A stretch of 64,000 bases of DNA from Tieghemostelium lacteum (lineage: Eukaryota). The stretch's first letter is position 1; the number at the start of each line of letters is the position of its first letter. The notes beneath the pieces were generated by a model, which saw only the letters and a list, made by a program, of their open reading frames with translations, was not told the origin of the DNA and ran no database searches. The position numbers and the translations under genes were made by a program. Location: contig LODT01000034.1 of the NCBI GenBank assembly GCA_001606155.1, positions 161,665 through 225,664 on the forward strand, written 5' to 3'. Shown here piece after piece: positions 1 to 64,000 of the stretch.

Positions 1-450
1 CTCGAAGATCTAGATAAAGCTCACAAAGAGTACTTATCATTCCTCAAAAAGGATCAACAAGAGAAACAACAAGGAAGCAAATACGATGATCCTGAAAAGG
101 GTGGATTCGATGATCTTACAAGTCACATTCGTTCTGGTAAATTCTTCCAAGAGAGAAGAAAATCCTCCAATTTAAATCACACACTTATACAACAAGTACA
201 ACAAGCTCAATTACAACACGCAGTTCAAGGTGGTAGTAGCAGTGGTAGTGGTAATAGTAGTGAAACTAGCCAACCTTCTTCTTCTCCAAATCCTCCAACT
301 GGTTTCAAATTAAAACCTGTAAATAAACAACCAGCTCAACCAAAACCAGAAACTCCAATTGTACCAGCCAGTCAATCACTTTTGAAACCTTCTGCACTAA
401 GAAACTCTGTAGCTCCTAAAAAAATAACAAACAGTAATATTAAACAATAA
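1..450 (+). CDS. 3' end of a gene entering from upstream (last 149 codons, TAA at 448-450). Q/S/P-rich low-complexity tail; the stretch DDLTSHIRSGKFFQERRK faintly resembles a formin DAD/basic tail
   Basis: Frame 1 is open from base 1 to TAA 448-450. Coding-like composition, followed by an AT-rich 3' flank. Confidence 0.45.
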   Translation, partial: LEDLDKAHKEYLSFLKKDQQEKQQGSKYDDPEKGGFDDLTSHIRSGKFFQERRKSSNLNHTLIQQVQQAQLQHAVQGGSSSGSGNSSETSQPSSSPNPPTGFKLKPVNKQPAQPKPETPIVPASQSLLKPSALRNSVAPKKITNSNIKQ

Positions 451-646
451 ATAATTGTATATTTTTAATTATATTTATAATAGTAGGATATCCAGATCAT
501 TATTATAAACTGCAAACAAATTTATTAAAATGTCTTCAAAACGAAGATATCCTTTCTTTTAAAGAAATTAAAGAAGAAAGCTGGAATATTTGTATTAATT
601 TATTTAAAAGTTGTTAATAAATACATTAATAATCTGACTATTTATT

Positions 647-2908
647 TTAAATTTCAGTGAAGATATGGTGGATAACATATTTGATTAATAGAATAATTGC
701 AATGGCAAATATTATTACACCTATAATCCATTCCCAATTTGGTTTTGGTCCCACATCTGATGAATCTGAAGCTGATGAACTAGCTGATGATTCAGAAGCT
801 GATGATTCTGATGCTGATGATTCTGATGCTGATGATTCTGATGCTGATGATTCTGATGCTGATGATTCTGATGCTGATGATTCTGATGCTGATGACTCAG
901 AAGCTGATGACTCAGAGGCTGATGATTCTGATGCTGATGACTCAGAAGCTGATGATTCCGATGCTGATGACTCAGAAGCTGACGACTCAGAAGCCGATGA
1001 TTCAGAAGCTGATGATTCAGAAGCTGATGATTCTGATGCTGATGACTCAGAAGCTGATGACTCAGAAGCTGACGACTCAGAAGCCGATGATTCTGAAGCT
1101 GACGACTCAGAAGCTGATGACTCTGAAGCAGATGACTCAGAAGCTGATGACTCAGAAGCTGATGACTCTGATGCTGATGACTCTGAAGCTGATGACTCAG
1201 AAGCTGATGATTCTGAAGCTGATGACTCTGATGCTGATGACTCAGAAGCTGATGACTCTGATGCTGATGAATCTGATGCTGATGACTCAGAAGCTGAAGA
1301 TTCAGAAGCTGACGACTCAGAAGCTGACGACTCAGAAGCTGACGACTCAGAAGCTGATGACTCTGAGGCCGATGATTCTGAGGCTGATGATTCTGAAGCC
1401 GATGATTCAGAAGCTGAACTGGAGCCTGCAGAAGATTGCTCTGAAGATGATTGCTCTGAAGATGAGCCTACAGATGATGATTGGTCTGATGATGATTGGT
1501 CTGATGATGAACCTGCAGATGAAGATTGGTCTGATGAGGAACCTGTAGAAGAAGAATCAGAAGAACTACCAACTGGTAATTCACAAGTTGGACCACTCCA
1601 TCCAGATATACAATTACATTGTTGTACATTACCATTTGAATTTACAACTGCATAACCATTTACACAAGTACCATTAACATTTAAACAAGTACCAGTTATA
1701 TAATTTGGAGCATTTCCAATGAAGGCTCTTGACAAACAATCAGTTAGAGATGCAACTTGTACATTTGGGACACCATTAATATAACTCAATGGGAAATCAC
1801 CTGGTGATTCTGAACTTGGGTTATTTATAAATACACCACCTATAAATAGTGTACTTGTAAGATAGATGAATACACCACCACCAACTTCAGATGCAACGTT
1901 ATTGTTGAATTTAGATCCACTTAATGTTGCAAAATATGGGTTCTGATCAAAGTTTAGTGCTGCACCATTGATTGCTGAACCACCTTGGAAATTTGAGTTT
2001 AAGATATAAATGTTCTCTTGAGAGTCAATGTTAACTTGACCACCTAATGATGCAGAATTTTGATTGAAATTACAAGCGGTGGCATTTAAAGAACCAGTAG
2101 TTGCAATAGCACCTCCACGTCCAACAGCAGTATTCTGATTGAATATACTGTTACTTACCACTACGCTTGAAGAATAGATTGCACCACCTTCATTAGCTGA
2201 GTTTTGAGTGAATAGGGATTGAATGGCAATAACTTGAGTTCCACCAACAGCACCACCACCAACAGCAGTGTTATTTGTGAATACCGATCCGAAAATAAAA
2301 AGTTTAGCATTGTCAACATAGACAGCACCTCCGAGGTAATCTGCATAGTTAAATTGAAAATTTGAATTTCTAACAGATACATCTACATTACTAGTATAGA
2401 TAGCACCTCCAAATCCATCTACAACTTTACAATTTGAAAACACTCCACCATATATTGAAATCTCAGCATCCAAATGCATGTTTGGGTTCAAATATTGAAT
2501 ACAACTAAGTTTACCTTGAATTGAATTTACAATTTTCACACTAGATATATTCAATGAAACTGCAAAACTCTCTTGATCAATTGTTATAAAATTACCATCT
2601 TGAGATGAACAGTCAAAGTTCACATTAGACCCTGACTCATAGGGTTGAATATTCAGTAGTGTAGACTGTGAGAATGACAATGTACCTGGACAACTACTGT
2701 AGTTTCCATCGTAAATATATATATTTAAAGTTGACAATGACTGTTGTTGTAAAAGTTGAATACAACCTGTTATAGTTGGACATGTGTTCTCTTGACATGC
2801 ACTAAACTCTTGATTTACATAACATGCTGTATAGTTGTCTCTAGATTTCCCACATTCAACATTAAAAATAAATAAATAAATTATTAAAATCGAAATTATT
2901 GATTTCAT
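647..2908 (-). CDS. Cell-surface protein of 753 aa. It has a signal peptide (MKSIISILIIYLFIFNVECG), Pmp-type GGA[IV]/FxxN parallel beta-helix repeats, an EGF-like Cys module (CNCISGWSGPTCE), a long (SASESS)n tract and a C-terminal TM helix
   Basis: Single long ORF with ATG at 2908-2906. Repeated GGAIY/GGAVYV/GGAIAT plus FxxN motifs are typical of polymorphic-membrane-protein beta-helix repeats. Hydrophobic C-terminus IIGVIIFAIAIILLI. Confidence 0.8.
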   Translation of the reverse strand: MKSIISILIIYLFIFNVECGKSRDNYTACYVNQEFSACQENTCPTITGCIQLLQQQSLSTLNIYIYDGNYSSCPGTLSFSQSTLLNIQPYESGSNVNFDCSSQDGNFITIDQESFAVSLNISSVKIVNSIQGKLSCIQYLNPNMHLDAEISIYGGVFSNCKVVDGFGGAIYTSNVDVSVRNSNFQFNYADYLGGAVYVDNAKLFIFGSVFTNNTAVGGGAVGGTQVIAIQSLFTQNSANEGGAIYSSSVVVSNSIFNQNTAVGRGGAIATTGSLNATACNFNQNSASLGGQVNIDSQENIYILNSNFQGGSAINGAALNFDQNPYFATLSGSKFNNNVASEVGGGVFIYLTSTLFIGGVFINNPSSESPGDFPLSYINGVPNVQVASLTDCLSRAFIGNAPNYITGTCLNVNGTCVNGYAVVNSNGNVQQCNCISGWSGPTCELPVGSSSDSSSTGSSSDQSSSAGSSSDQSSSDQSSSVGSSSEQSSSEQSSAGSSSASESSASESSASESSASESSASESSASESSASESSASESSASESSASDSSASESSASESSASESSASESSASESSASESSASESSASESSASESSASESSASESSASESSASESSASESSASESSASESSASESSASESSASESSASESSASESSASESSASESSASESSASESSASESSASESSASESSASESSASESSASESSASESSASSSASDSSDVGPKPNWEWIIGVIIFAIAIILLIKYVIHHIFTEI
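763..1414. repeat. Coding minisatellite of about 36 tandem 18-bp units GATGAYTCWGAWGCTGAT (9-bp sub-period). On the minus strand it encodes (SASESS)n within the 647..2908 gene
   Basis: Direct visual periodicity. It also generates two long artefactual plus-strand ORFs (657..1655 and 787..1548). Confidence 0.9.
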
Positions 2909-3034
2909 CTTTGATCAACTAAACTCTTTTTTAAAACTTTAAAATCATTTATAAAAAAAAAGGTAACATTTTTTGATTGTGTTGGATATTTTCAGATCTT
3001 TTATTAAAAATTTCTAAAGAATTTTTCGAACTAC

Positions 3035-3448
3035 TTAATCCCTATTCCGAACCCACAAACACAAATACTTTATTACCACAAATAAAATTTTACTATTTAT
3101 ATGAATCCCCAATTGATAATTATATCTTTTTTCTTTATTTAAATAATGTAAAGAGAGATACGAGGCAGAAAGCAGTCCAAGCAACAATAATAAAAATCTT
3201 GTGCCTCTTGTCCAGTCATCAATACCAAAGTTTTTTAAAAGATTGTTACCATTTGGATATTGACAAGGAATAATAGATTCTTTCGGACAAATGAGTATTC
3301 TGTATTCAAATTCATTAATCATTCTAGAAGTGAAATCATAAAAGAGTGGATTAATATAATGTAACCAACGAAATGCCTTTGGTAATTGGTCGACAGTCAC
3401 AAAGAAACCAGCAAATAATTGAAATATTTGTAATAAATTCAATATCAA
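3035..3448 (-). pseudogene. Orphan C-terminal fragment (about 85 aa of homology) of an ABCG/White-type ABC transporter: the last TM helices plus an ABCG2-like extracellular Cys loop
   Basis: AFRWLHYINPLFYDFTSRMINEFEY...C...CQYPNGNNLLKNFGIDDWTRG..FLLLLLGLLSASYLSLHYLNKEKR matches the ABCG2 C-terminus pattern NEF..C..C.G..YL...GID...WG...LKK. No NBD or upstream TMD anywhere in the flanking 3 kb. The ORF reads through the expected stop. Confidence 0.55.
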
Positions 3449-3682
3449 ATAAAATCTTTACCAAATCTCAAAATAATATTTGTATTAAATTTAATACAAA
3501 CCAAATCTCTAAATAATATTTATATAAATTTTTTTTTTACCCGTACTTCAAAATACTATATATTTTAATTCCAAAGTCTATTCTTTAACTTTTGAATTTC
3601 ACTTTTTGTAAATATACTCACTAGTACTTATATTTTATTAATAATATTTTTTTAATTTTTTTTTTAAAACTGACGAATCAGA

Positions 3683-4321
3683 ATGTTTGACTCTTCACTA
3701 ATATACGCTTTGGTAGCAATAGTATTACATGTTGCAAACTATAATGCAACTGCACAATTCGAATATAAAACTAGAACTTTTACAAAAGTAAGAACAATAA
3801 AGTTATAGATTTATAGATGTATAGATATTAATATGATGAAATCAAAATAGTTATTGGGAAAACATACTATTTATTATAATGTAGTATATTTAATTTCTTC
3901 AGCACTTGTTAGAGATCATTTTGTAAATGAAGCTATGCAAAGTGATGTTGATAGTTTGATATTATTCCCACAAGAGTTTGCAGAGATGATTGGAAATGCT
4001 TTGTTTGTATTTGGTATACTATTGAATTTGTGGACATTGCATGCATTGGGTCTCAAAGGGATGTACAATGGTGATAGTTTTGGATGGATTATGGATGCAC
4101 CAGTAACTGGTGGTCCATACCAATTCTTTAATGACCCACAATATGTAGGTACAATTTTTGTATGTCTAGGTCCTGCAATCATTTATCAGACACTTTCAGG
4201 TTACATTTGTACTTTAGCTATTGGAATTACATTTTATATCTCTGTTAAATATGTAGAAGGCCCACATCTCACTAGAATCTATTCCAACAAAGCCTATTCA
4301 AAAATAAACTTTAAGAAATAA
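3683..4321 (+). CDS. Phosphatidylethanolamine N-methyltransferase (PEMT/PLMT family). Exons 3683..3787 and 3851..4321 with a 63-nt intron (GTAAGA...TAG), about 191 aa
   Basis: C-terminal motifs GDSFGW..VTGGPYQFFNDPQYVG..YISVKYVEGPHLTRIY match the PEMT signature (GDYFG..NPMY.G..EEPF). The N-terminal exon MFDSSLIYALVAIV..EYKTRTFTK aligns to the human PEMT N-terminus. An in-frame TAG lies inside the intron. Confidence 0.75.
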
Positions 4322-4464
4322 AATCAATAATAACAACAAGATATCTAAACTTCAGTAATCTAGATCTTATATTTTATTATCTTGAATTTTGGATTTACAC
4401 ACTAACTTATACTATACCACACCAAACCCCATTATATTTTTTGTGTTTTTTTATGTTTGAATTT

Positions 4465-5124
4465 TTAATTTAAAAATTTAGATTCATCAGTATCTATATT
4501 CCATTCTAAAACTTGACAATTTGCAAATACTGGTAATTTCTCTTTAAATAAGTGATAAAAGAAATCAGAATGACCAACTACAGCAATTTTAGATTCCTTT
4601 TGTGACAATAACCATTCTTTGAAATCAATGAACCTTTGTTTTAGATCTTCATAGGGTTCTCTATAACCCTTAGTCTTAAAATACTCTTGATAGTCTATAG
4701 AAAGATCCTTTTTCAGTTGGTCAGGTACATACCACCACCGTTCTTCAGTAACCTCTGTAAAATCAAAATGAGGAAACTCTTTAGACACCTCAGATAAATG
4801 TCTACCATTATCATCGGAGGTACAAACATACTCTGAGTGGTGTTTGATGACTCTGACTTTAAGCTCTTTTCTCTTTAATAGAACCTCTCTAAATGCTCTA
4901 TTGGTAGTATCCATAGCTCTAGTTAAAGGTGACGACACAATCAATTCAATATCATGTAGTTTCTCAGCCACTAGATTTCTAAGACCATCTGCTTGTGTCT
5001 CTCCCAAACTCGTTAGTCTGGCATCAAACAACCATGGATCTTTATTCTCTACCTTATATGCTAGATTAAATGTTGATTGACCATGTCTTATTAAATATAC
5101 AGTTTTTTGAGTAGCTCCATCCAT
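4465..5124 (-). CDS. Histidine-phosphatase superfamily protein (phosphoglycerate-mutase-like branch), 219 aa
   Basis: RHGQSTFN catalytic motif near the N-terminus. The true ATG is at 5124, and the track's 5157 start is a TTG. There is a conserved His near the C-terminus (VVGHSDFF). Confidence 0.8.
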   Translation of the reverse strand: MDGATQKTVYLIRHGQSTFNLAYKVENKDPWLFDARLTSLGETQADGLRNLVAEKLHDIELIVSSPLTRAMDTTNRAFREVLLKRKELKVRVIKHHSEYVCTSDDNGRHLSEVSKEFPHFDFTEVTEERWWYVPDQLKKDLSIDYQEYFKTKGYREPYEDLKQRFIDFKEWLLSQKESKIAVVGHSDFFYHLFKEKLPVFANCQVLEWNIDTDESKFLN

Positions 5125-5716
5125 TCTTCTAACAATATAAATATAAATTATGTACAAATAATAATAGTTCTAAATTATGATAATAATACACTTAATTGAG
5201 TGTGGTAAAATATGAGAAAAAAAACCTACATTAAACATTTTTTAAAAAAAAGTGATCGGAGTTGGGTGTTGTCACCATCTTTCACCATATTTTAAAATAA
5301 TTTTTTAAATATTGTAAAATTAGAGAATGCAAATCTTAAGAATTATTAATGGTTATAAATTTATATTGTTTGTTGATGAAGAAGATATATTTCTCACCTT
5401 AGATTTCTAGATGTATTTTAAAAATTCTATTTATATATTGTTTTCATATTTTGAAATGGAATTTATAAATTGTTTAGTCCAGAATCTGGGGGTAGTCTGA
5501 ATTCTGTTGTTCCATAAATAAAAAAAAATTCGAATTTACTCCGGAATGCAGTAACAGATTTTTAAAAAGGAATAAATATCTTGCACTACAATTTTGATGG
5601 ATATAAAAAATCAAAAAAAATATTTTGAAAATCAATTTACAAATTCACCTAACCAATAACACATCACAGTAATTTCTAATCTTTTATTATAAAAAAAATT
5701 TATAATACATATAAAC
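5125..5716. promoter_or_regulatory. Divergent AT-rich intergenic/promoter region shared by the 4465..5124(-) and 5717..6382(+) genes
   Basis: Head-to-head gene starts. A/T homopolymer runs. Confidence 0.4.
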
Positions 5717-6382
5717 ATGTCATACACTTTTGAACAATTATCAGAACTTGAATCAGACTTTTTAAGCAAAGTTGATGTTAAAAAATTCAGAAGCACTCCA
5801 AGTGAACAATTGATAAAAGATTGTATTGCTGCATTGGAAGCCAAGAAACATAAAGTCACCGTTGTAGATGATGAAGCTGCTGCTTTAGAGGCTGTTAAAA
5901 AACTCATCCCAGATGGTGCCTCAGTTATGCAAGCTTCTTCTATGACCTTTGATGAAATTGGGTTCAAGAAAGTCTACCAATCCGAAGACAGCAAATGGAT
6001 TAGTTTCCACAAGAAAATCTTTGCTGAAAAGGATCCATCCAAACAAGGTGATATCAGACGTGAAGCTTTAACAGCTGACTATTTCCTCTCCTCTGTCACT
6101 GCAATCTCCAAGAGTGGTAATTTCTTTGTTGCTGATGCTTCAGGTACTCGTGTTGGTGGATTCACTGCTGGTAAGAATGTAGTTTTGGTTGCTGGTATCA
6201 ATAAATTAACTGAATCTGATGAAGATGCCATCAAGAGAACCAATGACTTCTGTCTCCCATCTGAATCTGTTAGAGCTAGAAAAGCTTATGGTGTTCCAGG
6301 CTCTCAAATCCAAAATCTCTTAAAAGTTGCTGCTGAACGTTCTTTCCACATTATCCTTGTTAGAAAATTATTAGGTTATTAA
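5717..6382 (+). CDS. LUD-domain protein (LutC/YkgG-like, DUF162), 221 aa, single exon
   Basis: Length and motif spacing resemble bacterial LutC: a G-rich core (SKSGNFFVADASGTRVGG), YGVPG, and a ...FHIILV C-terminus. Confidence 0.6.
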   Translation: MSYTFEQLSELESDFLSKVDVKKFRSTPSEQLIKDCIAALEAKKHKVTVVDDEAAALEAVKKLIPDGASVMQASSMTFDEIGFKKVYQSEDSKWISFHKKIFAEKDPSKQGDIRREALTADYFLSSVTAISKSGNFFVADASGTRVGGFTAGKNVVLVAGINKLTESDEDAIKRTNDFCLPSESVRARKAYGVPGSQIQNLLKVAAERSFHIILVRKLLGY

Positions 6383-6630
6383 ACATTATCTAATTTTGGA
6401 AAATCCCAATACTTGATATAGAAACTATGAAATATTTCGTCAATAAAATCCCATAGGAAATAATTTGTAAAATGTATATACTTTGAGTCTTCTTTCTATT
6501 TACATGAATTCAATAATCTTTCTTTTAAATTGAATTCAAAAATTATAATAAATTCCAGAATGCAAATGAATGTTGTAAAGTTTAAAAAATTTTTTTTTTG
6601 TGAACACATCATTTTTACAAATAATTCAAA

Positions 6631-8292
6631 ATGTTGAAGACCTTAATTAAAAGAAGTAGCTCAGTACTACTAAATAACAGTAAATCTTTGAATAACCTTA
6701 ATAAATATAATATATATAATCAAAAACTATTTTATTCAACTAGTAATAGTAACAATTATAAAAACTATCAACAAAATGAAAATAAGGAATCAGAGAGTAT
6801 ATTTAAAAGAAATAAATTTAATTTAATTGGTAGTGGTATTGCAGTTTCTTTATTGACAGCTGTAACTACAAAGATTCTATTAGAAGATGATAATAGTAAA
6901 AAAGTAGATACACAACAACAACAACCAAAGTCATTAGAGGAATCAAAGAGAGAATATAATATTGAAAAGTTTAAATATGTTATAGTAGGTGGTGGTACAG
7001 CTGCATACCATGCTGTAGATAAGATTCTAGAGAATGACAAGACTGCTGAGGTTTTGATCATTTCTCAGGAATATTCAGTACCTTATCAGAGACCACCTCT
7101 CTCAAAGAATTTGTGGGCTAGTGAAGATCCAGATGTTACCAAAAATCTACAATATACAGATTGGTCAGGTAAAAAGATGGATTTACTTTATGAACCAGAA
7201 TCTGTTTATGGTACTGATGCACTTCAATTTATTCGTACCAAAAAAGTTATTGACATTCATCTCGATCAAAAGATTATTCTGTTGAATGACGGAACTCTAA
7301 TTGAATATGAGAAATGTTTGATTGCAACTGGAGGTGAGCCAAGAAAACTTAATTTCACCTCTAAAGACCAAGAAAAGATCACAACCTACAGAACAGTTGA
7401 CGATTTCATTAAACTACACAACTTTGTACAGGAGGGCGATAAACACATTACTATTCTCGGTGGTGGATTCTTAGGTAGCGAGTTGACATGCGGTATCAAC
7501 CAAAACTTTGGAAAGAAGAAGAATATTAAAGTCACTCAGGTTTTCCCTGAAAATGGTGTATTACCACTAGTTTTCCCAGACTACCTTTCCGAATATGCAA
7601 CTGAACAAATCAAGAAATCCGGTGTAGAAGTACTCAATAAGAAACTGGTAAAAGATGTAGTAGAATCTGAAACCAACAATGGTAAATTAGTTGTTAAATT
7701 AAATGACGATAGTCACTTTGAAACTGACCATGTTGTAGTTGCAGTTGGTATCATTCCAAACAGTAACGTTGCAAAATCTACCAAATTGGAAATTGATCCT
7801 CTCAATGGTGGTATTATGGTAAATGCCGAATTACAAGCACGTTCTGATGTATACGTTGCTGGTGATGTTGCATCTTTCTATGACCATTCTATCGGTCAGA
7901 GAAGACGTATGGAACATCATGATCATGCTAAAGTCTCTGGTGAATTAGCAGGCATCAATATGAGCACAGACCAAAAAATTCCATACACATACCAACCATT
8001 CTACTGGAGTGATTTAACACCAAATATAGGTTTCGAAGCAGTTGGTAATACTGACTCTAAATTAAAAACCTTTTCAGTTTGGGAGAAATCCAATGACGAA
8101 AAAGAAACTTCAAATCAATTTACAAAAGGTAACATCTACTACCTCAATGACAAAAACGTTGTTGTAGGTGTACTATGTTTTGGAAACTATGGTAAAATGG
8201 AAACTGCCAGAAATCTAATTCAAAAGGGTAAAGCTGTATCTGATCTCAACCAACTGCAACACGCAATCTCTCTGGAAGAAGAACATCATTAA
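6631..8292 (+). CDS. aif: Apoptosis-inducing factor (AIF) homolog. Mitochondrial FAD/NAD(P)H pyridine-nucleotide-disulfide oxidoreductase with an AIF-type C-terminal domain, 553 aa
   Basis: FAD-binding GxGxxG (VIVGGGTAAYHAV) and an NADH-binding second Rossmann motif (ILGGGFLGSELTCG). The AIF-specific C-terminal segment (VVGVLCFGNYGKMETARNLIQKGKAV) is present. Basic N/S/K-rich N-terminal presequence. Confidence 0.8.
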   Translation: MLKTLIKRSSSVLLNNSKSLNNLNKYNIYNQKLFYSTSNSNNYKNYQQNENKESESIFKRNKFNLIGSGIAVSLLTAVTTKILLEDDNSKKVDTQQQQPKSLEESKREYNIEKFKYVIVGGGTAAYHAVDKILENDKTAEVLIISQEYSVPYQRPPLSKNLWASEDPDVTKNLQYTDWSGKKMDLLYEPESVYGTDALQFIRTKKVIDIHLDQKIILLNDGTLIEYEKCLIATGGEPRKLNFTSKDQEKITTYRTVDDFIKLHNFVQEGDKHITILGGGFLGSELTCGINQNFGKKKNIKVTQVFPENGVLPLVFPDYLSEYATEQIKKSGVEVLNKKLVKDVVESETNNGKLVVKLNDDSHFETDHVVVAVGIIPNSNVAKSTKLEIDPLNGGIMVNAELQARSDVYVAGDVASFYDHSIGQRRRMEHHDHAKVSGELAGINMSTDQKIPYTYQPFYWSDLTPNIGFEAVGNTDSKLKTFSVWEKSNDEKETSNQFTKGNIYYLNDKNVVVGVLCFGNYGKMETARNLIQKGKAVSDLNQLQHAISLEEEHH

Positions 8293-8536
8293 TCCATTGA
8301 GTCATCAGATATTTTTAAAAACACCAAAAAAAAAATCAATATTAAAAATAATATAATAGGATATATGACTCACAATTATACCAATTTTTTTTGAATCATG
8401 AATACACACCTCTAATTATTTTATTTTTTTTTTTTTTTTAATTTATTTTTTTTGATTTTTTGTAGATTTTATATTACTTCTCGCATAAACTGGAAGAAAT
8501 AATTGAAATTATTTTATATTTTTTTTTGAATGATAA

Positions 8537-10303
8537 ATGGAGTCAATAATCAGTAGATCAATTAAAACCTGCTTAGAATTTGGCTTTAAAATTGTATTTA
8601 TCATTAGAATTTAACTACACACAATTTAGTATATTAATTTCATACTGGAATTCCTAAACATAGGTTTCATTTTGGGTTAGATTATGGCTAATTCCATTGA
8701 ACTCGGTTTTAGACTGGTTTTATGAACGAGTCTATCCGGTATTCTCACCAATTCTACACTATCTCTTTGATAATAGATCAAAAATCTTGAAAATATCATT
8801 ATATAGTATCTTATTAGTGGCTTTTGCTTTTGTATTAAGTTTATTCTCCTTCTATTTGGTTTATTCTTGTAAAGTCCCAAAAGTTACAACAGAATCTGCT
8901 CTCTATTTTGATTATTCGTATGTCTTTCATCTTCACTAAAAAAAATATCAAAATTAATATCTTGAATATTAATTACTAACACCCACTCATTTTTAAAGAA
9001 ATACTAAAAAACACCAAGTTTCAGCATCTGCTGATTTAAATGCAGAGTTACAAAAGAATAAACTTTATAACATCTATTTAGAATTAGAGTTACCAGAGTC
9101 ACCTAAAAATATTGATATGGGTATGTTCATGGTTTGTATGGTAATTAATAACAATGATAAATGGTCTCCAAATAGAATTCATAGCAATTGTAAACCTGTA
9201 TGTATTTATATTTTTATGATTTATAATATATATTTATTCTAATTAATTCATCATTTATTATAGGCAATGTTAAAATACACTTCTCCACAATTAAAGAATG
9301 TTAAAAATTTTGTAAATATGGTACCTTTTATTTTTGGATTTTATGAAGAGAAACAGTATATTCATCTTCCTATGATTGAAAATCTTTTATCTACTAGAGT
9401 ATGTGTATTTATATCATCAATTATAACTATATTTTGTAATATTAATTTGATTTAATTTAGTATTATCACACAATTTCAATTGAAGTTACTATAATGAATT
9501 CAGATATACAAATTTACTCTTCTTCATTGAAGATTATGGCAAACTTGTCTGGTATTGAATATTATCTTTACTATTACCCATCTCTATCATTTATTATTGG
9601 TGTTGGGTGTTTGTTTATATTTTGGTTGACAACTATAGCCTTCACTTTTGTAGCTGTTTACTTGTATCGTTATTTCAAGACTCATGATATGGAGATTGTC
9701 TCTCAGGAGCATATTGAAGAGGATCATGAAGAACAAGAAGACATTCATCAAGAAGAGTTGCCTATTGGTGAAGAGGAACCATTACCATCTTCTAGTAAAA
9801 AATCATGGGATGTTGATAACAGTGAATTTCTAAAGAATAGATTTTCATCATTTGCACATGTAAATAATAACAATAATGTAAATAGTAACAATAACAATAA
9901 CAATACAAACGCAACTGAGAAGGATACTCTAACTGAGTTACTCAAACAGGAATTAAAAAAATATCAAACAGAACAAAAGAACCTTAAAATGGAAACCTCT
10001 TCATTGGCCAATGTAGATGATAACAGTTTTGAAAAAGATAAATTACAACAACAAACTACAACCATAACCAATAATACTAATAACAATAATTTGTCTAGTG
10101 AATCTGAAATTCTTGAGCCTCAACCCATTATGGATGATTTGTCATCTTCTACTTCTTCAACCATATCTAATTTCACTCCTATCAATACCACCTCTGATTC
10201 TGATTCAGATGACAACAATAACAATAACAATGACACTACAATGTCTCTTTCACAGCTTGACAATAATGACTCAATCAGCAATCTCATTAGAAAAAGAAAA
10301 TAG
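8537..10303 (+). CDS. Seipin (BSCL2/Fld1 family) ER membrane protein. Exons are 8664..8917 (frame open from acceptor 8663, no in-frame ATG), 8999..9197, 9264..9398 and 9461..10303. A candidate ATG micro-exon lies at 8537..8593
   Basis: Conserved seipin core: LELELPESPKNIDMGMFMV, AMLKYTSPQL..FIFGFYEEKQYIHLPMIENL, a second TM helix, and a long N/S/D-rich tail. Introns are 81, 66 and 62 nt with GTATGT donors at phases 2/0/0. The 5' end is uncertain because the 8697 start in the track is a TTG. Confidence 0.65.
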
Positions 10304-10364
10304 ACTCTCCCCCTAAATGTACATACCCCTTTTTTAAAATAAATTAATATAAATCATTTAATCT

Positions 10365-13300
10365 TTAATTCATATTTGCAATTGCAATCTTTTTGTTAAT
10401 TTGAGCAAGTGATTTCTTATCTCTATATCTCTTGTAGAAATAATAGACTGCAGAAATAGTTACAATAAGTGAAAATCCAACTACCCCAATTATAATACCA
10501 GCCAATTGACTCTTTGTTAATTTTGATGATTTAGAGGATGTTTCACAATTGTTTTTGTTGTTGTTTGGTGATGGAGTGGCAGAGGTATCTAAAAGTACAG
10601 AGAAATCAGGATCTAATAATACTGATTTCTTGAAATTTGGAATATGAATTCCAATGGTTGATCCAACAGATCCTGATGGTAGATTATTATCTTGTGAAAC
10701 TGAATTTGATATTGTTTGAATTCTGTTATCAATTATACCTCTTTTGATTAATCTACCATATAGACTATGGGAATTTACTATTAGTTTAATGTACTGTAAA
10801 TTCTGATCGTCTTGTTCCTCCAGATTGCTATTGGTTGATGAACTTCCATCTGAACATTCACTATTGTCAAATGACTCTATTGAAGCACTCATTACTAATT
10901 TTAGAGTGTTCAAATTGGAATCAAAGGAGTATGGTGAAATTTCAATTTTGTATTTAATTGATGATGGAAGCATATCAAGGAATTGATTGGCAAAGAATAT
11001 TGTTTCTTTTTGTTGGAAGTATTGAATGATAACTTTTACATTGGTGGTTAAGTTATTGTTTGTAATATTAGATTCATAAGTATATTCATTGATTCCTTTC
11101 AAATCAGATTGAGAAGTGGTGTTACTGAATATCCATTGAGAGAATTTATGAATTTTGAAATCATCTCCATTTTTGTTCAGTTCATTTAATGAGATTACTG
11201 AAAGTAAAGTTCTGAGTGAAACAGTTTGACCATCAGGTAATGTGGTGTTGAAGTTATTATCAATATCAGGATTGGTGGTGTTGATAATAATAGGAGGTGT
11301 GTTAACACCAGATAAAGAACAATCATTTCCTCCCCAATTTCCAATACAAATACATCCTGATATTGTACAACTTCCATGATCAGGACCACTACATTGAGGT
11401 GTTCCTGGACATGTTGTTGCTGGTATCAGTTCATATCCATCAGGCATTGGTGCACTGTTCGAAGGTAACTCAACAGTTTTGATTGATGAAATGTTTTTAT
11501 CCATTGGTACTTCAATGATGATAACTGTGTTGTAACCTTCAATTACTGGTACAATTTGAGTCTCACCATTTGAAAAAGTGATTTCAACATTTTCAATTGT
11601 TCCTAAATTTTTACCGGAAATAATTACTTCACCAGATGGTGTTGGGATTGAAACAGTTTCAATGACACTGTAATTTCTAGAGAGAATAGTATCAATTTTT
11701 AGATTAAACGTTCCTTGATACCCAAAGTTTAACATTACATCAGCAAATCCAGAAACAGTCCATTGTATTGGGTATCCTTGACCAAAACCATATGGAAGTG
11801 ATTCAAATAAACATGAGTAAGTAATTAACATATCTCCAGCTCCAAATATTGATGGTTCACATTGAGTTGATACATATTCAAAATATATAGCATGAAGATA
11901 GAGGGTTGGTTTATATCGTCTACTAATTGGATTAGTGTCGTCTTTTACTGTAAATGTCAGTTTGTAAGTTCTGTTGAAATTTGTGACATCAAGTGATATA
12001 TCTGAAATATGGTTGATAAAATAGGGTAACCCCACATCAGCAGGACAATTTTGGGATGAAAATATAAATATAGATAGATATGGTGTGTAATCTTCCACTA
12101 GTGTCATGAATGGGTCTATATCTGTGAATTTTGGTGGGTTGGTAACACTAACAGATTTAATGTATGACAAATCGTTATAGGTACTTTTAACACCTGCACT
12201 ATCAAAAAGCTCAATATAGGTAATGGTGAATTTTTGGGTTAGACATTGTGGTGATACAAAAAGAGGAACTTCAACCATTTGTATTTTAATATCAGGATTA
12301 CCAGAGAATTCAATGATATAAGGATTACCAATATCAATATCAGATGTTACTTTAATCAAACCATGTGAAAATCCATTTACATCATCTCTAATGGTTAATG
12401 TCCATCCAATTTGTGAACCACCTTCGATTATGTTTCCAATATTTGTTATCATTGGTGGCATTCTATCAGCATTTTCAGATGTAATTTTCAATTGACCAGT
12501 TGAAGGGAACATTAAACTATCAAATTTAACAGTTCTGTAATATACATAATAGGGTATAGTGCCAGTGAATAAATTCTTTGGAATGATGAAATCAGCTTTA
12601 TACATTTGATATTGATTATCCCAAATTCCAAAAGTAGTAACATCAATACTGTAGAATTCAATTCTGATAATTTCATCGTGATGTGCATTGGTGAAATTGA
12701 TGAATAATGTATTTGGACATTCACTTCCAGTAACATCAATTACACCACTAATTGAGAAATAAACCCTATCCAATTGAATAACTGATTGTTCATCTATTTT
12801 AAATATTAATATTATTCTTTTAATTATTAATATAATAATATGTACATACATAAATTGATAGTCATTGGATAGTTTTGAATTGGTGGCATATATAAAGGTG
12901 AAAGAGATGCAAAATTTCCAGCAATATCATAAACAAGAATAGGTTTTTCATACAGTGAATATGTGTAATATGAACTTTTGTTCCTGAAATCAACAAAAAT
13001 CTCATAAATACCATCAAAGATATCTCCACTAACTATATCACTTGGGAATATTTGTGCAAATCCATCGAAAACAATACTATAGACACCAGAACCACTGTCA
13101 GTTGCATGAACACGAATAATAATTTGTTGATATCCAATATTAATAATTTCAATACCAAGAATATTTGGTGAAAAAAGGTCTTTGGGAGTAAAGATTTTGA
13201 TTAGTTAATAATTCTTTAAATCTAAACATTGAAGAAAACATACCGCTTGCTAAAAAAGGTGGATGATAATTTGCATAGAATACCTTTCCGAGACCAGTTG

Positions 13301-14736
13301 CTGTCAAACCTATGTTGCCAATATTTAAGAAATTTGGTATATTGGCATAGTAACCAGTTACCATATTGCCATTGGTTTGAGATTTCAAACCATATGGATA
13401 AGAGACCCAAATTGTTTTTTTATAACCTCCATAAGACAGAGTTACCTCATAGTCATATAATTGTCCTGAACATGTCATTTGTAAGAGATACAAACTATAC
13501 ATATTTAAAGGTGTGGTGTCTGTTAAAGTCATTGGTTCTGCAAGAAGTTCTATTATAATAATATTAGTTATAAATGGAAATTCTAGTTCAAAAAGTAACT
13601 AACATACCACTATATTCAATTTGAAATAAATCGGCATAAGTTAAAGTGGAGTTACTATAGTAGGTGGTACCACTTTCAAAAATTGTATTGGTGGCATACT
13701 GTATTGTCTTGTAATAGAATAACAGGGTTTTACTATTCGGGTTACCAGCAACTACTTTAACAAGATAAGGGTTTTGAACATTAATAACTGGTGTAAAATA
13801 TCTATCTTGATAATCATCTATATTAAATGTTAAATATATATCTCTGTATGCTGCTTGGGGAAATACTGGATAATAATTGTTTTTTGTATATATCGTTGGT
13901 ACAAATATTTCTAAGAAGTTTAGAATAGTTAGAAATAATTGAACAATGTTGTGTGAGTCAAAATAGTACACTTACCATCTTTCAAAAAAGTACCCAAATT
14001 AAAAGGAGTGGCATTATCAACATTTACTGAATCTAAAATTCTAATGATAATATTTCCAAATGGCCCTGAGAATGTTTTGTTATAAGTAACTGCGCAAGAT
14101 ACTTTTAAAACAGTTAATCCATATTGTTCAAATAGACATTTATATCTACTATCATCCAATACAGCCAAATTTACAAGATTAACGTATTTTTCTAAATTCA
14201 ATTTGAGATAGGTTTGATAGTAACCATCTTGTACTAAATTCTTCCAATTTTTGTATTGGGTATTAGTGTTAACTAGAGGATTAGGCATTGTCAAACAACT
14301 CCACATGAAATTTGGTGATGTAAAATGGAGAGTTCCAGTAACAAGGTCTCTAATAGTGAGATACAATGAGCCTTGTGTACCGAAATTAGGTTCAATAACC
14401 AATTCAACTAATTGATTGTTTGATTCTAGGTATTGAAATCTATTTAAACTAATTGATGTGATATTAGGTGTAGACATAGCTGTTAAATGATAACTTGAAA
14501 AATCTACATTTGATGTTATCTCAAAATGATAAGTTAATTTACATTGTTGACTCGAAAAAGAAGTGCTATCTGGATAGATATTAACATCTTCTGGGTTTAA
14601 TAGTGATATCTCGTAATTGTGCGCTCTATCTAAATAAAGATTCCTCTATTAATTATTCAATATTCAATACTGTAATTTAAATCTACTTACTAGTACTATA
14701 TATAATAAATATTAAAATGAATAATAATCCTTTCAT
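10365..14736 (-). CDS. Large type-I surface glycoprotein (1355 aa) with IPT/TIG-like Ig-fold repeats, an EGF-like Cys module (CPGTPQCSGPDHGSCTISGCICIGNWGGNDCS), a TM helix and a short cytoplasmic tail. It resembles the Tgr-type adhesion family. Six exons: 14736..14691, 14629..13976, 13910..13608, 13549..13244, 13179..12850, 12793..10365
   Basis: Signal peptide MKGLLFILIFIIYST. All introns are 56-72 nt with GTAAGT/GTATGT donors, phases 1,1,1,1,1. Frames cross-checked against the ORF track. IPT-like motif PTPSGEVIISGKNLGTIENVEITFSNGETQIVPV. TM LAGIIIGVVGFSLIVTISAVYYFY. Confidence 0.7.
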
Positions 14737-14868
14737 TTTTTAATTGATTAGCATTAAATGTCAATCGAATGAAATCACAATTTTAAAAAAACAATAACAA
14801 GAAAGATATTTATTTTCAAATCCAAATCTAAAAAATGTCAACTTTTCTTTTGAAAACTTTCCCTCCAT
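14737..14868. promoter_or_regulatory. 132-bp divergent intergenic region between the ATG of the 10365..14736(-) gene and the ATG of the 14869..16563(+) gene
   Basis: Start codons at 14736 (minus) and 14869 (plus). Spacer is extremely A/T-rich. Confidence 0.4.
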
Positions 14869-16563
14869 ATGCAACTATCTAAATTAATATTTATAAAAAT
14901 ATTTAAATATCTACAATATAACTTTGAATGTAAAGAAAAGGCACAATTTAAAATCTATAGATTAATTTACCTTTTGAATAGGGATTGTAGAGATTCTATC
15001 TCGCCTCTTTTTAAATACCAATTTCAATTGGGTTACCCAAAAAGTTTAGAAAAGTTTTTCAATAACAATTCTTATCGAGAGACTTCAGATATAACATTGT
15101 TAATGATCGGAGTTGAAATCAACAAAGAACTATATATATATGAAGAACATAAAAACCAGATTATACCTCTTGTTACTTCATTAGTAGTAGATAAAAATCA
15201 ACTAGATCATTTGAAAGATTATTCTTCTGGAAATGTAGATCATTTAGGAATATATCTAAAAGGAGGTAATAATGAATTGGCCCAGTTTGAAAAACCCAAC
15301 AGTTTTCCATCATTGAAATCACTTTCATTGTTTATAAGACATGAATTTAATGCTTCCATTCTATCGAGTGTCTTTCAAGGATTTAATCAGCTACATAGTA
15401 TCAAGATTCAATCCGTTCATTCTTCTCATATTCAAATTGCTTTGAATCTTGGGAGTTTAAGAAATCTTCACCATCTAAAAAGACTTGAACTAATTCAATT
15501 ATTCATATCCCAAGAAACTGAATTGAATGTGCTTATTAGTACACAAAGATCAATGGAAACTCTAATTATCAGGGAAATTCAAACTCATCCAGGTCATGAA
15601 GAACATGTACAAAACATTCATAGAATATTTACGGAGCTAGAACAAAATCAAACATTGAAAACATTTGAATTATATGGGTGTTTGAATGACCTAGCTATAA
15701 ACACCCTGTTTATCATCAATGCTATAAATAGGAATTCTACATTGACTACACTAATAATAGAGCACAACCACGATATAGTTGAAGACGATCTTGCCACACA
15801 AGGGCTACTAAGCATTCACAATGTAACTTTAGAAAATTTCAAAACATCAATTTCACTTCTAAAAGTACCCAAATTTTATCTCCACAGTCTTTGGTCCGTA
15901 CAATCGAAAATAAGGTCAATAAGATTATCAGAAAGCTCAAATATGGCTAGTTTTAATCACTTTCATCAAGTTAGAGAAATGATCTATAACTATTCATCAC
16001 AGTTGGCACCACTAATTGGTATTCTATCATTACATCACCCAACATTGAACACAATAATAATGGAAGGAACAGTAGCCGAATGTAAAACTTTAGAATGGAA
16101 AGAACTATTTGAGTCCATTTCAAAAAATAGATATATTCACACACTGAAATTTAAACATAGTGCAATACCCGTTGAGCAATTACTCATACTTCTCAGAATG
16201 AATATACCACATATCAGCAAACTACATGTTCTGTTCAACTCAATAACCTATGAGATAATAGATTCAATAGAACAACCACTTATGCAAAATCCATATATTC
16301 ACAAGATTTCAATTGATTCAAAATCTAAAATCACTAGATATAACCATTCTCTTATATTAATGCTATTTGATTGTCCAAATTTGAGATGTATTAAATCTCA
16401 TTGTAAAATAGAAAAAATCACCAATGAACAATTTAGAAAGTATTTATTTAATAATTTGTATCATTTGGAAAGAGTAGATATCTTTGGATTGACACCATCA
16501 CTTGATTATTGGGTGCAAAGATATTTTTTAAATAAAAAAACAACTAGTGTGGGTCTGCTGTAA
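14869..16563 (+). CDS. F-box-like / leucine-rich-repeat-like family protein of 564 aa, lineage-specific family
   Basis: N-terminal LSKLIFIKIFKYL is F-box-like. Repetitive L-rich units (NQTLKTFELYGC, NRNSTLTTLIIEHN). Single exon with a true ATG at 14869. Confidence 0.55.
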   Translation: MQLSKLIFIKIFKYLQYNFECKEKAQFKIYRLIYLLNRDCRDSISPLFKYQFQLGYPKSLEKFFNNNSYRETSDITLLMIGVEINKELYIYEEHKNQIIPLVTSLVVDKNQLDHLKDYSSGNVDHLGIYLKGGNNELAQFEKPNSFPSLKSLSLFIRHEFNASILSSVFQGFNQLHSIKIQSVHSSHIQIALNLGSLRNLHHLKRLELIQLFISQETELNVLISTQRSMETLIIREIQTHPGHEEHVQNIHRIFTELEQNQTLKTFELYGCLNDLAINTLFIINAINRNSTLTTLIIEHNHDIVEDDLATQGLLSIHNVTLENFKTSISLLKVPKFYLHSLWSVQSKIRSIRLSESSNMASFNHFHQVREMIYNYSSQLAPLIGILSLHHPTLNTIIMEGTVAECKTLEWKELFESISKNRYIHTLKFKHSAIPVEQLLILLRMNIPHISKLHVLFNSITYEIIDSIEQPLMQNPYIHKISIDSKSKITRYNHSLILMLFDCPNLRCIKSHCKIEKITNEQFRKYLFNNLYHLERVDIFGLTPSLDYWVQRYFLNKKTTSVGLL

Positions 16564-16750
16564 AGAACAAATAAAATCAAAATTTAAATTAATAATGATA
16601 TCAAATTGTAAGCACCTAGGTCCTACAAAAAATCATGAAATACCACATTGAAATTTTCTTTCAAAATGAAATTTACAATGTCTATTCAAATATCCAATAA
16701 ATAAAATTTTCTTGATAGGTTAATAATGATAAACTTTATTGATGTACTTT

Positions 16751-19700
16751 TTAATTCAAAGTTGCAATCTTTTTGTTAATTTGAGCAAGTGATTTCTTAT
16801 CACTGTGTCTTTTGTAGAAATAATAGGTTGTGGATATAGTTACAACAAGTGCAAATCCAACTGAACCAACAATAATACCAGCCAATTGACTCTTTGTTAA
16901 TTTTGATGATTTAGAGGATGCTTCACAATTGTTTTTGTTGTTGTTTGGTGATGGAGTGGCAGAGGTATCTAAAAGTACAGAGAAATCAGGATCTAATAAT
17001 ACTGATTTCTTGAAATTTGGAATATGAATTCCAATGGTTGATCCAACAGATCCTGATGGTAGATTATTATCTTGTGATACTGAATTTGATATTGTTTGAA
17101 TTCTGTTGTCAATAATTCCTTTTTTGATTAATCTACCATGAAGAACATGTGAATTGAGATTTAATCTAACATAAAGTGAGTTTTGGTCTTCTTGTTCTTC
17201 CAGATTGCTATTGGTTGATGAACTTCCATCTGAACATTCACTATTGTCAAATGACTCTATTGAAGCACTCATTACTAATTTTAGAGTGTTCAAATTGGAA
17301 TCAAATGAGTATGGTGAAATTTCAATTTTGTATTTGATTGATGATGGAAGCATATCAAGGAATTGATTGGCAAAGAATATTGTTTCTTTTTGTTGGAAGT
17401 ATTGAATGATAACTTTTACATTGGTAGTTAAGTTATTGTTTGTAATGTTAGATTCATAAGTATATTCATTGATTCCTTTCAAATCAGATTGAGAAGTGGT
17501 GTTACTGAATATCCATTGAGAGAATTTATGAATTTTGAAATCATCTCCATTTTTGTTCAGTTCATTTAATGAGATTACTGAAAGTAGAGTTCTGAGTGAA
17601 ACAGTTTGACCATCAGGTAATGTGGTGTTGAAGTTATTATCAATATCAGGATTGGTGGTGTTGATAATAATAGGAGGTGTGTTAACACCAGATAAAGAGC
17701 AATCATTTCCTCCCCAATTTCCAATACAAATACATCCTGATATTGTACAACTTCCATGATCAGGACCACTACATTGAGGTGTTCCTGGACATGTTGGTGC
17801 TGGAACAAACTCATATTCATCAGGCATTGGAGCGTTATTCGATGGTAGCTCAACAGTTTTGATTGATGAAATGTTTTTATCCATTGGTACTTCAATGATG
17901 ATAACTGTGTTGTAACCTTCAATTACTGGTACAATTTGAGTCTCACCATTTGAAAAAGTGATTTCAACATTTTCAATTGTTCCCAAATTCTTTCCAGAAA
18001 TGGTTAATTTTCCAGATGAAGATGGAACTGAAACTGTTTCAATTACACTATAGTTTCTAGAGAATACAAATGGTGATGTTAAATTTGTAGTACCTTGGTA
18101 TCCAAAGTTTAACATTACATCAGCAAATCCAGAGGCTGTCCATTGTACTGGGTATCCCTGACCAAAACCATATGGAATCGATTGGAAGGTACATGTATAG
18201 GAAATGTATATATCATTAGCTCCAAATGTTGTTGGCTCACATTGGGTAGATACAGTTTCAAAGAAAATAGAGTGAAGATACATTTTTGGTTTAATTCTTC
18301 TACTTAAAGCATTTGTATTTGCAGTGTCTCTAGCTGTGAATATCAATGTATGTGATCTATTGTAGTGGGAAGTATCAACACTATTATAAGTTACAATGTT
18401 GGGAATGTAAGGTGGAAGGGTATCAGCAGTACAAGTAAGACTGCTAAGGATTTGAATAGATAGAGAAAGGGTTGCACTATTAATGATTGAAATGAAAGGA
18501 CTTATATCTTTGAATACTGGTGGTTCAGAAACACTTGCTGATTTAATGAATGACAAATCGTTATAAGTACTTTTAACACCTGCACTATCAAAGAGTTCAA
18601 TATAGGTAATGGTGAATATCTGGGTTAAGCATTGTGGTGATACAATTAATGGTGCTTGAATGGTTTGTGTAATGGAATCAGGTATACCTGTCAATTCAAT
18701 GATATAAGGATTACCAATATCTAGATCAGATGTTACTTTAATCAAACCATGTGAAAATCCATTAGGTCCATCTTCAATTGTTAATGTCCATCCAATTTGT
18801 GAACCACCAGCTATTGTGTTATCAATATTTGTTATCATTGGTGGCATTCTATCAGCATTATCAGATGTAATTTTCAATTGACCAGTTGAAGGGAACATTA
18901 AACTATCAAATTTAACAGTTCTGTAATATACATAATAGGGTATAGTGCCAGTGAATAAATTCTTTGGAATGATGAAATCAGCTTTATACATTTGATATTG
19001 ATTATCCCAAATTCCAAAAGTAGTAACATCAATACTGTAGAATTCAATTCTGATAATTTCATCGTGATGTGCATTGGTGAAATTGATGAATAATGTATTT
19101 GGACATTCAATTCCAGTAACATCAATTACACCACTGATTGAGAAATAAACCCTATCCAACTGAATAACTGATTGTTCATCTATTTTAAATTTCAATATTA
19201 ATATATTAATGGATGTAAACTAATTAACATATATACATACATTTTGAATTGATAGTCATTGGATAGTTTTGAATTGGTGGAATTATGTTTGGTGATATTG
19301 AGGCACTATTACCAGCCATATCATAGACTATTGCAAGTTGATCATAAATTGAAGATGTAAAATATGAACTTTTGTTTCTGAAATCAACAAACTTTTCATA
19401 AATACCATCTAATTTATTACCACTGGCTAAATCACTTGGGAAAAGTTGTGCAAAACCATCGAAAACAATACTGTAGACTCCTGAGTAATCATCAGTTGCA
19501 TGAATACGAATTATAATTTGTTGATATCCAATATTTATAAATTCAATACCCTCAATACTTGGAGCAATTATATCTATAGAAATGTTAATTATTAATCTAT
19601 AAAAATATATTATTTTAATACATACCATTAAGTGTGAATGTTGGTGGTTGATAATTTGTATAAAATGTTTTTCCAAGACCTGTAACTTTAAATCCCAGAT

Positions 19701-21128
19701 TAACAGAATTTTTATAGGGTGGAGCATATGCATAGAAGCCAGCTTCCATTATACCATTGTTGAGTTTAGATTTCATACCATCTGGATAAGATACTAAAAT
19801 GGTTTTTTTATAATTTCCATAAGATAGAGATACCTCATAATTGTATAATTGTCCTGAACTTAACATTTGTAAGAGATAAAGATTATATAAATTTGTTGGA
19901 TTTGTAGCAGTTAATGTCATTGGTTCTACGAGAAGATCTAAAATATTTAAATATTAGTTAGGGTAATTGCTATACAATATATTAAGACATATGCATACCT
20001 GATGGAGAATAAGTATATAAACTATTATATACAAAAGTTGAGTTAACAAAGTAATTTATAGCCATTTCAAAATTATCCAAAGCTCCATAACTGATAGTTT
20101 TGTGATAGAGTAACATGGTTTTACTATTAGAATTACCAGCGACAACTTTAACAAGATAAGGTTTCTGTATATTGATAACTGGTGTAAAATATCTATCTTG
20201 ATTATTATCAATTGGAATCTTCATATAGATGTCTCTATAGGCCAGATTTGACAATGAGTTTACCATTGTACTAGATTGAAAAATTGGTATTATAGGAGCT
20301 AGATAAAAATAGTTAGTAAAATCAAGGTAACTATTTAAATAAATCTTTGGTACTACATACTATAATTAATAAAAGTACCTATACTTAATTGGGTAGAAGT
20401 GTCTGGATTCACTGAATCTAGAATTTTAATGGATAGGTCTCCAAATGGTCCTGTAAATGCAGTGTCATAGGCAATGGTACATGTTAACTTTAAAATGTCA
20501 AATCCAAACTGTTCAAATTTACATGTATATATATTGCCAACTAAAATAGCTAAATTTTCCAAATCGGCATATTTATCTAAATTCAATTTTAGATAAGTTT
20601 GATAGTATCCATCTTGTCCTGAATTCTCCCAGTTTTTGTAATTATTATTTAGAATAGTAACAGGTAGAGGCATAGGTTGACATTGATACTTAATGGTGTT
20701 AGATCTAAATACTTCAGTTGCACCATTGCTCATGTTAATGTAAAACGAACCTTGTTCACCAAAGTTTGGATTTAAAGTTACTGTTACCAATTTATTGGAT
20801 GACTCTAAATAGGGTGAGGACATAACAATTAAATTACCAACAGTTGGTATAGGTATAGCATCAATATCAAAATTTAACATATCAGCATCACCATTGTCTT
20901 CAGATATTGAAAATCTATAAGTAATTGAACATTTCTGTGTAGAATAAGTTAAAGTATCTGGATAACTATTTACAGAGTCTGGGTTTAATAATTGAATTTG
21001 ATAACCATCTACAATATTTATAAATGTTAATATACTATATAAAAACTTTTTCTGATTGCCATTTTCAAAAATTTATATGTACCTGAACAATAAAGAAATA
21101 AAAGTAAACAAAATAATAAAATTTTCAT
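16751..21128 (-). CDS. Paralog of the 10365..14736 gene with the same architecture and 6-exon structure (1355 aa). Exons 21128..21083, 21008..20361, 20298..19999, 19937..19626, 19573..19241, 19179..16751
   Basis: Intron positions and phases are identical to the paralog. Introns are 52-74 nt. Signal peptide MKILLFCLLLFLYCS. The last about 1.2 kb and the 5' part of exon 6 are near-identical at the DNA level to the paralog. Confidence 0.7.
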
Positions 21129-21569
21129 TCTTGTATGTTTAAAAATTCAATGGTGAAGAATTGTTTAAAGTGGCAAAAGAATTGGTGAAGTAAAAAAAAA
21201 TGATTACAGATATTTGAGAAAATATCGTAAAAATCTATTTGTGGGTTTTTGATCATCGATATTTAATCTACATCAATTCGAAAGTGTAGATCTAAATTGA
21301 ATTTATTCTATAGTGCTTACAATTAACAAATAACCAATCAAATGAAGGATTGTAATTACCAACTTCAGTTAATATATATTTTTCATAGTCTATGTACTAT
21401 TATTACTATGAAATGATTATTTCCTATAGATAATATTCTATCTTTTAAATTTAACCATTAAGTGTATTCATATCTAAATTCTTTTTTAACAAATATTCTT
21501 GTATTTTCCCAAACTTTTTTTGTTTCTAAATAAATAAATATAGTTTTGTTTTTATTATTATTATTATTA

Positions 21570-24500
21570 TTATTTTCTCTCATTACTGTGTGTATTTGAT
21601 CTTTTCTTTTCAGTGTTTACAGAGATACGATGAGATTCATCTAAAAGTGATGGAGATGAAAGTGAGGTTGGTGATGTTCCAATGGGATTGAGAGCATGTG
21701 AAGGTACTGCTGAGAGTGTAGGTGACAATGGTGAATTGTTATTATTATTACTATTAGATGAACTATTTAAAACTTGTAAACTTTTGGATAACAAATCACT
21801 TTCTTTTTCTTTGAATCTAACTGCTAAAACTTTACATTTGTTCAATTCTTTCTTTACATCTTCTCTTTGTTTTTCAATTGGTAATAGATCTTGGTTTGGT
21901 ACAAAGTCAAGTAAAAGTTCTTCTAAACTTATATAAGCCTGCCACAGTTGCAATAAATGTTGATAGAGGTTGCATACTGCATAACTGAATCTAGTCTCTG
22001 CAGTTTGAATCTGTAATTCATCAGAGCTTATTCCATTTTCAAAGAGTTTAGCTCTGGTATTGTTAGTTAGAGTTCTCTGTTCAGTGTAAATATTGAGATA
22101 GTTTGTGAAATTTGCAATACCCTTCTCACGTTGTTCCAAAAATGGTGATTTTACATTATGTGTCTGAGTTGGTGAATTGGCTTTAAATGTACTGGTATTA
22201 GGTTGTTGTTGGTGTGCTATATAGTTCTCCAAGTGTTTCTTGTATCTCTCTGCAAGGGATTGAGTATTGTGCACTTCCGTTGCAGATCTCACAAAATTTG
22301 GTTTCTCAAAGATATCAACAGTCAAAGCTGAGACCTCTGATGCAATAGATATAATGAGCGGCAGACACTGATTGAACAAAGTCTTGTATTCAATGGTTAT
22401 GTGTTGAATTAACTGATAGGCTGCAGTAAAGACATCAAATAGATCCTTCTCAGAAGTGAATTCAATCTGCTCCGAACAACTATTCCACCAACTTTTTGCG
22501 GCTGTTACATTGTAACTTAGAGTTGTCAATGCACTGTTGGTATGGAACTGCATGTTTCTAGATAACGTTGGAGAAGATGACTGAACTGATTTTCTATTCT
22601 GCCCACCTGATAAGGTAGTAGGAGATGTGGGCTGAGTTGATAGCCCTGCTAGAAGGTTTCCACTACTTCCTGATCCTGCACCTAGAGATATAGGTGTAGG
22701 GTTAGTGCCTTGGCTTGATATGGATGATGTAGAACCACTGGGAGACTTCAACAAATCCGCATTGGAAACTGCATGTGCGAGTGGATTGCTATTCAACGAA
22801 TTAGATCTTGAACTGGGGTTAGAAGGTATATCATCATTCATGTCACCTAAACCCTCCAAAATATCATTGAATCCTTGGAAATGAGGGAAATTGTGGAACT
22901 CTAAATTGGGCTCAAAGTCATTGGATCTAAGTGTATCAGTATTGTCATTATCAATATCAGAAGATGGGTTGTGACCTATAGAGGATGTAGTTGCATCATT
23001 ATCAGAAATGAAATCATCGATATTGGAATCATAAATCTTTTGTGGTTCATCTTGAGTGCTAAAGAAAGTCTCGAATATCTGAGTTGTACTGTACATTGAT
23101 TTAGCCAATTGTGAACTGGTAGCTGATTTAGCACAACTGTCAAGAACCTTCAATAGGTAACTAGCAGATAACAATGTACCTCTGTCCACCTTATTTGTGA
23201 ATTTCTTTACAATTCCAGTAGATCTACTAGGTTTCATGCTGGCATTCTCAATTGCCACAAGATTGGTTGGTGAATTTCCACTGGTAATCTCAATGAATCT
23301 TATAGCTTGACTGACGTTATAGTGTGGTGATTTGTGATCATTAATCAGTTGAGTTACAGTATCATACCAATCAGCAACACGAGAAGATCTGGTATCAGCT
23401 GGATTGACACCACCTTTAACTAGAGCTGTTAGGATCTTAAGTATAGGATACTGGTATTCTGAAGGTCCAAACTCCAACATATTGAAAAGTAAACTGAATA
23501 CCAATGTACTATTCTTGATGACAGATTCACATAGTGGAGGTGACAAATCTTGTAAAAACTGATCAAATTGACAATAGTAGACTTCGTGGCTGTAGTTATT
23601 GAAAATAGTTGAAAGTCTAGTTAACCCCATATTCTCAGCTAGTTCGGATATGTGTTCAGCAGTCTCTATGCTAAGGTAAGTAGGCTCACCAATAGTTATA
23701 CACAGGTAAGGTAACAATGCAACTAGATTTGTTATAAATCTAACTGGATCAGGATGGAAAAGTTCATCACAAGGTTGTAAAGTGATTTTGGATAAGAACT
23801 CAACTGAGATTTGTGCGGTGTTAGGTGACATTAAACCATTGATTATCAGTGGTTGCAACCCACGGAAATTCTCCCATTCCTTAGGTAACGATGCTAAGAA
23901 GACGTTTTGAACAGCTCTATCTGAGAAATTTACAATGTCCAGTAGTAAAGAGAGAAGTTTGATTGCACCGATAAAGTGTTGTTCAAATTCAGTGTGTAGT
24001 ATTGCCATGGTACCCCAGAATATCTGTGGAAATAGAATGAGTTTAGAAGGATGAATACACTTGACCATCACTTGAAGTGTCTCTAGAATCTCAGAGACTA
24101 GAATGGCATTCTCCGGTGAGAGATTCTGTAGGTATTTACCAAGACTCTGCATAACTTCAGTCAGAGAATCTATGGTAGATGTTGGTTCTAAACCTCTGAT
24201 TATCTGATACGATCTCATTGCCAGTCTTTGGTTAGGTGAGTTTATAGCATAGTACAAGGCAGTGGATCCCCAATGTTCTTTAAGTTCTGGACTACCATCA
24301 CTAAGTACAAATACCACACGTTTGGAGAGTGTAACTACATATTTAGGATTAGAAATATCCTTTTTGTTAGCAGCCATTGCTAGCTCTTTCAAAGATCCAC
24401 TAGAGGCATTTTCGTCAATTCTATAGACAGATGGTAATAAAGAGTCAACTAGTTGAATGGCATCATCGTATATGGGGTTGTCAATAGTACCACCTTCTTG

Positions 24501-27500
24501 TAACTGGAATTTCTTTATAACTAAACATCGGATGAGATTCAATAATAGCAATCTACAATGTTCATGAACATGTTGATGATTGTAATATAATCCCAAGAAT
24601 ATCAACTGTAATAACGATGGTAAATGTATACGAAACTCTTCACCAATTTCAAAAGCAACTTCACTGAGGAATATAAGTGGTAACTGTGATCTATTAAGTG
24701 ACGACTTCAAAGCAGGATTAGCATTATGAAGTTCAGTTGCAATTTGAAATTCATGTGAGATACTTGAAATGGTATTATAATGTACATATTCATGACCTCC
24801 TCCTCCACTACCAGCACCACTTGGTGGGCCCATCTGTGGGTTCAACTGATTTTGTGGACTACTTTGATTACTATTAGGCAATCTATTAAATTTAATTGAA
24901 TTTTGAGCTTTACTCAGAGTCTTGATATCACCATAATCAATGAGAGTCTGTTGAGTTTCAGTGGTTGTAGAACTAATTTCATTTACCAGACAATTAATGA
25001 GTTTCTGTGGAGATGATCTTCCAAGGAATATACAAATTCTCTTAAACACTGGAATGAGATCATGGTTTCTAGTTCTCTCTACAATTCCCAAGATAAACTC
25101 AATAATCACACCGATGTTCTCTTCATTTCTTCCGAGAATTCTCCAAATGTCTTCAATGAGATGACTGTGATTATCAGAGTATTTTCTACTGATTAAAATC
25201 AGTCCTTGTAATACTGGTTCCAGCAGAGGATGTTTAGGAGCCTTGTTAGATAGATGCATTTGTTTGACCCAAGGTTTAACATAGTTCAACATTTGTTTTT
25301 GGTAATCTGGTTGAATGACTTCTAATCTATAGACAATGTCCAGGAATATCTCGTAACATAACTCAGGGTTCTCCAAAGACAGTTTCTCACTGAGTTGGTA
25401 TTGACTATTGATATAAGTCTCTGGAATATCAGATCCAATAGCACTAGGATAATAGGTGTCATTGTAAGCCTCTGGTGGATTGGATTTAGTGGACTTGATC
25501 AAACTTAGCAATTGTAAAGACTGTTGTCTTACAGATGATAATCTAGAGCCGGTATTGAGAATGATGAGGTTTGTCATGATGGAATCTGAATACTCAAATT
25601 TAAGTATCTGGTCTTGAGAGAGTTCAACCAATGATAAAAAGTATCCATTTGCAACGTGGAAGTTGGTAGAATAACACTGGTTGACACAATGGTAGATTAG
25701 CTCCTGATGAGTTAGATTATGTTTGAGGAAGTTCTCTAAAGCCAGTCTAGTCACAGATCTCATTTTGGTACGTAACTGGAACATGTTGTTAATCCACTGG
25801 AAAATGACTCCAGAAGGGTCTCTAAAGGTATCAATAAAGTAAGGCCCTAGTAAAGTAGCACTGACAGCATGAGTGGCAACACTGGCTAGTTGTGAGGCAT
25901 GTTCTTGAGTTCTATATTCAATGTCTTTTCTCTTTTGAGCTTCTTTCTCTTCTTGTTGTGAAAATGAGATAAATCTTCGAATGGTACCATCTTCTCTCAG
26001 GAATTCTTCAGATTCCGACCACTTACTGAAACATTTAAACAGTTCACGTCTATGTATTTTATCTAGAAATTCATGGCCACCCAAATACAGCTGTTGGACA
26101 ATTCTATGTATCATGGCACAGAAATTGAATCTAATGTAATGTAGACCATCCCAGAGATACTCATTCGACTCAAAAGTCTGGAGGAATGATAAAATCTCTT
26201 GAATGAATTCAAAGTAGCTCTTTTTGAGCATTTCTCTTCGAACTAGTTCACCATGTCTAAGAGACTCCAAACAATGTCTACGAATGCCTATAACAGATTT
26301 AATGATATCCGATTTCTTTTTGGATGTCTTCTTGTTGTGTAACTCATGTTCAAAAGGTTTCAAAACATCAAAGAGAACCTCGAGAACATTTGGGTTGGTC
26401 TTCTCCAATGCCATCAATGCAGATTCTGCAAAGAATTTATCCATACTCTTGAGATAGGGTATAATGAGATTGAATAGCTCTCTAGCGGAAGAGGGTGCTA
26501 ACATCTCCAGTAAATCACTCTGTGAAGATGACCCACCACTAAGAGCTGGAGGGTACCCCAGCTGAGCTTGTTTAACTAATCTTGATTTAACATCCACACT
26601 AGTACTATCAGGAATCTGTATAGTTATACAAGAGAAAACTATATAGTTCCTCCACAGTACCCATAAAGCCTCTTGTTCTGGTGATATTGATGACTGATTC
26701 TTTACAGATTCGTCTGGTTGAATAGGCTTTATACGCAGCAGTATAAGTTCACTAGCCTTATGTATAGACATTGGACATAGCTCACAAGCAGTCTTGGTAA
26801 TATCAGCCAAACAAGCTGTCCATAGAATCTGGTCTTCCCTAGACTCACTTTCAAGTATTCTTTCAAAATCTTGAGGTGATCTCTGACGTTTATAAAACTT
26901 ATTAGTATCAGGATTCTGGTTTTGCTGTATCTGTTGTTGACCAGGTTGATTTCCTCCATTAGGCATCTGCTGTTGCTGTTGTTGTTGTTGAGATGATAAA
27001 AAGAAGTTTTGTGCACGGTATAGATAATCATTACCATTCTCGTCTATAATGTCCTTGATATATGTTGAAATCTCGATATCCTCATCACCAGCCTGCACTC
27101 TAGCCTGAATAAACGACTCGCAAACAGTTCGAATAGACTCCAAAATCGATAGACATATTTTTCTTACACGTCCAGAAGATGAACATAAAAACACAATAGC
27201 AACAGGTTCGACTTGAGCACGATCTGGTGGATTGACATCCGATGTGTCCTGTTTGAATTTAGGTTCATCTGCGTCCTCTATAGAAGATAGTGAAAATTTT
27301 CCATTTTTTGATCGAGCCCAGCTATCTAGGAGTTCACGAAGTTTCTCAAGAATCACACTGATGAGAGCAGGTTGTTTGTCGTGTAGAGTTGTGAGAACAT
27401 TTCTTCCAAGACCATTGATGATCTGTGACCGGATATCAGGACGACTTGCCATCAACTGGGTCAATACTATACTTGATTTCTCACAAACCCCTCTGTCTAA

Positions 27501-29773
27501 GTGAATGAGTTGTTTAGACAGCATGGTTACCAAATCATGCACAGGAATTCTCAGAGGGAATGCAATGGGGATTACAGATATCGCAATCTTGAGAAGATCC
27601 AAACAGCTGTTACCAGGTGGACGTGCTTTCTCTAAAAGTTCATTCAAGGATTTTGTCTGATTACTTGTTAACATGCTTCCAAAAGTTGGATCGAGAGCCA
27701 GTAAGATGGAACTCAGGAAATTACTAATGTTCTTGAGGTAGGGTTCAATCAGTGATGTTGATGTCACTTTCTTGATATTCAACGTTCCATAACGTTGTCT
27801 TCGAACTGCACGTGCCTTGTTAGAGCTGTTTACTACAGGATCGGGTATAGGGGATGTTGAAGGACTTTGTGATGGAGAATGAGTAAAAGACAGCATTTTA
27901 GGAGTCAGAGGATTGGTTCCAGCCTGATCAATAAGCATCACAGCTCTCAACCCTATAATCATTCTCTCTGGGTTAGTTATATACTCTTTAGGCTCACCAC
28001 CTCTAAGTAACTCAAAAATGATCTTTTCAAAGGCAAAATCAATTCTAGTATTAGCAATGACACATATTATATCAACAAATATATCTAAACTATCTGAAGC
28101 TGATAAAGTCAATCTCTTACTGTGTCCAGGTGGAAACACATAGCTAACCAATTGATGCAATCTTTCGTATACCTCTTCAGGCTGTTCAGAATACTTTGTC
28201 AAATAACACTCCAACAAATATTGCACAGATTCCAAACAATAAGGTCTAATTGTCTTCTCCTTATTCTTTAAGAAACTCTCCATCAAACCCCAATAATACT
28301 TTAAAAATGTTTCTTTATCACTACAACACAATAGTATAGACATTAATGGATATGATGTCTATTCATTAAAAATCAGAGTTAATAATAATCCAAGATTTTT
28401 TATCATTGTAGTAGCTCTACATACAATCATATTTCTAGTCTTTTTCGTCTTTTTTGATATAATGTCATAGAGTTCTCTAATAGTTCCTAACCAATCTGTA
28501 TAGTTTAATTCTGGTTTAAATTTCTCTTCAGTTAATGGTCTTAAAATAGATGCTAAAATCTCAGCAGTTGCCCTTCTAAGATCACCTTTAATTCTAGGAT
28601 TTTTAAATAATTCCAAATAACTAGCTAAAAATTCATGTGATTGTTTTAGTTTAGAGACTGATGATATCTATATTAAATGAAATGTAAATAATCAAAGTGT
28701 GGATATGATTGGGAATGAGTGGTGATAACCTTACTTTAACTTTAAAATATCTTATACCTTGTAGAATTGGAAATGTTTTTGATTTTAAATTTGAAGAGGA
28801 GAAACATAATTGAAATTCTTTAAAGAAACGTGATGACAAACTTTTAAGTCTGTATTTTGAGAGTTGTCCCAAGATACTAGCACACAGATCAGGAATGATC
28901 AGTGGTGAACTATTTCCAAGACGTCTCTCTAATTTAAAATTATCAAAACAAATTGATTCAATCTGATTGGCAATGGTATCATTGAGATTCTCTTTTGTTA
29001 GTGATCCCAATATGCTTAATAATGATGTACAAAGTATATATTCTACAATTAATTTATATCTTTCATCTACCATTGGTGTTATATCCCTTTTAGTATTTAT
29101 ATCGTCCCTATAAGATTTATATTAAATTTAGATATATAAAAAAAAATGTTAGATATATCTTAGATTTAGATCGGAACTGATGTGTTATTAATACAAACAT
29201 TTTTGGTTTTGATATTGATTTTGCAGGTATAACATGTTGAGAAGATCTCCATTGAAGTAGAGCTGCTGCTATTAGGTTTAGAAAGTATTTTGAGACTTCA
29301 GTTAGACCTTCAATGACTTGATGAAATGTTTTTGATTCAGGTCCTTCAAAGAAATCCTCTATTCTAATCTTATCATCACGAATGAAAATATCAATTTTCA
29401 CTTTTGTATGATCTTTAAAGTCACCTAGTAGTTTAAACATTATATGATCAGCAGGTAGAACCTTTACATTCATACCTAAATTACTGCTACTACTATGACC
29501 ACTATTATGTATCTGTTGTTGTGATTGTACTTGATGATGATGATGATGAAGAAGTGTTGATGCAGAACTAGTTGTACTACTACTGCCACTAGATACAACT
29601 GAGACACTGGATACATTACTAGATATCAAATTTGTACTTCCACCACCTCCAACCTGTGTACTAGATACAGCAGTACTACTCATACTGCTACTGTTGATTG
29701 GATTGTTGGAAGAAGAGTCCATTGATGATGAATCACCACTTCCATTACTTCCAGTTCTTCCTCTAACCATCAT
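21570..29773 (-). CDS. Furry (FRY/Tao3/Mor2) homolog, a giant HEAT/ARM-repeat cell-morphogenesis scaffold of about 2659 aa. Exons 29773..29199, 29107..28735, 28667..28425, 28358..21570
   Basis: Furry-domain matches include ..FHQVIEGLTEVSKYFLNLIAAALLQWR, TSYPLMSILLCCSDKE (cf. ALYPLVTCLLCVSQKQ), TRIDFAFEKIIFELL, NPERMIIGLRA, YYQLSEKLSLENPELCYEIF and HVHEHCRLLLLNLI. Introns 2 and 3 (67 and 66 nt) have GTAAGG/GTATGT donors. Intron 1 (91 nt) requires a phase-2 donor, with a GTTTGT candidate at 29198, and is less certain. Confidence 0.75.
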
Positions 29774-30706
29774 TTTGGTTACCTCTTGTGAATTCTATAT
29801 TTTAATTCTATTGAAATCTTAAAACGTTTTAATACTACTATAATTACTATTACAAGTTATAAATATATATATATATAAGGTGTATATTTAAATAAACCAC
29901 ACAGTTCAGTCAAGAAAATTAATTTCTTTTCTGGTTTTTTTTTTTTGACTGTGTGTTCTTTTGTGTGAGTGTAATAACTAAATCAATTTTGGAACTGATT
30001 CAATCAATACCACCTTTGTGTTTGAAAATGAATATCTTTTGAAAATGAATATCTTGAAAAAAAATTAAAATTAAAAAAAAGAAATAAATCCAATTATTTC
30101 TAAGGTTGCAATTTTATTATAAAAACTAAGTTTTTTCATTTTTTTTATAATTCCTCTTAGTTCTGTAGTTTATTTGATTTTTGGAACGAACATCAAAATT
30201 TTAGTTTACAATTTGAACATTTAGTTTTTCATTTTATTTGAAATTTAAATTTCTGATAATTTCAAAAAAAAAACAATATTATAACCCAACTCTTTAAAGG
30301 TTAAATAAAAAAATATCTATTATTAACACTGAAATGAACCTCCTACTTGATTTTAAATTAAAAGTCAATTTCATTAATTAACTTTGATAAGATTTCAATT
30401 ACATTGTGTATTACCAATGAATCTTTGAAAATATTTTTAGAATTTTGTGGTAGTTTATACCAAGATCAGTAAGGGGGGTTAGTGTGTGTGCTTATTGTGG
30501 GGTGGGGTATATATTGGTGTTGATTGTAAAATTACACATATTTAAATCAAAAAAATTTTTCATTATTAATTATCATATACAATAATAGTATTCCAATCTA
30601 TTGTAGATAACCTATTAACTATTTAAAGGTAAATATCATTATTATAATATATATATATTTATAACAAATTAATATATATTAATTTCTTATATTCTAAAGA
30701 AGAAAG

Positions 30707-31240
30707 ATGACATCAGTACCAAAAGCAAATTATTATACATCCGATGGATTATTGGCTTTGGAAACTCCATATAAAGGTCCATTGACATCTATTGAGTTAT
30801 CTCAATATAGAATATTTTATCGTGATGTTTTAGATGCTAATCTTACACAATCTATCGAACTTAATGATTTAAAGGCATTTTTTACTAAAAAAGGATGTAC
30901 AAAGACTGACCAACAAATTCAAGATTTTATAAACCAAGTAGACACTGCTAAAAAGACTAGTATATGTTATACACATTTCCTACAAGCTGTGGTTGATTTT
31001 AAAAATAATTTGAGTACTCAACCACTCACTTGGAAATATATATTAAATGGTGTATATATTGATAGAGTATCTGCAATCAATCAATTGGCAGTTACCATTC
31101 GTCAACAATACGATTTATTAGCAACACAATGTTCAACATCAACAGCTGCAAATCAAAATCAAATTCAACTAGATGCCGCCAATTTTGCATCCCAATATGA
31201 ACAACTTACAGGCATAAAATTACCTGCAATTCAATGCTAA
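30707..31240 (+). CDS. Hypothetical 177-aa protein with two degenerate EF-hand-like helix-loop-helix units
   Basis: Clean ORF with ATG 30707 in an A-rich context. LDANLTQSIELNDLKAFF and VDTAKKTSICYTHFLQAV are loop-like but non-canonical. Confidence 0.45.
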   Translation: MTSVPKANYYTSDGLLALETPYKGPLTSIELSQYRIFYRDVLDANLTQSIELNDLKAFFTKKGCTKTDQQIQDFINQVDTAKKTSICYTHFLQAVVDFKNNLSTQPLTWKYILNGVYIDRVSAINQLAVTIRQQYDLLATQCSTSTAANQNQIQLDAANFASQYEQLTGIKLPAIQC

Positions 31241-31377
31241 TATTATATATAAACCATTTCAAAGAATATCCATTTATTTGTAAATAAATTAATTTATACA
31301 TTTTATAATAAAATACCAAATCTGAATAATTACTTTTAATTGAAATATATACTTTTATTTTAAAAAAAAGTGTTGAT

Positions 31378-32625
31378 TTAGAAACCATATAATAAACATT
31401 TTAGTAAATATATACCCAATATGAATAATAAAAATAGATAAAATGGATTGAAAATGTACAATTCCAAAGGCTCAAATGCAAAGACTGCTTTTTGTCTTTT
31501 GATTTCAGTGACTTGGATAGGTGGGATGAATTCTCTTGGTCCATAGACAGTATAACGAGTACCGGCTTTACGTTTTATACTTCTCATTGCATTACCAATA
31601 CCTGGAACCATTTCTTCAAAATCCTCATTAACAGCACAATAGATCGAATCTTCAGGCGAGAGTACACGAATCTCTTCAATTCTACTGACAGATTCCATAG
31701 GTTTAGTAAAGAATTTGGCAGGTCCTTTAATAAGCTTCTTATCTCCAATTTGAGAGACACCTTGTTCATTCATGGGATTGGATAATATACAAAACTCACG
31801 ATGTGTGAGTACGGTAAGTGGAACCACTTTCTCAATGGTTACACTTGGTGGTGGGATATACAATGTAGTATCCTCATCGGTTAGTAACCACATTTCATTC
31901 TTTTTTCTCTCTACACCATTATCATTAAACTTTTGATTGGCTTTGATAATGACTGCAGTTTTAAAATCTAAAACTACTGGATCAACAGTTTCCAGTAACT
32001 TCTCATAGGCATCTAAAATATATGGACCCTCTTTGTCCATTAACCATTCATCACCAGTTTTTCTGTTAACTTTAAACACCTTGTCAACAAACTCATTCTT
32101 TGCCTTCAATTTCAGTGCTTGATGTGGTTTTACAATGATTGAACTTCTTTTTTCAATAATCTTCTCTTCTATTCTTGGTACATAGGTGGCAGGACCTGAA
32201 AACAACCATTCATCACCTGCCTTTCTCTCGACTTTGTGTAAATCACAATAGAAATCAAAGAGAGCTTTAATGACAAATGCTTCGCCATTGACCAGTATCT
32301 CTAATTGCTTGAAATCACCAAGCATAGTTTCACCAGGATACAGTGGAAATGGATCCTGTTCAAATCTAATCTCTTTTTGTCCTCTCTTTAATTTAGCTTG
32401 ATTATAATCATCCATTACAATCTTTCCAGTCTTATCTTTAATCACTGGATTTTCAATAATTGCATAAAAGTTTCTTGGTATCATGTGCATCTTTGTTGGT
32501 TGTAATGTAATCTTTTCATGTTCTTTTGGTAAAAATGTTGAAGGACCTGTAATAGTTCTACAAATATTGGTATTGGTATCCAAAATGTGAATATAATGAT
32601 ATGGTGGTATTTTGGTTAATGACAT
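31378..32625 (-). CDS. Major vault protein (MVP)-like truncated paralog of 415 aa. It covers the N-terminal MVP repeat domains (about repeats 1-7) only and ends in a hydrophobic tail, with no shoulder, cap-helix or cap-ring
   Basis: MSLTKIPPYHYIHILDTNTN..GP matches the MVP N-terminus (IPPYHYIHVLD). Repeated AGDEWL/TGDEWL MVP-repeat motifs. ATG at 32625, where the track's 32637 is TTG. The ORF ends ..ELYIFNPFYLFLLFILGIYLLKCLLYGF*. No further MVP-like coding downstream. Confidence 0.7.
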   Translation of the reverse strand: MSLTKIPPYHYIHILDTNTNICRTITGPSTFLPKEHEKITLQPTKMHMIPRNFYAIIENPVIKDKTGKIVMDDYNQAKLKRGQKEIRFEQDPFPLYPGETMLGDFKQLEILVNGEAFVIKALFDFYCDLHKVERKAGDEWLFSGPATYVPRIEEKIIEKRSSIIVKPHQALKLKAKNEFVDKVFKVNRKTGDEWLMDKEGPYILDAYEKLLETVDPVVLDFKTAVIIKANQKFNDNGVERKKNEMWLLTDEDTTLYIPPPSVTIEKVVPLTVLTHREFCILSNPMNEQGVSQIGDKKLIKGPAKFFTKPMESVSRIEEIRVLSPEDSIYCAVNEDFEEMVPGIGNAMRSIKRKAGTRYTVYGPREFIPPIQVTEIKRQKAVFAFEPLELYIFNPFYLFLLFILGIYLLKCLLYGF

Positions 32626-33173
32626 TTTATAAATCAATAATAAAGGTCTTAATCAATGTTAAAGTCTAATAATTTAGGTTATTTAGTACTAAATAAAAAT
32701 AATTCAAATAATGCAATTGTTCAAATAAAAGATATATACAAATAAAATAGTTATTAATTAATAACTAACCAAAATGAAGTAAAAAAATTTACATCAAAAT
32801 GACCTTTGGTGATTCATTTTCTCTTAAAAAAATCTGAGAAAATATTTGAAAAATTCAAATTATTGGAATTTTCATATCATTTATCTCTATGATTACTTTT
32901 TTGTAAAAACAACTTGTTTTATTGAATTCTACGCTTTTATATTCTTGTATTAGTTATTTTAAATTTATTCAAATAAACTATTGAATAAAAAAAAAAAAAA
33001 GATTCATATTATCTTTTAGATTTGTATAAAAATTTTTCTTGATAAAGAAAATGTGTGTTATTTAAAAACTTAATAATTGTTATACAAATTTAGTGTTTTT
33101 TTAATTTGATAAAAATGAAATAGTAAATTAAAATTTTCTTTGTCTTTTATATTATATACTTTAAATATAAATA

Positions 33174-33590
33174 ATGGGAGCAGGAGTAGAAGAACCAGTA
33201 TCATCAGTTTATGATAACAATAATAACAATACCTTTGGATATCCAATCCATGACAAAGGACTAAAAGAAATTCGTATTTTGAAAAAAGTAGGATTTCTTA
33301 AACCATTTGATCCAATTTGTCCAACAGATATCCATCAAATTATTTCTCCACATGAATATGAAAAATTTATCTATTCAATTAATGCCACTATGAATGGTGG
33401 TATTTGGACACTGTTGTGTTGTATGGCCATGTCAATAGGCTCTATTCCATTCCTATTTGTTTCCACTATTGTCTCTATGGCTGCACTTATCGGGTGTCTT
33501 GTTACTGTAGTTTTAGTAATGATGCTAATGTGTTTTATTCATTTATTTTTCAGACGTCCAAAAAAGGGTAATTTTCTATTAAATATTTAA
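33174..33590 (+). CDS. Small membrane protein of 138 aa with an N-terminal MGxG (possible myristoylation) and a C-terminal two-helix hairpin with a Cys cluster
   Basis: ORF with ATG 33174. Hydrophobic segments WTLLCCMAMSIGSIPFLFV and MAALIGCLVTVVLVMMLMCFIHLFF. Confidence 0.45.
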   Translation: MGAGVEEPVSSVYDNNNNNTFGYPIHDKGLKEIRILKKVGFLKPFDPICPTDIHQIISPHEYEKFIYSINATMNGGIWTLLCCMAMSIGSIPFLFVSTIVSMAALIGCLVTVVLVMMLMCFIHLFFRRPKKGNFLLNI

Positions 33591-34120
33591 CCACAGCACA
33601 ATAATATTTATATTAATATAATATCATTCATAAACAGGATACAATAATTTATGATAAAGTTATAGCTTTTAACAATTCACTAAGTTCAAAATTCAAACCA
33701 ATTCAATTCTTTATAATTCACATTGATAGAAAAAACTTTGATATTCTCGTCAGATACAGAACTGATGGTGAACCATTTGTTTATGAAAACCAATTAAATA
33801 CATCAAGAGTATTTTTAGTATAAGCTCTCCACATTAATCCAAACTCTCTACACTCTTTCATATTTTAGTAATTGTCGACCAATCTTTTAATCTAAGATAT
33901 AAATTTCAACAATAAATTATCTTGAAATTATTGTATAATCTATATTTATAATAAAGTAGCAACATTAACAATTAATTGAAATCGCTTTTTTTCATTTTAA
34001 TAATAAATATGTTGACTCTCTGAAAGTTAAACCATTTGACTATGAAAATCAAAAGTATTTATGTGAATAATGTGCTATTATTTTTAATAAAACTATCTTA
34101 ACAAACTGTTAGTGATAATA

Positions 34121-34477
34121 ATGAATATCTATGAAGAAGATTTACAATATAATCAATTTAATCTAGATAAAGAAATTGAAATTATTAGTGATAGGGATAT
34201 TGGATTTTCTAAAGATGCACCTGAGGAATTAAAGCATTTAATTTCACCCAAAGATTATAGAAAACTAATAAAATCATTAGAAGATATCGACAATATTTGG
34301 ATACTAATGATTCTATTGAATTTCTTTTTTATATCCTTTATCATTGCTGGTGTTATACTATTACTAGAGAAATTCTTTGTTGTCTCTACAGTTGTTGGTG
34401 GTATTGGTGTATTTGGTTTCATTTTATGTTGGTTACTAGTGTGGCATATTGAAGATAAAATAGTATGTATATTATAA
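34121..34477 (+). CDS. Paralog of the 33174..33590 product (118 aa), with the same ISPxxYxKxI motif followed by a 2-TM hairpin
   Basis: ISPKDYRKLIKSLEDI compared with ISPHEYEKFIYSINAT. ATG at 34121, where the track start 34112 is GTG. Confidence 0.4.
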   Translation: MNIYEEDLQYNQFNLDKEIEIISDRDIGFSKDAPEELKHLISPKDYRKLIKSLEDIDNIWILMILLNFFFISFIIAGVILLLEKFFVVSTVVGGIGVFGFILCWLLVWHIEDKIVCIL

Positions 34478-34832
34478 GTTCAAAAAGCTCTAATCCTATA
34501 AACTAATCATTTGTGCAAGGATAAACTAAAAAATGATAGATTAGTTCAATTCAATCTCAAAATGAGGATTAACAATATTCCACTGATAGCAATTTTACGC
34601 AAAATCTATCGTTGTGATGAGAAAGATTATATTTTGGTTTTATCAATAAAATATAATGATTCTATTATTATCCTATAAAAAGATAGAATTGGTTTTGACC
34701 TAACGTAAGCTTGGGAAAAAGACTGATTTTGTGACATCATAAAAAAAATGGCACAATTTTTTAAATAAATTTTAATTTTATCAACCATGTGATTTTAACA
34801 GGCTTATTTTAGTAAAATTCAAAGAGATAACA

Positions 34833-35174
34833 ATGACAAACCATTTAGGAGCATTAAATATATTTTGGGGTATAACATCAATAACTAGCCCATTCTGGGG
34901 CTTTTATTTATTAGTTATTGTGTACATGGCCAATATGAATCAAGATTATAAATTAAGATTTCAAAGAGTGACCATAGCAAGTTTAGTTACATTTCCTATA
35001 GTTGGTGCATACTCATTCATTAAATGGTACTATTTAAAAAACTCAGTCAGAGAATCACTGTATCCATTGATACCAATAGGTACATTTGTACTAGGGTTCT
35101 TAGCCTATGTCAATGATAAACAACCACCAAAACCAAGAAGATATATACATAGAAATACAACATCCTTTATTTAG
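34833..35174 (+). CDS. Hypothetical small multi-pass membrane protein (113 aa)
   Basis: ORF with ATG. Three hydrophobic segments. Confidence 0.3.
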   Translation: MTNHLGALNIFWGITSITSPFWGFYLLVIVYMANMNQDYKLRFQRVTIASLVTFPIVGAYSFIKWYYLKNSVRESLYPLIPIGTFVLGFLAYVNDKQPPKPRRYIHRNTTSFI

Positions 35175-35679
35175 ATTTCTTGTACCAAACATTTAGAGTA
35201 TTCTTTTTTAAGGGAATTTTCAAACTACAATATTTAGAAAACAATCTCCATCTAAGAGATAAGATAATGATTATTGTATCAAACATTTTCCCTTGTATTC
35301 ATTAGGGTACTATTTTCTTAGAGATTTTTCAAGTGTTTTGATTCTTTCATTTAGGTTCTCTTCTTGAATTAACAATTTCTTTCAATCGCATTTTTAAATG
35401 TGTTTTGTAACATGTTAACATTTCGTGTAGTTCTTTTCTTTTTTGAGAGGTTTCATAGAACTTTATCAGTTTTTGAAACCATTAATGTATTTATCTGACC
35501 TTTCGAGGAACTTAATATGCATGTCAAGTGACTTACGATACTGTTCTACAAATTCAGGTTTATCCAGTCTTTGGTACAAGTCACCTATAAATCTACAAGT
35601 ATCAGCTTCTAATGAAGTGTCAACCACCACTCTTACCCAGTCCTAGGTTTCTTAAATTCAATAAATTTTGTAAAATACT

Positions 35680-36154
35680 CTAAAGATTTTTGAGTATTTC
35701 CATATAAGCTCTACCTAGACCACTGTAACAATGTACAATAGCCATTTTGAAATATATTGACAATGATCCACCATAATCAAATGTCTTGGCCAAAATATCA
35801 GCATGAACCAACAGTAATTGATTTGATAGATTTGTTGATTTCTCACAACATTGATGACCATATACAATCTCTTTTCCTCTGTGATAATGTATATTAGATC
35901 GACCATAAAAACCACCTAAATGCTTTAGAAATTTCATAATGAGCTTTATCAGTTTTCAATTTATCACATTGATCATTGTTAATTCTTTTCAATGTATAAT
36001 ATAATTCCATATAGGTACCATAGTCAACCCATGCACCTATTTCTTTACAGTATTTAACAACAGTAAAATAGTGAAGAACCAATGTACTTTTACCACTACC
36101 TTCATTTCCATTGACATAGGTTATCTGTGATTTCTGTTGTAAAATTTTTAACAA
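35680..36154 (-). pseudogene. Decayed relic of the P-loop NTPase-TPR family found at 40545..42734 and 44570..46690. Frameshifted P-loop and TPR pieces
   Basis: Fragment ITYVNGNEGSGKSTLVLHYFTVV (compare ICYVHGSAYSGKTTLVHYYFSE) and YSGLGRAYMEILKNL (compare LSGLGRSYLELKNY) lie in two different frames 200 bp apart. Confidence 0.5.
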
Positions 36155-36563
36155 TATAATCTAAAAATAACGCAGTTTGTAAAATTAGTCTAACCAGAGG
36201 TACAATAAGAGATATTAAAGGTAATCCACTGGAATTAAATTTGATATTCTATAGCAATGTTAGAAATGGTCATTCTAGTAACTATCAATTTCATCCTGAT
36301 AATTCAATTAAGATTGGAAATAATATATTTTATTTCTCTGAAACCCGATATGATATGAAAGAATATGATCAATTTCATTCGATATTCTTGAATAATGTCA
36401 GAGAACAATTGACATGTGGGCAAGTTAATCTTATCACAATTGATGAAGTTAAATCATTGGTCCCCGAACTCTGATTCCAAATTACCATTTCAATGATGAA
36501 TGTTTTATAAGAGAGGAGTTTGGGTACAGTACAGATAGATATTATCAGATAAAAATTGAAAGA

Positions 36564-37625
36564 GTGAATCACCAAGATCCAAAATATTATCAAATTTCAC
36601 CCGCAATTTTTCAACAACAAGACTCTATAAATGTTACAACAAATCAATTCCCAAAAATAATCATACGACCAATCATTAAATATTTATTAATATCTTCATC
36701 CAATTCGACAATAAGCAATGATATCAAAACTATATCACTTGTTTGTAAATTGTGGAATATTTTGATTCAAGATGATGAAATTTGGAGATTATTATCACTT
36801 AAAAGATGGTCATCTCTATTACAACTCAACAATAATCTCACATTCTCTCAATCAAATTTGATTGAGATCCAAAACTATCCCAATCCACAAGAAATCAAAG
36901 ATTATGATCTTCTGAAACGTAAATTCATTGAATACATTCCTGATCACCTTCACATTAAATCATGGAAAGAATTATTCATTCAAAGATACAGAAAAGAACA
37001 ATTGCCAATGAATTTACTCTCAAATATACAATCACAATGCCAACAACGATCCAAAATTGATCATGAATCAATTGATTCATCAATTCAGAGATATAAAGAA
37101 ATTGTTTTGTTCACTAGAGTACCAAAATCTGAAGATCAAGATTTAAATTTCCTGTTTGATTCGTTGATCTATCGTAATTATTACTTTAAAGTCAAATCTG
37201 ACTTTTTATGTTATGACTTTGGTATGAGTACTCAACATTTGTGGTATATTGTTGGAACAATCATGGATAAGAATTTCTATCAATTTGAGTTCAAATTCTC
37301 TTATCGAGAAGAAACATCAGGAGATTCTAATCATGGAGATCATGATACATTTCAGATTTTTCAAGTTGGAAACAAATCACTTTCTATTTGTGAATATTAT
37401 GTACATTTTAATGAACCACAACCAATCATCCTTTACTTTGAAGAATTGTCAAACATGATCAATCTTGATATTAACATTATCAACAAATTTCATAGTTTTT
37501 TTATTAATATGTCTAAAAACCATCCAGAAGATGTGACAGATCCTTTTGTGGCTGAAACCAATGAAGAAATTGAATATGAAAATAGAAAAATTAAATCAAT
37601 GGTATATGCAATAAATAAAAATTAA
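36564..37625 (+). CDS. F-box protein (353 aa ORF). The 5' end is unresolved: there is no in-frame ATG for about 150 codons, and a possible 5' coding piece sits at 36241..36474 in another frame
   Basis: F-box signature IIRPIIKYLLIS...ISLVCKLWNILIQDDEIWRLLSL. The track start 36564 is GTG. Confidence 0.5.
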   Translation: MNHQDPKYYQISPAIFQQQDSINVTTNQFPKIIIRPIIKYLLISSSNSTISNDIKTISLVCKLWNILIQDDEIWRLLSLKRWSSLLQLNNNLTFSQSNLIEIQNYPNPQEIKDYDLLKRKFIEYIPDHLHIKSWKELFIQRYRKEQLPMNLLSNIQSQCQQRSKIDHESIDSSIQRYKEIVLFTRVPKSEDQDLNFLFDSLIYRNYYFKVKSDFLCYDFGMSTQHLWYIVGTIMDKNFYQFEFKFSYREETSGDSNHGDHDTFQIFQVGNKSLSICEYYVHFNEPQPIILYFEELSNMINLDINIINKFHSFFINMSKNHPEDVTDPFVAETNEEIEYENRKIKSMVYAINKN

Positions 37626-37829
37626 ATATTTTTTTAGATCAGATAAAAGATGAGGATTTTATTTTTTATTGTCTATCAATATCCGACTCTTATATATTAG
37701 AATATTAATTTTATTTCAATAGTTCTGTACCTTGGTTTTGACTATAAATATTGTTCTATCTCCTTTTCTATTTAATTTTCAGTTAATTTATTTTTATTTT
37801 TTCATTTTTGTGCATATAAACTCTTTGCC

Positions 37830-38560
37830 AATATCTAGAGATAGATGAAGATAAAAACCATTATGGTAAAGTTTTTGAAATATTAAAACACACTTCACAA
37901 TCTATGAATCTGCAACGTTTGAGGGTAATAACAAATATTTCCTCCTCACATCAAGCTGCTGTTGATTTTCTATCCAATATCAAAACTGGTACTTTAAATT
38001 TAGTTTCTATATAGAATGGAACAATGAAACAATACCAGATAATATAACAAACCAATGGATACATTCTCTATCACTTCTCACAAAAAATGATAAAATAATA
38101 TTAGAGTTATGGAAACACAAAGATAATATAAAATCCATTTTCGCAATGAGGTGCCAGTAAATATATAGTTAAAGAATTTAAAAATCTACGGTATCTCGAA
38201 TTACAAAATTTAACAAGCTCAATGGGGATTAATGATATATCGGCATTTAAAAATCTTCCTACTGTTGATTTTCATGGAATGGATATTGGTGTTCTATATC
38301 AACTTCTGTAAATTCAACATCCAACTATTCAAAAATATATTATACACAATCCCCATTACAAGGTAAATAGTATTGAAAATGATTTAAGATTGTTTATAAC
38401 ATCACTGTCTCACAACACCACACTAACAGCGTTAGTTAAATTCACAAATGACATGGTAAAAGAATTTAATGAGCTCTTTAGAATCATTTCATGAAATGTT
38501 TTGATTTATCTCATGCATCCGATAATATTCAAATTAAATATAATAAACTCATCCATCCTT
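37830..38560 (+). pseudogene. Stop-riddled relic of the LRR-like family related to 14869..16563 (LEIDEDKNHYGKVFEILKHTSQSMNLQRLRV...)
   Basis: Coding-like composition with multiple in-frame stops. The first 160 bp recur at 40310..40470. Confidence 0.35.
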
Positions 38561-39028
38561 TATTAAATATAAATCTAAATTCTTTATTACCAACATAACT
38601 TAATATATAGATATTGTTGATGATTTTATTTTTTAGAGAGAAGAGAGAAATTGAATAAACACACAATTTAGAAAGTTACTTGAAAAAGGGGGTAGGTGTA
38701 TTTTTCAATGAAATTTGGTAACATAGTGTATTTCACTGTCAATTGGAATATACACATATGGGAAGAACTTTTCACCTCTTCCAATTCATTCTTTCCAGAA
38801 ATGTGATCATAAATTTATATTTTGAAGGTACAAGGAATAATTTATAATAATTCATGAAAAAAAAATCGTAAAGATTGTTGTGAATGTTTAAATAAACTTT
38901 ATATAGGGGAAAGTTTGAAAATATGAAGTTGAACAATTATTTATTATTAAATAAAGAAATAATGTATATTGTAAATTGGATATATATAGTTTTAAAATTT
39001 ATGTACAGAACAACTAATTATGTGGAAG

Positions 39029-39791
39029 CTACATAATAAGACAATTATATTTCGTTTCCTCTTGACGATCGTCATTTCTCTTTTTATCTTTGCTTTCAGA
39101 AGCAAGTGAAGATATGATCTCAAGATCCTCTGGACTGAGTTGAAGAGACTCCATTGTATCTTTGAGAGTAGATTCTTTTTTTTTTTTTTCCATAGTATGT
39201 GAGGCTGTTGCAATTGGAGAAAGAGCTATGGAACCAAATAATACTTTACGGAGTTGATCCGAACTGGTTGGAATTGCTATATAATCTTCACATATAATAT
39301 CTAAAAGACAATTGACAAAGTGTTGACAATTCCAAAATACTTTTTGATAAGTTCCTATAATAGCAATATTAGTAACATGATAAGATAAGAAAACTAGACT
39401 CTAACTTACCGAAGTGTTGGATTAAAAGATTTCCAATATTGTGTATCTCTATCGGATTGTATTTAGTGGTTCCAAGTTGGAATATAGCTTTGTTTGAAAG
39501 ATGAATTCCTTGATTAGCAGAAGTAACTTGACATGTAACAGAAGTTGGTTTTCTTGTTATCTTGTCCTGGATAAATACCATATGTATAATGAATGATTGG
39601 GTGAGAATGGCCAAATGGGCAAGAACTGTTTCTGTAGGAGAATAACAAACCCCTTCTACTTTAGCCATGATAACAGGTTTAGGTGTTAACAGAGATTTGG
39701 TAAATGATAATTTGATTTGGTTGAGTTCATCTTCATTTATTAGATCAGGAGGCAAAGACAATTTTTTAATAATTTTTATAATTGATATCAA
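39029..39791 (-). CDS. Hypothetical conserved-looking protein of about 235 aa. Exons 39791..39410 and 39354..39029, with a 55-nt GTAAGT intron (alternative acceptor at 39303)
   Basis: Exon 1 ends ..CAC TTC G|GTAAGT. Exon 2 frame is open to TAG 39031-39029 and contains an A18-encoded Lys run. Confidence 0.45.
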
Positions 39792-40309
39792 GCAAAAGAT
39801 ATAATAATGTAAAACCTCAAGTTCACATGCATATAACTTTTTTGTTATTATTGTGCACAGAATTTAATTCCAAAAATTAAATTTCATTAAAATGCCCCAA
39901 AAACCTTTAAATATATTAAAAATTGATGCATGTGAATATGAAAGAGAAATAGAGGTATAATAAAAAATAATATCTTAACACAAGGAGGGATAAACCGTTG
40001 ATAAGTCAGATTTAGATTTAAAACTAAATTTACAACATTTATATTTATTTTTCTTTTAGCAGTATATTTTAGTATTTTTTTTATTCACAATTTTTGTTGG
40101 TGATACCAGCACTGATTGTTTTTCATTTTACACAAAGAGTACATCACAATGAATTCTCTACAAAAATTAATTAGTAAGAATAATTTTTTAATTTCGAATT
40201 ATATTAAAAGTCTTAATAATGGAACATATCTATGATATCATATCATCAAACAATAAATCTAAAATAATTTTACAAGAAAATTAAAATATCACAAATGATG
40301 TTAAAGTCT

Positions 40310-40470
40310 CTTGAATTGCCAAAATCTAGAGATAGATCGTATGGTCTTAGATGAGGATAAAAACCAGTACGATAAAGTTTTTGAAATAATAAATTACGCT
40401 TCACAATGAATGAATCTGCAACGTTTGAGTGTGGTTGAATAGAAATTCTTCTTCACAAAAATATCTACAG
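40310..40470 (+). repeat. Second copy (about 80% identity) of the 37830..37990 segment: a dispersed relic of the LRR-like family
   Basis: Shared strings ..atctagagatagat..gataaaaacca..aaagtttttgaaat..tgaatctgcaacgtttgag.. Confidence 0.5.
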
Positions 40471-40544
40471 ATCAAGATGTGGTTTTAAAAAAATTTGAAT
40501 TCGCCTCGTTTAAAATCATCAAATCATTTAGATTACAATATTTA

Positions 40545-42734
40545 TTATTGGATTGAACATTTTTGAGGTTCAATGCCTGAAGACTCAAGTTGGATTTGAT
40601 CATTTACCTTTTGAATGTTTTCATCAATTTTCTCATTATGTAAGAGATCCGTCATTTCCCACTCCAGATAATAACTTTTAAGAGTTTTAAGATAAGAGAG
40701 TAAGATATGTTTGCTATCTGGGTGATTGGTGTATTCGTAAATTAGAGTTTTTAGACTCTTTATGAAATCACTTTGGTAGTGTTGGTTATAGGAATGTCCA
40801 TCCACAAGACTTTTGTAGACATGATAGGATTTTTCATAGAATTCTATTGGAGATCTATTCAGCTGTATATTCAATTGAGCTATATAGTAAAAGGTGTGAG
40901 CATCTAAAAATCTATCGAAATTTGGAATTGTTGATTTTGGTTTATAATAATTCAAGTACTGTTTAAAATAGTTTTCAGATTGACTATAGTTTTTCAATTC
41001 TAAATAGGATCTTCCCAGTCCACTTAATGCTGATAGAATCCATTTTGCATTAAATGGATGACACTGTTTTTCAAATACTGATAGAGCATTTTGATAGTAT
41101 TCGATAGATCTTGTCAGATTATATTGTTCTTGTTTTTCTTTGGATAGGTAATCTGTGTATCCGACGGTACATTGAGCTTGCATCATACGAAGATGTACAA
41201 CTATTGGGTGTTCTTCAGGATAGGTTTTCAATCTAATTTCTAAAGCCTCTTCCAATTCTGATAATCTTGTATTTACATAGCTTTCAATATGAGGATATGC
41301 CAAATCTTGCATTTCAGTAGGTGTTAAATAGAGTTTGGAACTGACTTCTAGACATCTAGCTTTAAGATCTTCTGCATCTTGTCTACCTATAAATCTAGGT
41401 TTTCTCAACATTTCAATAGCATCTTTATATGCAGATCTCTCATACAACATATGAGCAGCCTTTACAGACTCCTTTTCATAAACAGCATGAAAGTATATAG
41501 CAATTGCACCTTCAGGGTCTAGTAACTTCTTTAAATTAGCAGCATGTCTTAAATCTAATTTCCTTATAAGCAATGCCATCTGTTCCAACTCTTTAGACTT
41601 ATAAGCATTCATTTTTGATAACTGATAATAGACTTCAGAACGACTGTAATAACCAGCCAATTGAAGTGATTTACAACATTGGTAATAACCTTTAGCCAAT
41701 ATTACATTACTATTCTCCTGTGCCAAAGACAATTGATGATACTTTTCCTCATACAGTGCATGAATATCCCACACTCCAGCTCTTTTAAGTTCTTTTGAGA
41801 TTTTTAATAAATCTAATAAAACTTCATTATTATAGTGGTGAAATCGTTCAACTAAACCTTCATCTTTGGGTACTATATTACAAAAGAACATGTTCACTCT
41901 GATTACAGGTCCAAAATCAGTAATCTTATCTACTCTCTCTACAAGACCATTTGCCTCCAATTCATCAATACAATCTGAAAACTTTTCAATGATTGTTAAA
42001 TGTAGTTCTTTTAGTTGTAGAATAGCTAGTATTTTAAAAGCCATAATAGAACGTTCAGAAAGTTTACTTAATACTCCATCTATAAACTCTTGTAACTCTG
42101 ACATTTTACTAACATCCAACAAAGTCTTTTGTAGAATTAAATGAGTATGAGGTGTGACTATATCAATACCAGTAATTGCCATCTTCGTTGGTATAGATTG
42201 TACTGTAAACAATTGAGATCTTATGGAATCTAGACTATCATTATGTATTGAACTATCCAAAATCACAACAATTTTGATACGATTGGAAATGGATAGATTA
42301 CTGAGATAGTTTTCTGTAAACTTATTCAAGTCTCTTACACCATCAAATATCAGTGATATATTGTATTTTTGATAGTACATCCACAAAGTCTCATAAAAAA
42401 GACTGAGGAAATCATGTAGTTTGTACTTGTCCAAGTCTTGAATGAAATAGGTATTTCTAATAAGATCACGTAGTTTAAATAAAACCATGTCATCTTCATC
42501 ATTCATATCAATCCAATATACCAACTGATTCTCTTTCTTTAATCTCTCAGAGAAATAGTAATGAACTAAAGTAGTCTTTCCGCTATATGCACTACCATGT
42601 ACATAACAAATCTGATTAGTCTCTTGAATATTACTGAAAGCTTTTAAATTACTCTCTTCATTCCCTTCTGTATTTCTAAAACTAAATTGAATGTACTCTT
42701 TATAGTGCTTTTCTGGTAAATAACTGTTAATCAT
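40545..42734 (-). CDS. STAND-like P-loop NTPase (NB-ARC/NACHT-type) with C-terminal TPR-like repeats, 729 aa, single exon
   Basis: Walker A GSAYSGKTTLV at residue 47. Walker B-like ISLIFDGVRD, then RIKIVVILDS. C-terminal half is rich in TPR-type helices (LSGLGRSYLELKNYSQSENYFKQYLNYY). Confidence 0.7.
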   Translation of the reverse strand: MINSYLPEKHYKEYIQFSFRNTEGNEESNLKAFSNIQETNQICYVHGSAYSGKTTLVHYYFSERLKKENQLVYWIDMNDEDDMVLFKLRDLIRNTYFIQDLDKYKLHDFLSLFYETLWMYYQKYNISLIFDGVRDLNKFTENYLSNLSISNRIKIVVILDSSIHNDSLDSIRSQLFTVQSIPTKMAITGIDIVTPHTHLILQKTLLDVSKMSELQEFIDGVLSKLSERSIMAFKILAILQLKELHLTIIEKFSDCIDELEANGLVERVDKITDFGPVIRVNMFFCNIVPKDEGLVERFHHYNNEVLLDLLKISKELKRAGVWDIHALYEEKYHQLSLAQENSNVILAKGYYQCCKSLQLAGYYSRSEVYYQLSKMNAYKSKELEQMALLIRKLDLRHAANLKKLLDPEGAIAIYFHAVYEKESVKAAHMLYERSAYKDAIEMLRKPRFIGRQDAEDLKARCLEVSSKLYLTPTEMQDLAYPHIESYVNTRLSELEEALEIRLKTYPEEHPIVVHLRMMQAQCTVGYTDYLSKEKQEQYNLTRSIEYYQNALSVFEKQCHPFNAKWILSALSGLGRSYLELKNYSQSENYFKQYLNYYKPKSTIPNFDRFLDAHTFYYIAQLNIQLNRSPIEFYEKSYHVYKSLVDGHSYNQHYQSDFIKSLKTLIYEYTNHPDSKHILLSYLKTLKSYYLEWEMTDLLHNEKIDENIQKVNDQIQLESSGIEPQKCSIQ

Positions 42735-43088
42735 GTCTGTAGATATAAAAAAAATGAAATTTTTAAAACCATTTCATTTTTTATAAATATATATAGGAGA
42801 TGATTCAAGTTCTCCACACCACTTATTTTCAATTTAAATTGAATAGTGAAGTGGTGAAATTTCATCAACCAATTAATTTTTATTTTTCAATTCCCACATA
42901 ATCGTCAATAGGTAGGTATAGATATAAGTATATAAATTATTAACTGTTCTTTATCTCTTTTTTTTTTATTCTTTAATATATCATTACTATATTATTAATA
43001 CATTTAGTTTAATACTAACTAAATGATTTATTTTTTACTTTCATAATTCTTTTTTTTTTACATATCTTTCTTTTTTTAGATATATAAA

Positions 43089-44003
43089 ATGCAATCTTAT
43101 CAAGATATTACAGACGGAGATAAAATTATTTCCATTTTACTTGAACAATCAAAAAGTTCTAAACACTTTTTGGTTCCTAGAATTGATACTGACTTTGGGT
43201 TTGGTTTGGAGAGTAATTATAAAGAAACCCATTACTACTGTGACCTCTTCCCATATGGTGTAAATGGGTTCTATATGCCAGAGAAAAAGAAGAAGAAGAA
43301 GAAGAAGATCGATGATAAATGGGAACCACATTTATTAAAGTTCCACACCAACCACAAGGTCTTTGAAAGAACTGTTGGTTATAATAATAATGGTGAACTG
43401 ATCATCACCCCAGCTTTTGGTAAATTCCCCATTGCTAAAAAAGTTCAACCAGAACTTCAACAACTACAACAACAACCAATTCAACAACCAATTCAACAAG
43501 AACAACAACAACAACAATCAATTCAACAACAACCTGAACTACAACAACAACAACAAAAAGAAGAAGAGGTAGAAGTAGCTTCTGTGGACTCTGGTGTCAC
43601 AGGTGAAGCTGAGAAAAAGAGTGTCTCTGGTTGGTGGATGCTCTTGAGAGGACTGCTGTGGGTCTTGGTAGTCCTTGGTGTTATGGCTGGTATGTACTGT
43701 ACCAGAGGTGGTGTATCATCACCAAAAATGTTACTATTGGGGTCAAGTATGGCCGATGGGATTGCCTCCCCAATATCAACAACCACTATCAACAACAGCC
43801 AAGTAGCTCTGGTATCTGGTGACTTGGTTTATGAAGAAGAACCATTACTCCATGATCAGCCTCAAATGATTGCTGGGGTCTACATCATTTACCCCGAGGT
43901 AACTGATCCATCTTCTCAATTGATGGTTCTTGACCAAGGTTTGTCTGGATCTTGGTTTATTCAAATTCTCAGACTCTGCTTCAACTGGTTTGGTCTATGG
44001 TAA
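43089..44003 (+). CDS. Hypothetical membrane protein of 304 aa with a poly-Lys run, a Q-rich tract and one TM helix
   Basis: ORF with ATG 43089. TM WWMLLRGLLWVLVVLGVMAGMY. Confidence 0.45.
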   Translation: MQSYQDITDGDKIISILLEQSKSSKHFLVPRIDTDFGFGLESNYKETHYYCDLFPYGVNGFYMPEKKKKKKKKIDDKWEPHLLKFHTNHKVFERTVGYNNNGELIITPAFGKFPIAKKVQPELQQLQQQPIQQPIQQEQQQQQSIQQQPELQQQQQKEEEVEVASVDSGVTGEAEKKSVSGWWMLLRGLLWVLVVLGVMAGMYCTRGGVSSPKMLLLGSSMADGIASPISTTTINNSQVALVSGDLVYEEEPLLHDQPQMIAGVYIIYPEVTDPSSQLMVLDQGLSGSWFIQILRLCFNWFGLW

Positions 44004-44569
44004 CCAGTTTGATTTTTGTTGTCTGTACTAGTACAAATGATTGGTTTCAAGGTATTTCTTTTAGGATCTTTCTTTTCTTTTCTTAACTCTCTTCTTTACT
44101 TTCTTCTAATCCTTTAACTTTATTTTTATAATTATACTAACACTATATGTTTCTAACTTTTTATTCATTCTTTAGAATACATTTTAAAGTCTAGGTTAGA
44201 TTCTATTGATAAAGATCAGATGTCATTTTGTCATGATGTACATCATTTGGTTTAACCACTTAACTCTCTACAGTGAGAGTGTGGACTAAGCTTCTGATTA
44301 ACTGAATTCAGTCCTGGTTATGCTATTTTATTCAAGAAAGAACATTGTGGAACTTGTTTGTCTCTGAAACTGGCTATTCAATTGATTTTGGTTGACTTGT
44401 AGTCATATCCACTAGTTTCTGTCATTTATGATAGGGTGGTCAAAATAAGTGAAAACCAGTTTAAGAGAAACTAGAACTCAAATGTGTTCTTTCAAATTTA
44501 TAAATACCAATCAATAAATAATATTAATTTTAATTAGATCCTTTTAATTTACATGTGTATATTTATTTA

Positions 44570-46690
44570 TTATTGTATCAAACAATCTTTTGAATCTGGG
44601 TTCTCTTTTTTGAATTGTTTTTCTAAATCTTTCATGTGTTCTTTGATTTGTTCTTTTTTGATTTCTTCTTTTAGATCCCATTTCTTATAGTACTGTAACT
44701 GTAATTGTAGGTGTTCATAGAGTACTCTTTTCTTTTCAGGTTTAGAAGAGTAGTAATTGATTACTATTTTTAAGGTATTTTTGAAATCTGCACGTTGATT
44801 GTTACTGTAATCATTGGTTTCCATGATTTTCTTGTACTCCAAGAATGATTTAAGTTGATATTCAAATGCATAATCAGGTTTACCAGTTTTTTGGTAGAGT
44901 ATTGCAATGTGGTGATAAATATCTCCCAAAACAGCTCTATTGACTTGAATAATCTTGTCCAATGGTTTAGGGTAACTTAAAATACGGTTAAACCATTGTA
45001 GAGATTGATCATATTGATCTATTTCCATATAACCTTTACCCAAGCCATTGAGTACCTCTATTATAGATAAATGATTAAATGGTTGACATTGCTCTAGAAC
45101 TAATAGACATTGTTGTAAAGTCTGCAAAACCCAATCCATTGAATATTTTGCCTTAGTATTAATATCCATGTACTCGGAGTACCCTACCTTTGCTAGACAT
45201 AACATTTTCTGAGCATTAACAACCAAAGGGTTATCTAAAGAATTGTGCTTTAGAAGCAGAGATAAAGCTTCATCAAATTTAGAAATTCTAGTAGTCACAG
45301 TTGAATTTGCATAACTAATTTCTTTTAATCCTATAGGTGACTGAATGGAGGTATATAAGCAAATTAAAGATTTTGCTAAAAGTTCTTCAGGTTCTTTGTG
45401 ATCTTTAAATATGGGGTCTTGTAACATGGTTATAGCCTCACTATAACAATCTCCTCTGTATCTTGTCAAGGCGTTTTCTAAAGTAGGCTCACAATATTTT
45501 CTGCAGATACTGTGTACATCCATATAAGAAAATCTTTCAAAGTGACTTCTTAGATTCCATGCATGTAATAGTGCAAGATGATCTCTAAGTTCTTCATCAG
45601 CATAAGATCTGGCATTGTTATAGTATTTTTCACATCTAGTGAATAAATTAACTTTTTGCATTGCAACCATAACCTCATAATAGGAATACGAGTTCTCTCT
45701 GGGAACTGTACAAGTCTCTATATGAAGTAAATGATATTTCTCCTGATAGATTGCATGATATTCCCAAAGTCCAGTTTCTTTAGTGAATGCAACTGCATTT
45801 TGTAGCTGTTGCATTACTTCATTTCTAAAATGGTTAAACTCATCCTTGGGATTAGACTTTGCCAATAAGAGTGAACATAGAAATCTGTTAGGTCTAATTA
45901 AAGGAGTTAAAGCTACTCTGTCTATAACCCCCTTGGAAACCAACTCATCAACAAACGTTAAAAATCTCTCAGGAATAACCGACATGTGAAGTTCCTTCAA
46001 ATCCAAAAACGACAGAATATTGACTAGTTTTGCAGCATCACTTGAAAGTTTTTCTAAAATTCTACCAATCAATTGTAATTCAGTCTCTGGATGTTCATTC
46101 AACAATCCCAATTGTTGAAGTAACAAATACCCACTAGGCACCATCACAAGACCAGGAATGGGAATACTACAATTCACACCATGTACACTATGTAATTGAC
46201 CTTCAATGGGTGATAGATTTGATTGCACACATCCATCCAAAATCACCACTAATTTCACCCCTTTTGGAATTTCCAATTTCTGAATATAATCTCTTTGGAA
46301 ATTTTCCAAACTCAAAACACCATCAAACACCAAAGTGACTTGAAATGCGTGGTAGTGCAATTGTAAAGTCTCATAGAAAAGACTGAGGAATTCCAATCTG
46401 CTATACTTTTCAAGATCTTGAATAAAATAGTTTCTCTTGATAAGATCACGTAGATTAAAAACAATCATATCAGGTTCACCATTCATATCAATCCAATAAG
46501 TCAATTGATCACTTTTACCTGCTAAACAAGTTGAGAAATAGTGGTGTACCAATGTACTTTTACCAACACCACTTGCTCCACCCACATATGATACCTGTGA
46601 TCTTTCATACAATTTAGCAAATTCAGTTAAATTATTATCAAAATCTACATATTCTCTATATTTCTTTTCAGGTATATAGCTCCCTATCAT
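44570..46690 (-). CDS. Paralog of 40545..42734: STAND-like P-loop NTPase + TPR, 706 aa
   Basis: VSYVGGASGVGKSTLVHHYF Walker A. QVTLVFDGVLS Walker B-like. Collinear with the paralog at about 40% identity, including the C-terminal TPR region (LNGLGKGYMEIDQYDQSLQWFNRIL). Confidence 0.7.
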   Translation of the reverse strand: MIGSYIPEKKYREYVDFDNNLTEFAKLYERSQVSYVGGASGVGKSTLVHHYFSTCLAGKSDQLTYWIDMNGEPDMIVFNLRDLIKRNYFIQDLEKYSRLEFLSLFYETLQLHYHAFQVTLVFDGVLSLENFQRDYIQKLEIPKGVKLVVILDGCVQSNLSPIEGQLHSVHGVNCSIPIPGLVMVPSGYLLLQQLGLLNEHPETELQLIGRILEKLSSDAAKLVNILSFLDLKELHMSVIPERFLTFVDELVSKGVIDRVALTPLIRPNRFLCSLLLAKSNPKDEFNHFRNEVMQQLQNAVAFTKETGLWEYHAIYQEKYHLLHIETCTVPRENSYSYYEVMVAMQKVNLFTRCEKYYNNARSYADEELRDHLALLHAWNLRSHFERFSYMDVHSICRKYCEPTLENALTRYRGDCYSEAITMLQDPIFKDHKEPEELLAKSLICLYTSIQSPIGLKEISYANSTVTTRISKFDEALSLLLKHNSLDNPLVVNAQKMLCLAKVGYSEYMDINTKAKYSMDWVLQTLQQCLLVLEQCQPFNHLSIIEVLNGLGKGYMEIDQYDQSLQWFNRILSYPKPLDKIIQVNRAVLGDIYHHIAILYQKTGKPDYAFEYQLKSFLEYKKIMETNDYSNNQRADFKNTLKIVINYYSSKPEKKRVLYEHLQLQLQYYKKWDLKEEIKKEQIKEHMKDLEKQFKKENPDSKDCLIQ

Positions 46691-46864
46691 TTTTTCTTCT
46701 TCTTAATCAATTTATCAAAAATTCAAAAAAAAAAATCTGTTTTCATTACATTGAATTTTGACCTTGGACTAATAATTTAAAAATATCTTTTTTGGTATAT
46801 TGAAATTTTCTGTGTTAGCAATATATTTACACAAATCAGTACTATTTATTGAAGATATGTACAT

Positions 46865-49800
46865 TTAGATTTTTTCTTGTTTTATGGTTATATTGGTGTA
46901 GTCGAAATCATCACTTTCGTCATGATAGTTACTCTTATTGATTTTACTGTAATCAATGTCCTCTTCGTCACTTGATATTACAATGTAGTCAGGTTCAACT
47001 TGTTTTTGGGATTGTAAATATTTAACTTTTTCTTGAAGATTTTCAATTTCTGTTGACTTTAGACTGAGTTCAAAATAGAGTTCTGACATTCTACTTTGGT
47101 AGTCTTCAACAGAGTTGGTATGAGTTTTGTCTAGTTTATGATACTGTTGTTTCAAATTGGTGTATTTATTCACCAGTTCTTGATGATCAGTATTCTGTTG
47201 AGATAGTTCACCAATCAGTAAATTAGAATGTGATGTTAAGTTACTTTCTATCTCATCAGTTATAGATTTATAGGAATTATCGATGTCTGATGAAATTGTA
47301 GTTTTTAGATTTAACAATTCCAATTGATATCTTGATTCTTGCGATTGAATTTCAGTATCTCTCTTCACTAGTAGCTGATTTTGAATTTCTAATTTACCAT
47401 ATAAATCTCTAATGACATTATTCAGTTCAGTCTCTCTATCCATTCTAACTTGTTCTGATTGTTTTAATAATGTTAATTCATTCTCCAAATCCTGTATTCT
47501 CTTGGATTGTTGTCCAATTACTTCAGTATTAACATCAACAGTATTTGTTATTCCTACTGTTGAAGTTGGCTGTAAATTCTGTATTGTTGAATTTAAAATC
47601 TCAATTCTTTCTTCTAAATCCAAAATTAAATCATTTTTAGATTCCAAAATTTCTTGTAAATCCAATAGATCTACACTATTATTATTATTATTACTACTAT
47701 GGTTATTGATACCACTACTACTAATAGTAGAATGTTCATTTAAATCCAATTCAAATTTAATAGGACTATTATCATTGATAACAGACTGATTTAGAACATC
47801 TTTTGGAGTAGATATAAATATTTCAGATAACCTCTGATTGGAAATCTGGGTTGACTCCAATAGAATTTTAAGTTTTGTAATATAATGATTCTTGTCATCC
47901 AATTCTCTGATTAATTGTAATTTTGATTGATTGGATTGTACAATTTGTTCTTCTAATGCCACAATAGTTTTGTTTAACTCTGCTATAGTTTCACCAGATG
48001 TCAGTGTCTGTGAATTGGTTTTTGTTAGAATTTCCATTAGAGTCTCTACATTATCTTTATATTTAACAATCTCGTTCTGGTAATTATCCTTCACCAATTC
48101 TATTTGTTTCTGTTGTTCATGGTAATTATTAATCAATGATTTACTCTCAGACTCCAATTGCACATACTTCTGATACAATAGCTGATGATCCAATTCCATT
48201 GTCTTCTTTTCATTATCCCATACTTCTCTCAACTTTTCCATTTCTGTTCTAAACTTTTCCTTTAAAATATAAGGTGAAATTGGTGAATTCTCTATAATAT
48301 TATCCTGAACCAGCTTATTTGGAGTTTTCATTATACTTGGTGTTAATATATTATTACTATTATTACTATTAATATTATTAACCTGATAAGGTTGTGATAG
48401 TTTTTGTTTTAAAAGTGTATTTACTTCAGTTACTAATTCTGTAATTTGTTGTCTAAGACCAGTGATTTGGTCTTCATAAAAATCTTTACCATCTCTAAAC
48501 ATACTTTCATATTGTGATACTAGTTCCTTTAGATTTAGATTTTCAATTGCTAATCTAGAGATCTCAGGATGAGATTGTATTTGTAACTTTAGAATCTGAA
48601 TTTCTTCCAAAAGGTCTTGTTCATAGGTGGTCTTGGTAGTGGTTGATTGTTTATTAGAAGCATTTTGTAGTCTTGCAATGTGACTCTCTCTTAATTTCAA
48701 TACCAATTTGAGAGAACTTATAAAATGTTGTTTTTTATCACACAAAATCTTGAGTGCCTTGTTCTTAGATAGATAGTTTTCTGTTAATGAATTCAATGAT
48801 TCTTCTCTCTCCAGTGAATTTGATAGTAAGACCTCCAGATCATAGATCCTCTCTTGATAAGGTCTATTTGAATTACTACTAATACCACCAATGGTACTAC
48901 TGGTGCCAGTAGAGATAATAGTGTTATTCGATGCAGATGAAGAGGTTGCCAATCTTGTTATATCTTGACGAAGCTTTAGTATTTCGTCTTTAAGGTTACC
49001 TATATTAGCTAGAGACTCTTCATTTATAATTGCAATGTTTTTTACATTTTTAACTCGGTGTGCAAATTGTAGTGTTGAAAGTGTTTCGGTGTAGGATATG
49101 TCTTCTGGTGAGACTGTGGCAATTAGATAGGTTTTAGAGTTACCTCCTAGAGAGTCTTTGAGTAAGAATGATAGTTTACTGTCTCTGTAGGGTATATGTC
49201 TTGGTTTACCTTTAGATAAGTCTACAAGAGCTCTAATAACAGTACCCAACACTGTAAGTGACTTATTGATATTACCAGCTTCTCTCAGACGTCCTCCTAC
49301 TGAATCTGTGGATTTCTGTCTTTCAGAACCTGCTAGATCTATAATATTGAATCTAGAGTATTTAGACTTACTACCCCCAGTTTTCTCGTCTTTTACCCTA
49401 CTCTCCAAGTGTAGTGACAGTACACTATGTGATCTAGAGCTATTGAGATTAAGTTGAGTGCTGGCTACATGTCGATGGTGCATGCCAGTCATTAACAGTC
49501 CCATAGCAACTTTAGTAGACTTTACTTCAACCTCTTTTAAACCCTCTACATAGATACCCTTGGTATTGTCATCTCTTATATTCAAGTTACTACTCGTACC
49601 TTGTGTGCCACCTATAGGTAGAGGATGTTGAATATTCGTAGGTTTCTCTAACAAATCAATTATATGTTCATTGTAAATTTCTAAAAAAGATAAAGTACAT
49701 TTATAGGTAGTTAGATTGTTCAATAGACCTCCATTCTCTGTGAATAGACTCTGAAATACTCTTGGAATTAGACCATGATGAGGTTGTAGTTGGTCACTGT

Positions 49801-50104
49801 TTACACCTTCACCTTGGATGGTATAACTCTTTCCACTTGCTGTCTGGCCATACGCAAATATGCATGTATTGTATCCATTTACAAATGACTCTACCAGAGG
49901 TCTGGCAATACTCTGGTAAAGACTCTGTTGAGATACAGTCTCATCTGCAACCATATCATAACTAAACACTTTAGATTCCGGTTTACCAGCTATCAATATT
50001 GAGTTTTGTGCAGGTATTGCTGATATACATCTCTTAGACTCACCACTTTGAATAGGTTTTACTCTAACACAAACTTTTACATTATCTACATAATTTTGTG
50101 ACAT
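46865..50104 (-). CDS. Kinesin family motor protein with an N-terminal motor domain and a long coiled-coil stalk, 1079 aa
   Basis: P-loop GQTASGKSYT, switch motifs SSRSH and DLAGSE, extensive heptad-rich stalk. ATG at 50104. Confidence 0.9.
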   Translation of the reverse strand: MSQNYVDNVKVCVRVKPIQSGESKRCISAIPAQNSILIAGKPESKVFSYDMVADETVSQQSLYQSIARPLVESFVNGYNTCIFAYGQTASGKSYTIQGEGVNSDQLQPHHGLIPRVFQSLFTENGGLLNNLTTYKCTLSFLEIYNEHIIDLLEKPTNIQHPLPIGGTQGTSSNLNIRDDNTKGIYVEGLKEVEVKSTKVAMGLLMTGMHHRHVASTQLNLNSSRSHSVLSLHLESRVKDEKTGGSKSKYSRFNIIDLAGSERQKSTDSVGGRLREAGNINKSLTVLGTVIRALVDLSKGKPRHIPYRDSKLSFLLKDSLGGNSKTYLIATVSPEDISYTETLSTLQFAHRVKNVKNIAIINEESLANIGNLKDEILKLRQDITRLATSSSASNNTIISTGTSSTIGGISSNSNRPYQERIYDLEVLLSNSLEREESLNSLTENYLSKNKALKILCDKKQHFISSLKLVLKLRESHIARLQNASNKQSTTTKTTYEQDLLEEIQILKLQIQSHPEISRLAIENLNLKELVSQYESMFRDGKDFYEDQITGLRQQITELVTEVNTLLKQKLSQPYQVNNINSNNSNNILTPSIMKTPNKLVQDNIIENSPISPYILKEKFRTEMEKLREVWDNEKKTMELDHQLLYQKYVQLESESKSLINNYHEQQKQIELVKDNYQNEIVKYKDNVETLMEILTKTNSQTLTSGETIAELNKTIVALEEQIVQSNQSKLQLIRELDDKNHYITKLKILLESTQISNQRLSEIFISTPKDVLNQSVINDNSPIKFELDLNEHSTISSSGINNHSSNNNNNSVDLLDLQEILESKNDLILDLEERIEILNSTIQNLQPTSTVGITNTVDVNTEVIGQQSKRIQDLENELTLLKQSEQVRMDRETELNNVIRDLYGKLEIQNQLLVKRDTEIQSQESRYQLELLNLKTTISSDIDNSYKSITDEIESNLTSHSNLLIGELSQQNTDHQELVNKYTNLKQQYHKLDKTHTNSVEDYQSRMSELYFELSLKSTEIENLQEKVKYLQSQKQVEPDYIVISSDEEDIDYSKINKSNYHDESDDFDYTNITIKQEKI

Positions 50105-50242
50105 TTCATAAGTGTTTTCTAAAAAATTAAGTTTTAAAAAAAAAAGGAGGGAAACTTCTATTTCAATAAAATAATATCTTTTAAATAAACAAAATATTAT
50201 TTAAATATTATTACTTGTTTTCGTTTATTTATTCGTCATATT

Positions 50243-51346
50243 TTAATTGGAATATGCAAGTGCAATGGGACCTACTTCAACTTCATATTTAATATCGATA
50301 GTTTGAGTTGAAATAACAATGTTTTGGGAGATTGAATAAGTTGAGATATTGTAATTTACAAAACCGTGCATTATGAATATTTGGTCGTCACCATCATAGG
50401 CTTCATAAGTAACCATATTGTAATCAATAGCATCAAAATTCAATAATTCTTTGTATTGACCAGTGCTAGGATTGAAATTGACAATATCATATTTAAATGA
50501 TCTCCATGTTGGTGGTGTAGTTTTCAAAATTGAAATAACTTCAGTTTCAGATTGGAAAGAGATCAAAGTTAAACTGTAAAAGTATTTATCAATATTATAG
50601 ATATCAACAATACTGACAATAGTTTGTGATTGGAGATCAATAGTAGCTAAATATGCGCATCCTGTAACAACACTACATGGATGCTCTTGATCACCATCAG
50701 ACATACTTGAACCAGAACCAGAATCAGTACTATCTGAAACTGGGTTATTTAAAGTTACATATAATAATTGATTATCACTATCCAAAGCAGTTTCATACCA
50801 TCCATTTGCTACTGTAAATTCAAAAATTCCTGGTAACTCAATTAGAAAATCACTATATTTAATAGCATTAGTATACTTAAACTCTAAGAGAACTCTCTTT
50901 TGTTTTATAAAAATTTCAATTTACCTGTTAACTTCTAAATTTAAAGGATCAAGACTTAAAGCATGAGTACCATTGAATGTTAGAAGATAGTTTCCATTTG
51001 GACCTAGAATACTTGTGTATGAAACATAGAAATCTGGTACAGCTTCAGTTTGAACTACTGGATTTCCAGATTGAATTTGTTGAACTGTTGTATAAGAATT
51101 TCCATAAGCTTCAGAGGAAATGAAAGCTAAAACTGTGGTGGAATTAACTGCTACTAAGTTATTTAGAATACCCAAATCGTCAACAGTTACATTTATAAAT
51201 GGAGAAGTATCACCATTGGTTGGGTCAAGGATATCAGCTACAAGTTGGGGAGCAAAGAAAAGATAGAGATTTCCTTTAGATGATTGACATTGAGCAACTG
51301 TCACTAGAAAGAGTGATAATATAAGACCTAATACCTGTCTATTCAT
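50243..51346 (-). CDS. Secreted hypothetical protein of about 343 aa. Exons 51346..50925 and 50852..50243, with a 72-nt intron (GTAAAT..TATAG)
   Basis: Signal peptide MNRQVLGLILSLFLVTVAQC from ATG 51346. The track's 51442 start gives an N-terminus before the signal peptide. Phase-2 donor/acceptor are consistent with the two ORF frames. Confidence 0.5.
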
Positions 51347-51668
51347 TTTAAAATTCGTCAGATATTTATAGTTGAATTGTTTAATATGAAATAAATAAAA
51401 AAAAAAATAAATTATGATGGTTTTTATTTTAAAAATATCCACTGACCCGATCAGATATTTTTGTTCTTAAAGAACGAGAAAATTACCATGATATCATTTT
51501 TTCATTCAGACACATTCGCAACGTTACTCAGAACATTAAATAAAAAAATGGTGTAAATAATGTCAATTTCAAATAAATTTAAAGATTTATTTATTAATAA
51601 TATTTAATTTATTTATTTCTTGATTTTCTATACTTTTTTTTTTTTTATTTATTTGAAAAATCACCATT

Positions 51669-53132
51669 ATGAGTGAATTAAGAGTAAAGACAAGTCTCGA
51701 GACTTTTGATATTGAACAAAAGCAATCAAATAAGGGAGTAAAAGATGAAATTGAAACCTATTTTTTATATCAGAATTTTGAAATGGTTACTATAAAACTA
51801 TTGGATTTAATATTCAAAGAGTTTGGTAATACACCTACACATGTATTAAACCAGAGAATAGACTCTAAACTATCTATTACACCTGAAGTTGTACATGATA
51901 TATCAATGTGTAATCATCAATGTAAATCTATTGATTGTCAATGTCAATGGATAATACAGTTATTTATACAGTCATTATTTGAACTTGGACATTCATCAGA
52001 AGCTTTAGTAATGTCTAATAAGTTCTATAAAAATGGTCTAAAGAATGCACCTATAAATGTTCTAGTTTTATCGTAAGTGTTTAGTAATATTAAGTTGCAT
52101 AGACAGAGAGAAAGAGAGGGTACTAATATTCAGTATCTCACTATTAATAGTATACAATTATTAATCTATTTAAAGAGTTATGAAGAATGTAAATCAATGA
52201 TATTGGATGTCATTGATAGAAAAGTTAAGGAAGATATGCAAAAGTTACCATCTACTATAACTCAAAATGACTATGAACAGTTGATTGAGTTATTGATATT
52301 TCATATCATGTTTAGATTGAATGAAATTCAAGAATCATTTCAGTTACTAAAGAATGATCCTTATCTATCGAAATGGAAGAAAGAAGGTTTCACTAATGCC
52401 TTAAAAGAGATGGTTGAAATTAGAGATATAGAAGAAAAGAATCAATTAGAACTACAAAAACGTATTTCATCATCACCATCAACTTCACCAAAATCAATGG
52501 AAAAAAGTAATAATAATAATAATAATGTAGAACAAAAACTACAACAAACACAACCTCAACCAATACCAAGTAAATTAAATGATACTTCGATAGATAAAGA
52601 AAAGATAGAAAAGAAAAAACAGTCAGTTGGGTTGGTGGCACATATTTACGAGATTATCAATGAAATACTGACTAGTAAGAATATAACAGAGACTGTAAAG
52701 AGAATAATATGGAATAACTTTTACAGATTTTTAAGATTTGTAAAGGCATTATTTATAAAATATCAACAATTGTATAATATATATTCAGTTAAACTCAATA
52801 GATATATACCATCTTTTCTAGTATCAGTAATTATTATTATTGGGATTAAATATTTATTATTTAGATTAAATCAAAGAAATACACAAAATTTAATTGAACC
52901 AATACAACAACAAAGATTAATATCACCACCACAACAACAACAACAACAACCACCTAAAAGATCATTTGGTATTAAAAATGTAAATAATAACAATAATAAT
53001 AATCAAAATATAGTAGGTAATAGAAGTAATTATAAATCAACATTACCAAGTTCAGTTAGAAATCATCAAAGAAATAATAATATATTTTCATCAGTTAAAC
53101 AATTATTATTAAATTCAATAAAATTTAATTAA
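51669..53132 (+). CDS. Hypothetical protein with one TM helix near the C-terminus and Q/N-rich tails. The two same-frame ORFs are split only by TAA 52074-52076, which overlaps a GTAAGT. Either a 78-nt intron (52073..52150) or two separate genes
   Basis: ORFs 51669..52076 and 52077..53132 are in the same frame. The donor TC|GTAAGT sits at 52073. A phase-compatible acceptor CTATTAATAG lies at 52150. Confidence 0.45.
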
Positions 53133-53271
53133 TTGAAGAAATGTGATTCACTCATTTCTTCACTTTATTATAAAAAAGGTTTTATTTGAAGTTGAAAATA
53201 TACAAATTTTAAAAATTACAAATATTTGAAGTTATTTAATATATAATAATGTTATATTTATATATATATAT

Positions 53272-53988
53272 TTATTTTGGCCACATTTGATAACCACCAA
53301 TGACAGCAGAGGTCATACCAGCAACACCAACAGTTCCCTGTGAAAATTGATAGAATTTCAATAGAGTAGCAGCAATTAACAAATCTGCAACATTCTTGAT
53401 GAAATTCAAATATAATTCGTTCTTTTTCTTTAGGGTTGCTTTTAGTTTGTCTTTGTATTCCTGATCATCTAGAGATTTAGTTTGCAATTTAAGAGAGTTC
53501 TCTTGACTCAAAGTCTGTTTAAGTGTGTTCAAATCGATAATGATAGAACACAATAGACCTGCAAACCAAGATACACTGCTATACCATCCCAATTTGACTG
53601 TATCGAATTTATGTAGACCAATGTTGGTCAATAAGATTAAATGATCAAATACCCAGTAAAAGTACATTCCAAATTGTCTGATCATTGCCAAAATATTCAG
53701 AGGTGCGAATGGTCTGGCAACTTTAAAGAGATCAATAATCTTCTTTTGTTCAGCAAATGTGTTACCTAATCTCCATACTTTTCTAGCTGATCCTGAAGTT
53801 GTCTCTAATTGTTTCCAAACTTTTATCCAATCAGATTTTGGTGATCTTCTCAATGCCATATATCCTAATAGCTTAGCTCCATATTGTAGAATCTTAGCCA
53901 ATTTATCTTTTCCACTGGTCAATGATAGAAATTTAATTAAATTATCTAGAAATTTGTTTACACAATCAACTGATTTTGATAGTGACAT
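53272..53988 (-). CDS. pex11: Peroxin Pex11 (peroxisomal membrane biogenesis/division factor), 238 aa
   Basis: N-terminal LDNLIKFLSLTSGKDKLAKILQYGAKLL matches the Pex11 family signature (..FL..T.GRDK..R..QY). Correct size. Amphipathic/hydrophobic C-terminal region ending in MWPK. Confidence 0.7.
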   Translation of the reverse strand: MSLSKSVDCVNKFLDNLIKFLSLTSGKDKLAKILQYGAKLLGYMALRRSPKSDWIKVWKQLETTSGSARKVWRLGNTFAEQKKIIDLFKVARPFAPLNILAMIRQFGMYFYWVFDHLILLTNIGLHKFDTVKLGWYSSVSWFAGLLCSIIIDLNTLKQTLSQENSLKLQTKSLDDQEYKDKLKATLKKKNELYLNFIKNVADLLIAATLLKFYQFSQGTVGVAGMTSAVIGGYQMWPK

Positions 53989-54425
53989 TTTGTGTATTTG
54001 TGTATATGCAAAGTTTGATCTAAACTTGCTCTAATTGTAAAAACTATCAAAACTAAAAAAAAAAAAGAATTAAAAAAAAAAAATAAATTTAATTTAATTT
54101 TTAAAAATTATGCGATATTGATATCTCGAAATGGATAAATATTATTGGTTTAATTCTGAGTAAGAACTTCCAATTTACAATATAATTAATATAATGCTTA
54201 AAAAAAAAAAACAAAAATTATTTATTTAGTGTATGAGTGTGGTGCTTTTAGAGTGGGAAACTAAAAAGATTGAAATGAGATGTGTGTTGATATAACAACC
54301 CCCTTTCTCTTCCCTCTCCTTTCTTTCTTTCAAAAATAATTTAGAATTTAAACATATTAGAAAATTTCTAATTCTATTGACTTATATTATATCCATATAA
54401 CTAAGTTAATTAATTAACTCCTCTA

Positions 54426-55340
54426 ATGCAATCATTTGAATCCTCACCTAAACCAATTGCAGTAAATAACAATATAAATGATGACTTTGATGAAAACTTT
54501 TTTTCATTTAAAGACAAAATGAAAGATGAAGATTCAATTGAATTTAATTCATATGAAGGTTAGTTATCATTATTAAACAATATATTATTAGGTTATTTAA
54601 TAACTCTCAATAACCTTAGAAAAATTAAATTATAATTATATATATTAATAATTTAAATTATAAACTTTTCATAGATTTAGAATATGACGAAGAAAGTGAT
54701 TACTCTAAAAATACATTAGTAGAACCTCCTAGAGCCACAGGATTTCTAATGAAATTTATATTCTTATTTCATCCTTATCTATTGATTCTATTTATATTAC
54801 CTGGAATCCTTACATTTTGGATAATGTTTATATCAGGTGAGAATTCTTTGAAACCTTTCATCTATATTGTATTTATTATGGTACCTTTACTATTCCAAAT
54901 CATTCTATTAGCCTATCATTCACGATCATTTTTATTTTTGAATTATGGTAGACAAGCAATTTCAAGAAAATGTTAGTATTTATATATACATATATATATA
55001 TGTAATCTTAGGTACTAATTATATTTATATAGATAATAATTTATCATCAAATCAATTTGGACAATTGTATCAACTGGTTGATGTTCAAACTCAATCAGTA
55101 ATAACATTGCTAGATAGTAGAATAGCAGATGAGAAAGCAATGTATCTCTATATACCAATTACAAAAGAGGTCTTTAATATGTCCTATTTTGAATCTACAT
55201 TTAAAATCAATGCATTAGGTCACTGGAAAGTCGTAATGACATGGAAATCTCTATTAAGTTTCTTTGTGTGTGCTCTCATTCTAGTGGAATTAGTTCTACT
55301 AATTGTTCTAAAAAGTTGGTTTTTCCAAATGTTTAAATAG
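54426..55340 (+). CDS. Small multi-pass membrane protein. Exons 54426..54558, 54675..54971 and 55033..55340 (about 245 aa), with two introns that both start GTTAGT. Alternatively it ends at the TAG at 54974-54976
   Basis: Exon 1 stops at GAA G|GTTAGT. The 116-nt AT-rich intron ends TTTTCATAG. Exon 2's frame is open back to the acceptor. Exon 2's stop codon is overlapped by T|GTTAGT, and a phase-matched acceptor TATATAG at 55032 joins the following ORF frame. Confidence 0.4.
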
Positions 55341-55423
55341 GACATAAACTACTTATTCTCCAACTGAACTAACTTGATTCAAAAATAAATCAATTTGTAT
55401 ATAGCCTCTGTTTATTATCACTG

Positions 55424-56671
55424 TTATTGAGTACTGGTACTAGTTGTAGTTGTAGTTGTATTATTATTGTTATTTGTTTCTTCTAAAGGTTTAACAAACT
55501 TTCCTCTAACCCATACTCTGTACATTGAAATCATTCTTTTTCTATTTCTCAGTTCTCTAGTTTCGTAGGAAGAAAACTCAGTTATGAAACCAACCTTCTC
55601 AAAGGCAGCTTGAAGAATTTCTTTGGTGAAAAAGTAGGTTCTAGTACCATCAGAACGAAGATAAAAATGTTCGTCTAGTTTTCTTCCTTGTTTAGCTAGA
55701 AATCTCAATTGAGTGAGATCATAAAGTCCATAGTCTCTAACATAGACAACTCCACCAGGTTTCAAAGATTTGTAGATGGTTGATAACACATGATCGAATC
55801 TCTCTGGACTGATAGCAGACAATACAAATATCATCAATGTGATATCAATACTGTTATCTTTAATAAACATTGGTAGTTGTTGAGTAGCAATATCACAAAC
55901 AAACGCAGTTAATCTATCTTCATTGTAATTTGGGTGAGATTTCACTAGTTTCACAGCATTTGGTGAGAAATCAAAAGCGTAAAAATACTTTTCAGGGTTA
56001 ATCTTTAGTATTGGGAATACTGCATTTCCAGCACCACATCCAACCTCCATAACAGTTCCTTTACATTCATCCTTTTTCAACTCTGTAACAAATTTCCACC
56101 ATTTATCTTTTTCCTCTACAATTTCATCTTTCTCTTCTTTTTCTCTATTTTCAACTTCTTCATTTTCATCATTATTATTTTTGTTGTTATTGTTATTGTT
56201 GCTGTTGTTTGATTGCTGTACCTGAGGATTCTCTTTTTTATCAGAAAAGTATATCCTAGTTTGATCTCTATTGAGTGACATTGGATTCAGTTCAGGAAAC
56301 TCCAAATGCAAATAAGTTCTATCTTTAAAGAACTTATCTTTATTGTTTTTGTAAAATACATCCCAATGATTCATTGCATTCTGTTCATATTTATTCTTTT
56401 CTTCACTACTGATTACTTGTGTTTCTTTCTCTAAAATGTATTTTGCAGTTTGTTCCTTTACAAAATCCCAGTCAACATTATCCCAAGAGGTTTCATTTGA
56501 TATCTCTTGATCAATAACCGATTTCTCAGTTGTTGCACCTGAGTATTTTGTATTCATATCAACCCATTTCTTTCCTTCTAGATCATTGTTATTCCAATGT
56601 TCTTTTTTTTTCTTTCCATCCAAATCATGTCCATTCCATGTTTTATCGTTTTTTTCGTTACTTGTCGACAT
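55424..56671 (-). CDS. METTL2/METTL6/Trm140-type tRNA m3C methyltransferase (class I SAM MTase), 415 aa
   Basis: N-terminal family motif HWDVFYKNNKDKFFKDRTYLHLEFPEL. SAM motif I VMEVGCGAGNAVFPIL. ATG at 56671, where the track start 56734 is GTG. Confidence 0.8.
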   Translation of the reverse strand: MSTSNEKNDKTWNGHDLDGKKKKEHWNNNDLEGKKWVDMNTKYSGATTEKSVIDQEISNETSWDNVDWDFVKEQTAKYILEKETQVISSEEKNKYEQNAMNHWDVFYKNNKDKFFKDRTYLHLEFPELNPMSLNRDQTRIYFSDKKENPQVQQSNNSNNNNNNKNNNDENEEVENREKEEKDEIVEEKDKWWKFVTELKKDECKGTVMEVGCGAGNAVFPILKINPEKYFYAFDFSPNAVKLVKSHPNYNEDRLTAFVCDIATQQLPMFIKDNSIDITLMIFVLSAISPERFDHVLSTIYKSLKPGGVVYVRDYGLYDLTQLRFLAKQGRKLDEHFYLRSDGTRTYFFTKEILQAAFEKVGFITEFSSYETRELRNRKRMISMYRVWVRGKFVKPLEETNNNNNTTTTTTSTSTQ

Positions 56672-56752
56672 CTTATAAGTGTGCTTTTTGGACTTTTTTT
56701 GAAAAACAAAATTACAAAAAACAATTATAAACACATTTCAATTTGTATGATT
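56672..56752. promoter_or_regulatory. 81-bp divergent spacer between the methyltransferase ATG (56671, minus) and the first tandem F-box/LRR-like gene ATG (56753, plus)
   Basis: ATG positions determined by translation. The spacer is A-rich. Confidence 0.35.
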
Positions 56753-58492
56753 ATGAAACTACCAAAACCTATCATCAAAATTATATTTCAATATTTGTTG
56801 GATAATATAAAAGATGGTCAATATCAAACATTATCATTTTATCAGTACTTTTTAAATACAATTTCATTGGTATCAAAAGAATGTCTAGATATCAGTAAGA
56901 CATTAAGATATGGCGGTTTTAAAATCAATAAGAATGATATAACGGAACATAAACACATTAATAATCTATTAAAAAGAGGATTAGTATTTAATAAGGCTAT
57001 TTATAATTGTCCATTTTCATCATTTTTTTATACAGATCGTATAGTTTGTAAAGAGATTATAGACAATTGGAATAACAACCAATATCCATTATCAACACCA
57101 TTAACAGTGTCTAAAGACTATGTAGCTTTTGACCACCTCATTCTATCTGATCTACAGAGTCTTGAGTATGTTGCCATTAATTTAGGATACAAGAGTGTTA
57201 CAAATGTTTCTAATGAAGTTCAAAAAGGAATTGATTCTGTTAAACCATTCTATTTAATTCTAAAGAATTACGATAGAATTGAAAGGTTAATGATAAAATT
57301 AAAGTATAGTTCTATAGCTGATATACATAGTCTGGTAGTTAGATATCAAGTTTGTCATTTACAATTGAAAATTAGGTCTTGTGTGATCAGTAAAGAAATT
57401 GAACCTATATACTCTTCGTTGAAACGGTTAAATGTTAAATATGATCATATATCTGATACAGTGGTTTTAGAATACATTAATCTTCTAAAATATAACCCAC
57501 AATTAGATGAGTTGGTTTTGGTAATGAAAAGTGTTAAACAATCTGATAACACTACTCCTGTCAGTACACTGTTAATTGATGAATTAATTCAGCATAAGTC
57601 ACTTAAAACTATTGATATATTGAGTGATGATATATCAGAGGATTACAACACCATTGAAAAGTTTTTAAATGGTAATAGTGTTGTTGAATCACTTAGATGT
57701 CACATTAAGAGCATAGAAAAGCAAAATGAATCTATACAAATACGAAATTCAACAATTAAAAATCTCATGGTATGTCTTGGTAGATATGGTTTTATAGATT
57801 CAAGAATTTATGGTACTTGGGTAGTGCCATCATCTATTCAATCCATAACACTCAGTCATATAACAGACATAAAGAAATATCACAAAAATCTCACAGAACT
57901 TTCATTCTCATCTCAGGATATCATTCTATCATCGATAGGTTCTGTCATTGATAGTTTACCTCTACTTAGACGTATTAAATATCTGCAATCTTCTCGATAC
58001 CAGTTCATTTCTAATACTTTTATTGATCCTATTATAACATCAATTAATAATCATGCCTCAATTAGAAATTTAAATATAACTGAATCGAAGTCAATGCTCA
58101 AGAAAGTGTTCTCTGAAATCACAAATACGAATATCAACAAGGTTCACACAAATTTAAGCGCAGATCAATTTGAATTAATTCCTGAAATTATATCCAATAC
58201 CACTATTAACCATATAGTATTTGTATTGGGTAATTATATTAGTGGAGATACAACAACTGAGCTTATAGAATCATTCTTTGAAATATTAGAAAAGAAAGTA
58301 AATTTGCAATCACTGAAATTTACAATATCTTCTGCATTTTCACCATATTCTAGACAAAAATTTACAAATAATTTAATACGTTATTATAAGAATCATAAAA
58401 ATCCATTACCACCATACTCCATTTCTTTCAATTACCTGAAAGAAGATACAATTGATACATTTGAAATCTACAATAAACTATTTTTCAAGTGA
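56753..58492 (+). CDS. F-box-like/LRR-like family protein, tandem copy 1 (579 aa)
   Basis: MKLPKPIIKIIFQYLL..ISLVSKECLDISKTL F-box-like N-terminus. Repeated L-rich units. C-terminus ..NPLPPYSISFNYLKEDTIDTFEIYNKLFFK. Confidence 0.55.
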   Translation: MKLPKPIIKIIFQYLLDNIKDGQYQTLSFYQYFLNTISLVSKECLDISKTLRYGGFKINKNDITEHKHINNLLKRGLVFNKAIYNCPFSSFFYTDRIVCKEIIDNWNNNQYPLSTPLTVSKDYVAFDHLILSDLQSLEYVAINLGYKSVTNVSNEVQKGIDSVKPFYLILKNYDRIERLMIKLKYSSIADIHSLVVRYQVCHLQLKIRSCVISKEIEPIYSSLKRLNVKYDHISDTVVLEYINLLKYNPQLDELVLVMKSVKQSDNTTPVSTLLIDELIQHKSLKTIDILSDDISEDYNTIEKFLNGNSVVESLRCHIKSIEKQNESIQIRNSTIKNLMVCLGRYGFIDSRIYGTWVVPSSIQSITLSHITDIKKYHKNLTELSFSSQDIILSSIGSVIDSLPLLRRIKYLQSSRYQFISNTFIDPIITSINNHASIRNLNITESKSMLKKVFSEITNTNINKVHTNLSADQFELIPEIISNTTINHIVFVLGNYISGDTTTELIESFFEILEKKVNLQSLKFTISSAFSPYSRQKFTNNLIRYYKNHKNPLPPYSISFNYLKEDTIDTFEIYNKLFFK

Positions 58493-58607
58493 ACTGTTTT
58501 TTTATTAATCAAAAAAAAATAAAAATAAGTTCCCAGGGTGAACTAGAAGTGTAAAACCAGGTGTGTTATATTTTTTAATTCATTATTCATTATAGAAAAT
58601 TCACCTT

Positions 58608-60389
58608 ATGAAACTACCAAAACCAATACTTAAAATTATATTCCAAAATTTATTTGATAATATAAAAGATGATCAATTCCAAACTGCATCATTTTATCAG
58701 TACTTTTTAAATACAATTTCTTTGGTATCAAAAGAATGTCTAGATATCAGTAAAACACTAAGCTATAGTGGTTTTAAAATCAATAATAATGATATAAAAG
58801 AATATAAATACATTAATAATTTATTAAAAAGAGGATTAGTATTCCATAATGGTATTAGTAATTGGTCATTTGGAAATGTCTATCTTAAAAATTCTAAAAT
58901 TACGGTAGAGATTGTTGAGAATTGGAATAATAGTATTGTAGTGGATAATGATTCAAATGCTAAGGGTATATCTCTATCTGAAGTTACATTAACACCTGAT
59001 CAATTAAATATTTTAAATACAATGATTGATCTTGACAGATTGACAATTCATTGTTTTGCTGAAAAACAAAGTAAACAAAATATAGATGAATTTTATACAC
59101 AAAAGCAATTGGATACTATAAAATCATTTAATATAAAACTAAGAGATCATGATAAAATTGATAAACTAATGGTATTTTTGAAAAACTGTTCAATAGTTGA
59201 TTTACATGGTTTGGTAGTTAGATATCAAGTTGATGATTTAGAAGTTACTGGAAATTCTGTTACTTTTAGTAAACAGTTTGAGGCAGCCTATTCATCATTG
59301 AAAAGGTTACATCTAAAGAATATATATGGACTATTTGAATCAGAGTATATTGGGTTACTTAAATATAACCCACAATTGGAGGATTTTTCTATAGTGTCAT
59401 TGATGGTAACTCAAAATCAAGATCAATCACTTCCAATGACTACCCTTTTAATTGATGAATTGGTACAACATAAGACACTAAAATATATAAAGATTTCAGT
59501 TGAGGAAATCAAAGAGGATGAATACACCATTGAAAAGTTTTTAAATAGTAATTTTGTAGTTGAATCACTGGAATGTGTTACCTCTGGTAAAAATACTCTA
59601 AAAAGACTTGGAAATACTATAGAGATTAGAAATTCAAATATAAAGTATCTCAAAGTGCATCAAAGTTATTTTTCTAATTTAGATGCCAGAATATTTGGTA
59701 GATGGGTTGTTCCATCATCTATTCAATCACTGACAATGAATGTACTTTATTTTAAAGGTTACTTTGACCTTATTGAAGATATAAAGAAATTTCATAGAAA
59801 TATAACAGAGTTGTGTTTCTCGTCTATTGATATCAAGGTTTCATTGATCGCTTCTGCAATTGATGGGTTACCTCTACTAAAATGTATTAAACATTATTAC
59901 TCATCAAAATCTGATATTGATCTATCACCAGTTATATCATCAATCAATAGACACACTAGAATTCAACATGTGGAATTAGTAGCTCAAACTAAGGTATTGG
60001 TGCATAAAGTGTTTACTGAAATCAGTAATTCCAATACCACCAGTATTTATTTGAAATTTTATGATAAAAGATTTGAAATGTTTGATGAGATTATTCTATC
60101 CAATACAACATTTACCAATCTAGAATTTTTAATAGACTACAATCCTCGAGCTGAAGATGTTATAAAATCATTCTTTGAAATATTAGAAAAGAAAGTAAAT
60201 TTGAAGTCTTTGAAATTCACAGTTGGTGGTAAGTTTTCATCTAACCAAAAGAAACAATTTATAAACAATATAACAAATTATTATCAGAATCATAAAAACC
60301 CATTACCACCACACTCTATTTCTTTCAATTTCAAATCAGAGGATAACTATAATATCTTTGAAGTCTACAATAAACTATTTTTTAAATAA
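58608..60389 (+). CDS. F-box-like/LRR-like family protein, tandem copy 2 (593 aa)
   Basis: MKLPKPILKIIFQNLF..TISLVSKECLDISKTL. C-terminus ..NPLPPHSISFNFKSEDNYNIFEVYNKLFFK. About 45% identity to copy 1. Confidence 0.55.
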   Translation: MKLPKPILKIIFQNLFDNIKDDQFQTASFYQYFLNTISLVSKECLDISKTLSYSGFKINNNDIKEYKYINNLLKRGLVFHNGISNWSFGNVYLKNSKITVEIVENWNNSIVVDNDSNAKGISLSEVTLTPDQLNILNTMIDLDRLTIHCFAEKQSKQNIDEFYTQKQLDTIKSFNIKLRDHDKIDKLMVFLKNCSIVDLHGLVVRYQVDDLEVTGNSVTFSKQFEAAYSSLKRLHLKNIYGLFESEYIGLLKYNPQLEDFSIVSLMVTQNQDQSLPMTTLLIDELVQHKTLKYIKISVEEIKEDEYTIEKFLNSNFVVESLECVTSGKNTLKRLGNTIEIRNSNIKYLKVHQSYFSNLDARIFGRWVVPSSIQSLTMNVLYFKGYFDLIEDIKKFHRNITELCFSSIDIKVSLIASAIDGLPLLKCIKHYYSSKSDIDLSPVISSINRHTRIQHVELVAQTKVLVHKVFTEISNSNTTSIYLKFYDKRFEMFDEIILSNTTFTNLEFLIDYNPRAEDVIKSFFEILEKKVNLKSLKFTVGGKFSSNQKKQFINNITNYYQNHKNPLPPHSISFNFKSEDNYNIFEVYNKLFFK

Positions 60390-60425
60390 ATCATTTTTTC
60401 AATTTTGGTGGTGAAACAACATGTA

Positions 60426-62201
60426 ATGAAAATTCCAAAACTATTAATTAAAAAAATATTTCAGTATTTAGTTGAATTATTAGAATATAGTAATAGTAGT
60501 GTCTCATTTTACAAGTATATTTTGAATACTATTTCATTAGTCTCAAAAGAATGTCTACAAATTGGTCAGACATTAATATATAATACTATTAAATCAATTG
60601 ATGCCTCTCTCACAGATTTCCAATATATAAATCACATATTCCAAAAAGGTTATATATTTAGTGGTGGTTTACAATGTAGATCAGTATATTTTTCAACTTT
60701 TGCTAGAGATAATATGTTACTAGGAATAGATATAATTGAGCGTTGGAATAATAATAGTATATCAACTACGCAACCTCTAGTCATACCGAAAGACTATTCA
60801 AATAATAATAAGAATACAAGAAGATTAGTAAATACTCTAAAGAATTTAAGTAGAGTTGATATAGATATTGATAGAAAGTCTAATAAAAACCAATTAGACC
60901 TCATAGAGAAAGAGTTAAAGGAGATGAAGATGTTGAATATTCAACTTAGAGATCAAGATAAAATCGATAGACTAAGGATACAATTAAATCATGGAAAATA
61001 TGTAGATGTAAATTCTATCATTGTTCAATATAATGTGTCTGAATTAGAAATGGTAAATGGCCATCAATGGGATAGTAGGAGAATGGAAACAGTTTCTGTT
61101 AATAAGAGAATTATACAACTACAAAAAACCACACTGAAGATGTTAACACTTATCATTTCATCATTGACGGAACTAGAGTATATCCAAGTACTAGAATACA
61201 ATCCATTGTTAGAATTCATTTCATTGAGTATTTCTAAAGTTTCACCATCAAATGAAAAGGTGTATCCAACTACAATGTTCATTAAACAACTTATAGAACA
61301 TAAATCAATCAAATCTGTGAATATAAATGTTCTAACAATGGAAGAAGAGTTTGGATCCATTATAAACTATTTGAATAACAATCCAATTGTTGAAAATGTG
61401 TTTACATGTGTGGTGAATAGTTATGAATCTACAACTGAAATGAATATTACCAATATTTCTTTGGTTTCATTGTATTTGTATTCTAGGGGTATTGTGGATG
61501 GTGTGGAAGCTGTGATGTATAGTAGTTGGTCTGTATGTTCTAGATTACAGTCATTATCACTCCCAGAATCATTGACTGAAGAGTACATTGATCTCATTGA
61601 ATCCATAAAGAAATACCATAGAAATCTAACTGAATTGAGATTTCATATATTTGATACCGATGTCATTCCATTGATATGCTCAGTCATTGAAAGTCTACCA
61701 ATACTTCATTCTCTTATATTTCTAAAATCAGATTTACCAACATTTACTCTAAATCCAATGGAATCACTAATCAATTACCATCCATCTATTAAACACATAG
61801 AATTCAACAAACAATCAACACCCCTATTCTTCCAGTTGATTCAGTTCAATAACCCCATTCTAGAAAGTATTCATTTAAAAATTGAAAAATACCAAGATAT
61901 CACTAAATTACATGAATTTGTTGATAACACTACTATCAAACACATAGAAATCACATCAAGTTTAAACTCATTCATTAACATTTTGTTTCTAATATTGGAA
62001 AACAAATCCAATTTAGTATCAATGGTGTACACATACACCGAAAAAATGAAATCATATGAATTGGAGGATTACAAATCAAGATTATCAAACTATTATAAAA
62101 CTCACTCTAATCCTATCCCACCATACAATATCACATTTTATTTCAGTTGTGATCGATTAGATACCTTTGAAATTTATAATAAAGTATTTTTTCATTCTTG
62201 A
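60426..62201 (+). CDS. F-box-like/LRR-like family protein, tandem copy 3 (591 aa)
   Basis: MKIPKLLIKKIFQYLV..TISLVSKECLQIGQTL. C-terminus ..NPIPPYNITFYFSCDRLDTFEIYNKVFFHS. ATG 60426, where the track start 60405 is TTG. Confidence 0.55.
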   Translation: MKIPKLLIKKIFQYLVELLEYSNSSVSFYKYILNTISLVSKECLQIGQTLIYNTIKSIDASLTDFQYINHIFQKGYIFSGGLQCRSVYFSTFARDNMLLGIDIIERWNNNSISTTQPLVIPKDYSNNNKNTRRLVNTLKNLSRVDIDIDRKSNKNQLDLIEKELKEMKMLNIQLRDQDKIDRLRIQLNHGKYVDVNSIIVQYNVSELEMVNGHQWDSRRMETVSVNKRIIQLQKTTLKMLTLIISSLTELEYIQVLEYNPLLEFISLSISKVSPSNEKVYPTTMFIKQLIEHKSIKSVNINVLTMEEEFGSIINYLNNNPIVENVFTCVVNSYESTTEMNITNISLVSLYLYSRGIVDGVEAVMYSSWSVCSRLQSLSLPESLTEEYIDLIESIKKYHRNLTELRFHIFDTDVIPLICSVIESLPILHSLIFLKSDLPTFTLNPMESLINYHPSIKHIEFNKQSTPLFFQLIQFNNPILESIHLKIEKYQDITKLHEFVDNTTIKHIEITSSLNSFINILFLILENKSNLVSMVYTYTEKMKSYELEDYKSRLSNYYKTHSNPIPPYNITFYFSCDRLDTFEIYNKVFFHS

Positions 62202-62525
62202 TGCCATATATAAGTTACTATTTTTTGAAATTTTACCAGCTTTCAAACATGTCATGGCATCCTCACCAAGATAGAGAGCCATCTCACCCATGTCCCAGAG
62301 CAGATCAATTAGGTTGTTTTCAAATATAATAACGGTACATTTCCTCTTTTCTCTGGATTGATTGAATCTGCTCCGGTGTATATCTCTTTGATATAGGCTC
62401 CCTACCTTCTCATCCCACCCATTACCACTACCTGCAGCATTAAAATATCCAATTTTGATATTTATCAAATTTACAATAAAACAATTCAGACAACTAAACA
62501 CTAATTTTATGTTGGATATCTTCAT
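62157..62525 (-). CDS. Hypothetical 122-aa ORF. Weak support: its 3' end overlaps the stop of the convergent gene by 45 nt
   Basis: ATG 62525. No recognisable domain. Confidence 0.25.
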   Translation of the reverse strand: MKISNIKLVFSCLNCFIVNLINIKIGYFNAAGSGNGWDEKVGSLYQRDIHRSRFNQSREKRKCTVIIFENNLIDLLWDMGEMALYLGEDAMTCLKAGKISKNSNLYMASRMKKYFIINFKGI

Positions 62526-62656
62526 AGCTTACAATTAAATATTTATGTGAATCAATATTAAAGTTTTCCTATCTTATATTATATATATATATTCATAATT
62601 TCTAAATAAATAGTGCACATCCATAATTTTATATGTAATTCCTTTCAGATGCAATA

Positions 62657-63694
62657 TTATTTATAAAGTTTGTTAACTCTATCGAAATTAAATTTAAATA
62701 TACTGTGTAGAATTATAGATTTTAAATTAATATTCAGCGCTGTGTGGTTAACAGAGATTATCAATAGTTTACCATTTTTACTCTGAGAATCTACATAAAT
62801 AGATTCCTCAATTTTAACTGCATCCTCTATTACTTTATCTTTTGGGAACTTATCAATACATTTTTCTATAATATAATATAACATCCTATAAATCAAAAGT
62901 ATACTGTTAGTATTACCTGATATTTTACACATTTGATAGTATACACACGTTTGTCGAACTGATTTCGGTACCCTAGTTCTAGAATCAGCAGGTATTGTAG
63001 GTATATGAGATTGATCAATACCTAATAATTTCCATTTATTAGCATCGTAGTAGTTGTCTCTTGAGACTATATCTGTTATTTCTTTACTAGGTGTTTTAGA
63101 GAGTATATTTTTAAGTGCTGGATTCCAAATTGATGTTTTCAGTTTCTGTGGTTGAACAATGGGAGGTACAGGAATAGGTGTTGGTAATTTAACACTGGCT
63201 GATTCTTTCTCCTTTTGTTCCTTTTCTTTTTGTTCTCTCTCTTTTTGTTCCTTTTCCTTTTGTTCTCTCTCTTTTTGTTCCCGTTCCATTTGTTCTTTTT
63301 GTTTATCCTGCAAAATCTTTTTCTTTGGTGGTAATACGATAGGTTTACTCTTTGCTACATTTTTAGATTTTGGAACTTTACTATTAATGTCTTGTGATTG
63401 TTTAGTTTTCATTGCTGAAGGTTTAGGTAACACAGGTATAGATTTGGTGGGTGAGGATAAAGGTGATTGTGGTGAAGGTGAAGGTGGTGCCATTGCTATA
63501 TTTTGATATGAAAAATCAAAGTTATTATTATTATTATTAGGTATAATGTTGACATTACTTTTGTTGTTGTTATTATTAAGGTTAACTGTATTTAATCTAT
63601 TGACATTCGACTGCATAAACATTAAATTAATTTCTAAATCATAGTTTGTATCTGCAGGTGGAAGATTATGATTGAAATAACATATTGGCCCCAT
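62657..63694 (-). CDS. Hypothetical 345-aa protein with an N-rich N-terminus, a P/S-rich linker, a (KEQKE/REQKE)n repeat and a globular C-terminal domain
   Basis: ATG 63694. Long clean ORF. Confidence 0.5.
   Translation of the reverse strand: MGPICYFNHNLPPADTNYDLEINLMFMQSNVNRLNTVNLNNNNNKSNVNIIPNNNNNNFDFSYQNIAMAPPSPSPQSPLSSPTKSIPVLPKPSAMKTKQSQDINSKVPKSKNVAKSKPIVLPPKKKILQDKQKEQMEREQKEREQKEKEQKEREQKEKEQKEKESASVKLPTPIPVPPIVQPQKLKTSIWNPALKNILSKTPSKEITDIVSRDNYYDANKWKLLGIDQSHIPTIPADSRTRVPKSVRQTCVYYQMCKISGNTNSILLIYRMLYYIIEKCIDKFPKDKVIEDAVKIEESIYVDSQSKNGKLLIISVNHTALNINLKSIILHSIFKFNFDRVNKLYK
63196..63300. repeat. 15/30-bp tandem coding repeat (TTCCTTTTCTTTTTGTTCTCTCTCTTTTTG)n encoding KEQKEREQKE units on the minus strand
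   Basis: Visible periodicity. It spawns an antisense artefact ORF at 63159..63506. Confidence 0.8.
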
Positions 63695-64000
63695 CGGGCA
63701 ATTGTCTAGATAGGGACATGAAATATGTTTAAAAAGTTGATGTTTTAAACATTCTCTATATATATATAATAGTAGTAGCTGAATGCTATTTGTTTATTTT
63801 TATCTTTTTTTATTTTTTTATGTAGCTGTAATTGTGTAAATAATGAATGTATAAAAAATGAATGCTTTTTTTTTTCATCTTCACACCCAACATCTAACCT
63901 ATCAATATTTACACAAAACATACAAAATCAATGGATCAATCACTTTAAGATAGTTTGTTGGTTTTATCATAAAGTAAATCCACAACTTTACTCAAAGCAG

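Follow-up and report, generated by a model that had tools for sequence, protein, structure and literature searches.

Two tandem paralogs that encode predicted surface glycoproteins in Tieghemostelium lacteum very probably descend from an old tandem duplication, after which interlocus gene conversion, in at least two waves, affected the long last exon only. The genes, gene A (DLAC_07328) and its neighbour gene B, are located in the 64,000-nucleotide window of contig LODT01000034.1 that was analysed here; the sequence basis is this one genome, and the DNA comparison is that of gene A with gene B. Synonymous divergence between the two falls into three discrete classes (dS of 0.036, 0.27, and 1.12, the last being saturated), which makes recurrent gene conversion, as proposed in the first-pass annotation, the best explanation of the mosaic.

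Gene A (10365..14736, minus strand) has exons at 14736-14691, 14629-13976, 13910-13608, 13549-13244, 13179-12850, and 12793-10365, and gene B (16751..21128, minus strand) has exons at 21128-21083, 21008-20361, 20298-19999, 19937-19626, 19573-19241, and 19179-16751. Both reading frames are intact and encode 1355 amino acids, and the models are identical at every residue to the deposited T. lacteum proteins P0001 (A) and P0002 (B). Each gene contains five GT-AG introns of 52 to 74 nt, all of which interrupt the reading frame in phase 1 and have homologous alignment positions in A and B. The gene models and deposited proteins thus confirm the shared six-exon structure and the coincidence of all five intron positions and phases that had been noted earlier. 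Overall, the two proteins are 71.9% identical. The pair is set among housekeeping genes (seipin, AIF, and MOR2/Furry), and between the copies lies an intact, unrelated gene on the opposite strand (14869-16563; 564 amino acids). The genes tgrB1 and tgrC1 form a head-to-head receptor/ligand pair with a common promoter; A and B, which have the same orientation and are 6.38 kb apart with the opposite-strand gene between them, do not show this arrangement.

Based on Pfam, AlphaFold, and hydropathy, the gene A product is predicted to be a type I membrane protein that starts with a hydrophobic leader and contains Ig-like beta-sandwich domains, an EGF-like module, a ComC supersandwich, and a transmembrane (TM) helix, which the AlphaFold model and hydropathy place at approximately amino acids 1310 to 1335. 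Pfam domains DUF7743, DUF7035, DUF7034, EGF-like DUF7949 (32.5 bits; cut-off, 27), and ComC_SSD (PF22933) scored above threshold in A, and the same set except DUF7034 was reported in B. The ComC_SSD match is full length (2-222/222) and scored 70.0 bits in A and 70.9 bits in B (cut-off, 24). The order of modules is DUF7743, DUF7035, and DUF7034 beta-sandwiches, DUF7949, the supersandwich domain (SSD), the single TM helix, and a short tail. In the AlphaFold model of the exon 6 product (pLDDT, 86.4), a chain of Ig-like beta-sandwiches and a large all-beta domain (amino acids 1053 to 1282, the ComC supersandwich region) can be recognized.

By their predicted domain set, A and B are members of the dictyostelid ComC-like (ComC_SSD) family. 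Clustered at 50% identity, this family has 841 representatives, many of which come from T. lacteum; its members are ~1350 amino acids long and alignable end to end, and double-length members are present in other genomes. The C-terminal EGF and supersandwich region is the most conserved part of the family, and over this part the nearest D. discoideum matches, which are unnamed proteins, are ~41% identical. The first-pass annotation had described the proteins as IPT/TIG proteins and likened them to the Tgr type. However, no TIG domain (PF01833/IPR002909) was matched by Pfam at E≤0.1 in the full-length A and B proteins, and the sole related signal, obtained in a segment scan at E≤10, was a sub-threshold match to Ig_TgrO1 (PF24612; 14.8 bits; cut-off, 27.9). 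The likeness to the Tgr type does not hold either, as the domain set is ComC-like and the genes are arranged in tandem around an unrelated gene. The wording "Ig-like ectodomain" is fair, as the AlphaFold chain has a generic Ig-like fold.

The tract boundaries were set by hidden Markov model (HMM) segmentation of the A-B alignment (coordinates are given for A, followed by the B counterparts; all on the minus strand). Four young tracts were identified, all in exon 6, with a total of 1346 bp, 13 differences, and a dS of 0.036. Tract T1 (12437..12804; B, 18823..19190) is 368 bp long with four mismatches (98.9% identity; dS, 0.029) and contains the longest exact identical run between the genes (249 bp); it begins within intron 5, 11 nt before exon 6, and encodes amino acids 548 to 667. 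Tract T2 (11469..11603; B, 17849..17983; 135 bp; amino acids 944 to 988) is 100% identical and is located in the Ig-like domain immediately before the EGF module, in a region that is ~80% divergent among other family members. Tract T3 (10810..11416; B, 17190..17796; 607 bp; 98.8% identity) spans the EGF-like module together with the greater part of the ComC supersandwich domain, and all seven of its mismatches are synonymous. Tract T4 (10492..10727; B, 16872..17107; 236 bp; two mismatches; 99.2% identity) extends over the last part of the supersandwich domain and the juxtamembrane region.

Four segments are of intermediate age (pooled dS, 0.27): G1 at 12307..12436 (B, 18693-18822; 87.7% identity; dS, 0.20), a segment at 12154-12259 (B, 18540-18645), G3 at 11713-11797 (B, 18093-18177), and a TM/tail segment at 10382-10491 (B, 16762-16871; 85.5% identity; dN, 0.145). 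G3 lies inside the coordinates of the old, unconverted exon 6 core (11604..12153; B, 17984-18539), which has 61 to 67% nucleotide identity (61% in 12153-11798 and 67% in 11712-11604) and a dS of 1.1 to 1.4 and corresponds to the C-terminal part of DUF7035 plus DUF7034 and the beginning of the Ig-like domain that follows. Two relic islands separate young tracts. Island I1, between T2 and T3 (11417..11468; B, 17797-17848; 52 bp), is 75% identical with a dS of ~1.6, and island I2, between T3 and T4 (10728..10809; B, 17108-17189), has a core (10760-10809) that is 60% identical with a dS of ~2. At a conserved motif in I2, B is farther from the family consensus than A.

Exons 1 to 5 and introns 1 to 5 (12850..14736; B, 19241-21128) form the old, diverged 5' part, with 64% nucleotide identity and a dS of 1.05 in exons 1 to 4 and 0.64 in exon 5. 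The introns are not alignable past the splice signals, and introns 1 to 4 and both flanks are ~50% identical. The homology stops ~10 nt before the stop codon; into noncoding DNA the tracts reach only by the ~11 nt of T1 in intron 5, and none reaches the 3' untranslated region (UTR). In the first-pass annotation, two blocks had been given as >95% identical. The actual values are 94.1% (10365-11560) and 94.8% (12290-12793), and each block mixes near-identical and older stretches. For the remainder, for which a protein identity of 40 to 60% had been claimed, the values are 53.6% in exons 1 to 5 (44 to 71% per exon) and 64.9% in the intervening exon 6 segment. To describe the homogenized part as the membrane-proximal EGF, TM, and tail region is too simple: the TM/tail segment is only 85.5% identical, and a mid-ectodomain domain (amino acids 548 to 667; T1) is among the most homogenized parts.

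The patchiness, which had been said to include synonymous sites, was borne out by statistical analysis. Uniform divergence along the whole alignment was rejected by a chi-square test of synonymous differences in fixed 40-codon bins (whole gene, P = 3e-25; exon 6 by itself, P = 3e-20). The longest run of positions with the same codon is 98, versus a maximum of 70 in 10,000 permutations, and 223 runs were observed versus 279 ± 9 expected. By segment, dS is 1.07 for amino acids 1 to 440, 0.60 for 441 to 533, 0.073 for 534 to 709, 0.89 for 710 to 943, and 0.139 for 944 to 1355. Within the three classes, dS is homogeneous (P = 0.37, 0.72, and 0.84), whereas between classes P ranges from 1.5e-7 to 4e-58, values that are optimistic because the segments were set post hoc by the HMM on the same data, a problem of which the fixed-bin test is free. 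The tracts showed no enrichment in GC3 (0.18 to 0.23 versus 0.17 to 0.21) and thus no footprint of GC-biased conversion.

Along the protein, the ratio of the A-B distance to the distance from the outgroup varies between 0.9 and 0, and at amino acids 941 to 980, where ~80% of the residues differ in other paralogs, A and B differ at 0 to 5%. In every segment, the closest relative of A is B and vice versa, the best outsider being 26 to 65% identical. No third-party donor was seen, segment by segment, among the 149 family representatives compared, a library that collapses sequences above 50% identity and could therefore mask a hidden donor. These comparisons bear on a scenario in which the copies are recent duplicates (~1% divergence) whose diverged segments were imported from other family members, as in antigen-variation or MHC-like systems. 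Such a very large family, many of whose representatives are from T. lacteum, could provide donors, and the short diverged islands within near-identical sequence resemble small imported patches. However, in the diverged segments the best outsider is 26 to 46% identical versus 38 to 76% between A and B, and the islands share the saturated dS of the remaining old class. As the 5' 1.9 kb, the introns, and the flanks are all diverged, a near-wholesale replacement that kept the exact intron positions would be needed, and we consider import very improbable.

Reciprocal unequal crossing-over, producing chimeric genes instead of nonreciprocal conversion, is about equally improbable. Tandem paralogs in the same orientation are its classic substrate, and family members of double length are present in other genomes, but one crossover creates a single switch point and a change in copy number. 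Here, at least eight switches between old and young sequence occur within 2.4 kb, two full-length copies remain, and the unique gene between them is intact.

Collapse or cross-assignment of paralog reads during assembly, creating false identical tracts, is less probable still. The copies, 6.4 kb apart, do share tracts of several hundred base pairs, and mis-mapping of short reads among paralogs has been documented for the D. discoideum tgr genes (bioRxiv 10.1101/2025.10.22.684067). However, the T. lacteum assembly was based on 1.5 million 454 reads (29x of 23.4 Mb, implying a mean read of ~450 nt, which exceeds the longest exact run) and was completed to 54 gap-free contigs by means of a fosmid map and primer walking (PMC4931340). 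In addition, paralog-specific differences are scattered through the tracts, and intact frames together with exclusively synonymous differences in T3 are not a pattern expected of errors. The least probable account is a single old duplication with no conversion, in which extreme purifying selection acted on the nucleotide sequence itself (through codon bias, mRNA structure, or embedded elements). It could appeal to the conservation of the C-terminal region in the family and to the strong codon bias of an AT-rich genome. However, dS drops 30-fold (from 1.12 to 0.036) from one segment of a single exon to the next, and T1 and T2 are located in regions 60 to 80% divergent among paralogs, so that A-B identity does not follow protein constraint. 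In addition, identical amino acids in the old class use different codons in about one-third of cases, so that codon bias does not account for runs of 98 identical codons.

From the mosaic, its significance, and the three age classes, we infer the number and order of the conversion events and the recombination mechanism. The history would have started with an old tandem duplication of a gene for a ComC-like surface glycoprotein (synonymous divergence of ~1, saturated). Homologous-recombination repair, using one copy as the template for the other nonreciprocally and repeatedly, would then have overwritten short stretches of 135 to 607 bp, an older wave accounting for the segments at a dS of ~0.27 and a recent wave for the four young tracts. 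Two islands of ~50 bp and the ~550-bp core would never have been converted and would retain the original divergence. The 5' part may have escaped because its homology is interrupted by five diverged introns and it was already too divergent for recombination. Folded domains are cut by the tract edges, one of which is located in intron 5; the edges thus reflect events at the DNA level and not protein domains. As the four young tracts are of equal age and could represent one complex event with discontinuous repair instead of four events, the term "recurrent" rests mainly on the contrast between the young and intermediate classes. Judging from T3, which since the last conversion has gained seven synonymous and no nonsynonymous changes, both copies have stayed functional.

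Diversifying selection on the distal ectodomain, whose divergence the first-pass annotation had likened to that of polymorphic adhesion or allorecognition families, found no support in the A-B alignment: pairwise dN/dS is 0.3 to 0.36 (0.31 to 0.36 in the distal part), and no window along the alignment exceeded 1, giving no sign of diversifying selection. By analogy with the Tgr recognition system, A and B might be a functional couple in the ComC family of a group 3 dictyostelid, in which the unconverted N-terminal half, the DUF7035/DUF7034 core, and the relic islands would carry paralog-specific binding, with selection against conversion, while conversion would keep the shared stalk identical. 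We regard this as improbable, and the mosaic in itself is no evidence of a recognition function.

The pair thus very probably represents a real but ordinary instance of tandem duplicates converting one another; the example is new, but the process is known, and no new mechanism is involved. It offers a clean and quantifiable case of concerted evolution in amoebozoan surface proteins, with three age classes and relic islands in a single exon. It also extends interlocus conversion, reported in 2025 for the tgr genes, to the ComC-like family, which is very large and almost uncharacterised. Phylogenetic and dN/dS analyses within this family consequently need to treat each segment separately, and short-read mapping to such paralog pairs is unreliable.

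Interlocus gene conversion and recombination have been described among the D. discoideum tgr paralogs tgrB1, tgrB2, and tgrBps (bioRxiv 10.1101/2025.10.22.684067; Holland et al., PNAS 2025, PMC12745789). Like these, A and B belong to a dictyostelid surface-protein family with clustered paralogs and show discrete mosaic blocks that are read as interlocus conversion. However, A and B lack Pfam IPT/TIG domains and carry ComC_SSD together with DUF7035, DUF7034, and DUF7743; their host is a group 3 dictyostelid; and they are a simple pair among housekeeping genes, whereas the tgr genes occupy a hypervariable hotspot of 100 to 250 kb. In a list of developmentally essential genes (PMC4931340), the D. 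discoideum EGF-like domain-containing protein ComC has the entry "Has EGF domains, S+T." With ComC and the dictyostelid "EGF-like domain-containing protein" family defined by ComC_SSD, A and B share ComC_SSD, EGF-like DUF7949, a signal-peptide-like N terminus, and one C-terminal TM helix; the likeness is at the family level, and their closest D. discoideum matches are the unnamed proteins. Tandem duplicates that evolve in concert through short-tract conversion, with divergent islands kept selectively or mechanically, are known from, for example, primate opsin, globin, KIR, and MHC genes, and models of such concerted evolution have reportedly been developed by Teshima and Innan. As in those cases, the tracts in A and B are hundreds of base pairs long with sharp edges, the age classes fit repeated events, unconverted islands persist inside converted sequence, and conversion is limited to the longest uninterrupted homology. 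There is no difference in principle, the present pair being found in an amoebozoan whose genome is 70% AT.

Genes A (DLAC_07328; 10365 to 14736) and B (its tandem paralog; 16751 to 21128) lie on the minus strand and were modeled as long ORFs connected via short GT-AG introns. Each consists of six exons (A, 14736-14691, 14629-13976, 13910-13608, 13549-13244, 13179-12850, and 12793-10365; B, 21128-21083, 21008-20361, 20298-19999, 19937-19626, 19573-19241, and 19179-16751) and exactly 1355 codons. All 10 introns are 52 to 74 nt long, are in phase 1, and occupy homologous sites in the protein alignment. The translations match, at every residue, two deposited Tieghemostelium (formerly Dictyostelium) lacteum proteins encoded on one 884-kb contig, P0001 (hypothetical protein DLAC_07328) and P0002 (EGF-like domain-containing protein), bearing out the first-pass annotation of two tandem 1355-aa paralogs with the same six-exon structure. 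No further family members were found inside the window by tblastn. The GC content per 2-kb interval is 27 to 39% across the window, and the two genes together are AT rich (~30% GC).

A 564-aa ORF (14869 to 16563, plus strand) is located between the two genes, head-to-head with A (132 bp from start codon to start codon) and convergent with B (stops 187 bp apart). Pfam gives no match to it up to an E value of 5, and it has no second copy within the window, indicating that the original duplication unit left no second copy of it. The seipin-like gene convergent with A (9494 to 10303, plus strand) comprises the seipin C-terminal exon and an Asn-rich tail, an AIF-like oxidoreductase is encoded at 6631 to 8292 (plus strand), and a MOR2/PAG1 (Furry) homolog (21570 to 28343, minus strand) lies directly upstream of B. 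These neighbors are ordinary single-copy conserved genes; the pair is therefore outside any large family cluster, and the locus is not a large hypervariable cluster.

Global nucleotide alignment, analyzed with a 100-nt sliding window and a three-state HMM, revealed a sharp mosaic. Four near-identical tracts were located in exon 6 (coordinates in A): T1 (12804 to 12437; 368 bp, 4 mismatches, 98.9% identity), T2 (11603 to 11469; 135 bp, no mismatches, 100%), T3 (11416 to 10810; 607 bp, 7 mismatches, 98.8%), and T4 (10727 to 10492; 236 bp, 2 mismatches, 99.2%). The exon 6 core (12153 to 11604) is only 61 to 67% identical except for one 85-bp intermediate segment within it, and two short diverged islands, I1 (11468 to 11417) and the core of I2 (10809 to 10760), are 75% and 60% identical, respectively. 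Several intermediate segments, including the transmembrane (TM) region and cytoplasmic tail (10491 to 10382; 85.5%), are 85 to 92% identical. Exons 1 to 5 plus introns share 64% nucleotide identity, and introns 1 to 4 and both flanks are ~50% identical, which is the random level. The 5' edge of T1 lies ~11 nt into intron 5, the remainder of which is diverged, and the homology ends ~10 nt ahead of the stop codons. The proteins are 71.9% identical overall, with values of 53.6% for exons 1 to 5 and 64.9% for the intervening portion of exon 6. The patchiness reported at first reading was confirmed with small numerical corrections: the blocks described as more than 95% identical, 10365 to 11560 and 12290 to 12793, are 94.1% and 94.8% identical, respectively, because each combines tract classes. 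A block of 34 identical nucleotides at the end of exon 5 (PPIQNYPMTIN; 12853 to 12886 in A and 19247 to 19280 in B) is parted from T1 by the diverged intron 5 (41 of 61 positions identical, with an indel). Interpreting it as an independent micro-conversion was rejected for lack of significance, since its 11 codons belong to a conserved motif and the genome is codon biased; it probably reflects constraint and codon bias.

Synonymous divergence (dS; Nei-Gojobori method on the A/B codon alignment) was 1.07 for amino acids 1 to 440, 0.60 for 441 to 533, 0.073 for 534 to 709, 0.89 for 710 to 943, and 0.139 for 944 to 1355. Divergence is thus not uniform along the alignment; a uniform distribution of synonymous differences was rejected for the whole gene (P = 3e-25) and for exon 6 alone (P = 3e-20; chi-square test, fixed 40-codon bins). 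Among codons for the same amino acid, the longest same-codon run was 98, compared with a mean of 29 and a maximum of 70 in 10,000 permutations, and 223 runs were observed versus 279 ± 9 expected. The ratio of the A-B distance to the distance from six other T. lacteum paralogs used as outgroups ranges from ~0.9 to 0 along the protein. At amino acids 941 to 980, A and B differ at 0 to 5% of residues, whereas the paralogs differ mutually at ~80%; A/B identity does not follow conservation. The GC3 of the tracts did not differ from that of the background, giving no indication of GC-biased conversion.

The HMM segments were pooled into three dS classes, each internally homogeneous: a young class (T1 to T4; dS 0.036, within-class P = 0.37), an intermediate class (segments G1 to G3 of exon 6 and the TM/tail; dS 0.27, P = 0.72), and an old class (exons 1 to 4, the exon 6 core, and both islands; dS 1.12, P = 0.84). 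The between-class P values, from 1.5e-7 to 4e-58, are optimistic, as the data tested had also served to delimit the segments. Since both islands share the saturated dS of the old class, they are never-converted relics rather than clusters of new mutations. In I2 (10728 to 10809 in A; 17108 to 17189 in B), A retains the family-consensus motif YIKL...HSLYGRLIKRG and B has several derived residues (YVRL...HVLHGRLIKKG); the distances to outgroups are 0.44 and 0.55, respectively. All seven differences in T3 are synonymous, indicating purifying selection on both copies since the last event. The dN/dS ratio was 0.08 in the young class and 0.30 to 0.33 in the other classes, and dN exceeded dS in none of the 40-codon windows between A and B.

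Pfam domains identified in A were DUF7743 (amino acids 436 to 534), DUF7035 (655 to 783), DUF7034 (810 to 906), EGF-like DUF7949 (1008 to 1039), and the ComC supersandwich domain (SSD; 1053 to 1280; 70 bits against a cutoff of 24). DUF7034 was over threshold in A only (51.9 bits); the corresponding region of B (amino acids ~810 to 906; ~18190 to 18480), part of the old never-converted core, has no DUF7034 match at an E value of ≤0.1 and has drifted away from the family profile more than A has. IPT/TIG models gave no Pfam match to A or B, and a segment scan at an E value of ≤10 yielded Ig_TgrO1 alone, below threshold (amino acids 944 to 1000; 14.8 bits versus 27.9). In an AlphaFold2 model of the exon 6 product (family alignment of 78 sequences; mean pLDDT, 86.4), four consecutive beta sandwiches precede a small EGF-like module, after which come a large all-beta domain and, at the C terminus, a helix. 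Foldseek matches in the PDB were multidomain Ig-like/fibronectin-III-like ectodomains, e.g., gp130, LILR/PirB, fibronectin, and alpha-2-macroglobulin. Together, these results uphold the labels Ig-like ectodomain, EGF, and TM but leave IPT/TIG and Tgr type unsupported.

An exhaustive search recovered 841 family representatives at 50% identity (613 with E values of ≤1e-10), most of ~1350 aa. Word-index searching gave only two or three matches, whether the query was the complete protein, a profile of 28 sequences, or the EGF-plus-SSD segment; the index seems swamped by low-complexity, Asn-rich dictyostelid proteins. Sampled members, from T. lacteum, Heterostelium album, Polysphondylium violaceum, Dictyostelium firmibasis, and D. 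discoideum, are unnamed or annotated as EGF-like domain-containing proteins. The next-nearest paralogs are 43 to 44% identical to A over exon 6. All-against-all BLASTP of 151 representatives gave no further locally near-identical pair, which is uninformative because the library merges sequences of >50% identity. P0004, P0007, P0010, and P0018, encoded outside the window, are 2450 to 2770 aa long with two complete copies of the architecture each, and both halves of P0007 are 58 to 60% identical to P0052; such members represent tandem genes that have fused or else gene models in which adjacent paralogs were merged.

The most economical history is an old tandem duplication followed by nonreciprocal interlocus gene conversion during homologous-recombination repair. 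No fewer than two waves are needed, one for the young class and one for the intermediate class. T1 to T4 are equal in age and could stem from independent events or from a single event in which repair was discontinuous. Converted sequence lies only in the last exon (2.4 kb), where unbroken homology is longest; the 5' third is saturated and is split by diverged introns into pieces of ≤650 bp. A recent duplication with diverged patches brought in from other paralogs is disfavored, as A and B are still mutual closest relatives in each diverged segment (the best outsider among 149 family representatives is ≤46% identical) and the introns and flanks are diverged too. Assembly collapse is unlikely to have created the identical tracts: the longest exact A/B identity is 249 bp, compared with 454 reads of ~450 nt (29x coverage; finishing by fosmids and primer walking [PMC4931340]). 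Nucleotide-level selection cannot account for a 30-fold fall in dS between neighboring parts of one exon. The edges of the tracts lie within folded domains (T1 terminates in DUF7035, and T2 begins midway through an Ig-like domain), which argues for DNA-level events and against domain-wise selection. Unequal crossing-over cannot have generated at least eight switch points while two full copies and the intervening unique gene were retained. Recurrent gene conversion, as proposed in the first-pass annotation, is well supported by nonuniform dS, discrete age classes, and identity independent of conservation, and the mosaic itself is real and statistically solid.

The analogy to Tgr-type allorecognition families was not supported: the proteins have a ComC-like domain set, and pairwise dN/dS in the one T. 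lacteum genome gave no sign of diversifying selection on the pair. Reports from 2025 describe interlocus conversion and recombination, with discrete mosaic blocks, among the tgr paralogs of D. discoideum (bioRxiv 10.1101/2025.10.22.684067; PMC12745789). The A/B pair belongs to a different family, the ComC-like family, in another species and another genomic setting, but discrete mosaic blocks are found here too, making the pair a new example of an already well-known process.

Follow-up and report, generated by a model that had tools for sequence, protein, structure and literature searches.

The gene DLAC_07332 of Tieghemostelium lacteum very probably encodes a functional tail-anchored (TA) protein made of major vault protein (MVP) repeats, in which the wall repeats R1-R7 run directly into a single predicted C-terminal transmembrane helix. 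This short MVP belongs to a family that is old, uncharacterised and spread over Amoebozoa. Vaults are among the largest and most abundant of eukaryotic ribonucleoprotein particles, and to our knowledge their function is still unknown after about 40 years. The prior record of the short MVP appears to be limited to a supplementary table of 2025, in which D. discoideum XP_640422.1/DDB_G0282033 and Mastigamoeba balamuthi MBAL_000468 and MBAL_014565 are entered as "MVPshort (truncated MVP homolog)" (Table S3 of PMC12547018, J Biol Chem 2025); Diplonema, too, has N-terminal-only short forms in that table (for example DP_019274). The first MVPshort entry, DDB_G0282033, is the direct orthologue of DLAC_07332. 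For MVPshort the same paper gives coverage only (6-414 of TbMVP1), and it counts two "full-length" paralogues; the word "membrane" is absent from its main text, which holds nothing on a tail anchor, on conservation or on the function of MVPshort. In the literature we found no study of DDB_G0282033 or of the short MVP, and no description of the anchor or of the family.

An intact gene for MVP repeats R1-R7

The open reading frame lies on the minus strand of the 64 kb window (the whole stretch of DNA that was analysed), with its ATG at 32625 and its stop at 31380-31378, and both the ORF listing and the sequence give 415 uninterrupted amino acids. Compared with NCBI protein, this ORF (31378-32625) is DLAC_07332 at 100% identity and full coverage (Table 1). 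The presence in the window of an ORF that combines MVP repeats with a hydrophobic end is far beyond chance. A preliminary description of this DNA had pointed to an MVP-like start, to canonical repeats with AGDEWL and TGDEWL cores, and to a length of about 415 residues closing in a hydrophobic segment, all of which were borne out: the protein begins MSLTKIPPYHYIHILD, both cores are present, and the 415 residues end in the helix described below.

Pfam finds Vault (PF01505) in four stretches of the protein (E 5e-42) as well as Vault_2 (PF17794, E 1e-22), and a phmmer search of the PDB aligns residues 2-389 with residues 6-388 of MVP (E 4e-92). The AlphaFold model (pLDDT 92.4) is all-beta with one terminal helix, and its best Foldseek match is murine MVP R1-R7 (3gng, E 1.7e-35, TM 0.76). 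Residues 1-391 are predicted to adopt the fold of MVP repeats R1-R7, forming an elongated all-beta rod. According to both phmmer and the AlphaFold model, homology with MVP stops at residue 389-391, in the first strand of R8, and no Pfam match to R8-R9 (Vault_3 PF17795, Vault_4 PF17796) was obtained in DLAC_07332; these two domains are present in the full-length MVP matches and absent from the tail-bearing ones. A fold search of viral proteins returned no relative at E <= 0.001.

The preliminary description had further held that no sequence for the shoulder or cap lies downstream, where a plus-strand gene leaves no space for more exons, and both statements stand. The SPFH-like shoulder (PF11978) is absent from DLAC_07332 by Pfam and from the 64 kb window by tblastn; when eight long MVPs, whose sequences included the shoulder and part of the cap helix, were searched against the whole window, the sole match was 31396-32625, with no shoulder or cap-helix sequence. 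The cap-helix coiled coil and the cap ring, which in MVP bring about assembly of the 39-mer half-shell, are not in DLAC_07332, the protein stopping at residue 415. A convergent EF-hand gene occupies 30707-31240 on the plus strand, 137 bp beyond the stop codon. No synteny was evident between the T. lacteum and Dictyostelium loci, and a scan for bacterial-type promoters and terminators, of a type irrelevant to a eukaryotic gene, gave promoters not above background.

Table 1. Features of the DLAC_07332 locus, in window coordinates
Feature	Position	Strand	Basis
Complete intronless CDS, 415 codons plus TAA stop at 31378-31380; DLAC_07332, predicted tail-anchored short MVP	31378..32625	-	
Predicted cytosolic domain, residues 1-391: R1-R7 plus the first beta-strand (LYI, residues 389-391) of a would-be R8	31453..32625	-	Pfam, PDB phmmer, AlphaFold, Foldseek, tblastn (matches ending at 31453)
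R1 N-terminal segment, residues 1-39, with waist-residue equivalents L3, K5, N18, L32, E35, H36, K38	32509..32625	-	Mapping of human residues on the family alignment
Vault_2 (PF17794) match, residues 46-104	32314..32490	-	Pfam
AGDEWL repeat core, residues 136-141	32203..32220	-	Sequence; G137, E139 and W140 invariant or nearly so in the 29-sequence family alignment
TGDEWL repeat core, residues 190-195	32041..32058	-	Sequence; G191 invariant and W194 nearly so in the 29-sequence family alignment
Predicted transmembrane helix, residues 394-414 (PFYLFLLFILGIYLLKCLLYG); uncharged core 394-408, K409 near the far end	31384..31446	-	AlphaFold, hydropathy, family alignment
Very short C-terminal end, K409-F415, predicted on the lumenal/far side of the membrane; no -EL	31381..31401	-	Sequence; family tail comparison
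AATAAA hexamer 19-24 nt past the stop codon, possible polyadenylation signal	31354..31359	-	Sequence reading; weak, the DNA being ~80% A+T

A C-terminal hydrophobic tail

The best 19-residue Kyte-Doolittle window of DLAC_07332 scores 2.26 at residue 397, the best before residue 370 only 1.12. Hydropathy averages -0.33 over the first 20 residues, and there is no signal peptide. AlphaFold places a helix at 394-414, ending one residue short of the C-terminus, in what is the only hydrophobic segment of the protein. A single predicted C-terminal helix, with neither a signal peptide nor another hydrophobic segment, is the architecture of a TA protein. All 29 aligned relatives have a hydrophobic segment at the tail position, without conservation of its sequence; across 55 non-redundant relatives the median for the uncharged segment of the tail is 19 aa in length and 2.57 in hydropathy, and in some of them the tail is rich in V, A and G instead of F, L, I and Y.

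It may be asked whether the protein is instead soluble, with a tail through which it oligomerises or enters vaults, for instance to regulate their assembly or to be one of the minor subunits of the shell. Co-assembly of MVP paralogues into a single shell is known from Dictyostelium and from trypanosomes (PMC12547018), and 94% of the family have a basic residue at the lateral-contact position R9. However, an uncharged C-terminal segment of ~19 residues with a hydropathy of ~2.6, whose hydrophobicity is conserved while its sequence is not, bears the mark of a transmembrane anchor and not of a specific interface between proteins, and the enrichment of C-terminal -EL described below makes sense only if the C-terminus is in the ER lumen. 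We regard a soluble protein as very unlikely.

A different objection is that the gene model itself is at fault, such that DLAC_07332 is a full-length MVP with missed 3' exons and its tail a translated intron or 3' UTR. A+T-rich non-coding DNA yields peptides rich in F, L, I and Y that resemble hydrophobic tails, and the GC content over the tail drops to ~0.2. Against this, the 64 kb window is devoid of shoulder or cap coding sequence and the convergent gene begins close to the stop, while complete transcripts of other amoebae stop at the same place with helices rich in V, A and G. In close species the tail keeps its frame and its length, with dN/dS below 0.3 (0.17-0.29 over the last 35 codons among close Dictyostelium species), and the introns of the four Dictyostelium orthologues occur near the 5' end only. 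Non-coding DNA flanking the gene contains 0.086 stop codons per codon, and the tail is open in all species examined. The tail is real coding sequence, because it shares one exon with the repeats (in T. lacteum, D. discoideum, D. citrinum, D. dimigraforme and D. purpureum), shows dN/dS constraint and is free of stops in every species examined. The GTATAT that had been raised as a possible splice donor is not needed, since tail and repeats are contiguous in a single exon both here and in the four Dictyostelium species. An artefact of this kind has a negligible probability in our estimation.

An old lineage under purifying selection

Eight other dictyostelids have an orthologue that is alike in length and architecture; among these orthologues is DDB_G0282033 of D. 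discoideum, which shares a 90% cluster with a 420 aa match from D. citrinum that is 54% identical to DLAC_07332. Beyond dictyostelids, at least eleven further amoebozoan genera have tail-bearing relatives, for the most part seen as complete transcripts; complete ORFs are present in Trinity/MMETSP transcriptomes of Flabellula, Nolandella, Paramoeba, Mastigella, Pyxidicula, Gocevia, Luapelamoeba, Cavostelium, Pellita and Stereomyxa. The tail-bearing lineage spans Dictyostelia, Archamoebae, Tubulinea, Discosea and Cavosteliida. Among close Dictyostelium species, whole-gene dN/dS is 0.06-0.11 at dS 0.46-0.58. These comparisons indicate strong purifying selection on the gene across the amoebozoan lineage, and a protein maintained in this way across Amoebozoa must do something useful.

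The preliminary description had wavered between a dead partial duplicate of a full-length vault gene and a novel membrane-anchored MVP-repeat protein. The former takes its force from the missing C-terminal half of MVP and from the lack of anything downstream that encodes it. It is refuted by the intact ORF, by the same length and architecture in the other dictyostelids and amoebozoan genera listed above, by transcription in many species, and by a dN/dS that is that of purifying selection; moreover, the protein belongs to a distinct family and is no copy of local full-length genes. A pseudogene is accordingly an exceedingly improbable reading. The idea of a membrane-anchored MVP-repeat protein is supported by the hydrophobic tail together with the conservation of the architecture across Amoebozoa.

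DLAC_07332 shows ~36-42% identity to full-length MVPs and to tail-bearing relatives from outside the dictyostelids alike. In a neighbour-joining (NJ) tree one split unites all 45 tail-bearing proteins with 2 of the 57 full-length ones. That exact separation of tail-bearing from full-length proteins was recovered in 0 of 100 bootstrap replicates, the deep branches being poorly supported and the data containing rogue long-branch sequences; every replicate has a split with 40-45 tail-bearing and only 1-6 full-length proteins. In place of the NJ bootstrap we used HMMs built from R1-R7 only and cross-validated 5-fold, which classified 36 of 37 tail-bearing and 55 of 56 full-length proteins correctly. 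By these measures the repeat region by itself suffices to tell the tail-bearing lineage from full-length MVPs, and the sequence comparisons identify the short MVP as an old, separate lineage rather than a recent duplicate of the full-length vault genes.

One nominally full-length protein of 696 aa inside the tail-bearing clade (P0141) was set aside, as its gene model seems to join a short MVP to the gene downstream of it: a shoulder is absent, and by eye its sequence past residue 400 is unlike MVP. A profile search with the family alignment added no further named tail-bearing members, because full-length MVPs score equally on the repeats. When an 843-aa MVP (P0136) was used to look for full-length MVPs of T. 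lacteum and other dictyostelids, no dictyostelid was among the 120 matches listed, and the one organism-named match was a mollusc.

ER signal and identity of the membrane

Ten of the 18 relatives with at least nine residues after the helix have a C-terminal -EL, versus 1 of 211 other proteins of the set, which suggests ER retrieval in these longer-tailed relatives, even if the endings mostly fall outside the classic [KRHQSA]-[DENQ]-E-L pattern. It is important to note that -EL is a feature of part of the family and not of DLAC_07332 itself, which ends ...KCLLYGF and has no -[DE]L tetrapeptide. Its tail, short and with a single lysine behind an uncharged core of 15 residues, could fit other organelles equally; K or R follows the helix directly in 22 of 37 short-tailed members. 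In light of these tails, the case for placing the short MVP in the ER appears to us evenly balanced.

From its architecture, we envisage that the helix would be inserted post-translationally and the MVP rod left in the cytosol, with R7 placed at the membrane surface and R1 distal. The membrane in question would most likely be the ER or the nuclear envelope.

The half-vault contact face and a possible role with vaults

In human MVP the R1 waist residues that join two half-vaults are I7, N22, I36 and D39:R42 (PMC13347060), for which the T. lacteum equivalents are L3, N18, L32, E35 and K38. The position of N22 is N in 94% of tail-bearing proteins versus 78% of full-length MVPs, that of D39 is acidic in 87% versus 69%, and that of R42 is basic in 60% versus 46%; the I7 position is hydrophobic in ~99% of tail-bearing proteins. 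In the family alignment, conservation of the waist residues and of the N-terminal IPPxHYxHVLD motif is no weaker in tail-bearing proteins than in full-length MVPs. This conservation of R1 may nonetheless reflect stability of the fold instead of an interface.

We hypothesize that the short MVP would most likely act as a membrane-bound partner of vaults, because it is without the shoulder and cap helix that drive assembly yet retains the R1 residues of half-vault contact; through R1-R1 contacts it might tether or dock vaults or open half-vaults. Docking of vaults, judged by itself, is a tentative proposal that we hold to be rather less probable than its negation. A more elaborate arrangement, in which rings or patches of short MVP on the ER or nuclear envelope pair through the R1 waist with half-vaults, or with each other across two membranes, is improbable.

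It is also conceivable, at a likelihood well short of even, that the short MVP is a TA membrane protein independent of vault particles, serving as a rigid spacer, a ligand-binding rod or a lattice of its own, in the ER or elsewhere, for example at the mitochondrial outer membrane or in peroxisomes. Its repeats have diverged into a family of their own, at the modest identity to full-length MVPs given above, it lacks every domain known to drive vault assembly, and the short basic tail of the dictyostelid members is compatible with targeting other than to the ER. However, the R1 waist residues and the IPPxHYxHVLD motif are kept as well as, or better than, in full-length MVPs, and the -EL endings of many members point to the ER. 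Furthermore, D. discoideum and Mastigamoeba, the two named species for which this is documented, have both full-length and short MVPs (PMC12547018 Table S3). Towards the explanation as a whole, in which a functional TA protein in the ER docks vaults, we lean slightly, a weighting that is a compromise across three layers of unequal strength.

Significance

The family amounts to a natural separation-of-function variant of MVP, in which the wall repeats and the half-vault contact face were kept, closure of the shell was lost and a putative anchor was gained. Were the arrangement of rings or patches to prove true, there would be membrane-docked "vaults" with a lipid bilayer in place of one cap; the vault lumen would be physically linked to a membrane surface, and vaults would have a concrete, genetically testable role in a tractable organism. 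Knockouts of mvpA and mvpB already exist in D. discoideum, and because DDB_G0282033 is found in that same organism, action of vaults or MVP repeats at membranes is directly testable, such that the gene could be a genetic handle on the relation between vaults and membranes. Even a short MVP with no link to vaults would be the first example known to us of MVP repeats used outside the vault shell.

Comparison with known systems

A membrane-attached, vault-related architecture is already known in the SPFH membrane cages (flotillin, HflK/C, stomatin, prohibitin), which have been cited as vault-like (PMC13347060). What SPFH proteins have in common with MVP, namely the shoulder (SPFH) domain and the cap-helix bundle, is exactly what DLAC_07332 lacks, whereas DLAC_07332 has the MVP repeats that SPFH proteins are without; it is not a member of the SPFH family, and neither an SPFH (band-7) domain nor a C-terminal coiled coil had a Pfam match in it, its model showing no helix besides the terminal one.

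A single C-terminal transmembrane segment is also characteristic of tail-anchored or type II ER proteins with a luminal H/KDEL retrieval signal, such as yeast Sec20p. The likeness consists in that segment, to which many relatives of DLAC_07332 add a short luminal stretch that closes in -EL. The sequences are not related, DLAC_07332 is without -EL, and most -EL endings of the family are non-canonical.

Closest are the vault proteins themselves. With mammalian MVP and Dictyostelium MvpA/MvpB, which form the 78-copy vault shell, DLAC_07332 shares homologous R1-R7 at ~36% identity and with the same fold, as well as the N-terminal IPPYHYIHVLD motif and the waist residues. In contrast to MVP, it is without R8-R9, the SPFH-like shoulder, the cap helix, which has a role in lateral contacts of the vault shell (PMC13347060), and the cap ring, and has a predicted C-terminal transmembrane helix instead; the repeat region of the tail-bearing proteins likewise forms a sequence family separate from that of MVP. 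Nearly identical in domain content, and the best structural match, is recombinant murine MVP R1-R7 (PDB 3GF5, 3GNF, 3GNG). Recombinant mammalian R1-R7 reportedly does not self-assemble, according to a crystal study of 2009, a point that weighs against the explanation favoured here. The murine fragment is a laboratory truncation, whereas DLAC_07332 is the natural equivalent of that cut with a putative membrane anchor added.

The short MVP gene and its protein

The gene is a single uninterrupted open reading frame (positions in the table below) whose product begins MSLTKIPPYHYIHILD and matches the NCBI protein DLAC_07332 of Tieghemostelium (Dictyostelium) lacteum residue for residue from end to end, which places the window on a chromosome of this species. 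Pfam recognizes Vault in four stretches of this protein (E 5e-42) as well as Vault_2 (E 1e-22), with no match to the R8-R9 and shoulder families, and a PDB sequence search aligned its residues 2-389 with MVP 6-388 (E 4e-92). The AlphaFold model, computed from a 29-sequence family alignment, is very confident (mean pLDDT 92.4) and all-beta to residue 391, followed by a single helix at 394-414; its top match among solved structures is the murine MVP R1-R7 fragment 3gng (E 1.7e-35, TM 0.76). By hydropathy the only hydrophobic segment is C-terminal (2.26 over 19 residues; second-best window 1.12), and the N terminus is not signal-peptide-like. The preliminary description of an ORF with MVP repeats and a hydrophobic end, and with no shoulder or cap coding sequence downstream, is accurate in each checked detail, because tblastn with eight long MVPs, covering the shoulder and part of the cap helix, had no match in the 64 kb window outside 31396-32625, and a convergent EF-hand gene has its stop just 137 bp past that of the short MVP gene. 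At this spacing the 3' UTRs of the two genes must be very short or overlapping.

Other genes in the window, in keeping with its T. lacteum origin, include a kinesin, an AIF-like oxidoreductase, two ComC-like genes and a Mor2/Furry homologue, the last spread over several ORFs, which implies short introns near its 5' end. The ComC-like genes lie 12-21 kb from the short MVP gene, and the gene next upstream of the D. purpureum orthologue is also ComC-like (locus L004 3013-7336); this may be coincidental, and no other synteny with the Dictyostelium loci was seen. Just upstream of the short MVP gene, two small ORFs without Pfam match are paralogous (31% identity over 78 aa, E 4e-7) and look like tandem small membrane proteins. 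Three larger head-to-tail ORFs, again paralogous (49% and 33% identity, E 3e-177 and 7e-87) and without Pfam match, are a tandemly expanded family with no Pfam-assigned function.

Features of the window and of the short MVP protein
Feature	Position	Strand	Remarks
Short MVP gene	31378-32625	-	ATG 32625, TAA 31380-31378; 415 aa
AGDEWL	residues 136-141		in short MVP protein
TGDEWL	residues 190-195		in short MVP protein
EF-hand gene, convergent downstream neighbour	30707-31240	+	177-aa protein; weak EF-hand pair / AIF-1-like match, below Pfam cut-offs
Mor2/PAG1/Furry-type cell-morphogenesis gene, very large	21570-29773	-	ORFs of 2257, 85, 140, 218 aa
ComC-like gene	10365-12851	-	DUF7035, DUF7034, DUF7949, ComC_SSD (domains given for the pair)
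ComC-like gene	16751-19195	-	as preceding
Small ORF	33174-33590	+	138 aa, hydrophobic C-terminal half
Small ORF	34112-34477	+	121 aa, hydrophobic C-terminal half
Three head-to-tail ORFs	56597-58492, 58608-60389, 60405-62201	+	about 600 aa each

Distribution and ancestry

The first protein search returned dictyostelid relatives at 52-54% identity, each with a hydrophobic C terminus and 415-437 aa long, apart from one 463-aa model with an N-terminal fusion. They belong to D. discoideum (AX4: DDB_G0282033 / Q54T29), D. citrinum, D. firmibasis, D. dimigraforme, D. purpureum, Acytostelium subglobosum, Heterostelium album and Synstelium polycarpum. Outside Dictyostelia the same architecture of R1-R7 plus tail recurs at 35-42% identity in eleven more genera (Pelomyxa, Mastigella, Stereomyxa, Flabellula, Nolandella, Paramoeba, Pyxidicula, Gocevia, Luapelamoeba, Cavostelium and Pellita), mostly as complete ORFs assembled from transcriptomes, so that most of these members have evidence of expression. 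Every tail-bearing protein with an organism name is amoebozoan; many others come from metagenome or transcriptome contigs.

An exhaustive profile search, run over 1.8 billion cluster representatives, yielded 2555 hits. The sequences analysed included 45 near-complete tail-bearing proteins and 34 full-length MVPs of at least 780 aa, and the comparison used 395 columns of the repeat region only, tail excluded. One split of the NJ tree holds 45/45 tail-bearing and 2/57 full-length proteins, and one of these two exceptions, P0141, looks like a fused gene model. The deep branches of the tree are short, and bootstrapping does not recover this exact split; every replicate contains some split with 40-45 tail-bearing and only 1-6 full-length proteins. 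A more robust test, five-fold cross-validated HMMs on the same columns, placed 36 of 37 tail-bearing proteins with their own model (median +64 bits) and 55 of 56 full-length proteins with theirs (median -30 bits). On this separation the anchored truncation arose a single time, before the sampled Amoebozoa radiated, and not through full-length genes decaying again and again. The dictyostelids within the tail-bearing clade group as vertical descent predicts.

In the Synstelium polycarpum model (P0004) a fused CUE domain (PF02845) replaces the first strand of R1, and that of Heterostelium album (P0008) extends 28 residues past the helix, ending DVEL; each of these features may be a genuine change in its lineage or an artefact of the gene model. 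On a 98 kb metagenome contig (L005, ERZ929229 k127_17828, 6001-7251) a tail-bearing short MVP ending KKEL adjoins a FNIP-repeat protein gene, and its called N terminus (...FFFFLLPSKKK...) resembles a translated intron, so that the contig is probably that of an uncultured amoebozoan. Other metagenome contigs encode a second kind of short MVP with the same R7/R8 end (P0171/P0274, P0176, P0142, P0139, P0150, P0197), in which a short basic or aromatic-basic tail, e.g. ...FFFWKKSRKSR or ...AGKKGAQVRKAKN, replaces the hydrophobic helix. The basic tail of P0171 is kept in P0274, its 90% cluster mate, and by repeat region 11 of 12 such proteins fall with the tail-anchored family. Such proteins may be variants that are soluble or bound peripherally, and contig ends or introns may simply have cut some of them short. 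MVP homologues that are full-length or nearly so and annotated 'colicin uptake protein' (P0079, P0084, P0102, P0404, P0422, P0435) come from cyanobacteria (Moorena, Xenococcaceae), an Anaerolineae MAG and Candidatus Parabeggiatoa. Daly et al. 2013 had already recorded those of cyanobacteria, and the latter two may extend the bacterial distribution.

Gene structure and selection

Coding sequences of three closely related Dictyostelium species were rebuilt for intron and dN/dS comparison. The group-4 orthologues of D. discoideum, D. citrinum and D. dimigraforme (loci L001-L003) have a sole intron of 58-102 nt after codon 47; D. purpureum (L004) has two small 5' introns and a last exon encoding 370 of 424 residues, tail included; and in T. 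lacteum, a group-3 social amoeba, the gene has no introns. These differences indicate intron gain or loss at the 5' end within Dictyostelia. Nei-Gojobori dN/dS for the three rebuilt species is 0.06-0.11 (dS 0.46-0.58), and 0.17-0.29 for the last 35 codons only. With length and architecture conserved in dictyostelids and eleven further genera, such purifying selection refutes the earlier suggestion of a dead partial duplicate; together with the tail-anchored architecture, it supports the other suggestion then made, that of an MVP-repeat protein which would be anchored in a membrane.

A+T-rich non-coding DNA may translate into hydrophobic-looking peptides, a caveat that was checked directly. The intergenic DNA on either side has a stop-codon frequency of 0.086 per codon, so 27 codons would stay open with a chance of ~9% per species; the tail is open, and of similar length, in every species, and is also found in relatives where it is V/A/G-rich rather than F/L/I/Y-rich. 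On these grounds, and on the dN/dS of the tail itself, a gene-model artefact is rejected.

The tail and its likely membrane

Medians over 55 non-redundant tails are 19 residues for the length of the uncharged segment and 2.57 for its hydropathy; hydrophobicity and position are conserved and sequence is not, which is the usual pattern of a membrane anchor. K or R stands directly past the segment in 22 of 37 short-ended members, and the T. lacteum tail ends with K409 and then CLLYGF. Where at least nine residues follow the segment, 10 of 18 members end in -EL (KKEL, VKEL, QNEL, NTEL, KPEL, MSEL, HVEL, APEL, EAEL, DVEL), compared with only 1/211 among the other proteins of the set. The KDEL receptor acts in the ER/Golgi lumen, and a C-terminal -EL matters only there. 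The enrichment is thus suggestive of an N-cytosol/C-lumen topology and ER residence for much of the family, most of the tetrapeptides being non-canonical and the T. lacteum protein having no -EL.

The waist and a possible mechanism

In the vault, MVP N termini (R1) meet at the waist through a hydrophobic patch (F6, I7, I36), a polar triad (N22, Q38, N40) and the salt bridge D39:R42, and the lateral contacts of the 39-mer half lie in the shoulder and above all the cap helix (PMC13347060). The human positions from that study were mapped onto the family alignment, and their conservation indicates that the half-vault-pairing face is kept in short MVP.

Vault contact residues in tail-bearing and full-length proteins
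Human	T. lacteum	Tail-bearing	Full-length MVPs
I7	L3	hydrophobic ~99%	V60 I25 L10 A2
N22	N18	N 94%	N 78%
D39	E35	acidic 87%	acidic 69%
R42	K38	basic 60%	basic 46%
R9 (lateral contact)	K5	basic 94%	basic 78%

Unlike full-length MVP, short MVP lacks the parts needed for shell closure and would be membrane-fixed at the end where R8 normally follows. The most economical model that we infer is a cytosolic MVP rod inserted in the membrane beyond R7, with R1 distal and a length of perhaps 15-20 nm (a rough estimate from vault dimensions), at which vaults or open half-vaults could dock on the ER or the nuclear envelope. The main alternative to such vault contact is a membrane scaffold that would act independently of vaults.

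Relation to known vault proteins

Two papers on MVP evolution treat only MVP-alpha and MVP-beta for Amoebozoa. Table S3 of PMC12547018 lists XP_640422.1 (DDB_G0282033) and two Mastigamoeba genes as 'MVPshort (truncated MVP homolog)', without mentioning a membrane anchor (the main text of that paper never uses the word 'membrane'), and UniProt automatically names the tail-bearing proteins 'Major vault protein'. That the gene is annotated, and its shortness tabulated, is already known. Our literature search, which covered part of the journals, found no paper mentioning the gene or protein identifiers, 'mvpC', or a tail- or membrane-anchored MVP, and no description of the family, tail anchor, Amoebozoa-wide distribution, selection or -EL pattern. 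Short MVP adds to the MVP family a different architecture and, probably, another location in the cell. Compared with known MVP, it is neither a new fold nor a new system, and yet it is an unexpected offshoot, conserved and accessible to experiment, of a protein that has long been puzzling in its function.
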